In this document: piece by piece, positions 1 through 64,000 of the stretch | Position numbering within the stretch: the first letter of the stretch is position 1 | Layout of the letters: each line of letters begins with the position of its first letter | NCBI GenBank assembly: GCA_963667255.1 | Contig: OY762940.1 | Coordinates: 640,001 to 704,000 of the forward strand | Source of the DNA: Candidatus Cloacimonadota bacterium | GTDB taxonomy: Bacteria > Cloacimonadota > Cloacimonadia > G963667145 | Length of the DNA stretch: 64,000 nucleotides | Direction: 5' to 3' | Notes under the pieces: generated by a model | Database searches by the model: none | The model's input: the letters and a program-made list of their open reading frames with translations, nothing else | What the model was told of the DNA's origin: nothing | Position numbers and translations under genes: made by a program

Positions 1-2
1 TA

Positions 3-638
3 AAAATTAAAAATTTTGTGTTGTTGCCCGGATATGAAACAAACACTTATTTGGTGTATGAGCAGGAGTCTAAAAAAGCTGTCTTAATTGACCCGGCTGC
101 TCCGGGAAGTTCTGTCAGAGATTTTATAGAGGAGAACGAATTGGATTTGGTTTACATTTTAAATACGCATGGTCATTCTGATCACATAGGTGGCAACAGC
201 TATTTTAAAAGGCTTTGTCCTGAGGCGAAATTGTTAATTCATCCCGCTGATAAAAAGATGTTGTTCGATTCGAAAGTTAATCTTAGTGTTTATTATGGTA
301 GCAGTGAAATTTTTTCTCCGAGTGAGGACGGCGAACTTTATGACGGACAGGAGATAGAGTTTGGCAAAAGCGTTATAAAAGTAATGCATACTCCTGGTCA
401 CACTTTGGGTGGTGTTTGTTTTTTGATTGATAATTGTTTATTTTCTGGAGATACCCTTTTTGATATGAGCGTTGGTAGGACAGATTTACCCGGAGGTTCT
501 CCTGCAAAATTAATGAACTCTATAAAAACAAAATTGATGGATTTGCCGGACGAGTTGTTGGTTTATCCCGGACATGGTAATAGCACGACCTTGGGTGTGC
601 AAAAGAGGAGAAATCCGTTCTTTAGGGATTTGAGTTAG
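3..638 (+). CDS. MBL-fold metallo-hydrolase (glyoxalase II/YcbL-like), probably 5'-partial
   Basis: THGHSDHIG, HTPGHT, FSGDTLF and PGHG motifs; frame is open back to the window edge. Confidence 0.9.
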   Translation, partial: KIKNFVLLPGYETNTYLVYEQESKKAVLIDPAAPGSSVRDFIEENELDLVYILNTHGHSDHIGGNSYFKRLCPEAKLLIHPADKKMLFDSKVNLSVYYGSSEIFSPSEDGELYDGQEIEFGKSVIKVMHTPGHTLGGVCFLIDNCLFSGDTLFDMSVGRTDLPGGSPAKLMNSIKTKLMDLPDELLVYPGHGNSTTLGVQKRRNPFFRDLS

Positions 639-642
639 CTTT

Positions 643-1290
643 ATGATAATTGCGATAGATGGACCAGCTGCTTCAGGAAAGAGCACCACAGCCAAAAGAA
701 TTGCCGATGAATTGGGGATAAACTACATAGATACGGGAGCTATGTATCGAGCTTGTGCCTTGAAAATATTCGAAATGGGAATAGAGTTGGCAGATTCTCC
801 TCAATTGAGAGAAATTATAGATTCCATAAAGATAGATTTTGATAATAATGGGCGAACTATTCTTTTGGATGGAGTCGATGTGAGTGCTGAGATAAGGACG
901 GATGTAATTTCCGCAGGTGCTTCCAAAATTGCCACCATTGGTTTTGTTCGGGAGAAGATGACGGAGTTGCAGAGGAGAATTGGTTTGTCCAAATCGGTTG
1001 TTATGGACGGCAGGGATATTGGCAGTGCTGTTTTCCCTAACGCTGATTTCAAATTCTACTTGGATGCGTCAGTAGATGCTCGTGCTAAAAGAAGACATTT
1101 GGAAGCTGTGGAAAAGAAAGAGAATTTGAGTTTGGAAGAGATAAAAAGCAGCATAATTGCCAGAGACGAGGCTGATATGAATAGAGAAATTTCTCCGTTG
1201 GTAAAGGCTGAAAATGCTATAGAAATTGACACTTCAGACCTCACGATACCACAACAGGTTGCAAAAATTTTGGAGATTGTCGGCAAGTGA
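643..1290 (+). CDS. cmk: Cytidylate kinase
   Basis: IAIDGPAASGKST, DTGAMYRA, MDGRDIG motifs. Confidence 0.97.
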   Translation: MIIAIDGPAASGKSTTAKRIADELGINYIDTGAMYRACALKIFEMGIELADSPQLREIIDSIKIDFDNNGRTILLDGVDVSAEIRTDVISAGASKIATIGFVREKMTELQRRIGLSKSVVMDGRDIGSAVFPNADFKFYLDASVDARAKRRHLEAVEKKENLSLEEIKSSIIARDEADMNREISPLVKAENAIEIDTSDLTIPQQVAKILEIVGK

Positions 1291-2138
1291 AATCAATTAT
1301 TGAAATTGCGGAACATTCCGGATTTTGTTATGGAGTGAAGCGGGCGATTGACATAGCTCTGGAGACCGCCAAGAATGAAAGCGGAAGAGTTGTGACGATA
1401 GGTCCGATTATTCACAATCCGCAAATGGTCGAGAAATTGAAGGAGCGGAATGTGCAATGTTTGCAAGGCTTGGATGAAGTGCAAGACGGCGACTGTGTGA
1501 TAGTTCGTTCTCATGGAATGGTGAAGGAAGATTTATGTTGGCTACAAAAAAGAGGTGTGAAGATTGTTGATGCGACTTGCCCGAATGTAGCCAAAATTCA
1601 CAGACTTGTGCAGGAAAGTTCCCAAAGAAAACAAGCGGTAATAATCTTCGGTGATGAAAATCATCCAGAAGTTGTGGCTATAAAATCTTATGCTGGAGAA
1701 AAATCTGCAATTGTAAAAAGAATTGAGGATGTCCCGACAAATTTTTTGCTCTCGGAGTCTGTTCTCTTGGTTTCACAAACTACTCAGAATAAACAGAAAT
1801 TTGCCGAATTTGAACAGCAACTAAAAGAGAATTGCAAGAATTTGCGGGTGGTGAATACTATATGTAACGCCACGGAAGTGCGACAAAGCTCTACTCAAAA
1901 ACTTGCTCAAGAAGTCGAAGTGATGATAGTAGTTGGAGGTTTGAACTCTGCAAACACAAGGACTTTGGCAAAAATTGCCGGCAGATACAGCAAAACTTTT
2001 CACATAGAAACACCTGAAAATTTGGAAGTTAGAATGGTAAAAGGTTTTGACAAAATCGGCTTGACAGCGGGAGCTTCGACACCAAGTTGGCTAATAAAAA
2101 GTGTACTTTCTAAAATTGATGAGTTGTGCTCTTCATAA
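1287..2138 (+). CDS. ispH: 4-hydroxy-3-methylbut-2-enyl diphosphate reductase
   Basis: GFCYGVKRA, IIHNP, DATCP, TICNAT, TAGASTP. Confidence 0.97.
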   Translation: MKSIIEIAEHSGFCYGVKRAIDIALETAKNESGRVVTIGPIIHNPQMVEKLKERNVQCLQGLDEVQDGDCVIVRSHGMVKEDLCWLQKRGVKIVDATCPNVAKIHRLVQESSQRKQAVIIFGDENHPEVVAIKSYAGEKSAIVKRIEDVPTNFLLSESVLLVSQTTQNKQKFAEFEQQLKENCKNLRVVNTICNATEVRQSSTQKLAQEVEVMIVVGGLNSANTRTLAKIAGRYSKTFHIETPENLEVRMVKGFDKIGLTAGASTPSWLIKSVLSKIDELCSS

Positions 2139-2171
2139 ATTTGTGATTTTAGTAAGATTAGGGGAAATATA

Positions 2172-3815
2172 ATGTCTAATAAAGAAAAAATGCTGGCAAT
2201 GATGGAAGAATCGTTCGGTAATATCAAAAAAGGAGAAATCGTAGAGGGGACGGTTGTCAGTATTGATGAAAGCAATGTTGTTGTCGATATTGGTTATAAA
2301 TCCGAAGGGGTTATTTCTCTTAGTGAATTTAGTGATGATGTGCCCGAAATAGGTCAGCAAATCAATGTATATATTGTTTATATGGAAGATGCTTCGGGAA
2401 GAGTTAAACTGTCGAAGAAGGTGGCGGAAAAGGAAGAAATTTTCCAAAATCTTGTGAAAGCACATGAAAATGGTGACATAGTTGAGTTTCAGGTAAAAAA
2501 ACTTGTTAATGGCGGTTTTTTTGTTACGGTGAACGATTGTAACGCTTTTTTACCCGGATCTTTGGTAGATATTAAGCCTGTTAAAAATTTCAAGCACTAT
2601 TTAGACCAAACTTTGGAAGGGAAAATCATCAGTATTGACAAAGCAAAGAAGAGTATTGTAGTTTCTCGCAAAGACTCCCTTTTGGACAAACAGAATAAGA
2701 AGAAGTTGGAAGTTTTTGAACACTTGGGAGAAGGTGCCGAAGTTGATGGTGTGGTAAAAGGGATTACTGATTATGGTGCTTTTGTGGACATAGGTGGGTT
2801 TGACGGACTATTGCATATTTCGGATATGAGTTGGTCTAATATCTCTCATCCTTCGGTTTTGTTCAAAGTCGGAGATAAGATAAGAGTAAAGATTTTGAAG
2901 ATAGCTTCCGAGACGAATAGGATTTCTCTTGGTGTAAAACAACTTTTGCCTCACCCATGGGAGAATGTTGACCAAAAAATTTCGCAGGGCGATACGGTGA
3001 AAGGTGTTGTTACTAAGCTGACATCCTATGGTGCTTTTGTGGATTTGGAAGTTGGTCTGAAAGGATTTATCCATAAATCTGAAATGTCATGGACGAGGAC
3101 GATTAATCATCCAGGGCAAGTTTTGAATGAGGGCGACGAGATTAGTGCAATTGTTTTGAATATCGATAAAGATGAGAAGAAAATCTCTTTGGGTCTTCGT
3201 CAAATGATTATTAATCCTTGGTTGACCATCGGTATGAAATATGAAGTTGGGCAGGTGGTTACCAGACCTGTTAAATCTATTACCAGTTTCGGGATGTTCT
3301 TGGAGCTTGATGATGACATTGATGGTCTTGTTCATATTGCCGATGTGGCTTGGAGCAAGAGAATTGATAATCTTAAGTCTGTTTATAAAGTTGGGCAAGA
3401 GGTTGAGGTTAAGATTTTGGACATTGATGCTTCTGCGTATAAGGTGTCTTTTGGCATTAAGCAATTAACCGAAAATCCGTGGGAAAAAGCTGATTTGCTG
3501 AAAAACGGGCAAAGCGTAAAAGCCAAAATACAAAAAGCTATTCAAAATAAAGGTGTTGTTCTTGATTTGGAGCATGAAGGAATGATTTTCGAAGGATTTG
3601 TTCCTTCTTCTTTTGTTTCTTTGGATCAAGGGGAAAGCCTTTCAGACAAGTATCCTGAAGGCTCTATGCATGAATTTTTGGTTTCCAAGGTAGATCGTAA
3701 GGGTTGTAGGATTATATTGAAACCTGCCGACCAATCTTATGAATCTCATAACCAAAATGAAGAAGTTCCAGTAGAATCTTTTCACGAACAATTAGATAAT
3801 TTGAATTTAGATTAG
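2172..3815 (+). CDS. rpsA: 30S ribosomal protein S1
   Basis: Repeated S1 domains (YGAFVDIGGFDGLLHISDMSW); cmk-ispH-rpsA synteny. Confidence 0.95.
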   Translation: MSNKEKMLAMMEESFGNIKKGEIVEGTVVSIDESNVVVDIGYKSEGVISLSEFSDDVPEIGQQINVYIVYMEDASGRVKLSKKVAEKEEIFQNLVKAHENGDIVEFQVKKLVNGGFFVTVNDCNAFLPGSLVDIKPVKNFKHYLDQTLEGKIISIDKAKKSIVVSRKDSLLDKQNKKKLEVFEHLGEGAEVDGVVKGITDYGAFVDIGGFDGLLHISDMSWSNISHPSVLFKVGDKIRVKILKIASETNRISLGVKQLLPHPWENVDQKISQGDTVKGVVTKLTSYGAFVDLEVGLKGFIHKSEMSWTRTINHPGQVLNEGDEISAIVLNIDKDEKKISLGLRQMIINPWLTIGMKYEVGQVVTRPVKSITSFGMFLELDDDIDGLVHIADVAWSKRIDNLKSVYKVGQEVEVKILDIDASAYKVSFGIKQLTENPWEKADLLKNGQSVKAKIQKAIQNKGVVLDLEHEGMIFEGFVPSSFVSLDQGESLSDKYPEGSMHEFLVSKVDRKGCRIILKPADQSYESHNQNEEVPVESFHEQLDNLNLD

Positions 3816-3842
3816 TTTATTGCCGTATTGTAAGGAGAGTAT

Positions 3843-5165
3843 ATGCGTAAGAAAACTTTTAAGCACGGGGTGCATCCTCCTGATTTTAAAAGTCTTAGTA
3901 GTGATTTTGCCATTGAGATGCCTGATTTACCGAAGGTAGCTACTTTGTTTTTGTCACAGCATTTGGGCAAGCCTGCCATTCCGATTGTGGCTGTGGGCGA
4001 CAAAGTAAAAACAGGTCAACTTATAGCCAAACAAGATGGGTTTATTTCTGCTAATATTCACTCTTCCGTTACCGGAGAAGTGATTGCTATTGATTCGTTC
4101 ATTGACCCGACAGGCAAAAAGAGCAAGGCTATTCAGATTAAAGCTGCTAGCGAAGATGACTGGGTTGAGCTTGTGGACGATGAGAACTATTTGGAACTTC
4201 CGACGGAAGAGATACTCAAAAGAGTTCAGGATGGTGGCGTTGTTGGTATGGGTGGTGCAGGATTTCCGTGTTATGTCAAGTTGATGAGTAAGAATATCGA
4301 CACTGTTATCCTCAATGGTGTGGAGTGCGAGCCTTTTATTACTTCTGATTACAGGATTATGCTGGAAAGAGGCGAGGAGATTATCTCCGGTCTGAAAATC
4401 TTCATGAAGGTTCTCGGTGCTAAGCAAGGCATTATCGGGATTGAGGACAATAAGCCGAAAGCTATTAAAGCTATGCAGTCTCTTCTCGTTGGACAGAGCG
4501 ACATCTATGTTCAGCCACTGGAACTGAAATATCCGCAAGGCGGAGAGAAGCAATTGATTTTTGCTTGTGTGGGCAAAGAAGTTCCCAATAAAGGCGGTTT
4601 GCCTACCGATGTGGGTGTGGTGGTGCAAAATGTAGGCACGGCGATAGCTGCTTATCAAGCCGTTCGTTATAAAAAACCTCTGATAGAGAGAGTGATAACT
4701 GTTACCGGTTCTGCCGTGAGAAGTCCCAAAAATTTCTGTGCTCGCTTGGGCGTGAGTTTCGATTATCTTTTGGAAGAAGCCAAAGGTGCTATTGCTCCTG
4801 TAGCCAAGATTATTTCTGGTGGACCGATGATGGGTTTTGCTGTAGGCGATGCAAGTGCTTGCATTACCAAAACGAGTTCTGCCGTGGTTTTCCTTCGCAA
4901 ATCTGAGATATTCCAAAGCCAAGAAAGCAAATGTATAAGATGTGCCAGATGTGTTGATGTTTGTCCGCAAAATTTATTACCCGGTAAGATTGGCGATGCG
5001 TCTATGAACGGACTTTGGGACGAGGCTGCTAATGGTGGTGCGTTGGATTGTATCCGTTGCGGTAGCTGTGCGTATGTTTGTCCGGCTCACATCAAGTTGG
5101 TGCAATGGATAGATTTAGCTCGTTTGGAATTGGCGAAAAGACCGAAATTGGAGGAGAAAAAATGA
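3843..5165 (+). CDS. rnfC: Rnf complex subunit C
   Basis: GMGGAGFP, NGVECEP, YPQGGEKQL, two CxxCxxCxxxCP clusters. Confidence 0.96.
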   Translation: MRKKTFKHGVHPPDFKSLSSDFAIEMPDLPKVATLFLSQHLGKPAIPIVAVGDKVKTGQLIAKQDGFISANIHSSVTGEVIAIDSFIDPTGKKSKAIQIKAASEDDWVELVDDENYLELPTEEILKRVQDGGVVGMGGAGFPCYVKLMSKNIDTVILNGVECEPFITSDYRIMLERGEEIISGLKIFMKVLGAKQGIIGIEDNKPKAIKAMQSLLVGQSDIYVQPLELKYPQGGEKQLIFACVGKEVPNKGGLPTDVGVVVQNVGTAIAAYQAVRYKKPLIERVITVTGSAVRSPKNFCARLGVSFDYLLEEAKGAIAPVAKIISGGPMMGFAVGDASACITKTSSAVVFLRKSEIFQSQESKCIRCARCVDVCPQNLLPGKIGDASMNGLWDEAANGGALDCIRCGSCAYVCPAHIKLVQWIDLARLELAKRPKLEEKK

Positions 5166-6256
5166 AACTTGTAGTTAGTGCGGCTCCTCATCTTCACGAT
5201 AAGTTGTCGACCAAATCGATTATGTGGAATGTTGCTTTTGCTCTGTTGCCTGCGTTGTGTTTTTCCGTGTATTACTTTGGTCTAAAAGCTCTTTTACTAA
5301 CTGTTTGTGGGATTGCTTCCGCTATGCTTAGCGAGGCTTTAATTCAGAAATTTAGAAAAGTGCCTGTAACGATAGATGATGGCAGTGCCTTTGTTGCCGG
5401 AATGTTGGTGGCTTACAATATCCCTGTCAGTGCTCCATGGTGGATACCTGTTGTCGGTAGTGCTTTCGCTATGGCTGTGGGCAAGCACGCTTTCGGAGGA
5501 CTGGGTTCTAACATCCTTAATCCGGCTCTGTTGGCGAGAGCTTTCTTGATGGCTTCATGGCCTACGATTATGACGAATTGGAGCAAGACGACTCTTGGTT
5601 CTATCAGTGGAATGATGGGTGTTAGTAGAGATTTGGTCTCCGCCAAAGCTAAGGTTTTGGTTAGCAGTGCCACTCCTTTGGGAGTTGTTAAGTTCTTGCG
5701 AGACCAGAATTTTGTGGATGGTTTGGGTGTTACCGCTCAGCAAGGGAAAGAGGTTGCTCTATTGCTGATGAATAAACTCTCCAGCTTTGAAGTTTTGCAA
5801 AATCTTTTCTGGGGAAACTGTGGAGGAGTTTTAGGCGAGACTTCTGTAATTGCCTTGTTGCTCGGAGCAGGATGGTTGGCTTATAAGCATATAATTGAGT
5901 GGCGAATACCGACTTGCTATATATTGACCGTGTTTGTTCTTACCTATATTTTCGGTGGTATAGACGGAATTTTTTCTGTCTCTATTCTGTTTGCTGCTTT
6001 CCAAGTTTTTGCTGGTGGACTTATTCTCGGTGCATTTTTTATGGCAACGGATATGGTGACTTCGCCGGAGACGAGAAAAGGTAGAATAGTTTTCGGTATA
6101 GGTTGTGGGATTTTGACGGTGTTGATTAGACTAAAAGGTGGTTATCCTGAGGGTGTTTGTTATTCCATCTTGCTGATGAACCTGACCGTGCCCCTGATAA
6201 ATAGATGGACGATGCCAAAATTTTTCGGCTCAACCGGAAAAGGAGGAGCTAAATGA
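5162..6256 (+). CDS. rnfD: Rnf complex subunit D
   Basis: FGGLGSNILNPAL, SSATP, FMATDMVTSP, GYPEGV; ATG at 5162 overlaps rnfC stop. Confidence 0.95.
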   Translation: MKLVVSAAPHLHDKLSTKSIMWNVAFALLPALCFSVYYFGLKALLLTVCGIASAMLSEALIQKFRKVPVTIDDGSAFVAGMLVAYNIPVSAPWWIPVVGSAFAMAVGKHAFGGLGSNILNPALLARAFLMASWPTIMTNWSKTTLGSISGMMGVSRDLVSAKAKVLVSSATPLGVVKFLRDQNFVDGLGVTAQQGKEVALLLMNKLSSFEVLQNLFWGNCGGVLGETSVIALLLGAGWLAYKHIIEWRIPTCYILTVFVLTYIFGGIDGIFSVSILFAAFQVFAGGLILGAFFMATDMVTSPETRKGRIVFGIGCGILTVLIRLKGGYPEGVCYSILLMNLTVPLINRWTMPKFFGSTGKGGAK

Positions 6257-6801
6257 AAAACTATTTAAGACTTTCCGGAATTCTCCTCATTATTTGTGTT
6301 ATTGCCAGTGCAACTTTGGCATTTGTTAACAAAAAGACCAAACCGATTATTGATAATATAGCTGCTCAAGAAGAGAAAAAAGCGATGCTTTTTGTTTTGC
6401 CTGAGGCGGAGTCTTTTGAGAAGCACGAAGATGGCGAATTTGTCTATTACTTGGGACAAAAGAGCGGTGGAGAGTTGATTGGATATGTATTCATCGCAAC
6501 TGGTCAAGGGTATTCCAGTTTGATACGGACTGTGGTCGGTTTGAAGACAGATTTTTCCGTGAATTGCATCAAAGTTATTTCCCAATCTGAGACTCCGGGT
6601 CTTGGTGCGAATAGCGAGAAGCGAGAATGGCAAGACCAATTCAAAGGTAAAAAATGTGCTCAAATATCCGTGGTCAAAGACGGCGGAGAGATTACTAGTA
6701 TAACTGGTTCGACAATAACAAGCAGAGCGATTTCCAATTCTATCAATGCTGGAATTAAGCTTTTGGAAGTGGCAGTCGTGAAAGAGGGAGGCAATAAATG
6801 A
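6253..6801 (+). CDS. rnfG: Rnf complex subunit G
   Basis: N-terminal TM, ETPGLG, ITGSTITS flavinylation-type motif. Confidence 0.94.
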   Translation: MKNYLRLSGILLIICVIASATLAFVNKKTKPIIDNIAAQEEKKAMLFVLPEAESFEKHEDGEFVYYLGQKSGGELIGYVFIATGQGYSSLIRTVVGLKTDFSVNCIKVISQSETPGLGANSEKREWQDQFKGKKCAQISVVKDGGEITSITGSTITSRAISNSINAGIKLLEVAVVKEGGNK

Positions 6802-7391
6802 GGCTTAAAGATAATCTCTTAAAAGGATTTGTTAAAGAAAATCCAATTTTTAGTATGGCTTTGGGGCTTTGTCCGACTTTGGCAGTTACCTCCTCTTTGG
6901 AGAACTCTCTTGGTATGGGGCTTGCCTCGACTTCCGTTCTTATTGGGTCGAATGCGATAATCTCGCTCATCAAGAATTTTATTCCCGACAAAGTGAGAAT
7001 ACCTTGCTACATCGTGGTGATTGCTTCCTTTGTGTCGGTTGTTGATATGTTGATGCACGCTTTTTTGCCGGCTCTGCACAAGAGCTTGGGGCTTTTTATT
7101 CCGCTGATTGTGGTGAATTGTATCATACTTGGTAGAGCTGAGGCTTTTGCCTCCAAGAATGGAGTGTTCGACAGTCTGGTTGACGGTATCTCTATGGGAC
7201 TTGGTTTTACCTGCTCGCTTTCCGTGTTGGGCATCATCAGAGAGATATTGGGTGCTGGCAAAATATTGGGATTTCAGATTATGCCGGACTCTTATCAGCC
7301 GATGTTAATAGCGATATTGGCTCCCGGTGCTTTTATCACGCTTGGTTTCCTTATGGGGATGATCAAGATGATGCAAAAAAAGGAGAAATAG
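6798..7391 (+). CDS. rnfE: Rnf complex subunit E
   Basis: LGLCPTLAVT, IPLIVVNCIILGRAEAFA. Confidence 0.96.
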   Translation: MRLKDNLLKGFVKENPIFSMALGLCPTLAVTSSLENSLGMGLASTSVLIGSNAIISLIKNFIPDKVRIPCYIVVIASFVSVVDMLMHAFLPALHKSLGLFIPLIVVNCIILGRAEAFASKNGVFDSLVDGISMGLGFTCSLSVLGIIREILGAGKILGFQIMPDSYQPMLIAILAPGAFITLGFLMGMIKMMQKKEK

Positions 7392-7394
7392 ATT

Positions 7395-8000
7395 ATGGAA
7401 CTTTTATATAAATTACTTTTTATCTCTATTTCCACCGTATTTGTTCAGAACTTTGTGTTGATGAGGTTTTTGGGGCTCTGTCCGTATATCGGAGTTTCCA
7501 AAAAACTGGATTCTGCTCTCGGAATGGGTATGGCGGTTATTTTTGTAATGAGCATGGCGTCCTGCATCACATATCTTATTCAATACTATCTACTTGTGCC
7601 TTTCGGTTTGGAATATCTGCAAACTATCGCTTTCATTTTGACGATAGCTTCTTTGGTGCAATTTTTGGAGATGGGTATCGCCAAATACGCGCCTGCTTTG
7701 TATAAGGCTTTGGGTGTGTTCTTGCCGCTTATCACCACCAACTGTGCGGTTCTCGGTGTTGCTATTTTGAATATCCAATCGACATGGGCAGACGGGACAC
7801 CGTTTAATTTTATCGAATCTATTTTGCAGGGATTTTTTGCCGGTATTGGATTTACTCTTGTGCTTGTCTTGATGGCAGGGATTAGAGAGAAGTTGGAATA
7901 TTCTCCGGTGCCTGAGTCGCTAAAAGGTATGCCGATTGCTTTCATAGTTGCAGGTTGTATGGCGTTAGCGTTTCTCGGATTTGCCGGTTTCAAAATTTAG
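7395..8000 (+). CDS. rnfA: Rnf complex subunit A
   Basis: FLGLCPYIGVS, LPLITTNCAVLG. Confidence 0.96.
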   Translation: MELLYKLLFISISTVFVQNFVLMRFLGLCPYIGVSKKLDSALGMGMAVIFVMSMASCITYLIQYYLLVPFGLEYLQTIAFILTIASLVQFLEMGIAKYAPALYKALGVFLPLITTNCAVLGVAILNIQSTWADGTPFNFIESILQGFFAGIGFTLVLVLMAGIREKLEYSPVPESLKGMPIAFIVAGCMALAFLGFAGFKI

Positions 8001-8015
8001 CTACTGGAGGAAATT

Positions 8016-9005
8016 GTGGAATTTATTTTATATCCGGTGGCTATCATCGGAGGATTAGGTGTTATTTACGGTTTGATTTTGGCTTTTGCTTCCGTTAAGT
8101 TTAAGGTCGAAATCGATCCCAAAATAGAGCAAGTGATGGAAGTTACTCCCGGTGCGAATTGCGGTGCTTGTGGTTACCCTGGCTGTTCGGCTTATGCCGA
8201 GGCTATCGTGAAAGAAGGTGCTGCGATAAACAAGTGTGCTCCCGGTGGTCAGGCTATGGCGGAGAAAGTGGCGAAGATTATGGGAGTGAAGGCTGGTGCT
8301 CAAAAAAGGAAGGTTGCCGTGATTTTGTGCGGTGCCGGTGGAACTGATAGAACGAACACCACATTTGAGTATAACGGAGTGAACCATTGCAAGATAATGA
8401 ACACTGTCGGTATCGGCACGAACGCTTGCACTTACGGCTGTCTCGGTGGCAATAGCTGTGTGGATGTGTGTTTGTTTGGGGCTATCTCTTTGGACGAATT
8501 TGGCAACAAAACAGTGGATAGAGACAAGTGCACCGGTTGTGGTGCTTGTGTGAAAGAGTGTCCGCGAAATTTGATTGTGTTGGCTGACATCGGCAAAGAG
8601 GTGCATGTATATTGTAGCAACAAGGACAAGGGTGCGGTTGCCAAGAAAAATTGCGGGGCAGTTGCTTGTATCGGCTGTAAAATTTGCGAAAAGAAATGTC
8701 CAGTAGGGGCTATCACTGTGGAAGATAATTTGGCACGGATAGATTATGACAAATGTGTCTCTTGTGGTTTATGTGCCTCGGTGTGTCCGACAGGAGTTTT
8801 GGTTGACAACAAAGAGAAGAGAGGAAAAGCTAGAGTTACTGACGATTGTATTGGCTGCACTCTCTGTGCCAAAGTGTGCCCGACAGAGGCTATTAGCGGT
8901 TCTTTGAAAGAGAAACATGTAGTTGACCCTGAGAAATGTATCGGTTGTGAGGCTTGCGTGAGCAAATGTCCGAAAAAGGCAATTGAAGTAGATTACGCCG
9001 ATTAG
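8016..9005 (+). CDS. rnfB: Rnf complex subunit B (polyferredoxin type)
   Basis: PGANCGACGYPGC plus multiple CxxCxxCxxxCP motifs. Confidence 0.95.
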   Translation: MEFILYPVAIIGGLGVIYGLILAFASVKFKVEIDPKIEQVMEVTPGANCGACGYPGCSAYAEAIVKEGAAINKCAPGGQAMAEKVAKIMGVKAGAQKRKVAVILCGAGGTDRTNTTFEYNGVNHCKIMNTVGIGTNACTYGCLGGNSCVDVCLFGAISLDEFGNKTVDRDKCTGCGACVKECPRNLIVLADIGKEVHVYCSNKDKGAVAKKNCGAVACIGCKICEKKCPVGAITVEDNLARIDYDKCVSCGLCASVCPTGVLVDNKEKRGKARVTDDCIGCTLCAKVCPTEAISGSLKEKHVVDPEKCIGCEACVSKCPKKAIEVDYAD

Positions 9006-9026
9006 ACTTAGAGATTGAAATTGTTT

Positions 9027-9070
9027 ATGACCTTAGGGATTTTGAATAAATCTTTTAAGGTCATTTTTTT
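9027..9070 (+). terminator. Intrinsic terminator after rnf operon
   Basis: ATGACCTTA...TAAGGTCAT stem followed by T run. Confidence 0.7.
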
Positions 9071-9097
9071 TAAAAAGGAATGAAGGAGGTGAGTCGA

Positions 9098-10957
9098 ATG
9101 AGCTTGAAAAAAAATCTTGGATTTTGGGATATTTTTTGCATCTCTTCCGGAGCGATGATTAGTTCGGGATTGTTCATTTTGCCGGCAATCGCTTACGCTA
9201 TGTGTGGCAAGAGTGTTTTTGTGGCTTATTTGATAGCGGGGATTTTGGTTCTTCCGGCTCTTTTTTCCAAAGCTGAGTTAGCTACTGCTATGCCCAAAGC
9301 GGGTGGAGACTATTTCCATATCGAGAGGAGTTTGGGTCCTATCGCCGGAACTTTGTCAGGAATTTCCGCTTGGTTTTCACTCAGTTTCAAGAGTGCCTTT
9401 GCCCTTCTCGGTATCGGAGCTTTTGTTCGCATTGTCCTTCCTGATTTCCCTATGTGGCAGATTAAGCTGGTTGCGGTTGGCTTTTGTTTGCTTTTTATGC
9501 TTGTTAATATTTACAGCACGAAGCATGCGGGAGCGATGCAAATTTTCTTGGTGCTCTTCCTTTTGGCAATTCTGTTTTATTTCGTGGCGGTCGGATTGCC
9601 GAGTGTCGATTTTGGGTATTTTGATTTTGAAAAAGATTTTTGGCCGAGTCACAGAGTTTTATTGGGAACTGCCGGAATGATTTTCGTCTCTTACGGAGGA
9701 TTGACCAAAGTGGTGAGCGTCGCCGAGGAGACTGAGAACGCTTCTTTCAATATTCCCGTGGGAATGTTTACATCCTTTTTTGTGGTTACCACTCTTTATG
9801 TTTTGGTGGTTTTCATTACCGTGGGCGTGCTTAGAGGCGATTTGTTGGTAGGCGGAGAGCCGACTTTGACACCCATCTCGGATGCAGCGAATATTTTTAT
9901 GGGACCTGTGGGCAAAGTCATTTTGGCTATTGCGGCTCTCTTGGCTTTTATCTCCACAGGCAATGCCGGTATCATGGCGGCTTCCAGAACTTCTATGGCG
10001 ATGGCAAAAGACAAATTGTTGCCGAAGTTTTTCGGCAGACTATCCGGCAAGAGCCAAACTCCGATAATTTCCATTGTCATCACGGCGTTGTTTATGATAG
10101 TGGTCATTCTGTTTTTGGACATCAAGATGCTCATCAAGACCGCATCCACTCTCAAGATTTTGCTTTTTGCGACGGTGAATTTCGTGGTAATCGTGATGCG
10201 TGAGAGCAAAATTGCCAACTATCGCCCGAAATTCAAAACGCCGTTTTATCCGTGGATGCAGATTTTTGGCTTAATCTCTTACGCCTTTTTGCTTTTTGAG
10301 ATGGGGAAATCTCCTCTGCTGATTTCAGGTGGATTTTTGCTTTTGAGTTTTTTGTGGTATTGGTTTTATGGCAGAGTGCATTCGGACAGGACTTTCGTTT
10401 TGATGAATATTGTTGATAGGATTGTCGGCAAGAAATTGACTGACGAGAAATTTTCGGAAGAGTTACGAGAGATTTTATTGGACAGGGAGCAGATTGTTAC
10501 CGATTTTTTTGATGAAACTGTTTTGAAGTCGGTTGTGATTGACATTCCTGCTATTACCGATAGAGAGAGCGTTTTGGATATGATTAGCGACGAATTGTCA
10601 GGGAGATTGGGCGAGAGCAAAGATTACTATTTGCAAAAATTCCAAGAGCGAGAGGCACAGAGTTCGACCTTGATAAGTCCATTTTTGGCGATACCGCATA
10701 TCATTTTGGAGGGAAAAGAGTTGTTTGATTTGGTGATAGTTCGTTGTCGGAGAGGTATAGATTATGGAGGAGAAAATCTCGGTGTGCAAGCTGTTTTCGC
10801 CTTGGTTGGCTCTATGGACACGCGGACTTATCATCTCAAGGCTCTTGCCGCTATTGCTCAGATAGTGCAAAATCCCAAATTTGAACAAAGATGGATGGCT
10901 GCACGCACTACGCAAGATTTGAAAGATGTGTTGGTTTTGGCTTCAAGAAGGAGGTAG
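9098..10957 (+). CDS. APC-family amino acid permease fused to C-terminal PTS EIIA (EIIA_2) domain
   Basis: GAMISSGLF, AELATAMPKAGG, about 12 TM segments; C-terminal REAQSST..LAIPH; AAGGAGGTGA RBS before ATG 9098. Confidence 0.88.
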   Translation: MSLKKNLGFWDIFCISSGAMISSGLFILPAIAYAMCGKSVFVAYLIAGILVLPALFSKAELATAMPKAGGDYFHIERSLGPIAGTLSGISAWFSLSFKSAFALLGIGAFVRIVLPDFPMWQIKLVAVGFCLLFMLVNIYSTKHAGAMQIFLVLFLLAILFYFVAVGLPSVDFGYFDFEKDFWPSHRVLLGTAGMIFVSYGGLTKVVSVAEETENASFNIPVGMFTSFFVVTTLYVLVVFITVGVLRGDLLVGGEPTLTPISDAANIFMGPVGKVILAIAALLAFISTGNAGIMAASRTSMAMAKDKLLPKFFGRLSGKSQTPIISIVITALFMIVVILFLDIKMLIKTASTLKILLFATVNFVVIVMRESKIANYRPKFKTPFYPWMQIFGLISYAFLLFEMGKSPLLISGGFLLLSFLWYWFYGRVHSDRTFVLMNIVDRIVGKKLTDEKFSEELREILLDREQIVTDFFDETVLKSVVIDIPAITDRESVLDMISDELSGRLGESKDYYLQKFQEREAQSSTLISPFLAIPHIILEGKELFDLVIVRCRRGIDYGGENLGVQAVFALVGSMDTRTYHLKALAAIAQIVQNPKFEQRWMAARTTQDLKDVLVLASRRR

Positions 10958-13546
10958 TTGATGAGAGTGCGGTTTTTTCTTTTTTTGGTTTTCCCTTGTG
11001 TTTTGTTTAGTTCCACTTGGAAATGGGAATACATTAGTTCCCCCAATTTTGACGGCTACTACAAGTCAGGAGAGAAGAATAAAGCGGTTAAGGGGCTTTA
11101 TTTTCTTGAGAAACACAAAGCAGAAATTGATTCGTTGACCGGATTTTCTCAAACGGGGGCTTTTAATTTCGGTTCATATTTTTTGGAAATACCGACTGTG
11201 ATTTCCGATGGAGAATTTAATCAGAGAATCCCGATAGTTTTCCAAGATATGGGGACAGCTAACGGATATGCCGACCCGACGATTCCCAAAATTTCGTTGT
11301 TTCACAATGGGATAAGTGCTAATGAATTTGTTTGGGGAGAGAGTTGGTATAGATTGGTGGGAGTGCACGAATATACGCATATCGCCCAGATGTCGCCGAG
11401 AAGAGGCAATTTGGCGGCTGCAATTTTCGGTTATTGGCTTTGTCCCAACATCTATCAACCTTTGTGGATTTTGGAAGGCTACACTGTTTATAGTGAGTCT
11501 CAAGTTTCTTCGCACGAGGGTCGGCTCAATAATGGTGGCTTTCACGCCATAGCCAAGTCGCAAAAATTTTTCGGAACAACTCCAACTTTGGAAAGCCTCA
11601 CTTACCACTCTGCCAAGGATTTTCCTGCCGATGCTCAGTATCTCTATGGCGGGATTTTGACGGAATATCTATCGCAGACTTACGGAGAGCGGTCGTTAAC
11701 CGATTACAATAATCTTGTGGCAAAGCAAGGTTGTTTGGGGATTTTCAATATATTCTTCCCCAATCTTTTTATGAATAGGGCTGCCAAAAAAGTTTTTGGC
11801 GAGGATTTCCATTCTTTATACAAAGAGGCGATAGCAAATTTACCAGAAATAGAAATTGACACGGATTTGGAGCTGAAAGGGCAGAAAAAAGGGAGCGTTC
11901 AGGAGTTTGTGGTAAAAGATGAGATTTGCTATTACACTGTGCAAACTCACGATTTTTCAGGCTCTTCCGTGAGCAATCTGTATCGTTGGGGAAATGGGGA
12001 ATCTGAATTTATAAGAAGTTTTCTGGCTGCCGATGATTATTCGTTTCAGTTGGTTGGAGATGAGTTGTATTATAGAAAATATGTGTTCAAATCGGGATTT
12101 GCCAATGTAGAGAAGACGGGCTTTGGAGTTAGCAGAGAGCTTTGCGTTTACGATCTCACTAATAGAAAAGAGCGGTCTGTTATCTCGGAGAGCTTGGAGA
12201 GTTTCTTTGTGGATGAGCAGAAAAATATCTATTACACCAAAGAGCGAGCTGATGAGTATGGGAGTGAGTTGTATCTAAAGAAGAGCGGGGGAGAGGCTCA
12301 ATTACAGTTGACTACCGATATGAGCATTTCACAGTTGACGGGCGATGAAGAAAACGGCGTGCTGTTTTTGACTGCCAAATCGGAGCTTGGTTCTTTGGGG
12401 GTATATTCTTGGGAGGTTGGCGACAGCAAATTGAAGAGGATAATCAACTCGGAAGCGGTTGAGATTTATCCTTCCGTGAAAGATGGGAAACTCTTTTTTA
12501 CGGCGAACTATAACAAGAAATTGGGTGGCTATTGCTACGACTTGCAGAGCCTCACGCTAAACAAAATCACAGAGGCTGAATTTGCCAAAGCTGCCAGAGC
12601 GGATGGCGATTTTGCTTACTATTTAGGTTTAGGGAAAGACGGTTACAGGTTATGCCGGGACGAGATTAAAACTGAGAGAGTTGCTGTGCCTGCAAATAGC
12701 GAAGACGAGAAGTTGGATATTTCGGATTTTGCGTATGTTGATAAGGGCGGAGCGACGGCAAGAAATTTGGCTTCTCTCTTGATTCCAAATATCAGGACTT
12801 TCTACTCTTTCAATCAAGGTGCGGATTTATTGGGCTCTACCAGCTATTCGTTGGGAATGAGCGAATCGTTTTTTCTGAACGCTTCCACGACTTTTTTTGA
12901 CCCGTTCATTATCAATTTTGCCATGAGAGCGAAAAAGTATTATGCGGTTAGCGGATTTTTGCCTGTTTACACCTCATTAGATTTTGGGCTTAGCAATCTT
13001 TATCTTTTGCTTGGTTATGAGTTCGACGATGACAAGAAAGCACCGAAAGACAAAGAGTCGCTTTTTACCGGTTTTAATTTCATTTTTGGCTTTCCGCACG
13101 ACTATTTGAGCATTACCTCTACTTATGATGATGCGAATAATGTGGATTGTAAGCTGACTTGCTACCATTATTTTCTCTATTCTCAATTGGGATTTGTCGG
13201 CAGTGTGGAGAAGATTACGGATAAGGATTTGCAATGGTCGCAGATGGAGAAAGAGGCGAACCTTTTTTATTTGCAAAAAATATGTGATGTGAAAAAAGGG
13301 GTATGGACGCCGAGTGTGTATTTGCAAGATTTGAATGTGAAATTTTTTGTGGAGTATGATAAGGGTGAGGCGTCTAAAAACAGCTACGAGATGGATACCG
13401 ATTTTGGTGTCGGCTTGGTTTCTAACATTTTGACTTTGTTGGGAAATTTGAATGGGAATCTTGAGCTTGGGTCTCGTTGGGAGAAGAAGGCAGAAAACAA
13501 AGATTATCAACCTGCGTTTTACTCCAAACTACTGTTTTCGTATTGA
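10958..13546 (+). CDS. Exported protein with HExxH metallopeptidase-like domain, propeller-like middle and possible C-terminal beta-barrel
   Basis: Signal peptide; HEYTH...WILEG; aromatic C-terminus (FSY). Confidence 0.6.
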   Translation: MMRVRFFLFLVFPCVLFSSTWKWEYISSPNFDGYYKSGEKNKAVKGLYFLEKHKAEIDSLTGFSQTGAFNFGSYFLEIPTVISDGEFNQRIPIVFQDMGTANGYADPTIPKISLFHNGISANEFVWGESWYRLVGVHEYTHIAQMSPRRGNLAAAIFGYWLCPNIYQPLWILEGYTVYSESQVSSHEGRLNNGGFHAIAKSQKFFGTTPTLESLTYHSAKDFPADAQYLYGGILTEYLSQTYGERSLTDYNNLVAKQGCLGIFNIFFPNLFMNRAAKKVFGEDFHSLYKEAIANLPEIEIDTDLELKGQKKGSVQEFVVKDEICYYTVQTHDFSGSSVSNLYRWGNGESEFIRSFLAADDYSFQLVGDELYYRKYVFKSGFANVEKTGFGVSRELCVYDLTNRKERSVISESLESFFVDEQKNIYYTKERADEYGSELYLKKSGGEAQLQLTTDMSISQLTGDEENGVLFLTAKSELGSLGVYSWEVGDSKLKRIINSEAVEIYPSVKDGKLFFTANYNKKLGGYCYDLQSLTLNKITEAEFAKAARADGDFAYYLGLGKDGYRLCRDEIKTERVAVPANSEDEKLDISDFAYVDKGGATARNLASLLIPNIRTFYSFNQGADLLGSTSYSLGMSESFFLNASTTFFDPFIINFAMRAKKYYAVSGFLPVYTSLDFGLSNLYLLLGYEFDDDKKAPKDKESLFTGFNFIFGFPHDYLSITSTYDDANNVDCKLTCYHYFLYSQLGFVGSVEKITDKDLQWSQMEKEANLFYLQKICDVKKGVWTPSVYLQDLNVKFFVEYDKGEASKNSYEMDTDFGVGLVSNILTLLGNLNGNLELGSRWEKKAENKDYQPAFYSKLLFSY

Positions 13547-13595
13547 GGGGAATAGGCGAAAAAGGGTTTGATAAAGATAATCGGGGAATGAAATT

Positions 13596-14591
13596 TTGAA
13601 AAAAATCTACAAAAAAATTCTGATAATTCGTTTCAGTTCTATTGGCGATATTATCATCACTACGCCGATTTTGAGGAGTCTGAGGGAGAAGTTTCCCGAT
13701 GCTACCATCGACTATTTGACCAAGATTGACTTTGCTCAACTTTTGACGAATAATCCCGATTTGGACAATCTGATAGGTTACGATAAGGCTAAATGCGATG
13801 TAAAGTCCCTTAAAAAAGAGTTGAAAGCGAAGGAATACGATTTGGTGGTAGATTTGCATAACAGCTTGCGTTCTCGCTATTTACGGTTCAATTTGGCTAC
13901 AACTGTTTTGGTTTATTCCAAGCCATATTTTCGCCGTTGGCTTTTGGTGAGATTTGGGATAAATTTTTTGAAAAATGCAAAATCGATTTATTCGCGTTAT
14001 TATGAGGTTTGCAAAAAATTGAATTTAGTTGAGCATAAAAGCTATTTTGTCCATTTTACTCCCAAAGAAGCCAAGAGCATTTCAGATTACACAGCGGGGA
14101 AACCCCCTATTTTAATCTCTTTATCGGCTGCTCATTTTACCAAAAAATGGGCTTTGGGAAAGTTCGCCGAGGTTGTCTCTACTTTGCAGGACGAGAATCT
14201 GGTAGTTCTTGGTGGAGCGAAAGAGAAGAAAGATGTGGAAGAGTTGAAAAGATTGTTGCCGAGAGAGAGCAAATTTGTGGATTTGTGCGGGAAGTTGGAT
14301 TTGTTGCAGACGGCAGCTCTGATGAAGGAGTCCAAGCTTTTGCTTTGTCACGACAGTGGTTTATTGCATTTGGCACAGTCGCAAAACTTGCCATGCGTGG
14401 CGATTTTCGGTTGCACTACTCGAGAGCTTGGCTTTTTCCCCATCAACGCAAATTGCGTGGTAGTTCAGGCTGATTTGCCGTGTCGCCCCTGCACCACTAT
14501 GGGGTTGAGCAGATGCCCGAGGAGACATTTTGGCTGCATGGAGATGATAACCGTTCAGACTGTTTTGGAGAGAATAAGAGAGAAATTATGA
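13596..14591 (+). CDS. Glycosyltransferase family 9 (LPS heptosyltransferase-like)
   Basis: RFSSIGDII, DLH, HDSGLLHLA, FGCT. Confidence 0.9.
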   Translation: MKKIYKKILIIRFSSIGDIIITTPILRSLREKFPDATIDYLTKIDFAQLLTNNPDLDNLIGYDKAKCDVKSLKKELKAKEYDLVVDLHNSLRSRYLRFNLATTVLVYSKPYFRRWLLVRFGINFLKNAKSIYSRYYEVCKKLNLVEHKSYFVHFTPKEAKSISDYTAGKPPILISLSAAHFTKKWALGKFAEVVSTLQDENLVVLGGAKEKKDVEELKRLLPRESKFVDLCGKLDLLQTAALMKESKLLLCHDSGLLHLAQSQNLPCVAIFGCTTRELGFFPINANCVVVQADLPCRPCTTMGLSRCPRRHFGCMEMITVQTVLERIREKL

Positions 14592-15853
14592 TTTGGCTTT
14601 ATAATTATTTGTTTTTACCGCTTATTTTTTGTGCGTTGCCGATTGCCAAAATTTTTGTCAAGAAATTGCGTGAGGGCTTAGACGCTCGTAAAGATTTGTT
14701 TGCCCGATTAGAGAGTGAACTGTCGAAATTTGATGACAACAGACAACGGGTGTTGGTCCACAGCACTTCCGTGGGCGAGTGGCTACAGGCAGAGCCGATA
14801 GTGAAAAAGCTGAAAGAGGGAAATCCGAATTTGTTGGTAATTGTCAGTTTTTTTTCGCCGTCGGGGTTCAACTTCATCAAGCCCAATCACGAAGTAATCG
14901 ACATAAAAACATATTTGCCGTTGGATACTCCAAAAAATGCCAAAAGATTTTTCTCTTTGGTCAGACCTGAATTTTGGATTATTTCCAAGCTTGATGTGTG
15001 GGCAAATCACTTGTTGGAGGCAAAACGCCGAGGGATAAAAGTTTTTTTGACTTGTGCGACTTTGACCAAACTTTCCAAGCGGGATAAAGGGCTTTCCGCT
15101 ATGTTCCACAGAAAATTGTATTCCAAGATTGATGCTATGTTCCCTATTTCTGAGGAGGATAAGAACAGGTTAGGGAATTTGTATCAAGGCGAAATGGTTG
15201 TTTGTGGAGACACGAAATACGATTTGGTGATTTCTGTCGCTAACGAGAGGAAATTTGTTACGCCTCTGCGATACGGCAAAAAAGATGTGGTTTTCATAGC
15301 CGGTAGTATTTGGGCTGAAGGTGCAAGATTTTTGTTCCCTGTGCTTAAAAAATTTTTAGATAAATATGCGAATTTCAAAGTTATTTTAGCTCCTCACAAT
15401 TTAAAATTTGTTCCAGTTTTTGCCCAAGAGTTTGCAGGTGCGAAATTGTATTCACAAGTAAAAGACGGGGAAAATCCGCAAGTTGTGGTGGTGGATAGTA
15501 TTGGGCAATTGGCAGGGCTGTATAGTTTGGCACAGATAGTTTATGTTGGTGGTGGATTTGGCACTGACGGTTTGCACAATGTGGTAGAGCCGGCTGTTTT
15601 CGGAGCGTTGCTTTTCTTCGGACCTAATTTTCATTCGTCCTACGAAGCGGAGTGTATGCTTGAGGAGAAAGTGGCGAATGTGGTCGCCGATAGCGAGCAG
15701 ATTGAGGAGTTGCTTTCTGCGTTTTTTGCTGATAGTCCCGTCATCGCCGAGCAAAGAAAAAATTGTGCCGATTTTGTCCTGAGGAATAAGGGAGCGACGG
15801 CGAAGATAGTCGCTCACATCGAGCGGATTTTGCATGAAAAGAATACCTTATAG
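14588..15853 (+). CDS. waaA: 3-deoxy-D-manno-octulosonic acid transferase
   Basis: HSTSVGE, YLPLD, GDTKYD, VGGGF..HNVVEPA. Confidence 0.9.
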   Translation: MIWLYNYLFLPLIFCALPIAKIFVKKLREGLDARKDLFARLESELSKFDDNRQRVLVHSTSVGEWLQAEPIVKKLKEGNPNLLVIVSFFSPSGFNFIKPNHEVIDIKTYLPLDTPKNAKRFFSLVRPEFWIISKLDVWANHLLEAKRRGIKVFLTCATLTKLSKRDKGLSAMFHRKLYSKIDAMFPISEEDKNRLGNLYQGEMVVCGDTKYDLVISVANERKFVTPLRYGKKDVVFIAGSIWAEGARFLFPVLKKFLDKYANFKVILAPHNLKFVPVFAQEFAGAKLYSQVKDGENPQVVVVDSIGQLAGLYSLAQIVYVGGGFGTDGLHNVVEPAVFGALLFFGPNFHSSYEAECMLEEKVANVVADSEQIEELLSAFFADSPVIAEQRKNCADFVLRNKGATAKIVAHIERILHEKNTL

Positions 15854-16199
15854 GGAGATTTTTCGGATTTTTACCAAGTCTGATGTGACTTTGATTTGTG
15901 TGCTTGTAGCGGTTTCTTTGGTGGTCGGTTTTTTCCAACTCACAGCGGAGTCTCCACAAATTGTGCAGATTTTCAAGAACGATTCGTTGGTTGGCGAATA
16001 CGATTTATCTAACGACCAGTTGATTGATATGGAGTGCGTTGTGGCGAAAATCGAAAATCATAAGATAAGCATTGTTTATTCTACTTGCCCGGGACAGCAT
16101 TGTGTTCATCAGGGCAGTCACTTGCCGATAGTTTGCCTGCCCAACAAGGTGGTAATTAAGGCGAAAGAGCGGAAAGAGGAGATGCTGATTAGTAAATAA
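15834..16199 (+). CDS. NusG domain II-containing membrane protein
   Basis: TM segment then CPGQHCV...IVCLPNKVVI. Confidence 0.8.
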   Translation: MKRIPYREIFRIFTKSDVTLICVLVAVSLVVGFFQLTAESPQIVQIFKNDSLVGEYDLSNDQLIDMECVVAKIENHKISIVYSTCPGQHCVHQGSHLPIVCLPNKVVIKAKERKEEMLISK

Positions 16200-16220
16200 T
16201 CTTTAGCCGATTAAAAGCAT

Positions 16221-17213
16221 CTAAATATTCACAATCATAGAATATCCGATAAAAGAACAAGTTCCGATTCTAAATTGTCCATGTGGGGAGACCCCATTAT
16301 AATAGCGAAAATAATGCCCTATGGATTTGACGGTATTAATAAGTTTTGGTCTGTAATCGTAGCCGACATAGACACTAGCACACCAAACTCGTTCTTCATT
16401 ATCAGAATTTCTGTAATCATACTTTATTCGATTACGCAATTCCAAAGAAATATTTGGCTTCCACTGTTTACTGGTAAGGAAACCGCTGACCTTTTTATAA
16501 TTGAAATCAGCATAAAATTCGCCACTATGTTTGCTGGGATAGAGAGTGTTGTTCCCAATTTCGTTTTTAAATAGGGTGTAATATCCATTACTTGGGTTTA
16601 TCAATCCCATAAAGCCCAATCTCAAAGATAGAGTATTTTCGTCCAACATTTCAGGGTCGTTTAGAGTTAGGCTCAGTTCGTAGTATTCATAGGTTATATT
16701 CACTCTGTAAAAGCTGGAATCATCTTGAAACCCCATGATAGTAAACTCATCACCCAAGTGGGTACTTTCGTGAGCGAACGGTTTTATTTCAAACGAAAGA
16801 TTTTTGATGTAAGGGTTATTTAAAGTGAAGTGTCCCGTGAAAGAAAATCCGAACCGATAGTCGTTATTCAAAACTGGCGAGGTCTCTTTTTCCAAAGGAT
16901 ACCAAATCATATGTGAACTGATTGGCAGAGAAATAGCCCACTTGAATTTGTTTTTGTTGGAGTAAATTAACGGGACATCAATCCCGAGATGAAGATCATT
17001 TGCAGAAAAAACTTTGGTTCCTTTGCCTGAAATTTTAGTGCTTCTTACCTCACCATAAGAAATATTATTTAAGGGGCTACTGATTTCCGATACAAAGGGT
17101 TTATTAAAATCTCTACTTGTGAAAAAGTGAAATCCCTCTTCAGTTTGTGAATAAGCATAGGCAAGGGAAAAAAAGAGAGTAAGAAAACTTAGCAAATATT
17201 TCGTTAACATCAA
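16221..17213 (-). CDS. Exported hypothetical protein, DUF1207-like outer-membrane protein
   Basis: Signal peptide; NNDYRFG, HESTHLGDEF, YYNGVSPHGQF motifs. Confidence 0.6.
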   Translation of the reverse strand: MMLTKYLLSFLTLFFSLAYAYSQTEEGFHFFTSRDFNKPFVSEISSPLNNISYGEVRSTKISGKGTKVFSANDLHLGIDVPLIYSNKNKFKWAISLPISSHMIWYPLEKETSPVLNNDYRFGFSFTGHFTLNNPYIKNLSFEIKPFAHESTHLGDEFTIMGFQDDSSFYRVNITYEYYELSLTLNDPEMLDENTLSLRLGFMGLINPSNGYYTLFKNEIGNNTLYPSKHSGEFYADFNYKKVSGFLTSKQWKPNISLELRNRIKYDYRNSDNEERVWCASVYVGYDYRPKLINTVKSIGHYFRYYNGVSPHGQFRIGTCSFIGYSMIVNI

Positions 17214-17225
17214 AAATTTCCCTTT

Positions 17226-17558
17226 TTATATATAGTCTTCCCTCACAGGCGAAAAAATGTCCAAAACCACAGAATTTTCCACAGCCTCCGCAGTGTGCTC
17301 AACATTTCCCTTGATACACCAACTGTCGCCTGGCACCATTTCGTGCCTTTCTCCGTTGATTATCAGTATCATATGCCCCGAAATTAAGTATCCTGTTTGC
17401 TCTTGAGGGTGTTTGTGGCTTGGCATCGCACAACCCTTTGTCAACTTAAATTTGACCATCAAAGTGTTGTCGCCGTAAACCAGTGTTTGTCTATCAATCC
17501 CTTCGATTGCTTTGATGTAGCCGTCTTCAGACGATTTTTTCGTTTGGTAGTTTGCCAT
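17226..17558 (-). CDS. Cupin domain protein
   Basis: HKHPQEQ...H cupin motif, DIFSPVREDY; AGGAG RBS before ATG 17558. Confidence 0.88.
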   Translation of the reverse strand: MANYQTKKSSEDGYIKAIEGIDRQTLVYGDNTLMVKFKLTKGCAMPSHKHPQEQTGYLISGHMILIINGERHEMVPGDSWCIKGNVEHTAEAVENSVVLDIFSPVREDYI

Positions 17559-17581
17559 AATTTTAACTCCTTTTATTTTTT

Positions 17582-18457
17582 TCAATCCGCTTTATGTTCA
17601 AAATCGTGTGGTTCCACATGCACGGTGGCGATTATATCAAATTGTTTGAAAACGATTTCCTCAATGCTCGTGGCGATGTGATGACCTTTCTCGATACTCA
17701 GATTTTTGTCCAATTTTATATGAAAAGTAATCTCGCGGTGATTTACATAGTTGTGAATGTGAAAATGGTGAAGTTGTAGATTTGTGCCGAAATGTGTAGT
17801 GGTTGCCTCTTTTATTTTTGCGATTAATTCGGGTGTTGGCTCTTCCCCCAAGAGTTTACGAATGGCTTCGTGGGCAATCTGTATCACAGCGTAGAAAAGC
17901 ATAAGCGAAATGACAATTCCCAAGGCACTGTCTATCCACCAAAATTTCTTGGCAAACATAATACCGACCAAGACAACTACCGAAGACAAGGAGTCCGAGC
18001 GATGATGCCATCCGTCAGCTTTAATGCTTACATTTTCGGTTTTGCGAGCCAAGTAAAAGGCAAATTGTGCCAAAAGTTCTTTGGTGATTATGGATACAAC
18101 GGTCACAGCAATGGCGATAGTGCCGAATTTTGCTGCCTGATGTGTTTGGAAACGAGCGATGGCATCACAGACGAAGCCGAAAGCTATAAATCCCAATAAA
18201 AAGGCGATAAACAGAGCTGCGATTTGCTCAAAACGACCGTAACCAAAGGGGTGCTTGTCGTCAGGTTTTTTGGCGGAGAGCTTTGTGGCGACAATCACGA
18301 CGACGGAACTCAGAGAGTCGGACAGAGTGTGCCATGCGTCAGCCGTCAGGGCGATGGAGCAGGTCGTAATTCCTGCCCAAAATTTAAGAACGAACAGAAG
18401 GCAGTTGACTATTACAGAGACTATCCCTTCCCAGTATCCAGCTTTTGTAGTGGTCAT
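17582..18457 (-). CDS. Cation diffusion facilitator family transporter (FieF-like)
   Basis: ADAWHTLSD, HPFGYGR, ADGWHHRSD, HVEP. Confidence 0.93.
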   Translation of the reverse strand: MTTTKAGYWEGIVSVIVNCLLFVLKFWAGITTCSIALTADAWHTLSDSLSSVVVIVATKLSAKKPDDKHPFGYGRFEQIAALFIAFLLGFIAFGFVCDAIARFQTHQAAKFGTIAIAVTVVSIITKELLAQFAFYLARKTENVSIKADGWHHRSDSLSSVVVLVGIMFAKKFWWIDSALGIVISLMLFYAVIQIAHEAIRKLLGEEPTPELIAKIKEATTTHFGTNLQLHHFHIHNYVNHREITFHIKLDKNLSIEKGHHIATSIEEIVFKQFDIIATVHVEPHDFEHKAD

Positions 18458-18459
18458 GT

Positions 18460-19098
18460 TTATTTTCTTCCATCAAATAAAGTTTGTAATTTATTAGCAG
18501 TTATAGTTTCAAATCCTTTTATTTTCGCTTTATATTCTGTTGCAATATCGAGATTTTCAATTTCTTTTTTCCTGCAAATACTGATGTCTAAATATGCTTT
18601 TTCTATATCAATCCCTAAAAATTTACGCTCTGCAAGATTTGCCGCAATACCAGTTGTACTGCTTCCTGTGAATGGGTCTAATATCCAAGCTCCTTTTTGT
18701 GTTGAGGCAAGTATTAACCTTGTAAGTACTGACAAAGGCTTTTGTGTGGGATGTTTAGTACACGATTTTTCCCAAGGAGCAATCGCTGGTAAAGTCCAAA
18801 CATCTTTCATTTGTTGATTGTTATTCAAGTATTTCATTAAGTCATAATTGAAGTAATGAGGAATTTTTTTAGATTTTCTTGCCCAAATAATTTGTTCTGT
18901 TGAGTATGTAAAATATCGTTTGGAAAAGTTTGGTGGAGGGTTTGTTTTTTGCCAAGTAACAATATTTAAAATTTTGAATCCTAATTCTATTAAAATGTGT
19001 CCAACACTAAAAATATTGTGCATTGTACCACTAATCCAAATTGTAGCGTTGTCTTTCATTTTATCAATAGCTAATGTTAACTATTTAAGATTAAAATC
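18460..19098 (-). pseudogene. 5'-truncated beta-class adenine DNA methyltransferase (DpnA/M.MboIB-like)
   Basis: IWISGTMHNI, KHPTQKP, ILDPFTGSSTT present; catalytic DPPY N-terminus absent; in-frame TAG at 19081-19083 within DFNLK*LTLAIDKM. Confidence 0.8.
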
Positions 19099-19106
19099 GT
19101 ATTTAA

Positions 19107-19334
19107 TTATGTAACTTGGTCAATAATCCACATCCAATCTTCATACATTGATAAAAAAGAACCAAAATCAATCTTATATTCTATTCCATCAATTCCTTCA
19201 TCAATTAAATATTTGCCTTTTTTATACATAAAATGTGTCGCATAACACCCATAACCCAATACTAATTGAGCTTCAATGTGTTTTGATGGATTGCGTGATA
19301 TAAAATCTAATAATTCTTTAGTTGAGATTCTCAT
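19107..19334 (-). CDS. Hypothetical protein (75 aa)
   Basis: ATG ORF starting 2 nt after the dpnI-like stop; no recognisable motif. Confidence 0.55.
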   Translation of the reverse strand: MRISTKELLDFISRNPSKHIEAQLVLGYGCYATHFMYKKGKYLIDEGIDGIEYKIDFGSFLSMYEDWMWIIDQVT

Positions 19335-19336
19335 TT

Positions 19337-20116
19337 TTAATATTTATTATTGTTTATTTTTTTATAACTTCCTCTACCTTTAAATTCAATAATTCCTTTA
19401 TCCCTAAGAATTTGTAATTGCTGTCTAATCTTATCTTTGATAAAGTTGTTGTTGGGATATTTTTGTTTCAAATTTTCTTCGAAATAATACATACTCTCAA
19501 GAGAGAAATCTTCAGTTGGGATAGTATCAACACACTTCATAATATCAAGAATCCATCCTTTTGATTCTTTCTTTTTATCTCTCAGAAATAATGTTTTTTC
19601 AAAAGATTGAGTTACAATTTTGGGGTCAATTATTTTTGTATTTTTAACTAAAAAGACCTTTCCTGCATTTGCAACTTTTGAAATATTTATATTACAGACA
19701 ATCCATCCTGCTCTTCTTGCTGTTTCTTTAAGTGGCGGTCTTTTAATAATAATTTCTTCTGTGAAAAATTGTTTTGGTATTATTAAGAAGTTTTCAACTT
19801 TCCAATTTTTTGAATATGTGAGAAAAAAGAAATTCGGATTATTTTCTGAGTTTATTCTTTCAATCATTGTTGAATAAGCACCATCTGTAATAGTAGTAGA
19901 TAATTTGCCATTTTTGCTTTTTAATTCAAATTCTTCTTTGCAATTATTACAAAAAAAATCAGCAACAGGGCTGTTATTTTCAAATTCATTCAATGGGATA
20001 TTTCCACAATGTGGACAATATGAGTTGTGCAATACCCAATCTTCTGTTAATCTCCGTGCTATTTGAGAATTGCTTTTATAACCTTCTGCTAATTTCAAAT
20101 TAAAATCTAAATTCAT
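19337..20116 (-). CDS. DpnI-family (Dam-replacing) methyl-directed restriction endonuclease
   Basis: YKSNSQIARRLTEDW..YCPHCGN..FENNSPVADFFC..EFELKSK and C-terminal DKIRQQLQILRD winged helix. Confidence 0.92.
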   Translation of the reverse strand: MNLDFNLKLAEGYKSNSQIARRLTEDWVLHNSYCPHCGNIPLNEFENNSPVADFFCNNCKEEFELKSKNGKLSTTITDGAYSTMIERINSENNPNFFFLTYSKNWKVENFLIIPKQFFTEEIIIKRPPLKETARRAGWIVCNINISKVANAGKVFLVKNTKIIDPKIVTQSFEKTLFLRDKKKESKGWILDIMKCVDTIPTEDFSLESMYYFEENLKQKYPNNNFIKDKIRQQLQILRDKGIIEFKGRGSYKKINNNKY

Positions 20117-20317
20117 TTTGAAGATTTATTCGGTTGATGGGATAAGTATATGATATTCATTTTCCCACTTTTGCACATAATAGTTCAAAAAAGACCATAT
20201 ATCATTTACCTCTTCGCATATATTGATTCATTTAAAGATAATTTTATTCTATTGCTCACTTATTGGTTAATTTCTCTCTCTTCGTCAAGAAATAAATCTT
20301 CAAAAAACAAATTTTAT

Positions 20318-20360
20318 TTGACACCAATCCTCAAAATTATTTCGTGCATATGCACATAAT
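20318..20360 (+). promoter_or_regulatory. Promoter region with palindromic operator upstream of DUF134 operon
   Basis: TTGACA at 20318; perfect palindrome GTGCATATGCAC at 20344-20355. Confidence 0.55.
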
Positions 20361-20369
20361 AAGGAGAAA

Positions 20370-20657
20370 TTGATGCCAAGAAATCGTAAAATCAGAAAAT
20401 GTAGATATCTCGGAAAGGACAGAGTGTTCAAGCCATTGGGATTCCCAGGGTGCGAACTCGGAGAAGTTGTAATTAGTTCCGAGGAGTTCGAGGCACTCAG
20501 GCTTTGCGACTACGAAGGTTACAGTCAGATAGAGGCAGCCGAGAAGATGAACATTTCCAGAGGGACATTGCAGCGAGATTTGGCATCTGGTTCCAAAAAA
20601 ATATTAGAGGCGATTTTGAACAATAACTTATTGATAATCAAGGGAGATGAGGTGTAA
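20370..20657 (+). CDS. DUF134 family HTH protein
   Basis: MPRNRK.RKC, EEFEALRLCDYEG.SQ.EAAEKM.ISRGT. Confidence 0.9.
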   Translation: MMPRNRKIRKCRYLGKDRVFKPLGFPGCELGEVVISSEEFEALRLCDYEGYSQIEAAEKMNISRGTLQRDLASGSKKILEAILNNNLLIIKGDEV

Positions 20658-21460
20658 TGGAACAAGATAGAGCAAAGCAAATGGCAGAGCAAGATGAGAA
20701 AATTGCTCAAACTTTGTCGGGCATAAAGCACAAAATTATTGTGATGAGTGGCAAAGGTGGAGTTGGTAAGTCCACTGTTACCAGCAACATAGCTTACGGA
20801 TTGTCGCGAAAAGGTTACAAGGTTGGCATTCTCGATGCGGATTTGCACGGACCGAATATTCCCGTGATGTTCGGCAGTTACGGCAAATATCCTGCTGAGT
20901 CGGGCAAACCATACCAAGTGGATGAGAATTTGTGTATCGTGTCTCTCAGCTTTTATTCGGCTAATGTGAACGACCCTGCGATTTGGCGTGGACCTGCGAA
21001 AATCGGCGTTATTCGTCAGTTGCTTGCCGACATCAATTGGGGCAAACTGGACTATCTCGTGGTCGATTTGCCTCCAGGAACTGGCGACGAGCCTTTGACC
21101 ATTGCTCAGACAATTCCCGATAATGATGGCTGTGTGATAGTGACCACTCCGCAAGAGGTTGCTCTTGCCGATACGCGTAAATCTATTGGATTTGCGGGAC
21201 TTCTGAATATGAAAGTGATTGGAGTTATCGAGAATATGAGCGGGTTTGTTTGTCCTCATTGCGGGAAAACAACGGACATCTTTAGCACGGGCGGAGGAGA
21301 AGCGACTGCCAAGAAGTATAAACTTGATTTCTTGGGCAAAATCCCTCTCAATCCGCAAATAATGATAGGAGCGGACAACGGCACACCGCATATTGGGCTG
21401 GCTGACGATTCGCCGTTTATTGCCATTGTAGATAGAGTTGAAGAGAAAACGAAAAATTGA
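20657..21460 (+). CDS. Mrp/NBP35 (ApbC) Fe-S cluster carrier ATPase
   Basis: SGKGGVGKST, DLPPGTGD, ENMSGFVCPHC. Confidence 0.94.
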   Translation: MEQDRAKQMAEQDEKIAQTLSGIKHKIIVMSGKGGVGKSTVTSNIAYGLSRKGYKVGILDADLHGPNIPVMFGSYGKYPAESGKPYQVDENLCIVSLSFYSANVNDPAIWRGPAKIGVIRQLLADINWGKLDYLVVDLPPGTGDEPLTIAQTIPDNDGCVIVTTPQEVALADTRKSIGFAGLLNMKVIGVIENMSGFVCPHCGKTTDIFSTGGGEATAKKYKLDFLGKIPLNPQIMIGADNGTPHIGLADDSPFIAIVDRVEEKTKN

Positions 21461-21469
21461 GGAGGAAAG

Positions 21470-21682
21470 ATGCCAAGATTTGACGGAAGCGGACCTAATG
21501 GTCAAGGAAGTATGACAGGCAGAGGTATGGGGAAATGCGTGAGTGAAGAAAATGTCAGAGAGCAAAACGATGTGGATAGAGGAAGAGGATTTTTTTGCAG
21601 AAGGGGCAGAGGTATGGGCTTTGGCAGAAGAAACAGATTTTTCACCAAAGATATAACAGACAAAAATAATGCTAAAGATTAA
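21470..21682 (+). CDS. DUF5320-like small Gly/Arg-rich protein
   Basis: MPRFDGSGPNGQGSMTGRGMGKC. Confidence 0.8.
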   Translation: MPRFDGSGPNGQGSMTGRGMGKCVSEENVREQNDVDRGRGFFCRRGRGMGFGRRNRFFTKDITDKNNAKD

Positions 21683-22577
21683 CGAAGCGAGTTCCGAAAA
21701 GAGAAAAGATTTCCGAGTGGCGATTGCCAGTGGCAAGGGTGGCACGGGCAAAACGACTTTGGCTGTAAATCTCAGTTTATTGTGTGCCGAGAAGTGCAAA
21801 GTTCGCTTGGTGGATTTGGATGTGGAAGAGCCAAATTCCGGACTGTTTCTCTCTTTGCCGACTTTGGATGAAAAAATTGTTGAAAGAGCAGTTCCGTCGT
21901 GGGACAAGGAGAAATGCTTTTTTTGTGGGAATTGTCAGGAAGTTTGCAATTTTAACTCCATTATCCAGACGAAAGCTGTGGTGATGGTTTTTGAGCAACT
22001 TTGTCATAGTTGTCGAGCCTGTTGGGAGTTGTGTCCATCCGGTGCTTTGCAAGCGAAATCTTATCAGGTAGGCAAAATCAGTTTTTACCGTGAGGGCAAT
22101 TTGGAGTTCATCGAGGGTCGGCTTGATGTCGGTCAGGAGCAAGCTGTTCCCGTGATTGCCGATGTGTTTTCGCATTTGGACAAAAATCCGTTTGAGCAGG
22201 GGCTGACTATCATAGATTCTCCGCCGGGCATTGCGTGTCCCACAGTAGAGACTTTCGGCAGTGTCGATTGCATTTTGTTGGTTGTAGAGCCGACACCTTT
22301 CGGGATTTATGACGCTTCGTTGACTGTGGATGTTGCCCGTAATCTGAACAAGCCTGTTGCTGTTGTCGTGAATAAATACGCAGGCGAAGACGATTTGTTG
22401 GGTAAATTTGTGGCTGACAAATCTGTAGAGATAATTGCGAAGTTCCCGCTGGATAAAAAGGTTGCGGAGATTTACTCGCAGGGATTGCCGATTTATGCCG
22501 TCAATCGTGAGATTACAGAGGGATTTTCGCAGGTTTTGGACTATTTGACGACAATGATGGAGCGGGCGAGATTATGA
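21669..22577 (+). CDS. MinD/CobQ-type P-loop ATPase with 4Fe-4S domain
   Basis: ASGKGGTGKTT, DLDVEEPN, ferredoxin Cys motifs, DSPPG. Confidence 0.88.
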   Translation: MLKINEASSEKRKDFRVAIASGKGGTGKTTLAVNLSLLCAEKCKVRLVDLDVEEPNSGLFLSLPTLDEKIVERAVPSWDKEKCFFCGNCQEVCNFNSIIQTKAVVMVFEQLCHSCRACWELCPSGALQAKSYQVGKISFYREGNLEFIEGRLDVGQEQAVPVIADVFSHLDKNPFEQGLTIIDSPPGIACPTVETFGSVDCILLVVEPTPFGIYDASLTVDVARNLNKPVAVVVNKYAGEDDLLGKFVADKSVEIIAKFPLDKKVAEIYSQGLPIYAVNREITEGFSQVLDYLTTMMERARL

Positions 22578-23452
22578 GTGATATTAGAGAAATAGTGGTC
22601 ATCTCGGGTAAAGGCGGAACGGGGAAAACCAGCATCAGTGCAGCTTTGGCGATGGTAGCAGGCACGGAAATCGTTTTGGTGGATTGCGATGTCGATGTTC
22701 CCGATTTGCATCTGATAATGTCTCCGCAAGTGCAAAAGCGTGAAGATTTTTACGCTGGAGAGTTGGCTGAGATAGACGGCGAAAAGTGTATTGGTTGTGG
22801 AGTTTGCCAAAAAATTTGTGTCTTCGGAGCGGTTCAATCTTCGGCTGAGAGGAAGTTTTCGATTGATAGTTTGAAGTGCGAGGGTTGCGGATATTGTGCT
22901 AGAGTTTGCAGGGTAAATGCGATTGCCAATTACCCGCGACTGACAGGCGAAGCGATGGTTTCCACGATAAAAACTGGGACGAAATTGGTGCATGCCAACT
23001 TATCCTTGGGCGGAGAAAATTCTGGTAAATTGGTCGCAGAACTCAAAAAGAAAGCCAGAGTAATTGCCGAGGAAGAGGGCAAAGATTTTATCTTGGTAGA
23101 TGGCTCTCCCGGGATTGGCTGTCCGGTTGTTTCGGGGTTGTCGGGAGCATCTTTGGTCTTGCTGGTGGTAGAGCCGACAGTCTCCGGATTTCACGATTTG
23201 AGGCGAGTTTTGGAGTTGGTGCAGATGTTCAGTTTGCACGCAACTGCCATCATCAATAAAGCCGATGTTAACCCGAAATTGACTCACGAGATGAAGGAGT
23301 TTTTTGCGGAAAATGAGATTGAGATTTTGGGAGAATTTGCTTATGATACAGCTTTTTCTCGGTCACTTTCTGAGGGGAAGACGATAGTTGAAGCTGAGCA
23401 GTCTTATTTACAAAAGTTTGAAAAAATATACGAAAAAATTAAAAAAGCGTAG
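22574..23452 (+). CDS. MinD/CobQ-type P-loop ATPase with 4Fe-4S domain (second paralog)
   Basis: ISGKGGTGKTS, DCDVD, CIGCGVC/CEGCGYC, DGSPGIGCPV. Confidence 0.88.
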   Translation: MSDIREIVVISGKGGTGKTSISAALAMVAGTEIVLVDCDVDVPDLHLIMSPQVQKREDFYAGELAEIDGEKCIGCGVCQKICVFGAVQSSAERKFSIDSLKCEGCGYCARVCRVNAIANYPRLTGEAMVSTIKTGTKLVHANLSLGGENSGKLVAELKKKARVIAEEEGKDFILVDGSPGIGCPVVSGLSGASLVLLVVEPTVSGFHDLRRVLELVQMFSLHATAIINKADVNPKLTHEMKEFFAENEIEILGEFAYDTAFSRSLSEGKTIVEAEQSYLQKFEKIYEKIKKA

Positions 23453-23460
23453 GAGGAAAA

Positions 23461-23796
23461 ATGAAATTTGCAATAACTTCCAGAGGACAAAGTTTGGCAG
23501 ACCCAATGGATGCAAGGTTTGGCAGAGCCGATTACTTGTTGATTTGTGAAGACGAAAAAGTTTTGAAAGTGATAGACAATACGGGAAACACGACTCAAGC
23601 ACACGGAGTCGGTCCAGTTACAGCGGCGAAATTGGAAGGCGAAGAAGTGGAGGTGCTTATCACTGGCAATGGTCCTGGTGGCAACGCCAAAAGGGTTTTG
23701 CAAGAGTTGGGCATCAAGGTTTTTGTCGGAGCAATGGATATGAGCGGCAGTCAAGCTGTTGCTGCTTACAAAGCTGACAAATTAAAAGAGTTTTAA
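23461..23796 (+). CDS. NifB/NifX-family protein
   Basis: RFGRADY, HGVG, ITGNGPG. Confidence 0.85.
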   Translation: MKFAITSRGQSLADPMDARFGRADYLLICEDEKVLKVIDNTGNTTQAHGVGPVTAAKLEGEEVEVLITGNGPGGNAKRVLQELGIKVFVGAMDMSGSQAVAAYKADKLKEF

Positions 23797-23812
23797 GAAT
23801 AAAGGAGAGAAA

Positions 23813-24163
23813 ATGAGAATAGCTTTTCCCACAAACGATAAGGTCAATGTAGAAGAACATTTTGGTCATTGCGAATTTTTCGCTTTGGTGGATGTCGAGG
23901 ATGGCAAGGTTGTTGCCACGAATTTTGAGAAATCTCCCGAGCATCAACCGGGTGTAATGCCAAAATTTTTGGGAGAAAAGAAAGCCACAGCGATTATCAC
24001 AGGCGGTATGGGTGCGATGGCGGTTAATCTTTTTGCAGAACAAAACATCGAGGTTGTTTTGGGAGCAAAAGGCACTATCAAGGAACTTACAGCAAAATAT
24101 CTTGACGGGAAATTGACAAGCAGTGGTTCTATCTGCAACGCTCACGAGCATGGTTGCCATTAA
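23813..24163 (+). CDS. NifB/NifX-family protein
   Basis: HFGHCEFF, PEHQPG, IITGGMG, C-terminal C..H. Confidence 0.88.
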   Translation: MRIAFPTNDKVNVEEHFGHCEFFALVDVEDGKVVATNFEKSPEHQPGVMPKFLGEKKATAIITGGMGAMAVNLFAEQNIEVVLGAKGTIKELTAKYLDGKLTSSGSICNAHEHGCH

Positions 24164-24192
24164 ATAGAGTTTTATAAAGTTTCATACTAATT

Positions 24193-24240
24193 AAACAGTG
24201 AGGGGTTTTCGTGGCGATTTCGGAAATCCCTTGTTGTTTA
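24193..24240 (+). terminator. Probable intrinsic terminator
   Basis: AGGGGTTTTCG...CGGAAATCCCTT hairpin followed by a T-rich tail. Confidence 0.5.
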
Positions 24241-24265
24241 GAAATCAAGCAAAAGAGGTAAAGCG

Positions 24266-25000
24266 GTGAAAGATTATTTGCAGTTGGCTTTGGATAAGGT
24301 CAAGGAAAGCCTGAGAGGAGAGTTACAAAACGAGGTGAGTATCTCGATTAGAGGTCTGAGCGTGCAGGAGGCTATCGGTAACCCCAAAAGGCAAGATTAT
24401 CCTATCCAGAAGAGTAAGGAAATAATGATACAGGCTGATTATCAAGGCTATAAGGGGCAAGCGTTTACCACCAACCCGACAGAGTTTCTTGGGACATTGC
24501 AAGAGATTTTCGAATTGGACAGCAAGAATCTGCCGAACAGAGCGATTTTGGTAGCGACTTTGAACGCTTTGGCGGCTTATCTCGGATTTTGCAAGGGGAC
24601 AATTCATTGTCACGACCAAGAACCCGAAGAGTGTGGGAAGTGGATAGTCGAGCAGTTGCTTCCTAAAAAATATAAGGTCGGAATGATAGGGCTCAATCCT
24701 GCGATTTTGCAACATCTCTGCGAAGCTGGCATCACGGTTCGTTGTAGCGATTTGGACGCTGATTTCATCGGCAAAAACAAGTTCGGTTGCACGATAGAGG
24801 ACGGTAGTTTGGTTAATGTGGAGATGGTAAAAAATACCGATTTTACTCTTTTCACCGGTTCCACTCTTTGCAACGACTCTTTCGACAAAATAATGGAGAC
24901 AATAGAAGCTAACAAGAAGGATTACGCTATTTTCGGGACAACAGCAGTGGGAGTTTGCGGAGTGCTTGGTCTAAATAGATTTTGTCCGCTGTCGAAATAA
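24266..25000 (+). CDS. DUF364-like (Rossmann-like) protein
   Basis: EAIGNP..DYP...E, RAILVATLNA, TGSTLCN, FGTT. Confidence 0.7.
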   Translation: MKDYLQLALDKVKESLRGELQNEVSISIRGLSVQEAIGNPKRQDYPIQKSKEIMIQADYQGYKGQAFTTNPTEFLGTLQEIFELDSKNLPNRAILVATLNALAAYLGFCKGTIHCHDQEPEECGKWIVEQLLPKKYKVGMIGLNPAILQHLCEAGITVRCSDLDADFIGKNKFGCTIEDGSLVNVEMVKNTDFTLFTGSTLCNDSFDKIMETIEANKKDYAIFGTTAVGVCGVLGLNRFCPLSK

Positions 25001-25065
25001 ATTTTGATTAAATTCCTAAAAAACTGGTTGACAGGAGAAGCGGTCAAAATTTTATGAGAAAAAAT

Positions 25066-25140
25066 GCGGAAGTAGCTCAGTGGTAGAGCCTCACGTTGCC
25101 AACGTGATTGTCGCGAGTTCAAATCTCGTCTTCCGCTCCA
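25066..25140 (+). tRNA. tRNA-Gly(GCC)
   Basis: Cloverleaf; TCACG-TTGCCAA-CGTGA anticodon arm; GTTCAAAT T-loop; CCA end. Confidence 0.97.
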
Positions 25141-25147
25141 TTTTTTT

Positions 25148-25221
25148 GGCGACATCGCCAAGTGGTAAGGCAAGGGTCTGCAAAATCCTCATCCCCAGTT
25201 CGAATCTGGGTGTCGCCTCCA
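25148..25221 (+). tRNA. tRNA-Cys(GCA)
   Basis: GGCGACA/TGTCGCC acceptor stem; CTGCAAA anticodon loop; CCA end. Confidence 0.97.
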
Positions 25222-25234
25222 GTTTCAATTACTT

Positions 25235-25321
25235 GCCGGAGTGGTGGAATTGGTAGACACAAGGGACTTAAAATCCCTCGGGCTTTAGTCCGTGCCGGTT
25301 CAAGTCCGGCCTCTGGTACCA
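25235..25321 (+). tRNA. tRNA-Leu(TAA)
   Basis: AGGGA-CTTAAAA-TCCCT anticodon arm; long variable arm; CCA end. Confidence 0.97.
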
Positions 25322-25327
25322 ATTATT

Positions 25328-25358
25328 AAAGTCGCTTTTATCGAAGGCGGCTTTTTTT
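25328..25358 (+). terminator. Intrinsic terminator after tRNA cluster
   Basis: AAAGTCGCTTT...AAGGCGGCTTT stem with T run. Confidence 0.7.
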
Positions 25359-25373
25359 ATAAGAGGTTTTAGT

Positions 25374-26654
25374 ATGTCGGAAATTCCCAAGATTGTTTCC
25401 ATTATCTCCTTCGGTTGCAAAGTCAATAGCTACGAGTCCGCCTGTATAGCCGAAGATTTTTCCCAAAAATACAAAGTAGTCTCCAAATATAACGCTGAAG
25501 CTGTGATTTTCATAGTCAATACTTGTGCTGTAACCGCCAGAGCAGGAGCAAAATGCAGGCAGACTATCCGCAAGATTTTGAAACTCAAGGAAGTTAATTC
25601 GCGAGTGGTTTTAGTAGTTACGGGATGTTTGGCGAATGTGGAATCGGATTCCTTGAAAGAGATAGGAGATATCGACTATTTTATCAAAGACAAGTCGCAG
25701 ATTTTCAATATTGTTCACGATTTAGAAAACCCAGTCCAATCCACTGGCTACATTGAGCAGAAAACGAATAAAATGTATAATCGCACGCGTGCTTTTGTCA
25801 AAATTCAGGACGGTTGCAATTTTTTTTGTGCGTATTGCATTATCCCTTACGCGCGGGGTGTCCCAACTTTTCGTGATTTTGGCGATGTCATCAAGCAGAT
25901 AGAGATTCTTGTCGAAAATGGCTATCGCGAGGTTGTTCTCGGTGGCATCAATATTGGTTTGTATAACTATCACGGGAAAAATCTTAAGGATTTACTTTTT
26001 GCCATAGAGGAAATTGCCGGTCTAAAAAGGATGAGGATTTCGTCCATCGAACCGCAACATGTGAAGTCGATTTGGAATTTTATTTGCTCCAGTAAGAAGC
26101 TTGTTCATCATCTGCATATTCCCTTGCAATCGGGCAGTGATGAGATTTTGCAAGCTATGGGCAGACGATATGAGGCGAAGGAGTTTGAGGATTTGGTCGA
26201 AGATTTGAAGAAATTTGATTCTCATTTTGCTATCGGTTGTGATGTGATTGTGGGTTTCCCAAATGAGAGCGAGGAGAATTTCCAAGAGAGCTATTCGTTC
26301 ATCAAGAAATTACCGCTTTCCTATTTGCATGTTTTCCCATACTCTTTGCGGAGAGGCACGAAAGCAGCAGGAATGAACGGGCATTTATCCCAAGAAATAA
26401 AAAAGAGGAGAGCCCATCTTTTGGGAGAGTTATCGCTAACAAAGAAAAGAGAGTTTGCGGAGTTGCTCATCAAGGATAAGGTTGTTCTAACCGCACAATT
26501 GGAGCAGAAGAAAGGGAACTATGCGACAGGTGTCAGCGACAGATATTTGCCAGTTTATGTGGCGGATTTACCCGCAGATGGCAGAGAGGTGCAAATTTTG
26601 CCAGGTACTCTATTCAATGACGGTGTGCTTGGGAAATGGAATGGCTTAAAATAA
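25374..26654 (+). CDS. mtaB: tRNA threonylcarbamoyladenosine methylthiotransferase (radical SAM)
   Basis: GCKVNSYES, NTCAVT, KIQDGCNFFCAYC, HVFPYS..GT.A. Confidence 0.9.
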   Translation: MSEIPKIVSIISFGCKVNSYESACIAEDFSQKYKVVSKYNAEAVIFIVNTCAVTARAGAKCRQTIRKILKLKEVNSRVVLVVTGCLANVESDSLKEIGDIDYFIKDKSQIFNIVHDLENPVQSTGYIEQKTNKMYNRTRAFVKIQDGCNFFCAYCIIPYARGVPTFRDFGDVIKQIEILVENGYREVVLGGINIGLYNYHGKNLKDLLFAIEEIAGLKRMRISSIEPQHVKSIWNFICSSKKLVHHLHIPLQSGSDEILQAMGRRYEAKEFEDLVEDLKKFDSHFAIGCDVIVGFPNESEENFQESYSFIKKLPLSYLHVFPYSLRRGTKAAGMNGHLSQEIKKRRAHLLGELSLTKKREFAELLIKDKVVLTAQLEQKKGNYATGVSDRYLPVYVADLPADGREVQILPGTLFNDGVLGKWNGLK

Positions 26655-26686
26655 GCACTTACAACCATTTACCCAAATAGAAAGTT

Positions 26687-27142
26687 TTATCCAATAGTAA
26701 TAGTATAAGCTTGCTCACCTTCAATATGTAAATTTGGTTTGCTTCCATCAAACCTAAAATATTTACAGCCTTTACACCTATCAATACCATGGTTTCTTTG
26801 AGAGAGACATCCTAAACAACCACCGTGAAATATTATGTTAGGGTTATTACCTCTAATTACCTTAGCATCAGGTAGGTACTTTTTATACATTTTACTACTA
26901 TTTTGGTCTTTCCAAATATGATAATCTATGTAGTCATTATCTCTCAAAGAATCACTATCACCATATCTACCATCAATTTTTTCAGCAACCCAAATTTGCT
27001 CAAACTTATCTTCCTTAATAAAACTACTGTCTATATTCAGGCTTGTTTCTCCCAATTCCGTAGGATTACTATCTATAACAACATGTATATCACATTGCTT
27101 AGTTTCTGTCTTTTTACCAAATAATCGTTTAATCCAATTCAT
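26687..27142 (-). CDS. Hypothetical Cys-containing protein, cassette-like
   Basis: AAGGAG RBS; CLGC and CKGC motifs; its start lies inside an attC-like hairpin. Confidence 0.7.
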   Translation of the reverse strand: MNWIKRLFGKKTETKQCDIHVVIDSNPTELGETSLNIDSSFIKEDKFEQIWVAEKIDGRYGDSDSLRDNDYIDYHIWKDQNSSKMYKKYLPDAKVIRGNNPNIIFHGGCLGCLSQRNHGIDRCKGCKYFRFDGSKPNLHIEGEQAYTITIG

Positions 27143-27199
27143 TTTATCTCCTTAAATTTGTTCTTAATTCCGCAACGTGGCATACACAAAACGTTCTTT
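27073..27199 (+). mobile_element. attC-like recombination hairpin
   Basis: CTATAAC at left end; arms TGTATATCACATTGC / GCAACGTGGCATACA (12/15 complementary); GTT at 27193. Confidence 0.55.
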
Positions 27200-27262
27200 A
27201 TAAATAGGGGGAAAATTACTTTTTAATCTCGTTTGTCTTTTGTATCCAATTTGTTGTTTCTA

Positions 27263-28924
27263 TTACACAAAGCCAACTTTAGTTGCCGTGTTACTTAAAG
27301 TTTCATCAGTACAAAAGCCCATCAATTTTGAAAATGAAACTTTCTCATTATAAATTATTTCATGGATTTCATTTTTGCGGAAAATATTATCAATTTGGCC
27401 ACTCGAGAAATCAAATTTTTCTGCCAATAAATCACAATTCTGTTGAGTTAAAAAAGGCAATTTTAGTTTCCAAATTTTTGATCTAACATCAATATTAGGC
27501 TTTTGGAATTTGATTTTAAATAAAAATCTTCTTTCAAAAGCAGAATCGAGATTATTTGATAGATTTGTAGTTGCTATCAAAATTCCTTCAAAATTTTCTA
27601 ACTCTTCCAGAAGAATATTTTGTATCGCATTTTGAGTTTGACCAGTACTGGAAATGTTGATGTCTATTCTTTTAGAAATTATAGCGTCAGCTTCATTAAA
27701 AAATAGAATAGGTACCTTAGAGCAATCTTTTGAATAAAAATTATAATCAGTAAAAATTTGTTTTACTATTTTTTCACTTTCTCCAAACCACATTGATTTT
27801 GATTGGCTTAAATCTACATGAATTATCTCTCTTTTGGTTTCTCTAGCTATCTGTTTCACTATTTCTGTTTTGCCAGTGCCAGGTGCTCCATATAGCAGAA
27901 CAACAATTCCTTTTGGCAAATTTTTCTCTGTTAAACGTTTTTGGGTACTTTTGAATTTTCTTTCTTTCAATAAATTTTTTAATAGGTAAAGTTGTTCCAT
28001 CTCTGTGTTGCTAAAAATTAATTTTCTTGAGGGTATTTTATCAGAGAAAATTATGTTTTTTTCATTTTTTTTATTAATGGTTATATTGATTCCACATTCT
28101 TTAAGTAAATTTAGAGAAAAATCTGTGAGAGCAACTTGTGTATCTTGCACAAATCTTGCTTTTACAATTTCGATTAAATTTTGTTCTATAAGAACATTTT
28201 CCCCAGAGCTAATTTTTTGTAAAATTTCCACCACTTTTACAGTTTTATCATAGATTATATCTATAACTCTTCTAATTTCAAAGCTTTTAGTTCCTCGCAT
28301 TGTATTCCAAATTAAATGGACATATATGTAAAAATTTTCAACATCTAATTTTAAAGAATTTATCTTTTTTAATAGAGGAAAGTGCTTGTTCGCTTCTCTT
28401 ATCTCTTCAACAGTTTCAAAAAATTCTTCGGTTGTAATATTATCATCATCGCGATTATATAATGCTTGTGAGAAGCTCGACAAAACATCATAAATATTAG
28501 AAATCTCATTTTCTTTTATTTGGGGAATAGGCTTATTCTGGATAATTGCTCTAGATATTTTGCTATTTACTCTATATAAATGTTTGCATATTCTACCTTT
28601 TACTACAGCATTCCAGAAAGGTCTTAGTAAAATACCAGAGCGAATTAGATTTAAAATTTCTTCTTGAAACTTAAAGATTTTTACTGTGCTACAACAAAAA
28701 TGGTCGGCTAACTCCTTATAAGTTGGAGATTCTTCTTGAGATTCAAAAGCAAAGATAAGAGAAATAAAAAAAGCTTGTATTTTATTAGTTTTGAATTGTT
28801 TTGCAAGGTAGGTTAATTCAGGGTCTATCTTTGTAAAAAAAGTTTCCTCTAACTTAGAATCATTAGATTCTTCATAAACTTTTTCTATGGTTTCTATAAT
28901 TATGAATTTACCTTTTTTTGTCAT
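27263..28924 (-). CDS. AAA+ ATPase with large N-terminal domain
   Basis: GAPGTGKT Walker A; ILFFNEAD variant Walker B; ATTN; LDSAFERRF arginine finger. Confidence 0.88.
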   Translation of the reverse strand: MTKKGKFIIIETIEKVYEESNDSKLEETFFTKIDPELTYLAKQFKTNKIQAFFISLIFAFESQEESPTYKELADHFCCSTVKIFKFQEEILNLIRSGILLRPFWNAVVKGRICKHLYRVNSKISRAIIQNKPIPQIKENEISNIYDVLSSFSQALYNRDDDNITTEEFFETVEEIREANKHFPLLKKINSLKLDVENFYIYVHLIWNTMRGTKSFEIRRVIDIIYDKTVKVVEILQKISSGENVLIEQNLIEIVKARFVQDTQVALTDFSLNLLKECGINITINKKNEKNIIFSDKIPSRKLIFSNTEMEQLYLLKNLLKERKFKSTQKRLTEKNLPKGIVVLLYGAPGTGKTEIVKQIARETKREIIHVDLSQSKSMWFGESEKIVKQIFTDYNFYSKDCSKVPILFFNEADAIISKRIDINISSTGQTQNAIQNILLEELENFEGILIATTNLSNNLDSAFERRFLFKIKFQKPNIDVRSKIWKLKLPFLTQQNCDLLAEKFDFSSGQIDNIFRKNEIHEIIYNEKVSFSKLMGFCTDETLSNTATKVGFV

Positions 28925-28956
28925 ATAATGAACTCCTTTATTTTATTATGAAAATG

Positions 28957-29313
28957 CTATTTTTCTTTTATTTTTTCGAGACAATATTTGCAGTCCTCCT
29001 CAGAAATTTTCCCTTGATCTTTGAATGATGTAAGAATTGGCATTGCAAAGTCGTTGGGTAAAGTATGCCAAGTTGGATATCCTCTAGAGTTTGGATCTCC
29101 GATTTTTGACCAAAACCAACGTGTTGCCAACCTGTGGCTTCCTTCCCACAACAATAGAGCCAATGCCCATCTATTTTTTTCATCTATATAAATTATTTTT
29201 TTGACAGATGAAATTTTTTGTCTGGGGAAATTAATCAGTTTAGCATTTTCTTCTGTAACTTTAATCCACCCATCTTCGTCTAATTCAAAACCGTATTTTT
29301 TAAGATCTGCCAT
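28957..29313 (-). CDS. Hypothetical protein
   Basis: AGGAG RBS; W..RW...G.P.SRG.PTW motif. Confidence 0.75.
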   Translation of the reverse strand: MADLKKYGFELDEDGWIKVTEENAKLINFPRQKISSVKKIIYIDEKNRWALALLLWEGSHRLATRWFWSKIGDPNSRGYPTWHTLPNDFAMPILTSFKDQGKISEEDCKYCLEKIKEK

Positions 29314-29328
29314 GGCTTATCTCCTTTT

Positions 29329-30012
29329 TTAGTGTTTTTTCCACATTTCACAAATATTTTTTATTGCTTCTAAATATTGATTATAATTTGGTATAGAAGG
29401 ATGCTTTATAGAGTGAATAATGGATTTATTCAAATTGGTACTCTGTTTATATTTGAGAATATTATCACCACTCATTGCATTGAAACTATTACATCCTGCC
29501 TTTCCGCCTATAATAATTATGTCAGCTTCTAAAGCCTGAATTTCAGCATATATTTTCTTTCCGAGACAACTTTTCCCACTATCAATAATTGCAGTATAAT
29601 TTTCTCTTTTTGTTGAATTAGAAGTTGGACGTATATTATAATAAGTGATTTTGTTCAAAGTATCATTTTCTATACTCTTAATATTGTTGTAAGCCTCTTT
29701 CAAATCTTTTCTTGTAGGTTCTTTTCCTTTTTCTAAGCAATCCAATACTACTTTAGCAAAAGCTAAAGAGTATCTTACGGTTCTTGTTCTTGTGTTGCCT
29801 TTATCATTTAGCCAATCGCAGAGAGTCTTTTTACCAACATCAAAAATCTTACATTTTTCATATCCGTAAGGCTCTTCATTGATAATTAAAACTTTAATTT
29901 CTTGCTCCCAAAACAAATTTGAGATAGGACTATAAAACATATGATGCTCAATATGTCGTTGATCAATAAACTTTTTTGTTTCTTTTCTTGCATTTTTAAA
30001 AATTTCCTCCAT
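29329..30012 (-). CDS. Uracil-DNA-glycosylase-fold-like hypothetical protein
   Basis: GGGAGG RBS before ATG 30012; LIINEEPY, YYNI, ADIIIIGG, C-terminal HPS motif. Confidence 0.55.
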   Translation of the reverse strand: MEEIFKNARKETKKFIDQRHIEHHMFYSPISNLFWEQEIKVLIINEEPYGYEKCKIFDVGKKTLCDWLNDKGNTRTRTVRYSLAFAKVVLDCLEKGKEPTRKDLKEAYNNIKSIENDTLNKITYYNIRPTSNSTKRENYTAIIDSGKSCLGKKIYAEIQALEADIIIIGGKAGCNSFNAMSGDNILKYKQSTNLNKSIIHSIKHPSIPNYNQYLEAIKNICEMWKKH

Positions 30013-30174
30013 TAGTTCCTCCCATATTTTTATATTAAACCAGAGAAAGAATTCGGAGAAAATTGTCAACATAAATGATAATCTTTATTATAACTGACGT
30101 CAGCATAATAAAACTCTTATTTTTTTAGTTTTATTAGAAGGGTCGTTTACTATAAAAACAATAGAATAAGTTAC

Positions 30175-31539
30175 TTATCGGAAGGTTTTATTTAGGGGGT
30201 AAAATTTTTTCAAACTGATGTTGATTGAGGTGTATTTTTTGATTTCGCTCAAATAGATGAGGTTGTCTTCGGTTCGCAGTTGACAGCCAGTAAAGGTTTC
30301 GACCTCAAAATTTCCCATAATTTCCAAAACGATTTGGTCTATGTCAAAATTGCTGGCAACCTCAATAATATTTTTATCGGTAACGAATTTCAGTTGTTTG
30401 CGTTTTTTGAGCCAAGTTTTTATCTCTTTTTGGCTATCAAAATAAATCTCCGGATTATGCCCGATTTTGACTATTTTTTTTATTAGATTAAGAGAATATT
30501 TAATGTCATACAAATCTGAAAATCTGAAAGAAAATCCGATAGCTCCATTGGTTTGATATGCATAATCTATGAGCGACGAAATTTGGGTTTGAGCTGAGGA
30601 TTCATCCGCTATTTTATAATCTCCATCCATCAAGTCTTTGCTGGAAAAGGAAGCAAATAGTTCCTCTTTTTCGGATGGGAAAAAAATGTTCTTTTTGACA
30701 GGCAAATTCTCTGTATCGGCTTTTACCAGATTTTTGTTTATTCGGAAGAGCTCTTTTTTTACCTCTAAATTTTCGGGGTCAAAATTGCTGTTGTTTTTTA
30801 GTAAACAGTAGGTCAATTTGGGAATGGCTTCTAATAAGTAAAAATTCCAATATGGTTCATCATTTTTGAAATTGAGGGTAAAGTATTCTTTGATGGCTGA
30901 AATCGGATGCGAAAATAGATTCTTGATAATTTTCTTCAATGTTTTCGAATAGCTTTTCCATTTGTAAAGTCTGTCAATTTCTGCAATTAGGGATATAGCG
31001 AATTTTTCGTTGTTAGGCCACATTTTTTTGCGTATCATACAATGGTCATCATCGACACACTCTTCTATGAAGGTTAAAAAGTTGTTCAGCAGTAAGTTGC
31101 AGATAGGTTTATTGGAGGAATCTACTTGATAAGTGGAAAACTGATAGATATTACCAAACAAATCGAAATTGTAAAAAAAACATCTCGTAAAATCGTCTTT
31201 CTTTTCTTGGATGTCAGGAGGCATAGGGCTCAAAACATGGAATGTAGAGAACTCTTTTTTTAATTTCTTAGATTCTGCTTCGGTCAATTTTTCGTATAAA
31301 TCGGGATTGAATGAAACAAAGAAGATGTTGGAGCATTTGCAGTATTTTATCAAGTCGGTAATTTCACGATTTTTGGGTCGATTTAGCGAATAACACATCA
31401 GAATGTCGTCCTCTTCAATCTCCATAAGTCCTGCAATAATCTCGTGTTGAAAGCCCAAATATTCAAAGCTGAGGTCCAAAACTTCCGTTATTTTTTCTGT
31501 ATAAGTTTCTAATTTTTCGTCAATAATAAGTTTTATCAT
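30175..31539 (-). CDS. Hypothetical protein, degenerate polysaccharide-deacetylase-like
   Basis: WPNNEKFAISLIAEID resembles the WP..K.FA..LTHDVD deacetylase motif. Confidence 0.55.
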   Translation of the reverse strand: MIKLIIDEKLETYTEKITEVLDLSFEYLGFQHEIIAGLMEIEEDDILMCYSLNRPKNREITDLIKYCKCSNIFFVSFNPDLYEKLTEAESKKLKKEFSTFHVLSPMPPDIQEKKDDFTRCFFYNFDLFGNIYQFSTYQVDSSNKPICNLLLNNFLTFIEECVDDDHCMIRKKMWPNNEKFAISLIAEIDRLYKWKSYSKTLKKIIKNLFSHPISAIKEYFTLNFKNDEPYWNFYLLEAIPKLTYCLLKNNSNFDPENLEVKKELFRINKNLVKADTENLPVKKNIFFPSEKEELFASFSSKDLMDGDYKIADESSAQTQISSLIDYAYQTNGAIGFSFRFSDLYDIKYSLNLIKKIVKIGHNPEIYFDSQKEIKTWLKKRKQLKFVTDKNIIEVASNFDIDQIVLEIMGNFEVETFTGCQLRTEDNLIYLSEIKKYTSINISLKKFYPLNKTFR

Positions 31540-31691
31540 AAGTCCGTTTGTTTGAATTCCGTAGATAACTTGTTTTATTTGCAAATAATAATAAGAGCCA
31601 ACACAAACAAAAAAAAATCGATTTAACTGCCGTCAAGTAAAATTTGTGTTGACATTGCTTACTTGGGTGTTGATGTTGTTACAATTGAACG

Positions 31692-32084
31692 ATGAGTGTA
31701 TTAATTGATAACCGAACGGATTTCAAAATTAGTTGCAAGAGATTAGAGCAAATTTATGAAAAAGCTGTAAAGATTGGGGTTTTGCCAAAGGGTTATGAGC
31801 TTGATGTTTGCTTGTGTGAGAGCGATTTTATTTGCCAATATAACAAGGATTATAGAGGGTTGGCAGCTAAGACCGATGTTTTGTCTTTTGAGTTGAGTGA
31901 ATTTGCGGGGAGTGTTCTTATTTGTTTGGAATATTTGTGGGAAAGAAGTGGAAAGGAGCAGTTTGAACAGGATTTATTTTCCGTGTTTGCTCATGGCATT
32001 TGTCATTTGTCGGGCGATGACCACATCACTTTGGAGCAGAGAAAGTTGATGAGTTCCAGAGAAAAGATGATTTTGGAGATGTAG
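31692..32084 (+). CDS. ybeY: rRNA maturation endoribonuclease YbeY
   Basis: YNKDYRG...TDVLSF; HGICHLSGDDH. Confidence 0.88.
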   Translation: MSVLIDNRTDFKISCKRLEQIYEKAVKIGVLPKGYELDVCLCESDFICQYNKDYRGLAAKTDVLSFELSEFAGSVLICLEYLWERSGKEQFEQDLFSVFAHGICHLSGDDHITLEQRKLMSSREKMILEM

Positions 32085-32087
32085 TTT

Positions 32088-33299
32088 TTGGAGTATATTT
32101 ATTTTTTAATTTTTCTTTTTTTACTTTCCGGTTTTTTTTCGGGAGTGGAGTCCTCTTATTTTTCAGTTTCCAAGATAGAGCAACGAAGGCTTTGTCAGCT
32201 TTCCGGTAGTGTCCGCAGGCTTTATGCACACTCGAATAGGCTTTTGATAGCTATTCTGATAGGCAATACCGTTGTTAATGTGATGATAGCTTCTGTAGCT
32301 ACTGTTATCACTTTGGACTTGATTGAGAAGTTCGGCTGGATTACAGAGTGGACTATTTTGGCGGAAATACTAATCGTGTGGCTGTTGATTCTGATTTTTG
32401 GAGAGGTTTTGCCCAAAATATTTTGCTATAAGCATTCTCAACTCGTCGTGCAGAAATCCGCAACCATTATGGAGATTTTGGTTTATCTTCTTTTCCCGAT
32501 TATTATTTTCATTGAGTTTCTGGGCAAGATTTTTTCCCATAGCAAAAATGAGGACGCTGTTACCAAGAAAGAGATAAACGATTTGGTGGACTCGGGCAAG
32601 TTGAGCCTTGATGTGAAGCACAAGAAGTTGATGAAAAACATCTTGAGATTTCCCGATACCAAGATTGCTCAAGTGATGGTGCCGAGAGTGGACATTGTTG
32701 CGGTGGAGACAGGACACACTCCGCAAGAGGTTGTCAAGATTATCGTTGACAGTGGTTTTTCCAGGATTCCTGTTTTCAAGGGCGACATTGACAATATCTT
32801 GGGGTTTATTTACGCTAAGGACATTATTTTGCAGGGAGTTAAGGATTTCGAGATTGGCAAACTAATGAGAGAAGCCGTTTTTGTTACGGAGAATATGTCG
32901 ATTTCCAAGGTTCTGAATTTGTTCAAAAAGGGGAGAAGGCATATGGCTGTGGTGGTGAACGAATACGGTGGCACTTGCGGGATTGTGACGATGGAGGATG
33001 TGTTGGAAGAGCTTGTTGGGGAGATTTTGGACGAATCTGACACCGAAGAACCGATGGTGCAAAAGGTGGCGGGTGGTTACAAAATCAACGGGTTGTGCAA
33101 TCTCTACTTTTTGAATCAGGAGTTTGGATTGGAACTGCCTGCCGATGAGTATGATAATGTCTCGGAGTATGTTTATGATAAACTGGACAAGGTGCCGTCT
33201 TTCGGGGATTTTTTGGATGTGAGTGATACCAAGGTTTTGGAGATAGAAGGTCTGACGGATAATAGAATTAACTATTTGATTTTGAAGGAGAAAAAGTGA
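32088..33299 (+). CDS. CNNM/CorC (hemolysin-family) protein with CBS domains
   Basis: LSGFFSGVES, FGEVLPK, VMVPRVD, FSRIPV, EYGGTCGIVTMEDVLEE. Confidence 0.92.
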   Translation: MEYIYFLIFLFLLSGFFSGVESSYFSVSKIEQRRLCQLSGSVRRLYAHSNRLLIAILIGNTVVNVMIASVATVITLDLIEKFGWITEWTILAEILIVWLLILIFGEVLPKIFCYKHSQLVVQKSATIMEILVYLLFPIIIFIEFLGKIFSHSKNEDAVTKKEINDLVDSGKLSLDVKHKKLMKNILRFPDTKIAQVMVPRVDIVAVETGHTPQEVVKIIVDSGFSRIPVFKGDIDNILGFIYAKDIILQGVKDFEIGKLMREAVFVTENMSISKVLNLFKKGRRHMAVVVNEYGGTCGIVTMEDVLEELVGEILDESDTEEPMVQKVAGGYKINGLCNLYFLNQEFGLELPADEYDNVSEYVYDKLDKVPSFGDFLDVSDTKVLEIEGLTDNRINYLILKEKK

Positions 33300-34714
33300 A
33301 AATATTTGATACGCTAAGCCGAGAAAAGAGAACATTTGTTCCGATTGAACAAAACAAGGTTAAGATTTATGTTTGCGGTCCTACGGTTTACAACTATTTT
33401 CACATAGGCAACGCCAGACCGTTTGTGTTCTTCGATGTTGTGAGACGGTATTTTTTGTATAAAGGGTTTGAAGTGACCTTTGTTCAAAATCTGACCGATA
33501 TTGACGACAAAATCATTGCTCAGGCTCAGAAAGAGGGTGTGGATATTTCCCAAATCACGGAGAAGTATATAAAGGCGTTTTTTGAGGATACTAAGGCGTT
33601 GAATATTATGCCTGCCGATGAGAACCCGAAAGCGACCGACTATATTGAAGAGATGATAGCGTTTTTGGAGAAGTTGGAGAAATTGGGCTATGCTTACGCT
33701 GTGGATGGCGATTTGTATTTTGAGGTTTCCAAGTTTGCGGAATATGGGAAGTTGTCGGGCAAAAAGTTGGAAGATTTGCGTGCAGGTGCCAGAGTAGAGG
33801 CAAATTCCAATAAGAGGAATCCTGCCGATTTTACTCTCTGGAAATCTGCAAAGCCCGATGAGCCGTCTTGGAAAAGTCCCTGGAGCGTTGGCAGACCAGG
33901 TTGGCATTCGGAGTGCGTGGTGATGAGCCGAGACTTATTGGGCGACAATTTTGATATTCACGGAGGCGGAGTCGATTTGACATTTCCCCATCACGAGAAC
34001 GAGCTGGCTCAAGCGGAAGCTGTAACTGGCAAGCAGTTTGTCAATTATTGGATGCACAATGGGTTTTTGAATATTGAGGGCGAGAAGATGTCGAAATCTT
34101 TGGATAATTTTTTCACTGCTCGCGACATTCTCAAGCAGTATGATGTGGACACGATAAGATTTTTCTTCCTCTCCAAGCATTATCGTTCGCCGATTGATTT
34201 CAATAGGAAAATTATGCAAGAGTCAAAAGTTGCCATTCATAACTTCGTTTCGGCACTAAGTTCGGTGGATTATCTCGCGAATAGGGCAAAAATTGAGAAG
34301 AGCGATTTGTTGCAGGAAGAGGTTGCTTCTTTTATCGAGGCGATGGACGACGATTTTAACACGGCAAAAGCTTTGGCTGTGTTGTTCGGGTTAGCCAGAA
34401 AAATCAAGAAAGAGTCCGATTCGGAGAAATTGCGTTTTCAAGCAGCATACACGCTTATTCATTTGGGCAGAGTTCTTGGCTTGTTCTCCAAATTGGAAGA
34501 GCAAATTCAGGGTTTGGACAAGACAGTTGATGAAATCGCTTTGGATGGCTTGGAGTCGCAGTTGATAGAACTTTTGCTCTCTTATAGAGACGATGCCAAA
34601 AAAGAGAAGAATTGGGCACTCGCCGACAAAATCCGCGATGACTTGCAAGAACTCGGTTTGAAGATAGTGGACACCAAAGACGGAGCGAGGGTAGAAAATT
34701 TTAAGAAAGATTGA
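33296..34714 (+). CDS. cysS: Cysteine--tRNA ligase
   Basis: CGPTVY..HIGN, GRPGWH.EC, HGGG.DL.FPHHENE, KMSKS. Confidence 0.98.
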   Translation: MKIFDTLSREKRTFVPIEQNKVKIYVCGPTVYNYFHIGNARPFVFFDVVRRYFLYKGFEVTFVQNLTDIDDKIIAQAQKEGVDISQITEKYIKAFFEDTKALNIMPADENPKATDYIEEMIAFLEKLEKLGYAYAVDGDLYFEVSKFAEYGKLSGKKLEDLRAGARVEANSNKRNPADFTLWKSAKPDEPSWKSPWSVGRPGWHSECVVMSRDLLGDNFDIHGGGVDLTFPHHENELAQAEAVTGKQFVNYWMHNGFLNIEGEKMSKSLDNFFTARDILKQYDVDTIRFFFLSKHYRSPIDFNRKIMQESKVAIHNFVSALSSVDYLANRAKIEKSDLLQEEVASFIEAMDDDFNTAKALAVLFGLARKIKKESDSEKLRFQAAYTLIHLGRVLGLFSKLEEQIQGLDKTVDEIALDGLESQLIELLLSYRDDAKKEKNWALADKIRDDLQELGLKIVDTKDGARVENFKKD

Positions 34715-34722
34715 TAGTTCTT

Positions 34723-35724
34723 CTATTTATAAAAATTTTTAACATTTAAATCGTGGCGACTTTTCCCAGTAAGCACCTTTTTTACCCAAGCCAAAATAAA
34801 TCCACATCCGTAGCCGAGTAATTGAATAAAACTTGTGATGATACACAGCACAGCCAAAAAGGGATTTCTGTATCTTATGATAGCACTCAGCCAAAGCAGA
34901 AGAATGTAGAAAAGCGGAAGAGACAGCAAGCATGGGCAGAAGAAACTTCCTGCCAAAATCCCCCCAAATCCCAGAGTGAAAATTGCAGGAGCTAAATGCA
35001 CGAGTTTGGTTGTCTTCGGATGCAGAGTTCCCAAGTTAATCCTCGCTGAGCCGGAATTTAGCACTTGCTTCCAAAATTGCTTGATAGTCGCTCGTCTTTT
35101 GTGATAAACCCAAGCATTCGGAAAAAGGCGACTTTTTTTGCCGTTTTTTTGGAGTCTGAGGCTGAGGTCTATATCTTCGCCAAAACGGAGATTGGAAAAT
35201 CCTCCAACTTGCAAGAAAGCATCTTTTTTTATCCCCATATTGAAACTTCTTGGGAAGAAATTTTTAGCTTTTCCTCCTCTAATTCCTCCAGTGGTGAAAA
35301 AGCTGGTCATAGAAAAACTGATAGCTTTTTGCATCGCTGTAAATTCAGGATGTTCCTTGTCCGGACCGCCAAAGAAATCGACTTTCTTTATATCCAACTC
35401 TTTTTTGATTTCGCCAAGCCAATTTTGAGGAAGCAAGCAGTCAGAATCCGCAAAGAGCAGATACTCGCCATTAGCAACGGAAGCCCCATTGTTGCGAGCA
35501 GAAGAAGGACCTGCATTTTTTTGGCAGAGGATTTTCAGATTAAGCGAAGGATAAATATTTTTGGCTTTGTGCAAAAAATCGATTGTGGAGTCTTGTGAGC
35601 CGTCGTCCACAATAATCAGCTCAAATTTGTCTTTTGGATAGTTCAGTTTATCCGCAAACGAGAAGAACTCCTCAATTTCGTTTAGTCTATTGTATGTAGG
35701 CACGATTACACTAAAATCAATCAT
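34723..35724 (-). CDS. Glycosyltransferase family 2
   Basis: VIVPTYNR, VDDGS, DSDC, GEDIDLS. Confidence 0.92.
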   Translation of the reverse strand: MIDFSVIVPTYNRLNEIEEFFSFADKLNYPKDKFELIIVDDGSQDSTIDFLHKAKNIYPSLNLKILCQKNAGPSSARNNGASVANGEYLLFADSDCLLPQNWLGEIKKELDIKKVDFFGGPDKEHPEFTAMQKAISFSMTSFFTTGGIRGGKAKNFFPRSFNMGIKKDAFLQVGGFSNLRFGEDIDLSLRLQKNGKKSRLFPNAWVYHKRRATIKQFWKQVLNSGSARINLGTLHPKTTKLVHLAPAIFTLGFGGILAGSFFCPCLLSLPLFYILLLWLSAIIRYRNPFLAVLCIITSFIQLLGYGCGFILAWVKKVLTGKSRHDLNVKNFYK

Positions 35725-36694
35725 TTTTTATCCTGTAATTTTTAAAGGTTTTGGATTCTTCACTTTTGAGAGTTCCATTGTCCAAATAGTAAATCAAAAC
35801 TGCAAGATTTTTTTCGTTGGCGGATTTTATGGTTTTGTCAATCGGCATCATGAAGTAAGCTGTGGCAAGGGCGTCCGCATTGAGTATGCTGGTATCTATC
35901 ACGGTGATGCTGATACATTGTGTGCTGGGGTAACCGCTAATCGGGTCGATAATGTGGTGGTATCGCACGCCGTCTTGGATGAAAAATCGCTCGTAATCTC
36001 CCGAGGTAACTATCGCACCCTTGGTGATTTCCACAGTGTCAATCAGCACATCTTTTTGGCGAGGATGTGTGATACCGATTTTTTTTGGAGTTTCCCCAAA
36101 AATTAGGATGTCGCCACCGGCATTTATGTAACCGTCAGAGATGTTGTGTTTTTGCAGATAGTTGTAAACCTCTTGCACGATAAAACCTTTGGCTATTCCT
36201 CCCAAATGAATTTTCAAATTTTTCGGTTTGGAGATATAGGAGGAATTGTAGCAAATTTTTTCAAAACCGCAATTTTTTTTAGTTTTTGCAATTTTTTCGG
36301 GAGAAGGGACTTTTTTTTCTTCAAAATCCCAAATATTTATCAAAGCACCTATCGTTGGGTCAAATTTTTTTTCGGATAAAGCATAGATTTTTTTGCTATA
36401 ATTCAAAAGAAAATACAGTTCAGGGAAAATTTTTGCCTTTTCTTGAGAATTTATCATATTTAGAGAACTTTCAGCTTTTTGGAAACTCAATTTATTTTCA
36501 AGATTATTTATAATGGCGAAACAGGTGTCGATTATGGCATCCAAATTGCTTTGATGTCCTTTTAGACTAATTTCTACGAAAGTCCCAAGAGCAATTCTGG
36601 ACTTTGTCGCCTCATTCTCACTTAATTTTTGTCTCCAAAAGGAAATCGAAAAAAGAAGACAAAAAATTATTAAAAAAAAAATGTTTTTCTTCAT
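35717..36694 (-). CDS. apbE: FAD:protein FMN transferase
   Basis: LGT, FDPTIG, LGGIAKG, INAGGD, TSGDYER, YHHIIDP, ADALATA. Confidence 0.94.
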   Translation of the reverse strand: MKKNIFFLIIFCLLFSISFWRQKLSENEATKSRIALGTFVEISLKGHQSNLDAIIDTCFAIINNLENKLSFQKAESSLNMINSQEKAKIFPELYFLLNYSKKIYALSEKKFDPTIGALINIWDFEEKKVPSPEKIAKTKKNCGFEKICYNSSYISKPKNLKIHLGGIAKGFIVQEVYNYLQKHNISDGYINAGGDILIFGETPKKIGITHPRQKDVLIDTVEITKGAIVTSGDYERFFIQDGVRYHHIIDPISGYPSTQCISITVIDTSILNADALATAYFMMPIDKTIKSANEKNLAVLIYYLDNGTLKSEESKTFKNYRIKND

Positions 36695-36969
36695 AATTTC
36701 TTTCTGAAAAAAATCTATTCTTAGTCAAGAATAAATTAAGGAAAATAAATCTTGTAACTTCTAAAAATACAATAAAATACAAAAAATCATAAAAAACTAA
36801 AAAAAATAAAATATGCATTTAATTTCTTATAAATGAATATAATAAGTCCTATATTGCCAAAAAAAAGCATTGAAAAACAAAAAAAAGATTTGACACATAA
36901 ACTATTTAGAATTCCGTTTGATGTGTGATAGTAAAAAAAGTATCAATTTTGATAAAATCAGGAATTAAA

Positions 36970-38955
36970 ATGCGGACGAAGAAATTATTTTTGTTCATAC
37001 TTACCTTTGCATTCAGTTTGTTGAGTGCACAGCTTCCTTTGGGTCAAAGCGAAAGCGAGCCTCTAAGCGTTGTTATGTATGCAGACAGAATATCAAGAAA
37101 CTATGAGGTGAGACTTTCTTCTGCTCTTTCTTCTTATTGTGAAAGAGGAACTTATGAGGTTGATGTTACTGTCAATCTGAAACCGAGACAAGGTGCATCT
37201 TCTTATCGTTCTTTTCAGAGTTCTTCGGATTTTGGTATGGATGATGGGATTATCATGCCCGGGACAGATGGGAGGTTCCTTAACGAATTTGTAGACAACC
37301 CTGAAGGAGTGCAGAGTGTTGTTGCTGCTCCAGTTCTTCCTGCTGTAACAACTAACACTTATTCTTCCAGCAATTTAACTGATTATGATGTTGAGAATGT
37401 TATTATAAATGTAATGCTTGATGCTTCTGCTTATTCTCCGGAGGATGTTTCCTTTATTGAGGAATTGGTAAGAATGAAATCGGGAGTAGATGCGTATCGT
37501 GGAGATGTGGTTAATGTTTCTTTGGTTAAGTTTACCAATCAAAAGCAGAAGATGATAGAAGAAGCACAAAAACTTGAGGAAGAAAAGAAGAAAAAAGAAG
37601 AGGAAGAAAAAAAGGCTGCTGAAGAAGAAGAAAGACGGAAAAGACAAGAGGAGTTAGATAAAGCTAACCAAGTTCAACCTGAACCTGAAAAGGAAGATAA
37701 TTTCCTTACTTACCTTATAGTTGGGTTAGTTGGGTTGCTATTATTGATTGGATTATTCCTTGCATTTTTCTTTATGTCCAAAAAACAGTCCGCCATGAAT
37801 GCCAACCTAGTGCAACCGAAAGTTAACTTCCCTCGATATGACGAGCAATTCGATAGCCTTATGCAAGAGGTTAGGGATCTTAGGAATGTCAATAGAACTT
37901 CTGATCCTGCGAGAATGGAAATTGCCGAGTACAAGAAACTCCGTTCTTTTGCTATTAATAAGTTCTTAGCGGAAGCAAAAAATGTGGGGATAGTATTGCA
38001 AGGTTGGGTAGATAGTGGTGGAGATGAAGGCGTTGATAAGGCTTCTAAATTGATTAAGGCGATAGATGAAAACCTGTTAGAGATTTTGGAAGAAAAAGTT
38101 TCTCACGAAGATTTCAAGTTGTTGTCCTGGAATGTTCGCAACATGGAAGAACTTGATACGAAAACTAAGCTGGAAGCGTTGCAAAATTTTAAAAATGCTT
38201 GGAGTTCTCTGACTGTTACTGAGGATAGTGAAGGTGATTCTGGAATGTTTGGTTTCTTGAATTCTATGTCTGTGGAGCAAATCAGACAAGCACTCAAGGG
38301 AGAAGCTGATGGTGTCCAAGCTCTTGTTATTACGCAAGTGTCAGCGGATAAGGCTTCGGAGATACTTGCTTCTTACACTTCTGAGCAACGCTCCTCTATT
38401 ATGGCAAATATGGGTAAACTTGGCAAGATACCTACTTCTGTTTACAAAGAGGTTTCCAGTCGTTTGGCAAAAGAGGCTCTCAATATGCGTGGTATGGAGT
38501 ATGTTTCTTCCGATGGAGCCGGCAAGATGTTGGAGATTTTGGAAACTCTTTCTATTGGAGAGCAAAAAGAGTTCATTGATGAGATTACTAAAGCTGATAT
38601 AAATGTTGCTGAGAAGGTGTTGAAGTTCTTTATCGCTTTTGATGATTTGGCTGATTTGGAAGAAAATATTTTGGTTAAGGCTATCCAAAAAATGGATAGA
38701 GATTTGTTGTCATCAGCTTTGGTTGGTGTCGATGAGATTAAAACTAACAATCTTCTTTCCAATATTCCCGAGCGGATGAGAGAAATCATCAAGTCTGAAC
38801 TTAGAATAAACGAAAATAAACTCAAACCTGACGATGTAGAAAAAGCTAGAATGAAAATGATGTCTATAGTCAAGAAAGAGATTAGAGATGCTGGTGGACG
38901 AAAGATTGGCGATAATGCACAAGCTGAAGAAAAAGGGATGAGCGATGAGTATTAG
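36970..38955 (+). CDS. FliF C-terminal ring domain-FliG fusion protein
   Basis: Signal peptide; FliF_C-like IEELV...G.D..RGDVVNV...F; one TM; FliF C-tail-like VGIVLQGWV; then FliG N/M/C-like domains (FIAFDDL, IPERMREIIKSEL). Confidence 0.8.
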   Translation: MRTKKLFLFILTFAFSLLSAQLPLGQSESEPLSVVMYADRISRNYEVRLSSALSSYCERGTYEVDVTVNLKPRQGASSYRSFQSSSDFGMDDGIIMPGTDGRFLNEFVDNPEGVQSVVAAPVLPAVTTNTYSSSNLTDYDVENVIINVMLDASAYSPEDVSFIEELVRMKSGVDAYRGDVVNVSLVKFTNQKQKMIEEAQKLEEEKKKKEEEEKKAAEEEERRKRQEELDKANQVQPEPEKEDNFLTYLIVGLVGLLLLIGLFLAFFFMSKKQSAMNANLVQPKVNFPRYDEQFDSLMQEVRDLRNVNRTSDPARMEIAEYKKLRSFAINKFLAEAKNVGIVLQGWVDSGGDEGVDKASKLIKAIDENLLEILEEKVSHEDFKLLSWNVRNMEELDTKTKLEALQNFKNAWSSLTVTEDSEGDSGMFGFLNSMSVEQIRQALKGEADGVQALVITQVSADKASEILASYTSEQRSSIMANMGKLGKIPTSVYKEVSSRLAKEALNMRGMEYVSSDGAGKMLEILETLSIGEQKEFIDEITKADINVAEKVLKFFIAFDDLADLEENILVKAIQKMDRDLLSSALVGVDEIKTNNLLSNIPERMREIIKSELRINENKLKPDDVEKARMKMMSIVKKEIRDAGGRKIGDNAQAEEKGMSDEY

Positions 38956-40090
38956 AAAGTTTATATTAGCTCTTTTTTTTGCGGTTTTTAGTTCTGCTCT
39001 TTTTGCTCAGTTTGAGTATAATGAGTTTTCTAATATGAGTGCTATTGGAACTACTCCCAGGAGTGACAGGTCGGAGGTTCGTAATATTTCTCGGATTATG
39101 ATGAGGGTAAAGGAGTCCGTGCTCAATTTTCCACTGGGCGTTAGAAGAGTGGCAGTTTATAGGATTAGAGCGGATAGAGATGCTATTTCTGTAGGAATGG
39201 TTAGATTTGTTAAATCAAAGTTAGAGCAAGTCCTTTTGGATAATGAATTGATAGAACTTGTAGTCGTCCCTGAATTTAACTTGGCGAGAGTTAAAATAAC
39301 TGACACATCTTTTAGCTATGTAAACTCTGCTAGATCGTTTGCAGAGCTTAGGTCTTTGGGCGAGAGATACGAGATAGATGCCTTTATCGAGGGTGAATGT
39401 ACTCGTAGTGCTTATGGGGACATTTTGCTTTCTTTGAAAATGGTTAGCAATAAGACTGGTGAGATTATTTGGTCTAAGGCGTTTATAGAAGGTCCTAACA
39501 ACGACCGTGACATTGAGATTCCGAAACAATATGCTATGAATTTTGATGTTGGTTTCTTTACTGTTAATCAGTATTATGGTGGTGTTTCTCTTTTTGGTAC
39601 AGACAATATGGGGGGCAAATCTACCAATACTGTGGTCATGACAGACTATCGTATCGGAGTAACTCGTAAGCAAATCTCCAATTTCAGCTTTGCTCCAGTG
39701 ATGATGACACTTTCTGGAGGATTGGCTATAGTTAATTGTCAGATAACGATGAACAACATAGATGGTTTTACCAAACTTGCTACTCCCTTCTTAGGTTATG
39801 GTTCAGGAGGAGTTTTAGCGAAGTATTTTAAAAAAGAAAGCAAAACTAAAACTTTGAAAGAGAATTACTGGTTTAAACCGTATATGAAAGGATATTTTTA
39901 TGTTCCGATTAACTATTCGGGAAGTTTTATGTCTTTGATGATAGGAGCTAATTCTGATGTTAGTGAGGATATAGAGGTTGGTGGTGGTCTTGGAGTCATG
40001 CCTTTTGGGAGAAAATTGACTAAAAATAGTACTAATTATATAGAGTTTGGAGTTATGAAATATGAGATTAACATTAGTTATAATTTCTAG
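38945..40090 (+). CDS. Exported FlgO/CsgG-like protein with probable C-terminal outer-membrane beta-barrel
   Basis: Signal peptide; LGERYEIDAFIEG...LKMVSNKTGEIIWS; alternating beta strands ending YEINISYNF. Confidence 0.6.
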   Translation: MSIRKFILALFFAVFSSALFAQFEYNEFSNMSAIGTTPRSDRSEVRNISRIMMRVKESVLNFPLGVRRVAVYRIRADRDAISVGMVRFVKSKLEQVLLDNELIELVVVPEFNLARVKITDTSFSYVNSARSFAELRSLGERYEIDAFIEGECTRSAYGDILLSLKMVSNKTGEIIWSKAFIEGPNNDRDIEIPKQYAMNFDVGFFTVNQYYGGVSLFGTDNMGGKSTNTVVMTDYRIGVTRKQISNFSFAPVMMTLSGGLAIVNCQITMNNIDGFTKLATPFLGYGSGGVLAKYFKKESKTKTLKENYWFKPYMKGYFYVPINYSGSFMSLMIGANSDVSEDIEVGGGLGVMPFGRKLTKNSTNYIEFGVMKYEINISYNF

Positions 40091-40745
40091 TATTTTTCTA
40101 CTTTCCGGTTGTTCTTTGTGGAATAAATATTTTGCAAAAACGGGAGTCACCGAGACGAGTAAAATTTCGGAGAAAGCTGCTGTGAATGCGACTTCTGGTT
40201 TGGGTAGTGCCGATATTGATAGAGGTCTTGGTGGAATAGGAGAGACAAAGCAGGAGACGACTATAATACAGCAAAATCCTATTAGACCGGGGAAGAATGA
40301 AATTCTCATAAAATACAGAAATAAGTCTTCGGAAGTTATTTTGAGTCTTGACCCGAGGGATAATAATGTGCAAATTGATGTTTCCAAAGCTCAATCTGCC
40401 GGAGATATGTTTTCCGAGAGTTCTATTCCTTTGAACTCTTCAGGAGATATGTCAGGTCGGTCTTCTGGGGGAGCACAAGGCAGTCCAGATGGTTCTGGTG
40501 ATAATGAAAAAGATATGTTAGCTAGAGCTCAAAGCAGTTTTTATAATGGTGATTATCAAAAATCTTTGCAACAAGTGAATAGTTCTATAAATACTAAACC
40601 CAATGCAGAGGCTTATGCCTTGAAAGGCAGTATTTACTACATGCTTGGCAATTTAGCATTGGCAAGAAAAAATTGGACTAACTCTCTGCGATTGGACAGC
40701 AATATCCAAGGTGTGAGACAAATGCTGAACATTATAGGAAATTAA
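40062..40745 (+). CDS. Lipoprotein with C-terminal TPR domain
   Basis: Lipobox LLSGC; AQSSFYNGDY...AEAYALKGSIYYMLG...W. Confidence 0.8.
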   Translation: MRLTLVIISSIFLLSGCSLWNKYFAKTGVTETSKISEKAAVNATSGLGSADIDRGLGGIGETKQETTIIQQNPIRPGKNEILIKYRNKSSEVILSLDPRDNNVQIDVSKAQSAGDMFSESSIPLNSSGDMSGRSSGGAQGSPDGSGDNEKDMLARAQSSFYNGDYQKSLQQVNSSINTKPNAEAYALKGSIYYMLGNLALARKNWTNSLRLDSNIQGVRQMLNIIGN

Positions 40746-40746
40746 G

Positions 40747-41553
40747 ATGGTTGGTTCTTTCAGTTCATTTTTGGCGTTTATTATCACATGGGTAATAGTA
40801 ATATTTTCTATTCTTGTAGCTACTTCCAATTGGCAGGTTTTTGTTAGCACTGCCAGCTTGCTGATTGTTATTGGTGGTACTATTGCCAGTGAGTTTATCG
40901 GGAGAGGGCTCAAAGAGACATTGGGAGCTCTTCTTTTTACTTTAAAATCTTTGTTCAAGCAGCCTATGGTAAGCAAGCATTTTGCTGCGGAAATTGATAG
41001 GATTAAAGGTTGGGCTGACAAAGTGCAGAGTGGAGGTAAGAAAGCTTATGATGAGATTTATTCTGAGGTTGCTGATCCATTCGAAAAATATGTTTTTTCT
41101 ATATTATCTACCGGTTATTCTGCAGATGAGTCGAGAGATTTTATCGCCAACGAAATCCAAAGAGAGTACCAAATTAGTGAGAGAAGGTCTCAGATTTTAA
41201 CTAATCTCGGTGGGAGTGCACCCGCTTTTGGTATGTTGGGAACTTTGTTGGGATTGGTAATTTTGCTCAGTCAACTTGATGACCCGTCCAAAATCGGTCC
41301 TGCTATGGCTGTTGCTCTCATTACTACTTTTTATGGATTGCTTTTGGCGAGATTGTTTTTTATTCCCGCTGCAAACAAATCTTATTCTACTGCTGAGGCG
41401 ATTTTGTTTAAGAAAAGAATGTTAATGGAAGGAGCATGTCTAATTATGCAGGATAAGTCCTCTTTCTACATTGAAGATTTTTTGCGTTCTTTTGTCGAGA
41501 AAGGGAAGTCAGATACTGTTGATGAAGATATAATTAGCGATAGTAATATTTAG
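40747..41553 (+). CDS. motA: MotA/PomA-family stator subunit
   Basis: SLLIVIGGT; APAFGMLGTLLGLV; DPSKIGPAMAVALITTFYG. Confidence 0.9.
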   Translation: MVGSFSSFLAFIITWVIVIFSILVATSNWQVFVSTASLLIVIGGTIASEFIGRGLKETLGALLFTLKSLFKQPMVSKHFAAEIDRIKGWADKVQSGGKKAYDEIYSEVADPFEKYVFSILSTGYSADESRDFIANEIQREYQISERRSQILTNLGGSAPAFGMLGTLLGLVILLSQLDDPSKIGPAMAVALITTFYGLLLARLFFIPAANKSYSTAEAILFKKRMLMEGACLIMQDKSSFYIEDFLRSFVEKGKSDTVDEDIISDSNI

Positions 41554-41561
41554 ATATTTTC

Positions 41562-42218
41562 ATGGAATTTCAGAAAAAATCTCCTAAGCCGATTGACGAA
41601 TCGTGGATGACGACTTATTCCGATTTGGTGACTTTGTTGCTGTGTTTTTTTGTGCTTTTGGTGTCTATGTCAAGCACAAACATGGGTATGTGGCAAGAAT
41701 TTAAAGAGGGATATCGTGCTGAAATTGAGGCTGCTGAAGACGATTTTGCTACTCCATTATCTAGAATGAAAGCCGATTTGGATTCTATGTTGATAGAAGA
41801 GAGAATGGCAGGCATTGTTTCCATTCGCCTAAATCGTTCTTCTATTACCATCAATATTTTGTCCGATGCACTTTATCGCACGGGCGAGGCGGTAATTATC
41901 AAAGAAAATATTGGGATTTTAAACAAGATTTCCGAGTCTATTAAGTCCATTAATTACTACGAACCGAAAATTGACATTGAGGGGCACACTGACGATGCTC
42001 CTATCCATAATTCCAAATTTCCGTCTAACTGGGAATTGTCTGTTGGCAGAGCGTCTAATATTGTGAGATATTTCATTTCTCAGGGAATAACTCCCGAACA
42101 GATGAAAGCCGCCGGATACGCTTATATCAAGCCTTTAGCTCCAAATAGAGACCAGGAAGGCAAGCCGATAAAGGCAAATCGCGATTTAAACCGTCGTGTC
42201 GTTATCGACATCCATTAG
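41562..42218 (+). CDS. motB: MotB/PomB-family stator subunit with OmpA-like peptidoglycan-binding domain
   Basis: WMTTYSDLVTLLLCFFVLL; IEGHTDD; SNWELS..RA; NRRV. Confidence 0.92.
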   Translation: MEFQKKSPKPIDESWMTTYSDLVTLLLCFFVLLVSMSSTNMGMWQEFKEGYRAEIEAAEDDFATPLSRMKADLDSMLIEERMAGIVSIRLNRSSITINILSDALYRTGEAVIIKENIGILNKISESIKSINYYEPKIDIEGHTDDAPIHNSKFPSNWELSVGRASNIVRYFISQGITPEQMKAAGYAYIKPLAPNRDQEGKPIKANRDLNRRVVIDIH

Positions 42219-43589
42219 GCTGTTTTTTATTTCTCTTATAGATTTCGGGCTAACAAACAAAGTCTTCTGATTTTTGTAGTTTACTTGTCCCATATCAGCA
42301 CCTTTTCGTTTCCATACATAGCGGATTTGCGTCCAATCTACCGCAACTTTTTCCGAATGCTTGGCTTTGGAATAATAAGCGGCTAAACTCGCAGCGATTT
42401 CCATCAGTTTCATGGAGATATTTTTTTTGAATGGATTAAAAATAACCACATGCGAACCTTTGATGGCTCTGGTGTGAAACCATAAATCTGTTTTGCCGGC
42501 TATGTTACAGGTGATTTTATTATTTTCGACATTGTTCCGCCCAATCATTATCTTGATATATTCGTCTATCTTCAGCTCTTTATACTCTTTTTTCTCGGTT
42601 TTCTTTTTAGCAGGGGAGCGTTTTACGATGCTGATTTCCTGAGTTTTATTTTCCAAATCAGCGATGGTGCTTTTTTTGGAACTAATTTGCTTTTCCAAAA
42701 TTTCTTTTCCCAAGAGAGCTTTTTTGTATTTTTTGAAGTAATGCTCTATGTTTTGGCGTGGAGACAAATCTCTTTTGAGTTTGAGCGAGATTTCGGGCAA
42801 ATTTGGGTCGTAATAATTGACCAACTTTATCTCTTCTACACCGATGGGAATTTTAGCAAAATTGCCTTTGAGCAGTTCACCTGACATTCGCCAAAATTCT
42901 AATTTATCGTAATCTTTAAGCGTTTCTTCCAATTTCCTAAGACTGTTTCTCTCTTTCGTTATCTGTTTTTCAATTATTTTTTCATTCTTTTGCTTGATAA
43001 CAGCTAATTTTTTGGGATAAAGTTTCTTGTAATAGAAATGCTCCAAATAGGCATTAACGGAGTTGAAAGAGTAGTCCTCGTCGTGCAGGGGTAGAGGTAG
43101 AGGAGAAAATTCGTGCGTGTTTTTGCTCTCAGGAGTTTTGTATTCTATTTTGGGCAAAATCTGTCTTTGCGGATTCTCGGCAAAGGTGTAAAACTTTTTG
43201 GCAGAAAGAATATTGTGTTCTTGGAGAAAAATAAGATTTTGTTTTCCAGTGATTAGCTCCACGACTATTTTCAGCGAGATTTTTTCCCCATAGATGGAGT
43301 TTTTTTCAAATTCAAAACAAATTATTCTGTCGTTACCCAGAATTTTAATCTTCGATAACAGAGCATTTTTAAAAACATTGGAAATCCCCGATAGAGTTGG
43401 TTTGAAATCTAAAATATCTGTTTCTGTGAAGAAGCAAAAGCTATTTTCTCCAGAGAGATTGATTTGGAGAAATTTGTTCCCATTTATAAAAGAAAGCCGA
43501 AATTGGTCTTCAAATCTTTCGATTTCTTTGACTTTTAGTGTTTCGCCAAACGGTTCGTTGCACCATTGAACAAGAGTAGAATAATCCAT
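42186..43589 (-). CDS. rqcH: NFACT/FbpA-family ribosome quality control protein (RqcH-like)
   Basis: DRII.F; VELITGKQNLI; QN..HYFKKYKK; GRNN.EN; WFH...GSHV; AAYYSK. Confidence 0.85.
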   Translation of the reverse strand: MDYSTLVQWCNEPFGETLKVKEIERFEDQFRLSFINGNKFLQINLSGENSFCFFTETDILDFKPTLSGISNVFKNALLSKIKILGNDRIICFEFEKNSIYGEKISLKIVVELITGKQNLIFLQEHNILSAKKFYTFAENPQRQILPKIEYKTPESKNTHEFSPLPLPLHDEDYSFNSVNAYLEHFYYKKLYPKKLAVIKQKNEKIIEKQITKERNSLRKLEETLKDYDKLEFWRMSGELLKGNFAKIPIGVEEIKLVNYYDPNLPEISLKLKRDLSPRQNIEHYFKKYKKALLGKEILEKQISSKKSTIADLENKTQEISIVKRSPAKKKTEKKEYKELKIDEYIKIMIGRNNVENNKITCNIAGKTDLWFHTRAIKGSHVVIFNPFKKNISMKLMEIAASLAAYYSKAKHSEKVAVDWTQIRYVWKRKGADMGQVNYKNQKTLFVSPKSIREIKNSLMDVDNDTTV

Positions 43590-43600
43590 TTAATTTTAAG

Positions 43601-43638
43601 AAAAAAAGGCAGACATTACGCTTTCATAAGTCTGCCTT
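43601..43638 (-). terminator. Intrinsic terminator after serA-like gene
   Basis: AAGGCAGAC/GTCTGCCTT stem; A run on + strand is the U tail on - strand. Confidence 0.7.
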
Positions 43639-43654
43639 AGAAATTTCAAATAAA

Positions 43655-44572
43655 CTATTTGTTCACTTGGAAAGTTTTAGTTCCGTCTTTGAAAAAGGCG
43701 ATAATTTGCTCTGCGGCAGCCACAGCAGCGTTTATATTAGCCTCTGCGGTTTGAGCACCCATCTTCTTGGGAGTGGCGAAGAAACGGTCGGTAAACGCTT
43801 TGAACTCGTCCAGTTTGTTGGGAGCAATATCCGTCATGTACTTGAACTTATTGTCTTCTTGCATCTTTTTTAGCAAGCCGTCTTCATCAATAACCTCTTT
43901 CCTCGCTGTGTTAATAAGGCAAGCACCTTTCGGCATTTTGGAAACAAGGTCATAGTTGATTGACTTCTTGGTTTTGTCGTTAGCAGGGATGTGCAAAGAC
44001 AAATAGTCAGATTTGCTGTAGAGCTCTTCGACAGAGCCGGCACAGGCATCGCAATCTTCCTCTATTTTGCATTTGTTGATGAACGGGTCGTAAGCGATTA
44101 CTTTCATGCCAAATCCCTTGGCGATGTTTCCCACGAGACAGCCGACATTTCCGTAAGCGTGAATACCCAAGGTTTTCCCTTTCAATTCACTGCCAGATTT
44201 CCCGTTGTAACAGCCACGAGCAGCCATTATCATCATTCCGAGAGCCAACTCGGCAACAGCGTTGGAGTTTTGTCCGGGTGTGTTCATCACCACGATGTTT
44301 TTTGCGGAGGCAGCTTCGCAGTCAACATTGTCGTATCCTGCACCAGCACGAACCACTATCTTTAGGTTTGGAGCAGCGTCCATCACTTCCTTGGTCACAT
44401 CGTCGCTCCTGATAATCAAAGCATCGCAATCGTCGACTGCGTTTACGAAATCGCTTTGCTCAGCGTAATTTTCAAAAAGCACCAACTCGTGCTCGGACTT
44501 GCTTACAGCTTCTTTTAGTTTGGATATGGCTTCGGCTGCAAAAGGTTTTTGGGTTGCTACCAAAATTTTCAT
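43655..44572 (-). CDS. serA: D-3-phosphoglycerate dehydrogenase-like 2-hydroxyacid dehydrogenase (short form)
   Basis: RAGAGYDNVD; NTPGQNSNAVAEL; INTAR; GAQTAEA. Confidence 0.8.
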   Translation of the reverse strand: MKILVATQKPFAAEAISKLKEAVSKSEHELVLFENYAEQSDFVNAVDDCDALIIRSDDVTKEVMDAAPNLKIVVRAGAGYDNVDCEAASAKNIVVMNTPGQNSNAVAELALGMMIMAARGCYNGKSGSELKGKTLGIHAYGNVGCLVGNIAKGFGMKVIAYDPFINKCKIEEDCDACAGSVEELYSKSDYLSLHIPANDKTKKSINYDLVSKMPKGACLINTARKEVIDEDGLLKKMQEDNKFKYMTDIAPNKLDEFKAFTDRFFATPKKMGAQTAEANINAAVAAAEQIIAFFKDGTKTFQVNK

Positions 44573-44720
44573 ATCTATCTCCTTTTCGGTAAAGTATTTT
44601 AACACCACTTAAATCGAATAAGCTAAAAATTAGTCAATAAAATATAGGGAATTTCTGATTGGGAAATGCTGATGCGAGATTTATTTGGGAATTTGGGTAT
44701 GGAAATTTTATTAAGGTGAA

Positions 44721-44822
44721 GAGTAACGTTAGGGATATACGAAGTTTTTCTGTAGCGTAGCGAAAGAAAAATTTGGGTGAAGCCCGAGCCGAGGGCTGAA
44801 CCGTATATCCCTTGTTATACGC
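44721..44822 (+). mobile_element. attC-like recombination hairpin
   Basis: ...TAAC left end; perfect 11-bp arms AGGGATATACG / CGTATATCCCT; two internal stems; GTTATAC right end. Confidence 0.65.
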
Positions 44823-44876
44823 CCCGACGCCTGAAAGGAGGAGAGCGCAGCGTGGCTTGAAGCGTAGCGGAGTGAG

Positions 44877-45498
44877 TTCAAAAATATTTTTCGTTTTGAC
44901 TCATTATAATAGGCTTTCAGAAAACTATACAAGTTTGGCTATTTTTTTTGCAAATACTTGAATGTTATTTTTCGCATCATCAAAAAGTTTTTCGCAATCA
45001 TTATAGTTCACTTTATCGAACAACTTATCTTTTAAAATATAATCAAATCTATTTGGATCTGGAGACATTGTGTATTTATGTTTCGCTTTGCTTAATTTGC
45101 TATGGTAGTTAATTTGTATCTTGCGATTCATTCCTGAGAGCCAAATTTCGTACTCAAATTTATTATGCGTGAAAGCGATAACAAACTTCAATCCTTTTGA
45201 TTGTAGTTCATCATTAGTAAATTGGAAATGCTAAGAATAATCCATATTGTTTTCAACAATATTTCCCGTGAACTTATAATCAGACATATTCCCCGATAAA
45301 TAAGTTCTAAGACCCCTAAAAAACTTTACAAATTCTTGATAACCCTTTTGTAGGTTGGTAGATTGTATAAGTTTTTTGTATTCATTGATGTAGTTAGCGT
45401 TGATTTTCATAATATTATCCTTAATGATTAAGTATTTATAAATTAATCGTTTTCTGAAAGCCTATCATCATTTTACCTCAAGAAAAATATTTTTTGAA
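44877..45498. repeat. About 50-bp bipartite inverted repeats flanking a single gene
   Basis: ATAGGCTTTCAGAAAAC 44909-44925 vs GTTTTCTGAAAGCCTAT 45449-45465; TTCAAAAATATTTTTC 44877-44892 vs GAAAAATATTTTTTGAA 45482-45498. Confidence 0.85.
44925..45410 (-). pseudogene. DUF7000-like hypothetical gene with in-frame amber stop
   Basis: ATG 45410 is in frame with ORF 44925-45191; single TAG at 45231-45233 (codon 60, NMDYS*HFQF). Confidence 0.7.
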
Positions 45499-45680
45499 TT
45501 GCGTATAACATCTGTGTATAGTTATTGTTCTTATACAGCCAAATTGGAGGGATAAACACAATTGTTTATATTTTTCTTTTATCATAACTGCTCCTTGCTA
45601 ACCAAAAAAATTCTAAATCGATTTATTTATACAATTCAATATTCTGTCAAGCCATAATTTCCCAAGAAAGAAAATTTGTG

Positions 45681-45714
45681 TTGACAATAAACACCGTTCA
45701 CTGAACAGTGTTCA
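45681..45714 (+). promoter_or_regulatory. Promoter with tandem operator-like palindromes
   Basis: TTGACA 45681; TAAACACCGTTCA 45688-45700; TGAACAGTGTTCA 45702-45714. Confidence 0.6.
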
Positions 45715-45732
45715 AAAATTTTAGGAGGAACG

Positions 45733-46497
45733 ATGAAAGGTTTGATGTTGGGTATAATTTTTAGTGTGGCATCGTGCTTATTTGCGGTGAGTGGACTGGA
45801 GGTGATGAAGATGGTGGACGAGCGAGATGACGGCAAGACGATGGTTTCCGAGAGCAAGATGGTGCTTACCAATAGGCAAGGCAAGCAGCGGATTCGTATG
45901 ACCAAAATGTTTAAGAAAGAGTATGGTCAGGACGAAAAATCTTTGTTTGTTTTTTTGGAGCCTGCCGATGTGGAAGGAACGGCTTTTTTGAATTGGTCGT
46001 ATGACGATATCAGCAAGGACGACGAGAAATGGCTTTATATGCCGGCTTTGCACAGAGTGAGACGGATTGCCTCATCTAACACCGGCGACTATTTTATGGG
46101 GACCGATTTTACTTACGACGATATGGGGCAGAGAGAGCCGGAAGAGGATACTCATGAGCTTTTGCGGGAAGAGACTCTTGAAGGTTTGGATTGCTGGGTG
46201 GTGGAGTCCAAGCCCAAAGAGGACGATTATCAGTATTCCAAAGTTGTCAGGTGGATTAGCAAGGAGTATCTTTTGCCGATAAAAGCGGAGTTTTACGACA
46301 AACGGGGAAGATATCTGAAGAAGATGACGGTTAGTAATATTCAAAAAATTGATGGAATTTGGACGGCTTTTTCTCGCTTGATGGAGAATGAGCAAGAGCA
46401 ACACACGACACTTTTACAGATACAAAATGTGAAATACAATCAGGAAATTTCCGACAGACTTTTTAAGGTTGCCAATTTGAAAAGGGGTAAATTTTGA
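45733..46497 (+). CDS. Outer-membrane lipoprotein-sorting (LolA-like) protein
   Basis: F..PADV.GT.FL; W.Y.PAL.RVRRI; FMGTDFTYDD. Confidence 0.88.
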   Translation: MKGLMLGIIFSVASCLFAVSGLEVMKMVDERDDGKTMVSESKMVLTNRQGKQRIRMTKMFKKEYGQDEKSLFVFLEPADVEGTAFLNWSYDDISKDDEKWLYMPALHRVRRIASSNTGDYFMGTDFTYDDMGQREPEEDTHELLREETLEGLDCWVVESKPKEDDYQYSKVVRWISKEYLLPIKAEFYDKRGRYLKKMTVSNIQKIDGIWTAFSRLMENEQEQHTTLLQIQNVKYNQEISDRLFKVANLKRGKF

Positions 46498-47651
46498 GGA
46501 AGAAATCGCTACTAACTTTGCTTTTTGTGCTTGTGAGTGTTTCCGCTTTTTCGCTTGATTTTGGTGGAGAGGTCAGCTCGTATCACGGTTGGCAGAGCAG
46601 GGAGAGCAACAAGAGTTTGATAAATCTCAACCAAGCATTGCTGAAGATTAGCCAAGAGGGGAGCGGCAATCTATTTTTCACCAGCTTAAAGGCAAAGTCC
46701 AACAACAATACCGACCAAAATGAGTTGAGTTTGAAGGAAGCCTATTTCGATTATTTTGCTGATGAGTGGGATTTTCGCTTTGGGCGACAATTGATTATTT
46801 GGGGCAAAGCCGATGGTTTGCGGATTACCGACCTTATTTGTCCGATGGATTACAGCTTTGGTCCAGGTCAAGATTTGGAGGATATGCGGATTCCTGTCGA
46901 TGCTTTCAAATTTAGCTATTATCCCGAATATTTCGATTTGGATTTGATTTTTTTGCCGACGGTTAGCGGGAATGTTTACCCTTTGGAAGACTCTGTGTGG
47001 AATGTTTACGGCTACAAAAATGTGCAACACAATTTGCCGGATAAGACCTTGGAGTCCTCGCAATTTGCAGGGCGATTAGGCAAAAATTTTGGTGCTTTTG
47101 ATTTTGCTGTGAGCGGATTTTATTGTTGGCTACCCGTGAGCAGTTTTTCGCAAGGGACTTTGCTTATCGATTACAAGCGAAGCACTATTTTCGGGTTGGA
47201 GGCTTCCACTTCCGTAGATGCTTTCGTTTTCAGATTTGAGTCGGTATATTATCGGCGAAACTTTTTTGCCAATGGGTCTGTGGAAAAGCCTTGGGCAGAT
47301 GCTTTGTTGGGAGTTGACTGGTATCTTGGGAATAATTGGACTATTATCGCTCAACTTGAGGCGGATTTGGTTTGCGATTATTCCAACAAAGTTGTTAGAG
47401 ATGAGTCGGAGAGCATGGGAACATTGACTTTGAAGAAGAAGTTGTTTCGCGAAAAATTGGAGTTGTCTCTGCAAACCGTGAACAATTTTGCTTATCACGA
47501 CATAGTTTGCAAGTCCGCAGTCAATTACGATTTTGGCGGAGGTCTGCACATTTTGCTTGGCTACGATTATTATGACGGCAAAACTCAGGGAACTTTCGGC
47601 AGATTTTCCGACAACTCTATGTTTTGGTGCAAGGGCAAATACTCTTTTTGA
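46494..47651 (+). CDS. Outer-membrane beta-barrel protein (DUF1302-like)
   Basis: Signal peptide; LKEAYFD; GRQLIIWGKADG; C-terminal KYSF. Confidence 0.7.
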   Translation: MRKKSLLTLLFVLVSVSAFSLDFGGEVSSYHGWQSRESNKSLINLNQALLKISQEGSGNLFFTSLKAKSNNNTDQNELSLKEAYFDYFADEWDFRFGRQLIIWGKADGLRITDLICPMDYSFGPGQDLEDMRIPVDAFKFSYYPEYFDLDLIFLPTVSGNVYPLEDSVWNVYGYKNVQHNLPDKTLESSQFAGRLGKNFGAFDFAVSGFYCWLPVSSFSQGTLLIDYKRSTIFGLEASTSVDAFVFRFESVYYRRNFFANGSVEKPWADALLGVDWYLGNNWTIIAQLEADLVCDYSNKVVRDESESMGTLTLKKKLFREKLELSLQTVNNFAYHDIVCKSAVNYDFGGGLHILLGYDYYDGKTQGTFGRFSDNSMFWCKGKYSF

Positions 47652-47667
47652 GTGAGGGGAGAAAATA

Positions 47668-50019
47668 ATGATTAATTTGGAGAGAATAAATAACTGGTTT
47701 AATTCGTATGGTAAATGGCTTGTTAGGAATAGGTTATGGTATTTTTTGTTTTTTGTTTTGCTGTTGGCGGTGTCCATAATCGGTTTGCCAAAATTGCAAT
47801 CGTCGGCTGATGAGGACAATTGGTTTGGCAAGAAAGATAGAACGATTATCGATCAAAACAAGATGGAAGAGATATTTGGGAATACGGATATTGCCGCTGT
47901 GCATGTGAGTGTCAAAAATATTTTTACCAGGCAAAATCTGGAGTTGATAAGGAAGCTCGGGCAAGATTTGGAAGACAATGTTCCTTATGCTGACGATGTT
48001 TTTAGCATCACTTCGCTGGAGTATAGCCAAGGCAGTGAGTGGGGAATTGAGATAGAGGATTTGATTCCAGAGGATATTCCCGACGACCAAGAGGCTTTGG
48101 ACAAATTGCGAGAAAAAGCCATCTCCAAGGAGCTAATCAAAGGGCAGGTAATTAGTGAAGATTGCACGGAAGCTTGGATAATCTTGCGACTTCTCAGATA
48201 CAAGGACGGCGATGACGAAGCGACTTTGAAAATTGGGAAAAGATTTTTGGAGGTGGTCAATAAACCGCTTTATGCTCCTCTGTCTCCCAAAGCGACGGGT
48301 GTGCCTGTGATAATGTATGAGAAGACGAATTTTTTTAGCCACGAAACTCCGCGAGTGATGAAATTCTCTTTTTTGGTCGTTTTCTTGATTTTGCTCGTAT
48401 CTCTGCGGTCTGTGCGAGGGATTTTCATTCCCTTTTTGACTATCGCTTTCAGTTTGCTGATAGTTTTCGGATTGCAAGGGCATTTGGGCATCACGATAGA
48501 CCCCACGGTGGTAACGATGCCGATTTTTTTGGGACTTTCGGTTGCTGTCGGCTACAATATTCACATTTTCCATTTTTATCAAGATTATCGCAAAAAAACC
48601 GGAAAGGTAAAGGAAGCGGTTTACTACACTTTGCAAGAGAGCGGTTGGCCAATTTTGTTCACGGCACTCACCACCATTCTTGCCTTGTTTTCCTTCCTTT
48701 TCATCTCCTCTCCGCTTTTGCAATGGATTGGCTTGGCATCGGCTTCGCTTGTTTTCGTGAGCTTGCTTTTGGTCTTGAGTTTCACTCCGATTTTGCTCTC
48801 CTTTGGCAAAGATAAGGCGGTTGCTCCCAACAAGGTGCTTGCCAGAGGTGTAAGGCTAAATAAATGGCTTGCAGGGTTTAGCGACTGGATTTTCGGCAAT
48901 AGAAAGAAGATAATTTTCTTTTACATCTTAATAACCTTGATAGGTGCTTGCGGGTTTTTTATGTTTAGGATTTCTTTCAGTCCAGTGGATTCCATCGGGC
49001 TTAAAGTCCCTTATGTCAAGCGAGTAAATGCGATTGCTCACTCCCAGATAGGTGCACTTGCCTCTTACAATATCATCATAGAATTTCCCGAAAATGATGC
49101 GGTAAAAGAGCCTAAAAATATGAAGAAGCTCGATGAGTTGGTCAAGTTTATCGAGACGAAAACGGTTTTGACCAAACGGGTGAGTTCGATTGTCAAAATC
49201 ATTAAAGATATGAACAAGGTGCTTTTTGACAATAAAGATGCCGAATACAAAATTCCCGACACAAGGCAGGCGATTGCTCAGGAGCTTTTGCTTTACGAAA
49301 ATTCGGGAGGAACAGAGGCAACTCGCTGGATAGACTACGATTACAAAAGGTATCGTATTCAAGTGGAATTGCCTGAGATGGACACGAAAATTGCTGACCA
49401 AGACATCATCAAAATCAAGGAGAAAGCTCGGCAACTTTTCCCCGATGCCAAGGTAAACGAAGTGGGAACTTTGGCAAAGATGGTGGTTATGGCAGAGCGA
49501 GTGACTTATGGGCAATTGTTCTCTTTTTTCATCGCTTTGGTGATAGTCGCCATTACCCTGATGGTAGCTTTCGGTGGTGTGCGAGTGGGACTTGTGGGTA
49601 TGATTCCCAACATCACTCCGGCGATTTTGGCAGGTGGTGCTATGGGCTATTTGGACATTCCGCTGGATATGATTACCGTGACCATTATGCCCATGATTTT
49701 GGGTTTGGCGGTCGATGACACCATTCACTTTATCAATCATTACAAACTCTATTACAACGAATATGGCGATTACAAAAGGGCTTCCGCCAGATGTTTCACT
49801 TCCATAGGAGTGGCTCTGATTACCACTTCGGTGATTTTGATTTTGAATTATGCGGTCTATCTCTCCTCCACAGCCGCTATGCTCCAACATGTGGGACTAT
49901 TGGCGATAATCGGTATCGGCTCGGCACTTTTGGCAGATTTTTTCATCACTCCAATTTTAATCAGAATGCTCGAACCTTTTGGCAAACATATAGATAGCAA
50001 GGAAAAAAATGAGAGTTAA
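47668..50019 (+). CDS. MMPL/RND-family transporter
   Basis: Two TM bundles with large periplasmic loops; GLAVDDTIHF. Confidence 0.9.
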   Translation: MINLERINNWFNSYGKWLVRNRLWYFLFFVLLLAVSIIGLPKLQSSADEDNWFGKKDRTIIDQNKMEEIFGNTDIAAVHVSVKNIFTRQNLELIRKLGQDLEDNVPYADDVFSITSLEYSQGSEWGIEIEDLIPEDIPDDQEALDKLREKAISKELIKGQVISEDCTEAWIILRLLRYKDGDDEATLKIGKRFLEVVNKPLYAPLSPKATGVPVIMYEKTNFFSHETPRVMKFSFLVVFLILLVSLRSVRGIFIPFLTIAFSLLIVFGLQGHLGITIDPTVVTMPIFLGLSVAVGYNIHIFHFYQDYRKKTGKVKEAVYYTLQESGWPILFTALTTILALFSFLFISSPLLQWIGLASASLVFVSLLLVLSFTPILLSFGKDKAVAPNKVLARGVRLNKWLAGFSDWIFGNRKKIIFFYILITLIGACGFFMFRISFSPVDSIGLKVPYVKRVNAIAHSQIGALASYNIIIEFPENDAVKEPKNMKKLDELVKFIETKTVLTKRVSSIVKIIKDMNKVLFDNKDAEYKIPDTRQAIAQELLLYENSGGTEATRWIDYDYKRYRIQVELPEMDTKIADQDIIKIKEKARQLFPDAKVNEVGTLAKMVVMAERVTYGQLFSFFIALVIVAITLMVAFGGVRVGLVGMIPNITPAILAGGAMGYLDIPLDMITVTIMPMILGLAVDDTIHFINHYKLYYNEYGDYKRASARCFTSIGVALITTSVILILNYAVYLSSTAAMLQHVGLLAIIGIGSALLADFFITPILIRMLEPFGKHIDSKEKNES

Positions 50020-50566
50020 AGAAGATATTTGTCCGGTTGGTAAATCGGAAATGCTTTTGAGCAAATTCAGAAAGCTAATTCACAATCCGCAAAGAATGTT
50101 TTCGCCTTTTGTAAAGCAGGGTTGCAAAGTTTTGGAAATTGGTTGCGGTCCTGGGTTTTTTACTCTACCTTTGGCAAAAATGGTAGGAAATAGCGGAAAG
50201 GTTTTTGCTCTGGATTTGCAAGAGGGGATGTTGGAGATTTTGCAAAAAAGGGCTAAACTTGCGGAAGTTGACAGGCAAATCGAGAGTGTATTGTCTTCGG
50301 CTTCAGAGTTTAAATTGGCGGAGAAGGTCGATTTTGTTTTATTGTTTTATGTGATTCATGAAGTGCCAAACCCTTTGTCAGTTTTCCGCAAAATTTATGA
50401 GCATTGTCATCAAGGCACAAGGGTTTATTACACCGAACCGCCTTTTCATGTGGATAAGGGAAAATTTGCAGAGTTCTTGGAAATTGCTCAACAAGCCGGT
50501 TTTATCGTGGAGAAAAAATTCGGGATTTTGGATAAAACTGCAATTTTGAGAGCAAGCCATGTATAA
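50009..50566 (+). CDS. Class I SAM-dependent methyltransferase
   Basis: VLEIGCGPGFF; ALDLQ. Confidence 0.88.
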   Translation: MRVKEDICPVGKSEMLLSKFRKLIHNPQRMFSPFVKQGCKVLEIGCGPGFFTLPLAKMVGNSGKVFALDLQEGMLEILQKRAKLAEVDRQIESVLSSASEFKLAEKVDFVLLFYVIHEVPNPLSVFRKIYEHCHQGTRVYYTEPPFHVDKGKFAEFLEIAQQAGFIVEKKFGILDKTAILRASHV

Positions 50567-51356
50567 CGAAAATATTGGATTTGCTTTTATTTTGACATTG
50601 TTTGCCGGACTTTCCACGGGCATTGGCAGTGCTTTAGCATTTTTTGCCAAGCGGACAAACACCAATTTTTTGTCTGTTGCTCTCGGATTTTCTGCTGGAG
50701 TGATGATTTTCGTCTCTTTTGTGGAGATTTTTCCCGAAGCCAAGCACAGCCTTATTTCTCAATATGGTGATAATCTTGGTGTCTCTTTGGCAACTTTGGC
50801 ACTATTTGTCGGAATGCTTTTGGCTGCAGGTATCGACAAATTAATCCCCAATCATGAAAATCCGCACGAGCCGAAATTGGTGGAAGATATGGCTGTGAAC
50901 AACTCTGACAAACTCTATCGAATGGGGATTTTTTCCGCCATCGCCATTGCTGTTCACAATTTTCCCGAAGGTTTGGCGACATTTGTGGCAGCACTGGGCG
51001 ACTCCCAGATGGGCATAGCCATTGCGGTTGCCATCGCCATTCACAATATTCCCGAAGGAATAGCCGTCAGTGTGCCGATTTACTATGCGACTGGCGATAG
51101 AAAAAAGGCTTTCTATTTGTCTTTTCTTTCAGGGTTGGCAGAGCCTGTTGGAGCAATTATCGGCTATTTGCTTTTGTTGCCATTTATGAACGAATCTGTT
51201 TTCGGATTTCTCTTTGCTCTGATAGCCGGAATAATGATTTTCATCTCCTTCGATGAACTTTTACCGGCATCGGAAAAATACGGCGAACATCATTTGTCGA
51301 TTTACGGATTGATAGGTGGAATGTTAGTGATGGCAATCAGTTTGCTGCTTTTATAA
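50559..51356 (+). CDS. zupT: ZIP-family zinc transporter
   Basis: HNFPEG; HNIPEG; SGLAEP; DELLP. Confidence 0.95.
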   Translation: MYNENIGFAFILTLFAGLSTGIGSALAFFAKRTNTNFLSVALGFSAGVMIFVSFVEIFPEAKHSLISQYGDNLGVSLATLALFVGMLLAAGIDKLIPNHENPHEPKLVEDMAVNNSDKLYRMGIFSAIAIAVHNFPEGLATFVAALGDSQMGIAIAVAIAIHNIPEGIAVSVPIYYATGDRKKAFYLSFLSGLAEPVGAIIGYLLLLPFMNESVFGFLFALIAGIMIFISFDELLPASEKYGEHHLSIYGLIGGMLVMAISLLLL

Positions 51357-51368
51357 CAAGGAAAATTT

Positions 51369-52019
51369 ATGGTAGCATTTTCTCAAGAGATGAAGTTGGA
51401 AAAACGAAACGAAATTTTGCAAGTGGCACTCAAGCATTTCAGCGAAAAATCTTTTCATAGTGTTTCTTTGCGAAAGATAGCCGTGGAGCTTGACCTCAGT
51501 GTGGGCAATTTATACAACTATTTTCACAATAAAGATGCCTTGTTCAAAGCCGTGCTTTCTCCGCTTTTGGAGAAGATGGAGAAGGTGAAAAAAATGATAA
51601 CTATGCATTCCAAACTTGATTTTAATGAAGTCGATGAGGATTTGGAGTCTCACATAAAAATTGGGGAATCGATAGCGGAATTTGTGTCTATGCACAAAAA
51701 TTTGTTTTATATTTTGTTTTTTCACAGCAAAGGCTCGTCCTTAGAACATATTTTGGACGATTTAATCGATTTTAATACGGAAAGAATTCACAAGGAGATT
51801 TGTAGCAAATGGGGAGATGAAATTTTTGACGAGTTTTTTGTTCACAATATAATCTCTTACTCTTTCAACACCATCAAAGAGAGTCTGATGCACGATTTGT
51901 CTCCAGAGCAACGGAAAAAGGCTTTCAGGGAGATGATGGCTTTTACTTATTGTGGAGTTATAGGTCTTGCTACGAGAAATTATAGTAAGGGTAAAATAGA
52001 TTTCCAAAAATTATTTTAA
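51369..52019 (+). CDS. TetR/AcrR-family transcriptional regulator
   Basis: N-terminal HTH: SLRKIA..L.LSVGNLYNYF.NKD.LF. Confidence 0.92.
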   Translation: MVAFSQEMKLEKRNEILQVALKHFSEKSFHSVSLRKIAVELDLSVGNLYNYFHNKDALFKAVLSPLLEKMEKVKKMITMHSKLDFNEVDEDLESHIKIGESIAEFVSMHKNLFYILFFHSKGSSLEHILDDLIDFNTERIHKEICSKWGDEIFDEFFVHNIISYSFNTIKESLMHDLSPEQRKKAFREMMAFTYCGVIGLATRNYSKGKIDFQKLF

Positions 52020-52148
52020 TAGCTAATATTTAGTTCTTTCATTTCCAATAAGATAACGAAGTTGAGGAAAAATTGAATTTTGTCGTTTTTTCTTGACTTC
52101 TTTTTGTATTACAAAGAAATAAGTGTGATACATAGGGGAATGATAAAT

Positions 52149-53783
52149 ATGGGTAGAAAAAAACTGGATAAAATTCAGCAGATTTTTTTATTTGACGGTA
52201 TAGCTCAGAAGCAAGAAGAGCCTGTTTCTGCCGTTCCCACTGGGGCGAAGGAAGAGGCAGCTAAGAAGGTAGAAGTTCCGAAAAATCATCAGATAGTTTT
52301 CCCGAAACTTTTGGGGAAAAACAATCGAATGAATATCCAAGGCAAACAGGTGTCTTTCGATTTTGTCCATCAGGTTGAGAGTTTTCTTTTGCATAATGAA
52401 ATCCCTCTCAAAGGCAAAAAGTTTCTTCTCGGTGTGTCAGGCGGAAGTGACTCTGTGGCAATGCTTTTGGCTTTCTACTATTTGCGGAATAAATACGATT
52501 TGAAATTGCTGGTTTCCCATATCAATTATAAACTTCGAGGCGAGGAAAGTGATGCCGATTGTGAGCTTTTGCGAAAGATTTGTTTTGAGAAAAATATTTT
52601 GTTGGAAGTAAAAGAGATAGATGGTGCAGGGCAGTCGGAGAAAGGGCTTAGGGATATTAGGTTTGCGGAGTTTGCCAGAATTGCCGAGCGAGACAAAATC
52701 AAGAATCTCTGTCTTGCTCATAACAAAAATGACCAAGTTGAGACGGTGTTGTTTAACATTGTGCGTGGTTCTGGTGTGTCGGGTGCTGCTGGTATCAAAA
52801 AATGCATTCACTTAAATTCCAATCTGCTGTTGTCGCACCCTCTTTTGAATATGGAGCGGAAACAAATTACAGAATTTCTGACTGACCAAAATGTTCAGTG
52901 GGCGGAGGACAGGACGAATGCCGAGCCGGTTTATTCACGGAACAAAATCCGCTTGGAGTTGTTGCCGTGGCTACGGGATAATCTGAACAATAATGTTTTG
53001 AACAATATCTTTGAGTTTTCGTCTATTCTGAATGAAAATCATCTTTTTTGGCAAGAGCAGGTAAAGAGCAAAATGAATCGCTTGAAGAATAAGGGCGAAA
53101 GCGAACAAGGACTGCATTGTTTCCCGATATCCAAACTGAAAAAAGAGAGCCCGCTACTGCGATATTACTTGTATAAGGAATATCACGAAGAGTTTACGGG
53201 GAAACCTGAGGGGTTTTATCGGCAACATTTTAACGAGATAGAAAAGATTCTTAAGTCCAATGGTTCGGTGAGTATTTCGCTTTTTGAGGGGAAGATGTCT
53301 GTTATCAAAGAGTATGACAATTTGTTCTTTAGCGAACACGACTTTACGAAAGGAGATATTTCGGAAGAGTCTTTGGTGTTGCCAAAAATTTCGAAAGTTT
53401 TTGTGTATAATAATTACCGATTTAGATTGTCCAAGGCGATTAAGATTCCCGAGGAGTTCGATAGGACTCGTTTTGCTTTTCTAAATTACGAGAAATTGGA
53501 GTTTCCACTTGTCGTGAGGACGGCTGTCACCGGCGATAAATTCACGCCTGTGGGGATGAAGGGGCATAAAAAATTAAGGGACTTTTTTGTTGACGAAAAG
53601 GTCTCCAAATTTGAGAGGAAAAGGATACCCATTCTTACTGATATGAAAGGCATTGTTTGGGTTGGAGGCTATAGAGTAGATAACAGAACTGTTGCCGATG
53701 CAAATTGCGGGAATATTCTGAAGATTGAGTTGGAAGAATTGGACAAGTCTAGAACTGCCCGAAGAAGAGGTAGAAGGAGTTAA
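52149..53783 (+). CDS. tilS: tRNA(Ile)-lysidine synthetase
   Basis: GVSGGSDS; AHNKNDQVET; ED.TN...YSRN.IR; tilS-hpt-ftsH synteny. Confidence 0.93.
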   Translation: MGRKKLDKIQQIFLFDGIAQKQEEPVSAVPTGAKEEAAKKVEVPKNHQIVFPKLLGKNNRMNIQGKQVSFDFVHQVESFLLHNEIPLKGKKFLLGVSGGSDSVAMLLAFYYLRNKYDLKLLVSHINYKLRGEESDADCELLRKICFEKNILLEVKEIDGAGQSEKGLRDIRFAEFARIAERDKIKNLCLAHNKNDQVETVLFNIVRGSGVSGAAGIKKCIHLNSNLLLSHPLLNMERKQITEFLTDQNVQWAEDRTNAEPVYSRNKIRLELLPWLRDNLNNNVLNNIFEFSSILNENHLFWQEQVKSKMNRLKNKGESEQGLHCFPISKLKKESPLLRYYLYKEYHEEFTGKPEGFYRQHFNEIEKILKSNGSVSISLFEGKMSVIKEYDNLFFSEHDFTKGDISEESLVLPKISKVFVYNNYRFRLSKAIKIPEEFDRTRFAFLNYEKLEFPLVVRTAVTGDKFTPVGMKGHKKLRDFFVDEKVSKFERKRIPILTDMKGIVWVGGYRVDNRTVADANCGNILKIELEELDKSRTARRRGRRS

Positions 53784-53787
53784 ACCT

Positions 53788-54330
53788 ATGGACGACAGAT
53801 TTTCCAAGATAATTTTATCCGAAGACGAGATACAAGATAGAATTAAAGGGTTATCGCAAGAGATTTCTGATTTTTATCGTGGCACTTGCCCTGTTTTTGT
53901 CTGTGTTTTGAAAGGTGCTGTTTTCTTCCTTACCGACCTTACCAAAAATTTAACTATCGATTGCGAAGTGGATTTTATGGATGTTTCCAGTTACGGTGCT
54001 GGCAGGAGTAGCTCCGGCGTTGTGCAAATCAGCAAAGATTTGACCGACCAAATCGAGGGTAGGGATGTTGTGATTGTGGAGGATATTTTTGATACTGGTC
54101 TTACCTTGAACTACTTGGTGGGGCATCTGCGGAACAAAGCACCTCGTTCCATTAAAATTTGCACTTTGCTTGACCGTCCTCACAAAAGAGATGCAGGTGT
54201 AAAATTGAAAGCTGATTTTGTCGGGTTTACGCTTAATAAGAGTGATTTTTTGGTTGGATATGGATTGGACGACAACCAAATAATGAGAAATTTGCCGTTT
54301 ATCGGAGTGCTTAAAAAGGATGATTTATAA
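53788..54330 (+). CDS. hpt: Hypoxanthine phosphoribosyltransferase
   Basis: VLKGA; VSSYG; IVEDIFDTGLT; GYGLD. Confidence 0.96.
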   Translation: MDDRFSKIILSEDEIQDRIKGLSQEISDFYRGTCPVFVCVLKGAVFFLTDLTKNLTIDCEVDFMDVSSYGAGRSSSGVVQISKDLTDQIEGRDVVIVEDIFDTGLTLNYLVGHLRNKAPRSIKICTLLDRPHKRDAGVKLKADFVGFTLNKSDFLVGYGLDDNQIMRNLPFIGVLKKDDL

Positions 54331-54332
54331 AA

Positions 54333-56207
54333 ATGAGTAACAAAAAGGGAAACAAGTTGCCTGAGTTTAAGAGACCCAATGTGACTTTGATATTAGTAAT
54401 TGTTTTTGTCGGAATACTTTTTTACCAAATGTTTTTTTCGATTGATATGGGGTTGAAAGAGGTCAGTTATTCCACATTCGTGGAGATGAGTAACTCGGGG
54501 CAAGTATTGTCTGCCAGTTTTGACGAAAAGGATGTTCGCTTTACCACTGTCGACGGTATGAAGTATTCGACCTATTTGCCTTTTCAAGACCCGCAGTTAG
54601 TGAGCAAGCTGCAATCTAACGGGGTGAATGTTTCTTCGCATAAGCCGTCTTTTTTGGCATCAGTCATCTTGTCGTGGTTTCCTTTCTTAATCTTCATCTT
54701 TATTTGGATATTTTTGATGCGTTCCATGGGTGGTGGAAGCAAGGCTTTTAGTTTTGGCAAAAATAAAGCACAATTGGTAAACAAAGAGGATATTAACACG
54801 ACTTTTGAAGATGTTGCCGGTATTGACGAGGCTAAGTCTGAACTTGAAGAGATTGTGGAGTTTCTGAAAAATCCTGATAAATATTTGTCGCTGGGTGGTA
54901 GGATACCGAGAGGAGTTTTGCTACAGGGGCATCCCGGAACGGGAAAAACTCTTTTGGCGAGAGCTGTTGCCGGAGAAGCCGGAGTTCCTTTCTTTAGGAT
55001 GAGCGGCTCCGATTTCGTGGAGATGTTCGTGGGTGTTGGAGCTTCTAGAGTTCGTAATCTTTTTGAGGTTGCCAAGAAGAACGCTCCTTGTATAGCTTTC
55101 ATTGACGAGATAGATGCTGTCGGTCGCCATCGTGGCACGGGACTTGGCGGTGGTCATGACGAGAGGGAGCAAACTCTAAATCAGCTTTTGGTGGAGATGG
55201 ACGGTTTTACGGAGAACGACTCCATGATAATCATAGCGGCTACCAATAGACCCGATGTGCTTGACCCTGCTTTGTTGCGTCCGGGTAGATTTGACAGGCA
55301 AGTTACGGTTGATTTGCCCGATATTCGTGGTCGAGAAGCTATCCTGAAAGTGCATGCGAAGAAAATCAAAATGCAAAAAGATTTGAGCTTCTCTACTATC
55401 GCCAGAGCTACTGCGGGATTCTCGGGTGCTGATTTGGCAAACTTGCTTAACGAAGCAGCACTGATAACAGCAGGCAAGGAGAAGACGGAAGTTTCGTTGC
55501 AAGAGGTGGAAGAAGCTAAGGACAAGATAATTTTGGGTAAAGAGAAGAAAAATAAAGTGATTTCGGAAGAGGACAAAAAGATTACCTCTTATCATGAAGT
55601 CGGGCATGTGATTACTTCCATTTGTCAGCCTCTTTCCGACCCGTTGCACAAAGTTTCCATTATCCCCAGAGGGTTTACAGCCGGAGCGACACACTATTTG
55701 CAAACCGACAGGAGCAACTATTCCAAAGACTATTTGATTCAAATGCTTGTCCAGTTGTTGGGTGGCAGAGCAGCAGAGGAGTTGAAGTTCGACTCCATCA
55801 CTACCGGTGCCAGCAACGACATTTCTCGTTCTACCGATATTGCCAAAAAGATGACTTGCTCTTGGGGAATGAGCGATTCTTTTGGTCCTATGGCGGTTAC
55901 TCGTGAGCAGGAACAGACTTTTTTGGGCAAAGAGTTGGCTCATCACGACTCTATTAGTCAATATTTGAGTGAAAAGGCTGACCAGCAAATTCAGAAATTT
56001 ATCTCGGATGCATACGCTGATGCCAAGCGGATTTTGACTAAGCAGGACAAACTTTTGGTCGCTCTTTCCGAGGAACTTTTGATTAAGGAAACTTTGGAAC
56101 TTGATGAGATTTTTGACATCTGTTTTGAGAAAGCTACTGACGACATCAAAGATTTGTTGAGCGAAAAATATGAAAAGGCTAAGGAACTTAGAATAAGTGC
56201 AGATTAA
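54333..56207 (+). CDS. ftsH: ATP-dependent zinc metalloprotease FtsH
   Basis: Two TM segments; [22 protein letters not shown]. Confidence 0.97.
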
Positions 56208-56219
56208 TTCTAATTAATA

Positions 56220-56296
56220 GCCCCCGTAGCTCATTTGGATAGAGCGTTTGATTCCGGTTCAAAAGGCAGGAGGTTCGAGTCCTCTCGGGGGTACCA
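56220..56296 (+). tRNA. tRNA-Arg(CCG)
   Basis: TTTGA-TTCCGGT-TCAAA anticodon arm; GTTCGAGT T-loop; CCA end. Confidence 0.95.
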
Positions 56297-56302
56297 TTTG
56301 TT

Positions 56303-57061
56303 ATGCAATATTATAAAGATAAAGGTAAAATTTTCTTTCAAGTCGGACTAATCACCGCAGTAAGTGTGGTGATTTTGTTTTTGTCTTATGGATGGCTGAC
56401 TAGGGTTTTTACCGATAGCAAATATCAGAGCGTGAAAGTTTCTTTCTCTTCGGCAAGCGGACTCTCCGAGGGAGCAACCGTTTGTATTCGTGGTGTGCCC
56501 AGAGGGCTCGTGAATAAAGTGGAGATTACGGCAGACGGTGTCATTTTCGACTTGAAAGTTGAGTTGCCGATAGTCCTGTGTGAAGGGACTCAGTTCATCG
56601 TGGAAGACATAGATATGATGGGCAACAAGCAAATTGATATTTTGCCGAAAACTACAGGTAACAAATTGGATTTGCAAGAGATACATCAAGGAGAAGTCAA
56701 GATTACTTTGACTCGCTTCATTGGTAAACTTGACGATATTTTGAGCAGTTTGGAAATCGAAAAAATCAAAGTTGAGAATTTTAGAGAACTCAATACGCAT
56801 ATTAATGGCGTTCTGTCGCAACTGAATCTTCTACTTACCAAGATGAATGAAAATGACGGTATGCTTGACCAAACTAACGAAGTTGTCCGCAAAACCAACG
56901 AAATTCTCGGCAAGATTAACGACGAAAATTCCTCTGCCAACAAGTTTTTAACCGATACAATTTTGTATAGGCAGATTTCTACCAGTATTAAGAGGGTTGA
57001 CTCCATTCTCATTGATGTAAAGGCAAATCCGTCCAAATATTTCAAGATTGAAGTTTTTTAG
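56303..57061 (+). CDS. MlaD/MCE-family protein
   Basis: N-terminal TM; F.SASGL..G..V...GV..G.V; C-terminal DVKANP.KY. Confidence 0.85.
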   Translation: MQYYKDKGKIFFQVGLITAVSVVILFLSYGWLTRVFTDSKYQSVKVSFSSASGLSEGATVCIRGVPRGLVNKVEITADGVIFDLKVELPIVLCEGTQFIVEDIDMMGNKQIDILPKTTGNKLDLQEIHQGEVKITLTRFIGKLDDILSSLEIEKIKVENFRELNTHINGVLSQLNLLLTKMNENDGMLDQTNEVVRKTNEILGKINDENSSANKFLTDTILYRQISTSIKRVDSILIDVKANPSKYFKIEVF

Positions 57062-59527
57062 ATGAAGAGAAGTTTAACCATACTGTTTTTATTGCATAGC
57101 TGGGCTTTTCTTCTTTCTGCTGAGCATACTTCCGCCACTTCTGCCATCTTGTTACCAAGCCAAAGAATGTCCGGCATCGGCAGTGCAGTGGATGTCACGA
57201 TGGGCGATTCCATCACTTATATCGCTGACCATATGTTTTATGATGTGGTTTTCTCCCGAGCCAATCTCACAGGAGATGTCAGCATTATGTCCGAAGGTTC
57301 GATTTTGCGAACTGACACCATAACTTTGGATTTGAAAACCAACATAATGGCTTCTCGAGGAGCTACTTATATCAAAGATGTTTCCGGCTGTATGATTGCC
57401 AACGATGTTTGGATTAACCCGAAAAAAGAGTGGGCGTTGTTCAATAAAGCCGCGGGCAAATTGGATGTCGGTTATTATTACGGTAGCCAAACGAGACAAG
57501 TGAAGAATGGTGTGTATGATGTTGATAATGGGATGTTTACCACTTGCGATGCTCCGGAGCACCATTTTGATATTTATGCGGTGCAGATGCGACTCTATCG
57601 TGGGAATATGGTGGTGATGAAGCCGGTTGTTATTTTGGTAAATCACTTCCCAGTAATTGCGTTGCCTTCTTACTCTTTTTCTATTGCCAGAGGCAAACAA
57701 AACGGGTTTTTGATGCCTACTCCTGGTCGAAACTCAAATGATGGCAAATTCGTGGAAAACATCGGCTACTACCTATTCTTCGAGGATTATTGGGATGCAG
57801 TCGCTATTATGAATGTCAGGGAGAAAACCGGCATTGACGGTGAGTTCATCACTCGCTACAAGAAGCGTTACGAATACGAAGGGATTTTGGAGATAAACCA
57901 AAAGAGAGCCGTGAGCAATGCTGGAAAAACCACAAATTACGCAGGCGAATATCACTACAATCACAAGCAGGATTTTAATGATGGCTCTGCTTTAAGTGCT
58001 GACCTCAACTACTACTCCAGTAAGGAAATCTTGGAAGATGAAGAGGATATTGATACACGGACGAACGAAAATATAAAATCGACTATCTCCTATTCCAAGC
58101 CTTTTTTGAGTAGCACTTTGCTTATGAGTAGTGAGTATTCGCAAGATATGAATACTAAAGCTCAAGCAATTACTTTGCCTTATGTCAGTTATACTCTTAC
58201 TTCTCGACCTATTTGGGAGATGTTTTTGGATGAAATCGATGAAGATGAAAATCCTTGGTGGAAAGATTTTAGCTATTCATTTAAAACTCAAGCTACACAA
58301 AGTGGTACTATGGCAGATAGGTCTGCGGGAGTCGCCGATGTACTTTGGAAATCCAAGAAGGACAGTGCAGGGACTTTGGTAAACACTCACAAAGCAGGTG
58401 CATGGATTGACTTGGGACTTACGCATTCTCGCAAGGTTTTGAGTTGGTTGACATTTAGTCAGAGCGTGCCTTTCAAAGTTGCATATTCATCAAACGAAAT
58501 CAATTATGCCTCCTTCGACCCGTCTTATCAATACAACTATTCCAATAGTTTGGGCTTCAGTGTTGTCGGGTTCAAAAATTTCGGCGAGTTTTTTTTCAAG
58601 GGAATCAGGCATATTATAGATGTATCAGGCTCTTTTGCCTATGTACCTACGATAGAGAATAAAGCTACCGGTCCATATGCTTTGGGGGCTACTACGGAAT
58701 CGAAAGTATCCAAGCTGAACTTTTCCAACGCTTGGGATTTGAAGTTGAATCCTCCCGGGAAAAACGATAAATTCCTTTTAAATAGTATAGTAACGGCAAC
58801 CACGGCATATACCGTGTACAGTAATGACAAATCTGCAGAAGGCAAGTGGGACGATATAGTTTGGGCAGCGAGTTTTGATGGTCAAAATCTTGTGCCGGCG
58901 GGAGTTTTGGCGAATAAGATTTTGGAGTGGACTTATCTTTCCCATTGGTTCTCCTGCTCCGTGAGCAACTCTAACACGGCTTCGGCAACGCAAGACCCTT
59001 ACAATTGGGAATTGAAAGAGTGGTCATATAAAGTTCCTGTTTCCAATACTGTCGGTTTTGCTCTTTCGCAAACACGAAAACTCCGATATTTCAACTATTC
59101 TCCCGCTAAATTCAATCAGTTTGAGCTAAACAAATTTTTCAATAATGGACCTCCTGCAAAGCGACAAAATTATATTGAGCAAGACAATGGAGTCTCGGTA
59201 AATGTGAATTATGCTTACAACTTCGTAGGTAGCCAAAAAAAAGGCGAAGATTTTACCAAGGTTGAAGATTATACTCTCGATTTAACGGGCAGTTCAAAAC
59301 TTCATTTATCAAAAACTTGGCACTTGGACTACTCTCTTTCTTATAACATAAAAGAGGACGATTTGGGAGCTCAGACCTTTTCTGCTGTGAAAAGTCTGCA
59401 TTGCTGGAATTTCAGTTTCTCATATACCAAAGAAGGTGCATATTGGGAATACGCTTTTTCGTTTGTTAACATCAAATTGCCTAACGATTTGAAATACGAA
59501 GACGATTCGAATTCCAACGATGATTAG
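57062..59527 (+). CDS. lptD: LPS assembly protein LptD-like
   Basis: Signal peptide; FTTCD..EHHF; GFLMP; C-terminal LHCW.F. Confidence 0.8.
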   Translation: MKRSLTILFLLHSWAFLLSAEHTSATSAILLPSQRMSGIGSAVDVTMGDSITYIADHMFYDVVFSRANLTGDVSIMSEGSILRTDTITLDLKTNIMASRGATYIKDVSGCMIANDVWINPKKEWALFNKAAGKLDVGYYYGSQTRQVKNGVYDVDNGMFTTCDAPEHHFDIYAVQMRLYRGNMVVMKPVVILVNHFPVIALPSYSFSIARGKQNGFLMPTPGRNSNDGKFVENIGYYLFFEDYWDAVAIMNVREKTGIDGEFITRYKKRYEYEGILEINQKRAVSNAGKTTNYAGEYHYNHKQDFNDGSALSADLNYYSSKEILEDEEDIDTRTNENIKSTISYSKPFLSSTLLMSSEYSQDMNTKAQAITLPYVSYTLTSRPIWEMFLDEIDEDENPWWKDFSYSFKTQATQSGTMADRSAGVADVLWKSKKDSAGTLVNTHKAGAWIDLGLTHSRKVLSWLTFSQSVPFKVAYSSNEINYASFDPSYQYNYSNSLGFSVVGFKNFGEFFFKGIRHIIDVSGSFAYVPTIENKATGPYALGATTESKVSKLNFSNAWDLKLNPPGKNDKFLLNSIVTATTAYTVYSNDKSAEGKWDDIVWAASFDGQNLVPAGVLANKILEWTYLSHWFSCSVSNSNTASATQDPYNWELKEWSYKVPVSNTVGFALSQTRKLRYFNYSPAKFNQFELNKFFNNGPPAKRQNYIEQDNGVSVNVNYAYNFVGSQKKGEDFTKVEDYTLDLTGSSKLHLSKTWHLDYSLSYNIKEDDLGAQTFSAVKSLHCWNFSFSYTKEGAYWEYAFSFVNIKLPNDLKYEDDSNSNDD

Positions 59528-60104
59528 AGCTATTTTTTTGGACAGAGACGGCACGATAAATCCCGATGAAGATGGATACATCTCTTCTCCGTCACAATTT
59601 GAAATTTTCCCTTTCAGTGGAGAAGCCATCAGAATTTTTAACGATTTGGGTTTTCTCGTGTTTATTGTCACCAATCAGTCTGGTATAGCCAGAGGTTATT
59701 TTACGGAAAAAGATTTGGAGACTATTCATCTCAAGATGGTGCAACTATTGGCAAAAGATGGAGCTAAGATTGACGAAATTTTGTGCTGTCCCCACTATCC
59801 ACACGGCGTGATAAAAGAGTTTTCTTGCGAATGTGAATGCCGAAAGCCGAACAATCTATTTTTTAGGCAGATGCAAAAGAAATACAATCTTAAAGCCTCA
59901 AAATCTTTTATGATAGGCGACAAACCTGCCGATATAGAGTTCGGCTTGAAAAGCGGTTTGCAGACTATTTTAGTCAGAACAGGTTATGGCGAGCGGACTT
60001 TGCAAGCGGGGGAAATAAAGCCCGATTTTGCCGTCGATAATCTGCTAATGGCTGCCGAAGCGATAAGAAGATTGGTGCAACAGGAAAAGGGTTGTGTTGA
60101 GTAA
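59520..60104 (+). CDS. gmhB: D-glycero-D-manno-heptose-1,7-bisphosphate phosphatase
   Basis: FLDRDGTIN; TNQSGIARG; CPH; CECRKP; MIGD. Confidence 0.9.
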   Translation: MIRAIFLDRDGTINPDEDGYISSPSQFEIFPFSGEAIRIFNDLGFLVFIVTNQSGIARGYFTEKDLETIHLKMVQLLAKDGAKIDEILCCPHYPHGVIKEFSCECECRKPNNLFFRQMQKKYNLKASKSFMIGDKPADIEFGLKSGLQTILVRTGYGERTLQAGEIKPDFAVDNLLMAAEAIRRLVQQEKGCVE

Positions 60105-60750
60105 AGAGCAAATCGAGAAGTTTGATTTTGAGGGTCTGTTTTCCAAACTTGCCGACTACTACGAAAAATGTTCTGCACAGGTTAAAAAGTTTGAAGAAAT
60201 CTCTGCGGAAACGCCTTTGCAGATTTTGATTTCCGCTATGCTCTCCGCTCGCACCAACGACATTACAACCACCAAAGTTGTTGAGAATTGGCATATTACG
60301 AAGTTGGATGAGTTGCAGGGTTTGTCGGTTGGAGATATTGAAAAGTTGATTTACCCCGTGGGATTTTATAAGCAAAAAGCTGTTCATTTGAGTGAATGGT
60401 ATGGGATTATTTCCGAGAAATTTTCGGGAAGTTTGCCTGCCGATAGAGACAAGATAATGAGTTTGCCCGGAGTGGGTCTGAAAACTGCGAATTTGTTTTT
60501 GAATAGAGCTTGCAAGTTGCCCTACATTTGTGTTGATATTCATGTTCATCGGATTTGTGCCAGAATAGGGCTGACTTCCGGCAAGACACCTGCGAAAACC
60601 GAGAAAGAGTTGACGGAGATTTTGCCCGAAAAATTTATCTCGAACGCAAATCGATACTTCGTTGCTTTGGGGCAAACTCTGTGCAAGGCAACTGTGGTTG
60701 ATTGTGATAGCTGCCCGATAGCGGAATTTTGTAGCAAGATGGGAGTGTAA
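60094..60750 (+). CDS. nth: Endonuclease III (HhH-GPD, 4Fe-4S)
   Basis: LSART.D; LPGVGLKTAN; VDIHVHR; C-terminal 4-Cys cluster. Confidence 0.88.
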   Translation: MLSKEQIEKFDFEGLFSKLADYYEKCSAQVKKFEEISAETPLQILISAMLSARTNDITTTKVVENWHITKLDELQGLSVGDIEKLIYPVGFYKQKAVHLSEWYGIISEKFSGSLPADRDKIMSLPGVGLKTANLFLNRACKLPYICVDIHVHRICARIGLTSGKTPAKTEKELTEILPEKFISNANRYFVALGQTLCKATVVDCDSCPIAEFCSKMGV

Positions 60751-60751
60751 G

Positions 60752-61519
60752 ATGTCGGGGATTTTGATTTTTTATGACGAAAAGCACAGCGTTTTGCTGA
60801 AAGTCCTCTGCAAAGATGTGGCGAAGAGCAAAGAGAAATATTTGATTTCCGCAAATTACCAAGAGTTACAAGCAAAGATTTCTCGGACGGATACCAAGGA
60901 GTTTGACTCGTTGCTTGAGGCTTTGATTTATTTCAAAAGTTTGCCGGAAGGCGAGTATAAACAGCACAAGGATTATCAATATTTAGCGATAGACTCGGAG
61001 GGAACGCCGTGTTTGTCATCGGCAAACACCACAGCGACTTTGGGGAAGATTTTCGTGGGACCGTTTCGCAACTCATTTGTTTTGTCGGACATAGCTGATG
61101 TCTTCGCTCGGGAGTTTGCTCTGCCAGCGTTGGGCGAAGAGAAATGCTTTCCGCAAATTATTGATTACTATCTGAATTTTGATTTGCGGGGAAATTATTT
61201 GCAACAGATAGACGAGTTGGAAGAGAATTTGGAATTTGCCAAGTCTCACGCTTTGAGTGAAAAAGTGAAACCGATAATTGATTATTTTGCTTATCTTGAT
61301 TTTTTGCGAGAGAGCAAAACTCTTTCTTTTGAATGTCAATGGCAAGGCAGTGAACTAAGCGTGAAAAATGGTTTGTTGTTTGGCTATGGAGACTTGCGAT
61401 TTAGGATGAATTACCAAAATATTGAGTATCGAGAAGAGGAGAAATTTGCTGTGCCTCTGGATGAACTGGATGAGCGACAGATAATTTATCAATTCGCAAA
61501 GGAATTAAAGTTAATCTAA
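60752..61519 (+). CDS. Hypothetical protein
   Basis: 255-aa ORF coupled to nth; weak UvrC-like features only. Confidence 0.65.
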   Translation: MSGILIFYDEKHSVLLKVLCKDVAKSKEKYLISANYQELQAKISRTDTKEFDSLLEALIYFKSLPEGEYKQHKDYQYLAIDSEGTPCLSSANTTATLGKIFVGPFRNSFVLSDIADVFAREFALPALGEEKCFPQIIDYYLNFDLRGNYLQQIDELEENLEFAKSHALSEKVKPIIDYFAYLDFLRESKTLSFECQWQGSELSVKNGLLFGYGDLRFRMNYQNIEYREEEKFAVPLDELDERQIIYQFAKELKLI

Positions 61520-63027
61520 TCCTTGTTTTTTACCACTCGGAAACCGTAAGTTACACTAGCGTCATCTGTTGCAGTCGATATTTCATTTCCACCGATTTTT
61601 ATATAATCTGCTCCATTTAGGTAGCTACCACCCTTACTTTTTTGAGGGTCGTTAGGATTATTACTGAAGTAACACCATTCCCAGAGATTGCCACTCATAT
61701 CGTAAATTCCCAGTGCGTTTGCATTCTTGCTCTTGACAGGATGACTCTTGCTTTCGCTATTTTCATAATACCAAGCAACACTGGAGAAGTCTGAAGCTGA
61801 AGACGCTCCGCTCGCCCAGTTCAAATCGGTAGCCTCACTGTTGCCGGAGAGCAATATTTGGTCGTAATTTTTGTCCTGAATGTACATAGCCGCCAATTCC
61901 CACTCTGCGACAGTTGGCAGACGAAATCCCTTTGATGTGGAAGAGATGCTTAAACTCGTGAAATTTGTATCTCTTACTGGTGTTGTCCCTTGTAGGTAGT
62001 AACAATCATAATTTGTGCTGCATTTGGCGTTGCAAAATTCGGTCAGAGCGTTACAAAAAACAATGGCATCTTTCCAAGAAATATTGCCTATAGGGTAAGT
62101 GGAAGAGGAGGCAGACGCGCCAGATGTGTAGGTGTATTTATCTGTAGCAGTTTCTTTTGCCCATGTAGTCACACTATCCCAAAGTTGTCTGGTAACTTCG
62201 GTTTCTGCTACCCAATAGTTTTGGTTTACGCCACTTTCCCCTAAACTTGAAGGGAATTTTTTAATCTGAGGGACATAGTGCATTTGCAACGAGTCTGTTT
62301 TGACACCACTACTTAGAAAGTATTTCCTGGAGCCTGCTGCGTAATCCACAAAGACCTGAATGGAATCTTTGAAGTCGCCGGCAGTTTTCCCTGTCGGTTT
62401 GGCAGATACATAGGTGTTGCCATAAGTGACCCCCGTGATTAATCCACTACCACTAACTGTAGCGTAAGAGCTATTATTGCTGCCCCAACTGACATCGGTA
62501 TCGACATTGCTACTCGGAGTAAATTTTGTGCTGAGTTGATAGGTCTGGTTTTCTCTAATATTAACACCGGAAGAAATCCCTGTTGTATCTATGGAAAATC
62601 CCTCTATAACATAGTAACAATTGACCGTCATGTTGGCTTGCAGGGCAGTCTCTTTTAGAGTAGTGGCTGTCGCGGTAATTTGACTACTGCCAACATTCTT
62701 TACAGAAATTTTTCTCTTCAAAGCTCCTTCATCAGCGAAAGAAACGACATCCGTATTGGAGATGCTCCATGAGATATTTTTGTTCAAAGCGTCAAGAGGG
62801 GAGTATGTAAGAGTCACGGAAGTATCAACCTGTGTAGCTTGGGTCGTTGTGGAGTATAGGATAGATGAACTTTGTTGAGATTGGGAATTTATATAAATTT
62901 TGATATTTGAGTTAGAAAACGATAGAGCGGTAATGTCAAAATCTTCGTTTGCTACATCGTTGGAAACAGGAAAGCATCCGAATAAAAAAATCATAAAAGA
63001 AATAGTAAGCAAAAATTTATTTTTCAT
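61516..63027 (-). CDS. Lipoprotein with Ig-like (Big_2) repeats and C-terminal FGE-sulfatase (CLec-fold) domain
   Basis: Lipobox FLFGC; WS.SN..V/ATV...G.ITGV..G repeats; ETEVT, FRLPT.AEWE, NALGIYDMSGNLWEWC, GFRV. Confidence 0.88.
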   Translation of the reverse strand: MKNKFLLTISFMIFLFGCFPVSNDVANEDFDITALSFSNSNIKIYINSQSQQSSSILYSTTTQATQVDTSVTLTYSPLDALNKNISWSISNTDVVSFADEGALKRKISVKNVGSSQITATATTLKETALQANMTVNCYYVIEGFSIDTTGISSGVNIRENQTYQLSTKFTPSSNVDTDVSWGSNNSSYATVSGSGLITGVTYGNTYVSAKPTGKTAGDFKDSIQVFVDYAAGSRKYFLSSGVKTDSLQMHYVPQIKKFPSSLGESGVNQNYWVAETEVTRQLWDSVTTWAKETATDKYTYTSGASASSSTYPIGNISWKDAIVFCNALTEFCNAKCSTNYDCYYLQGTTPVRDTNFTSLSISSTSKGFRLPTVAEWELAAMYIQDKNYDQILLSGNSEATDLNWASGASSASDFSSVAWYYENSESKSHPVKSKNANALGIYDMSGNLWEWCYFSNNPNDPQKSKGGSYLNGADYIKIGGNEISTATDDASVTYGFRVVKNKD

Positions 63028-63303
63028 ATCACCTCATGAATAAATATAGGCTAACAATTTTACTTATCAATAAGTTGTCAAGAATATAAAAAATAATAGA
63101 GAATTTGTATTATTTTGTATTTAGTTGAAAATAAGATTGTTAAGGGATTTATTATCGAACATGCAATTGCCAAGATACAATTTAAGCATACACGAGATAC
63201 AGTCTTTCGAAAGGGCAAGCATTACAATATATTGGCAAAAAATATTTGACAAATTGAAGAGGTGCAAACGATGTAGTGTAAAAAAAGAACTTAGGAAAAT
63301 AAA

Positions 63304-64000
63304 ATGCTGAAAAACAAATTGCTCATTTTTATTGCTTTCATGGTGATTTTGCAGGTGGTTGTGTCGCTTGTCGGATTAGGCTCGGATTTGAATGTAGGAG
63401 TCAACCCCGAGACAGGGAATTTTTCGGTTTGGAATACTCCCAACGACAACACCATTCAAAAGCAAATTTTAACGGAGTTCCAGCCCGACCAGTATTTGGC
63501 TGACAATGGTGGAGAGGGCAAAGTTCTCGGAAGCACTTCGTTATACAATTTGTATGCTAAATTTTCTTCTGCTCCTTTGGGAATGGGGAAGCTCTTATTT
63601 ATGTTGCTGGTAGTGGATTTGCTGTTGCTGATAGGAGCAATATTAGTTGTAAAAACTTCTGGTTTTATCCCAGGCAAATGGCAGTTGATTTGGGAAGGTA
63701 TTTACGAATTTTTTGAAGATTTGGTTGTCGATTCTCTCGGCAAAGAGAGGATTAACTTTTTGCCATATATAGCAACTATCTTTCTCTTCATTTTGACTTG
63801 CAACATTTTGGGTGTTATCCCCGGATTGTCCGAGCCAACGAGGAACCTCAATGTTCCGCTCGGAATGGGGATAATTGCTAATGTGGTTGTGCATTTTATG
63901 ATGATTAAGGTCAAAGGTGCTTGGGGCTATGTAAAAGGCTATGCCGAGCCGATGTTCTTTTTGACTCCGCTCAATGTGATAGGTGAGGCTTCCAAGGTTG
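63304..64000 (+). CDS. atpB: F0F1 ATP synthase subunit a (3'-truncated by window)
   Basis: My translation from ATG 63304: PGKWQLIWE, FLFILTCNILGVIPG, EPTRNLN, PLNVIGE; absent from the ORF track because no stop codon falls in the window. Confidence 0.92.
   Translation, partial: MLKNKLLIFIAFMVILQVVVSLVGLGSDLNVGVNPETGNFSVWNTPNDNTIQKQILTEFQPDQYLADNGGEGKVLGSTSLYNLYAKFSSAPLGMGKLLFMLLVVDLLLLIGAILVVKTSGFIPGKWQLIWEGIYEFFEDLVVDSLGKERINFLPYIATIFLFILTCNILGVIPGLSEPTRNLNVPLGMGIIANVVVHFMMIKVKGAWGYVKGYAEPMFFLTPLNVIGEASKV

Follow-up and report, generated by a model that had tools for sequence, protein, structure and literature searches.

The main finding of this work is an operon of five coupled + strand ORFs, located at positions 36970-42218 of the window (the whole stretch of 64,000 nucleotides that was analysed). 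Its first gene fuses FliF to FliG, and genes for an outer-membrane protein, a TPR-bearing lipoprotein and the stator subunits MotA and MotB follow in that order. Our analyses suggest that these genes may supply, in the absence of a flagellum, the part of a flagellar motor that generates torque, working as an ion-driven rotor that turns in one direction only, is coupled to the outer membrane and likely moves surface proteins, a reading to which we give a probability of about 0.5. We are highly confident that the operon specifies a maintained non-flagellar machine, and we consider it probable that the predicted ring is turned by the stator. That the TPR domains connect the motor to a surface protein as its load is a proposal at slightly less than even odds, and the fullest version, a new ion-driven rotary machine in which a one-protein FliF-FliG rotor with its own MotAB is geared by TPRs to giant surface adhesins, without filament, export gate or switch, is offered tentatively. 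To our knowledge, FliG is known solely as a flagellar component, and the literature searched yielded no description of such a machine.

The operon, its rotor and its stator

As the initial annotation had claimed, the five genes are tightly coupled and lie between apbE and an NFACT/RqcH gene (rqcH), each on the - strand. Consecutive genes overlap by 11 nt and 29 nt at the first two junctions and are separated by 1 nt and 8 nt at the last two (Table 1). An alternative GTG start at 36925 would extend the first product to 676 aa. Along the operon, Pfam profiles recognized FliG_M (E 2e-10), FliG_C (E 1e-11), TPR, MotA_ExbB and MotB_plug with OmpA, and YscJ_FliF_C matched the fusion just below the cut-off (E 1e-4).

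Table 1. Genes of the operon (positions in the window) and features of the products of genes 1 and 2 (positions in residues)
Feature	Position	Strand	Details
Gene 1, FliF(RBM3)-FliG fusion	36970-38955	+	661 aa; ATG start with AGGA upstream
Gene 2, outer-membrane protein	38945-40090	+	381 aa
Gene 3, TPR lipoprotein	40062-40745	+	227 aa
Gene 4, MotA/PomA-type stator A subunit	40747-41553	+	268 aa
Gene 5, MotB-type stator B subunit	41562-42218	+	218 aa
Fusion, likely signal peptide	~1-20		
Fusion, periplasmic split ring-building motif (RBM3/S-ring)	28-189		fold and profile match
Fusion, charged helix	191-232		
Fusion, single membrane helix	249-267		
Fusion, possible FliF C-tail/FliG_N junction	~320-410		suggestive only
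Fusion, FliG_M	451-521		
Fusion, FliG_C	553-652		
Gene 2, signal peptide	N-terminus		
Gene 2, predicted LpoB/FlgT/PelC/TolB_N-type alpha-beta domain	46-184		fold comparison
Gene 2, predicted small OmpA/OmpW-like beta-barrel	192-381		C-terminal Phe

The proposed FliF-FliG fusion was borne out, since FliG_M, FliG_C and RBM3 were all found, with the refinement that its FliF part is the C-terminal half only: RBM3/S-ring and one membrane helix behind the likely signal peptide. In the predicted model, the RBM3 fold aligned with FliF 255-452 over 101 residues (Z 14.9, rmsd 2.5 A), with further support from Foldseek (E 1e-4) and a profile match (E 3e-5). RBM1, RBM2 and the first membrane helix of FliF are missing, there being room for one RBM between signal peptide and membrane helix, and the N-terminal FliF domain PF01514 had 0 matches genome-wide, with flagellated controls positive. 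The export gate sits within RBM1 and RBM2, so the ring would hold none and would build no rod. An in-register resemblance to the FliF C-tail and FliG_N at ~320-400 was not significant (hhalign E 0.03, probability 1.6%; HMM E ~2), and this stretch is lacking in the fusion of a second variant of the operon, described below. The FliG domains carry the torque-helix Arg and acid, R602 and E610 being the equivalents of Salmonella FliG R281 and D289, residues known to contact the stator; the Arg was kept in 52/52 sequences and the position matching 289 was acidic in 52/52, across sequences with only 15-20% identity. Against the rotary reading, the equivalent of FliG D288 is Ser in 10/10 sequences of the window's variant, and the model of the fusion has a pTM of 0.30, with a beta-collar insert of pLDDT <50.

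The stator belongs to the flagellar type, since the operon MotA matched PomA at E 1e-40 and TolQ at E 1e-5; PomA is also its closest solved relative (E 4e-31). The equivalents of P151, T158 and T186 are retained, and the stator channel residues are kept in 32/32 operon MotA proteins. MotB comprises a membrane helix with Asp21, a plug region and an OmpA-like peptidoglycan-binding domain. The Asp is retained in 28/30 sequences and absent in 2/24 second-variant copies; in the two flagellated genomes with the second variant (L036 and L037) it is replaced by Ser, which counts against rotation. The flagellar MotA rotor-contact motif is RxxG-hydrophobic-hydrophobic-xLE, and MotA R88 and FliG D288 are partners (bioRxiv 2021.01.07.425829). 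The operon MotA reads QSGGKKAYD at this site, so that the Gly and the final acid are retained, the remainder is changed and the canonical motif is not matched. In the window's variant, R88 is replaced by Q and the two hydrophobic residues by lysine/arginine (6/6), and the acid of E96 is lost in 26/26 proteins of the second variant. This altered motif was counted against stator-driven rotation; nevertheless, the loss of both partner charges (R88 and D288) in the window's variant fits a re-tuned interface. In the MotA tree, the operon proteins fell outside the flagellar MotA clade of the phylum (support 97/94, 5 rows), with a long branch to the window's clade (1.7 changes per site). Since none of the constraints A+B, B+flagellar and A+flagellar was rejected (p-AU 0.47, 0.42 and 0.42), this tree is silent on a single origin of the two variants.

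The two non-flagellar partners named in the initial annotation were also recovered, gene 2 as an outer-membrane barrel protein and gene 3 as a TPR lipoprotein (lipoprotein Cys17). The barrel of gene 2 is predicted to be of the small type, with 8-10 strands, and its alpha-beta domain in the predicted structure is best matched by LpoB (Z 12.0) and shares its fold with PelC, CsgG and FlgT, channels that form rings (Z 6.4-8.4); no match was found among PDB sequences. In gene 3, a 32-residue stretch (residues 78-109) is invariant in 6/6 homologs and is followed by a variable linker. Its C-terminal TPR pair is homologous to the TPR tail of the second-variant barrel protein, a profile of which ranked gene 3 best of 1456 ORFs (E 5e-11; next 1.7e-7). 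This similarity is by itself no proof of a common partner.

Absence of a flagellum and conservation of the operon

The genome is a single contig of 1.59 Mb, 98.86% complete. The initial annotation had noted the lack of other flagellar genes in the window, and the profile search that it suggested extends this absence to the entire genome: 0 matches for FlhA and FliP, with 4 control genomes positive, and 0 for flagellin, rod/hook, FliM/N and chemoreceptors, with flagellated controls positive. Within the genus, FlhA and flagellin were each found in 0/6 genomes. The injectisome parts SctV/FlhA, SctR/FliP and the SctJ ring had no match in the genome, and a type IV pilus/type II secretion ATPase gave none over the cut-off, nor was there a prepilin motif. 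Plasmid records contained ordinary FliG only and no relative of gene 2, metagenome scans revealed no loci, and word-based homolog searches recovered close relatives only. Leads to possible carriers in other groups point to Balneolota, Bdellovibrionota, Fibrobacteria and Elusimicrobia.

A search for the same synteny in other genomes, also suggested by the initial annotation, showed an unchanged five-gene order in 5/5 congener loci, the operon being present in 6/6 genomes of the window's genus with all five frames open in each. The dN/dS of all five genes (~0.03-0.09) is similar to that of neighbouring genes and indicates purifying selection. Gene-order comparison covered Cloacimonadota, where the fusion is present in 55/232 genomes; FlhA was absent in 35 of the 37 carriers tested. 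In a 151-genome sample of the phylum, FlhA occurred in 16 genomes (flagellated), coinciding exactly with a short canonical FliG, and 35 genomes, 11 of them single-contig, had the fusion and neither FlhA nor FliM/N. Two genomes carry both a flagellar system and the fusion operon.

Loci of the second variant have fusion, motA and motB contiguous in 20/20 of those fetched, and in 15/20 the core adjoins a barrel-plus-TPR gene and a CTD-bearing surface-protein gene. The barrel is PorV/PorP/FadL-like, and the surface protein is a CTD-tagged (CHU_C-type) Ig/cadherin protein. Counting against a functional tie, both genes are divergent from the core in 7 of those 15 loci, and the window's genus has no surface-protein gene next to the operon; it has three giant lipoproteins, and its 11,000-aa FnIII lipoproteins are unlinked to the operon. 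The signal peptide plus fusion architecture and the non-flagellar partners are common to several families.

Proposed mechanism and competing explanations

We hypothesize that the fusion is exported and anchored by its single helix, that the RBM3 domains assemble a ring and that FliG serves as its cytoplasmic cog, by comparison with FliF. As in MotAB, MotA5B2 would grip peptidoglycan by its OmpA domain, conduct ions (Na+ somewhat likelier than H+) and drive FliG via the retained D102/R602 charge pair; direction switching is not expected, since FliM/N and chemoreceptors are lacking. From its conservation only, the periplasmic coupler may be an outer-membrane-anchored TPR pair, for which the LpoB/FlgT-like barrel protein of gene 2 could act as anchor or bushing. 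The pair would hang from the lipoprotein in the window's variant and, in the second, from the PorV/PorP/FadL-like barrel. The weakest step is the load, possibly a large surface protein that the motor would spin or drag to bring about attachment or surface movement. One candidate is the Ig/cadherin protein with a CTD tag encoded next to the second variant, and the FnIII lipoproteins of the genus, unlinked to the operon, are a possible further one. There is no rod to cross the peptidoglycan, which was counted against the rotary reading.

The same parts could instead form a non-rotating scaffold or sensor, a ring fixed to the outer membrane via TPR and barrel that docks and gates MotAB and would serve to tether the envelope, to tension it in a Tol-like way or to let ions through under load. 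The altered MotA motif and D288 equivalent, the missing FliM/N and rod, the MotB copies without Asp and the likeness of the gene 2 domain to LpoB and TolB_N, which are envelope-maintenance folds, all agree with this idea; we nonetheless hold it unlikely, in view of the invariance of the stator-contact R281/D289 equivalents at such low identity, the fit of the paired R88 and D288 losses to a re-tuned interface and the separate Exb/Ton-like set in the genome. It is still less likely that the system is a powered export channel, with the empty RBM3 ring and a gene 2 ring as conduit and the motor winding out polysaccharide or a giant lipoprotein. Here the PelC, CsgG and FlgT folds would be explained, as would the family (f8) in which AAA, Wzc-like, LytR/SLBB and Wza genes come after the core in 7/20 loci, and the giant lipoproteins of a genus without SprA. 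However, LpoB is the best fold match of gene 2 and its barrel is small, polysaccharide genes are missing from the window's locus and most others, and the inner-membrane ring has one helix per subunit and no gate identified.

The initial annotation had read the operon as a minimal motor whose two non-flagellar partners might relay force to the surface, by analogy with T9SS/Ton motors. The motor reading stood in part, as no flagellar set exists elsewhere, the cluster is conserved and the partners are confirmed, but the T9SS analogy does not carry over to this genome, as 6/6 genomes of the genus lack SprA. Among profiles for CTD-bearing cargo, Por_Secre_tail had 0 matches in the genome, CHU_C one sub-cut-off match and the second-variant CTD profile none. 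Nor is the operon stator a Ton substitute, since a separate exbB-exbD-tonB-like set, assigned by eye, lies elsewhere in the genome; the operon locus itself has no ExbB/TolQ-type A subunit, ExbD/TolR-type B subunit or TonB/TolA transducer. A substitute T9SS motor in a phylum presumed to lack GldL/GldM might be suspected from the presence of SprA in 141/151 genomes with GldM_1st over the cut-off in 0/151 (no control genome with that family) and from the PorP/PorV-like barrels and CTD proteins adjoining the second variant. Yet one family (f3) has SprA in 67/69 genomes and the fusion in 0/98, and the window's genus has the operon throughout and SprA in 0/6; this distribution contradicts T9SS motor replacement as a general role, and we regard the idea as very improbable. 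Decay of a flagellum is the explanation to which we give least credence. Flagellated genomes do occur in the phylum, the branch to the window's MotA clade is long and cheap remnants are allowed by one study (bioRxiv 2024.12.05.626484). The relic reading is contradicted by purifying selection on open frames, provided that the genes are not silent, and it is further opposed by retention of the operon in so small a genome, by a new architecture with non-flagellar partners shared among families, by the position of the operon MotAs outside the flagellar clade and by the two genomes that carry both systems.

Relation to known machines

With the flagellar motor core (FliF, FliG, MotA5B2/PomA5B2), the operon shares the RBM3 fold, FliG_M/FliG_C with torque-helix charges and a stator of flagellar type that includes the plug region and an OmpA domain. 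It differs in its natural fusion, the lack of RBM1/RBM2 and of the first membrane helix, the altered MotA contact motif and two non-flagellar outer-membrane partners, in a genome without FliM/N, export apparatus, rod, hook, filament or chemoreceptors. Laboratory FliF-FliG fusions of Salmonella and Vibrio likewise join ring and cog in one chain; they contain nearly full FliF and work inside a flagellum, whereas the operon fusion has half of FliF and is natural and stand-alone (PMC10941966, PMC9389320). Engineered fusions assemble into rings when no further flagellar components are present (PMC10941966), and rotation is seen in a Salmonella fusion-deletion mutant (PMC9389320, PMC10941966), but FliM/N are apparently needed for a stable ring (PMC10941966), which counts against the rotary reading.

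The T9SS/gliding machinery (GldLM, SprA, SprF/PorP, SprB) is alike in tying an ion-driven 5:2 motor to surface adhesins. The SprF barrel is paired with the SprB adhesin in gliding, and the neighbours of the second variant include a barrel of the PorP/PorV-like type and a CTD protein of the CHU_C type; the operon motor, in contrast, combines MotAB with a FliG ring instead of using GldLM/GldKN, and its distribution is uncoupled from SprA. Motors of the Ton/Tol and Myxococcus Agl systems are likewise MotAB-like 5:2 motors in non-flagellar use, acting on the outer membrane, whereas the operon pairs a flagellar-type stator with a FliG rotor of its own. PMC12505986 treats flagellar-type stators as one flagellum-associated group and Ton/Tol/Agl as generic ion transporters.

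A recent survey detected rotor genes without filament genes in 11% of non-motile species and left open whether they serve another function (bioRxiv 2024.12.05.626484), and the operon offers a concrete, selected, multi-family case with defined partners for this question. With three genes, fusion, motA and motB, the turning of a FliF-RBM3/FliG ring without FliM/N, rod or export gate becomes testable, which bears on the minimal rotor and on the evolutionary assembly of the flagellum. The type III injectisome, which likewise derives from part of the flagellum and places an RBM ring in the inner membrane, retained the export apparatus and lost the motor. The operon system is its mirror image, since the motor is what remains and neither FlhA/SctV nor FliP is matched. 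Genes resembling motA, motB and fliG may also occur in Cytophaga hutchinsonii. If the fullest version of the rotary reading is true, the operon would serve several phyla as an engine of motility or attachment that needs no filament and would be a living, useful 'half a motor', and, should the load be a surface adhesin, an undescribed mode of movement or attachment.

The operon and its distribution

The operon, which encodes a FliF-FliG fusion, an outer-membrane protein (gene 2), a TPR lipoprotein (gene 3), MotA and MotB, is real, conserved and not a relic; its parts list, absences, conservation and fold matches are observations, and its function is predicted. Five ORFs were found with the lengths and tight coupling described in the initial annotation, and Pfam and NCBIfam identified FliG_M, FliG_C, TPR, MotA and MotB in them, together with a weak match only to the FliF C-terminal family. 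The genome is a single contig of 1.59 Mb (completeness 98.86%). A whole-genome profile search for FlhA, flagellin, rod/hook proteins, FliM/N, FliP, the N-terminal FliF domain and chemoreceptors, with positive control genomes, gave no match. Each of the five genes is single-copy among 1456 ORFs (own ORF caller), the one further MotA homolog being ExbB-like and located in an exbB-exbD-tonB-like run identified by eye.

Among 151 sampled genomes of the phylum, FliG_C was present in 51 and FlhA in 16, the latter being exactly those with a short canonical FliG; the remaining 35 carry the fusion and neither FlhA nor FliM/N (11 single-contig, the others fragmented). Flagellar system and fusion occur together in two genomes, G001 and G019. 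Using a profile partly derived from the same 232 genomes and a cut-off (E under 1e-50) set after the list was viewed, the fusion was found in 55 of 232, with 20 more matching the FliG part only; the profile search found it in 0 of 98 genomes of family f3. The five-gene form is restricted to the window's genus (6/232), where it was recovered with identical order and flanks in 5/5 loci, probably overlapping with the five congeners and counted a single time. The second variant, a fusion of 459-514 aa followed by motA and motB, was seen in all 20 loci hand-picked and fetched. In the MotA tree (44 rows), the first variant, the second variant and the flagellar MotA of the phylum formed separate supported groups, with branching among deeper groups without resolution. 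Balneolota, Bdellovibrionota, Bacteroidota, Elusimicrobiota, Pseudomonadota and Myxococcota are the most frequent phyla of the clusters that contain language-model look-alikes of the fusion and gene 2; these are leads that carry neither alignment nor gene context. Two copies, each with its own set of partners, occur in genome G112 (loci L049, L050), and in family f8 (loci L038-L043, L045) AAA ATPase, Wzc-like, LytR/SLBB and Wza-like genes directly follow the motor core.

Rotor and stator

The fusion was modelled with AlphaFold2 from 29 sequences (mean pLDDT 66.7, pTM 0.30); residues 34-186 of the model comprise helix-strand, a low-confidence insert and strand-helix-strand; next come a charged helix of some length, the membrane helix and, in the cytoplasm, helical domains. 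By structure comparison, residues 28-189 resemble FliF 255-452, the RBM3/S-ring domain (Z 14.9), with PrgK (8.5) and SpoIIIAG (7.4) far below, and Foldseek and a sequence profile agree. Hydropathy revealed an N-terminal segment, whose pattern suggests a putative cleaved signal peptide, and one strong internal helix, nothing else. In FliF the export gate is housed by RBM1 together with RBM2 and membrane helix 1; these elements are missing from the fusion, given its RBM3-only match and single strong internal helix. A look-alike of the FliF tail/FliG_N at ~320-400 is in register and not statistically significant. Aligned via a canonical relative, R602 and E610 correspond to Salmonella R281 and D289, which contact MotA according to PMC7564593; the equivalents are kept in 52/52 sequences, of which 16 are canonical, 26 belong to the second variant and 10 to the first, and the D288 position is Ser in 10/10 first-variant sequences.

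The nearest solved structure to the operon MotA is PomA (E 4e-31). P151, T158 and T186 act in Na+ binding, and each of the 32 operon MotA copies retains their equivalents; since most flagellar outgroups also have them, the ion is only weakly indicated. The Rnf-type operon of the window (table) is a likely source of ion-motive force. MotB has Asp21, the plug region and the OmpA domain; this ion-binding Asp is kept in 28/30 operon copies, and the L036 and L037 copies have Ser in its place. The MotA contact motif departs from the flagellar consensus given in bioRxiv 2021.01.07.425829: the first variant has R88 to Q and E96 to D in 6/6, and the second mostly keeps R88 (20/26) and has lost E96 (26/26).

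Outer-membrane partners and possible load

The model of gene 2 is poor overall (pLDDT 60) yet splits into two recognisable parts, a predicted LpoB-like domain (Z 12.0; FlgT 8.4, PelC 7.5, CsgG 6.4) and a predicted small outer-membrane barrel (Z 8-10). Its relatives number 72 at 50% clustering; 2 of 30 clusters looked up carried taxon names (Fibrobacteria, Elusimicrobia), and 6 of 64 aligned members weakly matched FlgO. The lipoprotein encoded by gene 3 contains a run of 32 invariant residues and ends in a TPR pair. In 15/20 loci the second variant lies next to two further genes, one for a PorP/PorV/FadL-like barrel that carries a TPR tail, the other for a surface protein of 770-1900 aa; a single C-terminal domain is common to these surface proteins (15/15) and matched CHU_C in 2 of 6 scanned. 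A separate TPR protein was found instead in 4/20 loci and neither in 1/20, and a barrel TPR-tail profile ranked gene 3 top in the window's genome (E 5e-11). An exported TPR protein therefore accompanies 19/20 second-variant and 6/6 first-variant loci.

Three FnIII-rich giant proteins (table) occupy ~6% of the genome; one contains Listeria-Bacteroides repeats and ends in a GH19 chitinase domain, and by eye their N-termini resemble lipoprotein signals. Three homologous loci exist in 5/5 congeners, two with a shorter open frame. As no linkage joins them to the operon, their connection with it would be a guess.

Proposed mechanism and alternatives

Regarding assembly, rotation, coupling and load, we infer that the operon products would form an ion-driven rotor turning one way, with the TPR as its link to both the outer membrane and a surface protein (probability about 0.5). 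The system would work like the flagellar motor core; on the features tested, it belongs to none of flagellum, injectisome, T9SS and Ton/Tol. The components are known singly and the machine as a whole would be new; no account of such an operon was found in open PMC/bioRxiv full text, and subscription papers or supplements could mention one.

The altered MotA contact motif is compatible with a re-tuned gear and also with a lost one. A static gated scaffold is a less probable second reading. A powered export conduit appears unlikely. That the operon substitutes for the T9SS motor is very improbable, and the T9SS motor analogy of the initial annotation fails for this genome: SprA occurs in 141/151 genomes, yet in 0/6 of the window's genus, which has the operon in 6/6, so T9SS is not its general client. 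GldM was above cut-off in 0/151 Cloacimonadota genomes, with no positive control carrying the family. A decaying flagellar relic is scarcely credible, since all five genes are conserved with dN/dS of 0.026-0.094 (window versus locus L001, genes 1-5: 0.046, 0.072, 0.094, 0.060, 0.026; neighbours apbE 0.099, rqcH 0.066, cysS 0.030), values that are rough because synonymous sites are close to saturation.

Genus g1 (G000, the window's genome, with G002, G007, G016, G022 and G064) is the sample's only family entirely without SprA; its genomes measure 1.5-1.6 Mb and are all single-contig.

Coordinates of features in the window, its genome (G000) and fetched loci (L)
Feature	Location	Strand	Remarks
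Rnf-type electron-transport operon	window 3843-9005		RnfC, RnfD, polyferredoxin RnfB-like gene
862-aa ORF	window 10958-13546		no Pfam match; neighbours amino-acid permease and LPS glycosyltransferase genes
DpnI-family (Dam-replacing) nuclease	window 19337-20116
Low-GC patch (29-34%)	window 27263-31584		AAA ATPase, two proteins without Pfam match
LolA-like, DUF1302 barrel, MMPL transporter genes	window 45733-50019		single run
FnIII-rich giant protein	G000:C1:377030-410773	-	~11,000 aa
FnIII-rich giant protein	G000:C1:491876-525049	+	~11,000 aa
FnIII-rich giant protein	G000:C1:526084-558840	+	~11,000 aa
Ser-for-Asp MotB	L036:9449-10033		flagellated genome also having second variant
Ser-for-Asp MotB	L037:6864-7448		flagellated genome also having second variant
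Fusion-motA-motB-TPR	L046:5586-14072		two tandem diverged copies in genome G127

Follow-up and report, generated by a model that had tools for sequence, protein, structure and literature searches.

Our analysis of a 64,000-nucleotide stretch of a Candidatus Cloacimonadota genome (here, the window) depicts a five-gene operon whose products probably form a rotary machine without a flagellum, i.e., a FliF-FliG ring, likely turned one way by the operon's own MotA and MotB, that would pass force to an outer-membrane barrel protein and a TPR lipoprotein. The system is real, conserved across several phyla, and built from known parts; it is apparently undescribed, and its function is deduced here from sequence. 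All five genes are co-oriented (plus strand) and overlap or abut, and the genes on both flanks lie on the opposite strand. Promoter and terminator scans yielded chance-level counts (19 versus 15.5 and 5 versus 3.8, respectively), and an Rfam scan of the window returned only tRNAs. The sequencing runs listed as containing this DNA are three DNA runs of a single study, with no RNA run among them.

The first gene (36970..38955) encodes a 661-aa fused rotor. Hydropathy and a family-wide A-Q pair at residues 20-21 predict a Sec signal peptide over residues 1-20 (36970..37029), at the position where FliF carries its first transmembrane helix and RBM1/2; the YscJ_FliF profile (PF01514), which spans that helix, RBM1, and RBM2, matched neither the fused rotor nor the rest of the host genome at E<=0.1. 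The RBM3-like ring-building domain of FliF starts at residue 28 and extends to residue 189 (37051..37536). Its beta-collar insert is shorter and appears in the model as a low-confidence loop (residues 73-135, 37186..37374; pLDDT <50) that might fold only in the ring. Conserved within this loop are Pro97-Gly98 of the family motif LPGLP, both invariant in 52/52 sequences, and an xPGx motif occurs in 125 of 134 family members. Next come an E/K-rich periplasmic helix or linker, weakly conserved in the family (residues 190-243, 37537..37698), and a transmembrane helix equivalent to the second one of FliF (residues 249-267, 37714..37770; hydropathy 2.99), which is the only one beyond residue 45, i.e., past the signal region, in 125 of the 134 aligned fused rotors. 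The equivalent of the FliG-binding C-terminal helix of FliF (residues 323-349 with W346, 37936..38016) was recovered by hhalign with a probability of 83 and an E value of 8.4e-6, against controls of 1% or less. All three FliG domains complete the chain: a FliG_N-like domain some 26 residues shorter than the flagellar one (residues 352-421, 38023..38232), FliG_M (residues 425-507, 38242..38490), and FliG_C with the torque helix (residues 516-640, 38515..38889). The low pTM of the model (0.39) leaves the arrangement of these domains unpredicted. The original prediction had proposed this succession of signal peptide, RBM3, coiled coil, transmembrane helix, FliF tail, and FliG N/M/C from the letters alone, and Pfam, HH, Foldseek, and hhalign comparisons bear it out, including the match of the periplasmic part to FliF RBM3.

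FliG_M and FliG_C exceed their Pfam cut-offs, the HH comparison with FliG reaches a probability of 99.8 across 303 columns, and the 13 best Foldseek matches are FliG; TIGR00207 (FliG) scores 81 bits, under its cut-off of 226.7. These results leave next to no room for a C-terminal half of the MgtE_N type with a superficial flagellar likeness, a reading prompted by a weak MgtE_N match (E 0.012) and by Atlas annotations of MgtE_N on a minority of related-cluster members. MgtE_N scores 16.5 bits against a cut-off of 25.9, the CBS and MgtE membrane domains are unmatched, and no MgtE entry figures among the 45 Foldseek matches listed. MgtE identity is thus ruled out in favor of FliG, as originally proposed. 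A separate weak FliG_M match in another genome (G022) was dropped because inspection pointed to an MgtE transporter.

Two sites of the FliG moiety have followed different paths. EHPQ, which belongs to the FliM-binding EHPQR motif according to the accessible text of PMC6680979, reads EADG in the host protein (38302-38313). The original prediction noted this loss in a single sequence, and it proved family-wide: EHPQ is absent in 134/134 fused rotors, of which 88% keep the Glu and two the His, versus 12/12 flagellar FliG proteins from the host's phylum in which it is invariant. These counts rest on an alignment of the window protein, its counterparts from four congeners, and 129 of the 150 listed representatives, the other 21 (137-487 aa) having been excluded as mostly fragments. 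Across the family, the torque helix keeps its charges only in part. The R281-equivalent, R602 (38773-38775), is R/K in 130/134 fused rotors, whereas position 609 or 610 is acidic in 88/134, position 619 is basic in 20/134, and the Lys of ALKG is present in 4/134. In flagellar numbering, the torque-helix charges are R281, D288/D289, R297, and K264. The host rotor itself has R602, E610 (preceded by S609), and K619, with no equivalent of D288 or K264. The E. coli rotor-stator pairs are R90/D288-D289 and E98/R281 in the available part of PMC12505986. The stator-facing helix is therefore partly conserved, with R602 as the sole near-universal torque charge. Retention of R/K in 130/134 sequences and loss of EHPQ in all 134 indicate that the stator-facing site has been kept and the switch-facing site has not.

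The four partner genes, which the original prediction left unnamed, are the main evidence on the nature of the machine. The second gene (38945..40090), overlapping the rotor gene by 11 nt, encodes a predicted outer-membrane protein of 381 aa with a signal peptide, an LpoB/TolB_N/FlgT-like periplasmic domain (residues ~46-184), and a predicted 8-strand OmpA/OmpW-type barrel (residues 192-381) that ends in Phe. Its sequence is unmatched in Pfam, NCBIfam, and PDB, and its periplasmic domain matches the LpoB, PelC, and TolB_N folds. The third gene (40062..40745) specifies a predicted 227-aa TPR lipoprotein (Pfam TPR_2, 1.3e-6) whose lipobox Cys17 is invariant in 52/52 sequences. A predicted complex between its residues 72-227 and the rotor periplasmic domain (residues 30-195) scored 0.17 against a mark of 0.32, a value obtained without folded controls that weighs neither for nor against contact. 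The remaining genes encode the stator. The A subunit (268 aa, 40747..41553; Pfam MotA_ExbB) is of the MotA/PomA type, with PomA as the best NCBIfam match (under its cut-off) and Vibrio PomA as the best PDB match (4e-31). Its pore residues P159, T166, and T194 are invariant in 67/67 sequences, and T193 is found in 62/67. Alignment to PomA places Q94 at the R90-equivalent and D102 at the E98-equivalent; among MotA proteins of the same subtype, the former position is K/R in 41/56 and the latter acidic in 22/56. Changes at R90/E98 of MotA impair Salmonella motility, as stated in the accessible part of bioRxiv 2020.05.15.096610. The MotB-type B subunit (218 aa, 41562..42218; Pfam MotB_plug 8.8e-16, OmpA 7.4e-14) combines a transmembrane helix bearing Asp21, invariant in 66/66 sequences, with a plug and an OmpA-like wall-binding domain. 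Of the flagellar-type stator features, the MotB Asp, plug, and OmpA-like domain and the MotA pore Thr/Pro residues are present in the operon.

This stator also bears on the alternative to which we grant a modest chance, a Ton/Tol-like envelope energizer that lacks sustained rotation. A static or ratcheting ring would switch the stator on and relay force to the LpoB/TolB_N-like domain for upkeep of the outer membrane or cell wall or for assembly or release of surface structures. The likeness of the barrel protein's periplasmic domain to LpoB, PelC, and TolB_N fits such a role, all the more so as the N-terminal Rossmann-fold domain of TolB adjoins the TolA-binding region (PMC12204202, available text), and so do the partly degenerate torque charges and the absent shaft gene. 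Yet the stator is flagellar, with PomA and MotB as best matches, and plug plus OmpA-like anchor is considered diagnostic of torque-generating stators in the accessible text of PMC12505986. The rotor moreover retains a whole FliG with its near-invariant torque Arg, and a second, shorter MotA_ExbB-family gene in the host genome may cover the Ton/Tol roles. None of the five operon genes encodes an ExbD/TolR-type B subunit or a TonB/TolA transducer, and none matches the Gld/Spr families.

The host genome, a single contig of 1.588 Mb that is 98.86% complete, lends weight to the prediction of a switchless rotor devoid of an export gate. Profiles for FlhA, FliP, FliM, FliMN_C, YscJ_FliF, rod, and flagellin each match 4 of 14 control genomes and found nothing in the host, so that the gate (FlhA, FliP), the switch (FliM, FliMN_C), and, by family profiles, the rod/hook and flagellin of a bacterial flagellum are missing. 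A rod-like shaft gene for crossing peptidoglycan was likewise not found. The sole receiver domain of the genome sits in a 248-aa frame, from which we infer that a stand-alone CheY is absent. Profiles for the usher barrel, chaperone, and pilins or filament, built from a distant lineage, matched only the shared TPR. A tblastn search queried with a flagellar FliG failed to recover even the fused gene and was therefore not used as evidence of absence.

Other features of this genome were recorded along the way. Three giant ORFs of ~11,000 aa each, outside the window (contig positions 377033-410773 on the minus strand and 491876-525046 and 526084-558837 on the plus strand), have lipoprotein-like N-termini and take up ~100 kb, or 6%, of the 1.59-Mb genome. 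They resemble surface adhesins and are possible cargo, though they have no link to the operon. Within the window, a low-GC block at 27263-30072 (29-34% versus ~40%), near a tRNA cluster at 25066-25318, carries an AAA ATPase and unknown ORFs and is probably an inserted island. Downstream of the operon, three genes at 45733-50019 specify, by inspection, a LolA-like-looking protein, an outer-membrane protein, and an RND/MMPL-like transporter; this set lies near the operon also in loci L054 and L055.

Word-based searches reached only 8-9 close relatives of the rotor, and a profile search was needed to chart the family. It gathered 303 clusters at E<=1e-10, of which 80 also pass E<=1e-30; most of the best 150 measure 560-730 aa. 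Of 93 loci, 56 show the full order rotor-barrel-TPR-motA-motB, six of these 56 from the host genus and the others from Fibrobacterota and Balneolaceae, with flanks unrelated between lineages; two further loci (L193, L194) hold the same five genes together in shuffled order. The rest of the 93 are explained by contig-end cuts, ORF-finder miscalls, the usher subtype described below, or lack of an adjacent motAB. This last group consists of near-identical metagenome loci (L137-L143) with rotor and barrel in 7/7, TPR in 6/7, and adjacent motAB in 0/7; one of them stops at a contig edge, and transposase-like genes lie downstream in some. Broad alignments gave no usable locus pattern and narrower ones were used, so the loci over-represent Fibrobacterota and Balneolaceae; Atlas clusters from Bdellovibrionota, Elusimicrobiota, and Pseudomonadota lie outside the locus comparison. 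Most Balneolaceae carry two fused rotors per genome, and the cultured Gracilimonas tropica DSM 19535 and Balneola sp. EhC07 have two paralogous operons each. Among 251 sampled genomes from the phylum of G. tropica, the barrel was strongly matched in 16 and the rotor matched in 35, which denotes a patchy distribution.

The operon is independent of flagella. FlhA was found in 23 of 42 carrier genomes and was not detected in the other 19, and FlhA-free carriers include the cultured G. tropica DSM 19535 and Balneola sp. EhC07. In the host phylum, where some relatives are flagellated, FlhA was found in 0/17 genomes that were picked as congeners or because their FliG_M match was fused or divergent (G166 being counted on its match alone), with 5/5 controls positive. 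These figures make it very improbable that the fused protein is an accessory or alternative flagellar rotor, such as a clutch or second motor, orphaned in the host. The 23 FlhA-positive carriers could suggest it, but all 13 of those retested own a separate, ordinary FliG of ~350 aa, and clustering and inspection of the 93 loci revealed no flagellar-looking recurrent neighbor families. Of the elements that would connect such a rotor with gate, rod, and switch, RBM1/2 and EHPQ are absent, and the collar appears to be. FlhA-free carriers and separate FliG proteins thus largely refute this option. One flagellated relative (G036) additionally harbors a 168-aa ORF of FliG_C/FliG_M-like pieces after its ordinary fliG (L007:2135-2638).

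Phylogeny and selection speak against a decaying remnant of the lineage's lost flagellum, a possibility brought up by the small genome (1.59 Mb) and the flagellated relatives in the phylum and one we regard as remoter still. A quick unrooted tree of 76 FliG M-C regions places 18 flagellar FliGs from three phyla on one side (branch support 99) and groups the host protein with fused rotors from Fibrobacterota and Balneolota (support 97), apart from the flagellar FliG of its own phylum; being unrooted, it entails no claim on evolutionary direction. Across five congeners, rotor pN is 0.09-0.18 versus a near-saturated pS of 0.72-0.78, and pN of the other four genes is likewise far under near-saturated pS. 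Reading frames are intact in six genomes of the genus. The operon genes are under purifying selection, and this, together with the tree position and the spread over 303 clusters, refutes the remnant hypothesis; two of the partner genes are, besides, non-flagellar.

Carriers fall into subtypes that differ in what surrounds the rotor and share an outer-membrane barrel and TPR in all three examined. The host type has the small barrel and the TPR lipoprotein. In the usher subtype of Balneolaceae, the second rotor copy is preceded by genes for three or four DUF4402-like pilins, for a PapD-like chaperone, and for a ~1000-aa usher-like protein with a C-terminal TPR, the usher being called by inspection and Pfam support being weak for most of these genes; usher, chaperone, and DUF4402-like pilins are absent from the window's operon. 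Usher-linked paralogues occur at L121, L127, L144-L148, L150, and L191, often with an extended MotB (with a SPOR domain in L121). A second usher-linked copy in genome G448 (L192:9860-13457), lacking an adjacent motAB and near a transposase-like gene, has a rotor gene that stops after the transmembrane helix (343 aa, no FliG) and is probably decayed.

The short subtype (460-490 aa), found beside motAB in 11 inspected genomes of the host phylum, usually neighbors a PorV/FadL-like barrel-TPR gene and one for a large Ig/FG-GAP protein, and 4/5 of the large proteins scanned have a CHU_C-like end or Ig repeats. It adjoins flagellar FliG in the quick tree and may have a separate origin. Short rotors (L040-L046, L048-L051) have little or no FliG_N, resembling a natural deletion fusion, and lie beside large proteins with Ig/PKD/FG-GAP domains. 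The barrel gene does not neighbor the rotor and motAB in L040 or in L043, which holds two tandem rotor-motA-motB-TPR sets. L041 and L045 run on into an AAA_22 ATPase and Wzc/Wza-like genes, and two MotB variants (L049:9579-9998, L050:1341-1877) have the OmpA-like wall-binding domain swapped for another short domain, LysM-like by eye in L049.

Recurrence of barrel and TPR in three otherwise different subtypes is our main reason for placing the output of the machine at the outer membrane. By analogy with FliF, FliG, and MotAB biology, RBM3 domains would build a periplasmic ring, the FliF tail would fold with FliG_N within one chain, FliG_M/FliG_C contacts across subunits would make a cytoplasmic gear, and wall-anchored stators would conduct ions and push the torque helix. 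With PomA as the best match, Na+ is somewhat favored as the coupling ion. According to the available part of bioRxiv 2020.05.15.096610, it is the rotor that does the switching, and the direction of rotation would be fixed given the lack of FliM, FliN, and CheY. More speculatively, the Pro-Gly loop, which stands where FliF has its rod-gripping beta-collar, could couple the ring to the TPR/barrel module, and the output might move or tension a barrel or adhesin exposed at the surface, be it for attachment or for movement over surfaces. A barrel of 8 strands would be too narrow for protein export, which argues against a secretion pore in the host subtype. Against a rotary reading count the degenerate torque charges, Q94 in MotA, the missing shaft gene, the filament, pilin, chaperone, and usher barrel that the profiles did not find in the host genome, the loci without motAB, and the short-type sets of L040 and L043 that have no barrel gene next to them.

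It seems rather improbable that these parts make up an ion-flux or mechanosensing device, in which the stator would open under rotor load or on envelope contact and so alter membrane potential or signaling, with no mechanical output, in surface sensing or Zorya-like defense. MotAB-like stators do serve phage defense (ZorAB) and other non-motile roles, as described in the accessible text of PMC12204202, and the host genome yielded no output filament. However, in 6/6 genomes of the genus the operon occupies the same site between housekeeping genes, and no effector or signaling gene recurs beside it across phyla in the 93 loci. Such a fixed site is unlike that of defense islands, which are mobile. 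A rotary machine acting on the outer membrane remains our preferred reading.

MotAB stators have known non-flagellar relatives, and the FliF/FliG rotor has, to our knowledge, so far been tied to flagella. A natural FliF-FliG fusion in Chlorobium, brought up by the original prediction, would, if real, lessen the novelty of the fusion and not that of the operon. Titles and abstract beginnings in the open literature, a scope outside which most subscription papers fall, contained no description of the operon, nor do the accessible parts of PMC12505986, PMC12204202, PMC6680979, PMC12199754, PMC3362086, and bioRxiv 2020.05.15.096610, although the supplements of the surveys could list such proteins. 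In a 2025 survey, 11% of the non-motile species had a rotor protein but no filament, and an alternative function was put forward as a possibility (PMC12199754, available text). The operon offers a concrete, testable case in which three genes would form the whole motor and two more its output. It is relevant to how little is needed for torque, to the contribution of FliM/FliN, and to the modular assembly of the flagellum, as well as to the unexplained surface behavior of Fibrobacterota, Balneolaceae, and small-genome anaerobes. A rotor that is made of one chain and turns in one direction would also lend itself well to reconstitution.

The closest known relative is the flagellar motor core (FliF MS-ring, FliG, and MotA5B2/PomAB), with which the system shares RBM3, a FliF C-tail beside FliG_N, FliG M/C, the torque-helix Arg, and the stator plug, Asp, and wall-binding domain. 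It differs in its one-chain rotor, with a signal peptide in place of TM1/RBM1/RBM2 and a Pro-Gly loop in place of the beta-collar; in the lack of EHPQ, FliM, FliN, CheY, export gate, rod, hook, and filament; and in its pairing with a small outer-membrane barrel and a TPR lipoprotein. It is therefore neither a flagellum, nor does it contain a full FliF or a switch-competent FliG. That such fusions can work was anticipated by the original prediction and agrees with laboratory constructs, namely, the Salmonella FliF-FliG deletion fusion and Vibrio FliFG (PDB 8z4d, a 945-aa fusion chain): fused FliF-FliG forms rings and, in Salmonella, a working motor (PMC6680979, accessible text). Laboratory fusions keep the N-terminal half of FliF and operate in a full flagellum with FliM/FliN, whereas the host fusion is natural, minimal, and flagellum-independent.

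Likenesses extend to other envelope motors. GldLM of type IX secretion and gliding in Bacteroidota is an ion-driven motor that moves outer-membrane components and adhesins without a flagellum, and the short-rotor subtype adjoins PorV-like barrels and CHU_C-bearing large proteins; in sequence, however, GldLM and its ring are not of the FliF/FliG/MotAB type. Tol-Pal and TonB-ExbBD also set a 5:2 motor to work on an outer-membrane target, and the operon's barrel protein has a TolB_N/LpoB-like domain, but the stator here is flagellar-type and a FliF/FliG ring replaces the TolA/TonB-like gene. Injectisomes, another repurposed flagellum-related machine with a FliF-related ring, retain the export gate and have no stator. 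The fused-rotor system, with rotor and stator kept and the gate absent, is their mirror image. It may well typify a multi-phylum class of five-gene rotary machines in which a self-contained FliF-FliG rotor with its own MotAB drives one of several outer-membrane outputs that can replace each other: a small barrel resembling an adhesin, a chaperone-usher pilus, or a large adhesin together with a PorV-like barrel. No known natural rotor-stator motor would be simpler, and the class could be a sister lineage or a precursor of the flagellar motor instead of a leftover from it.
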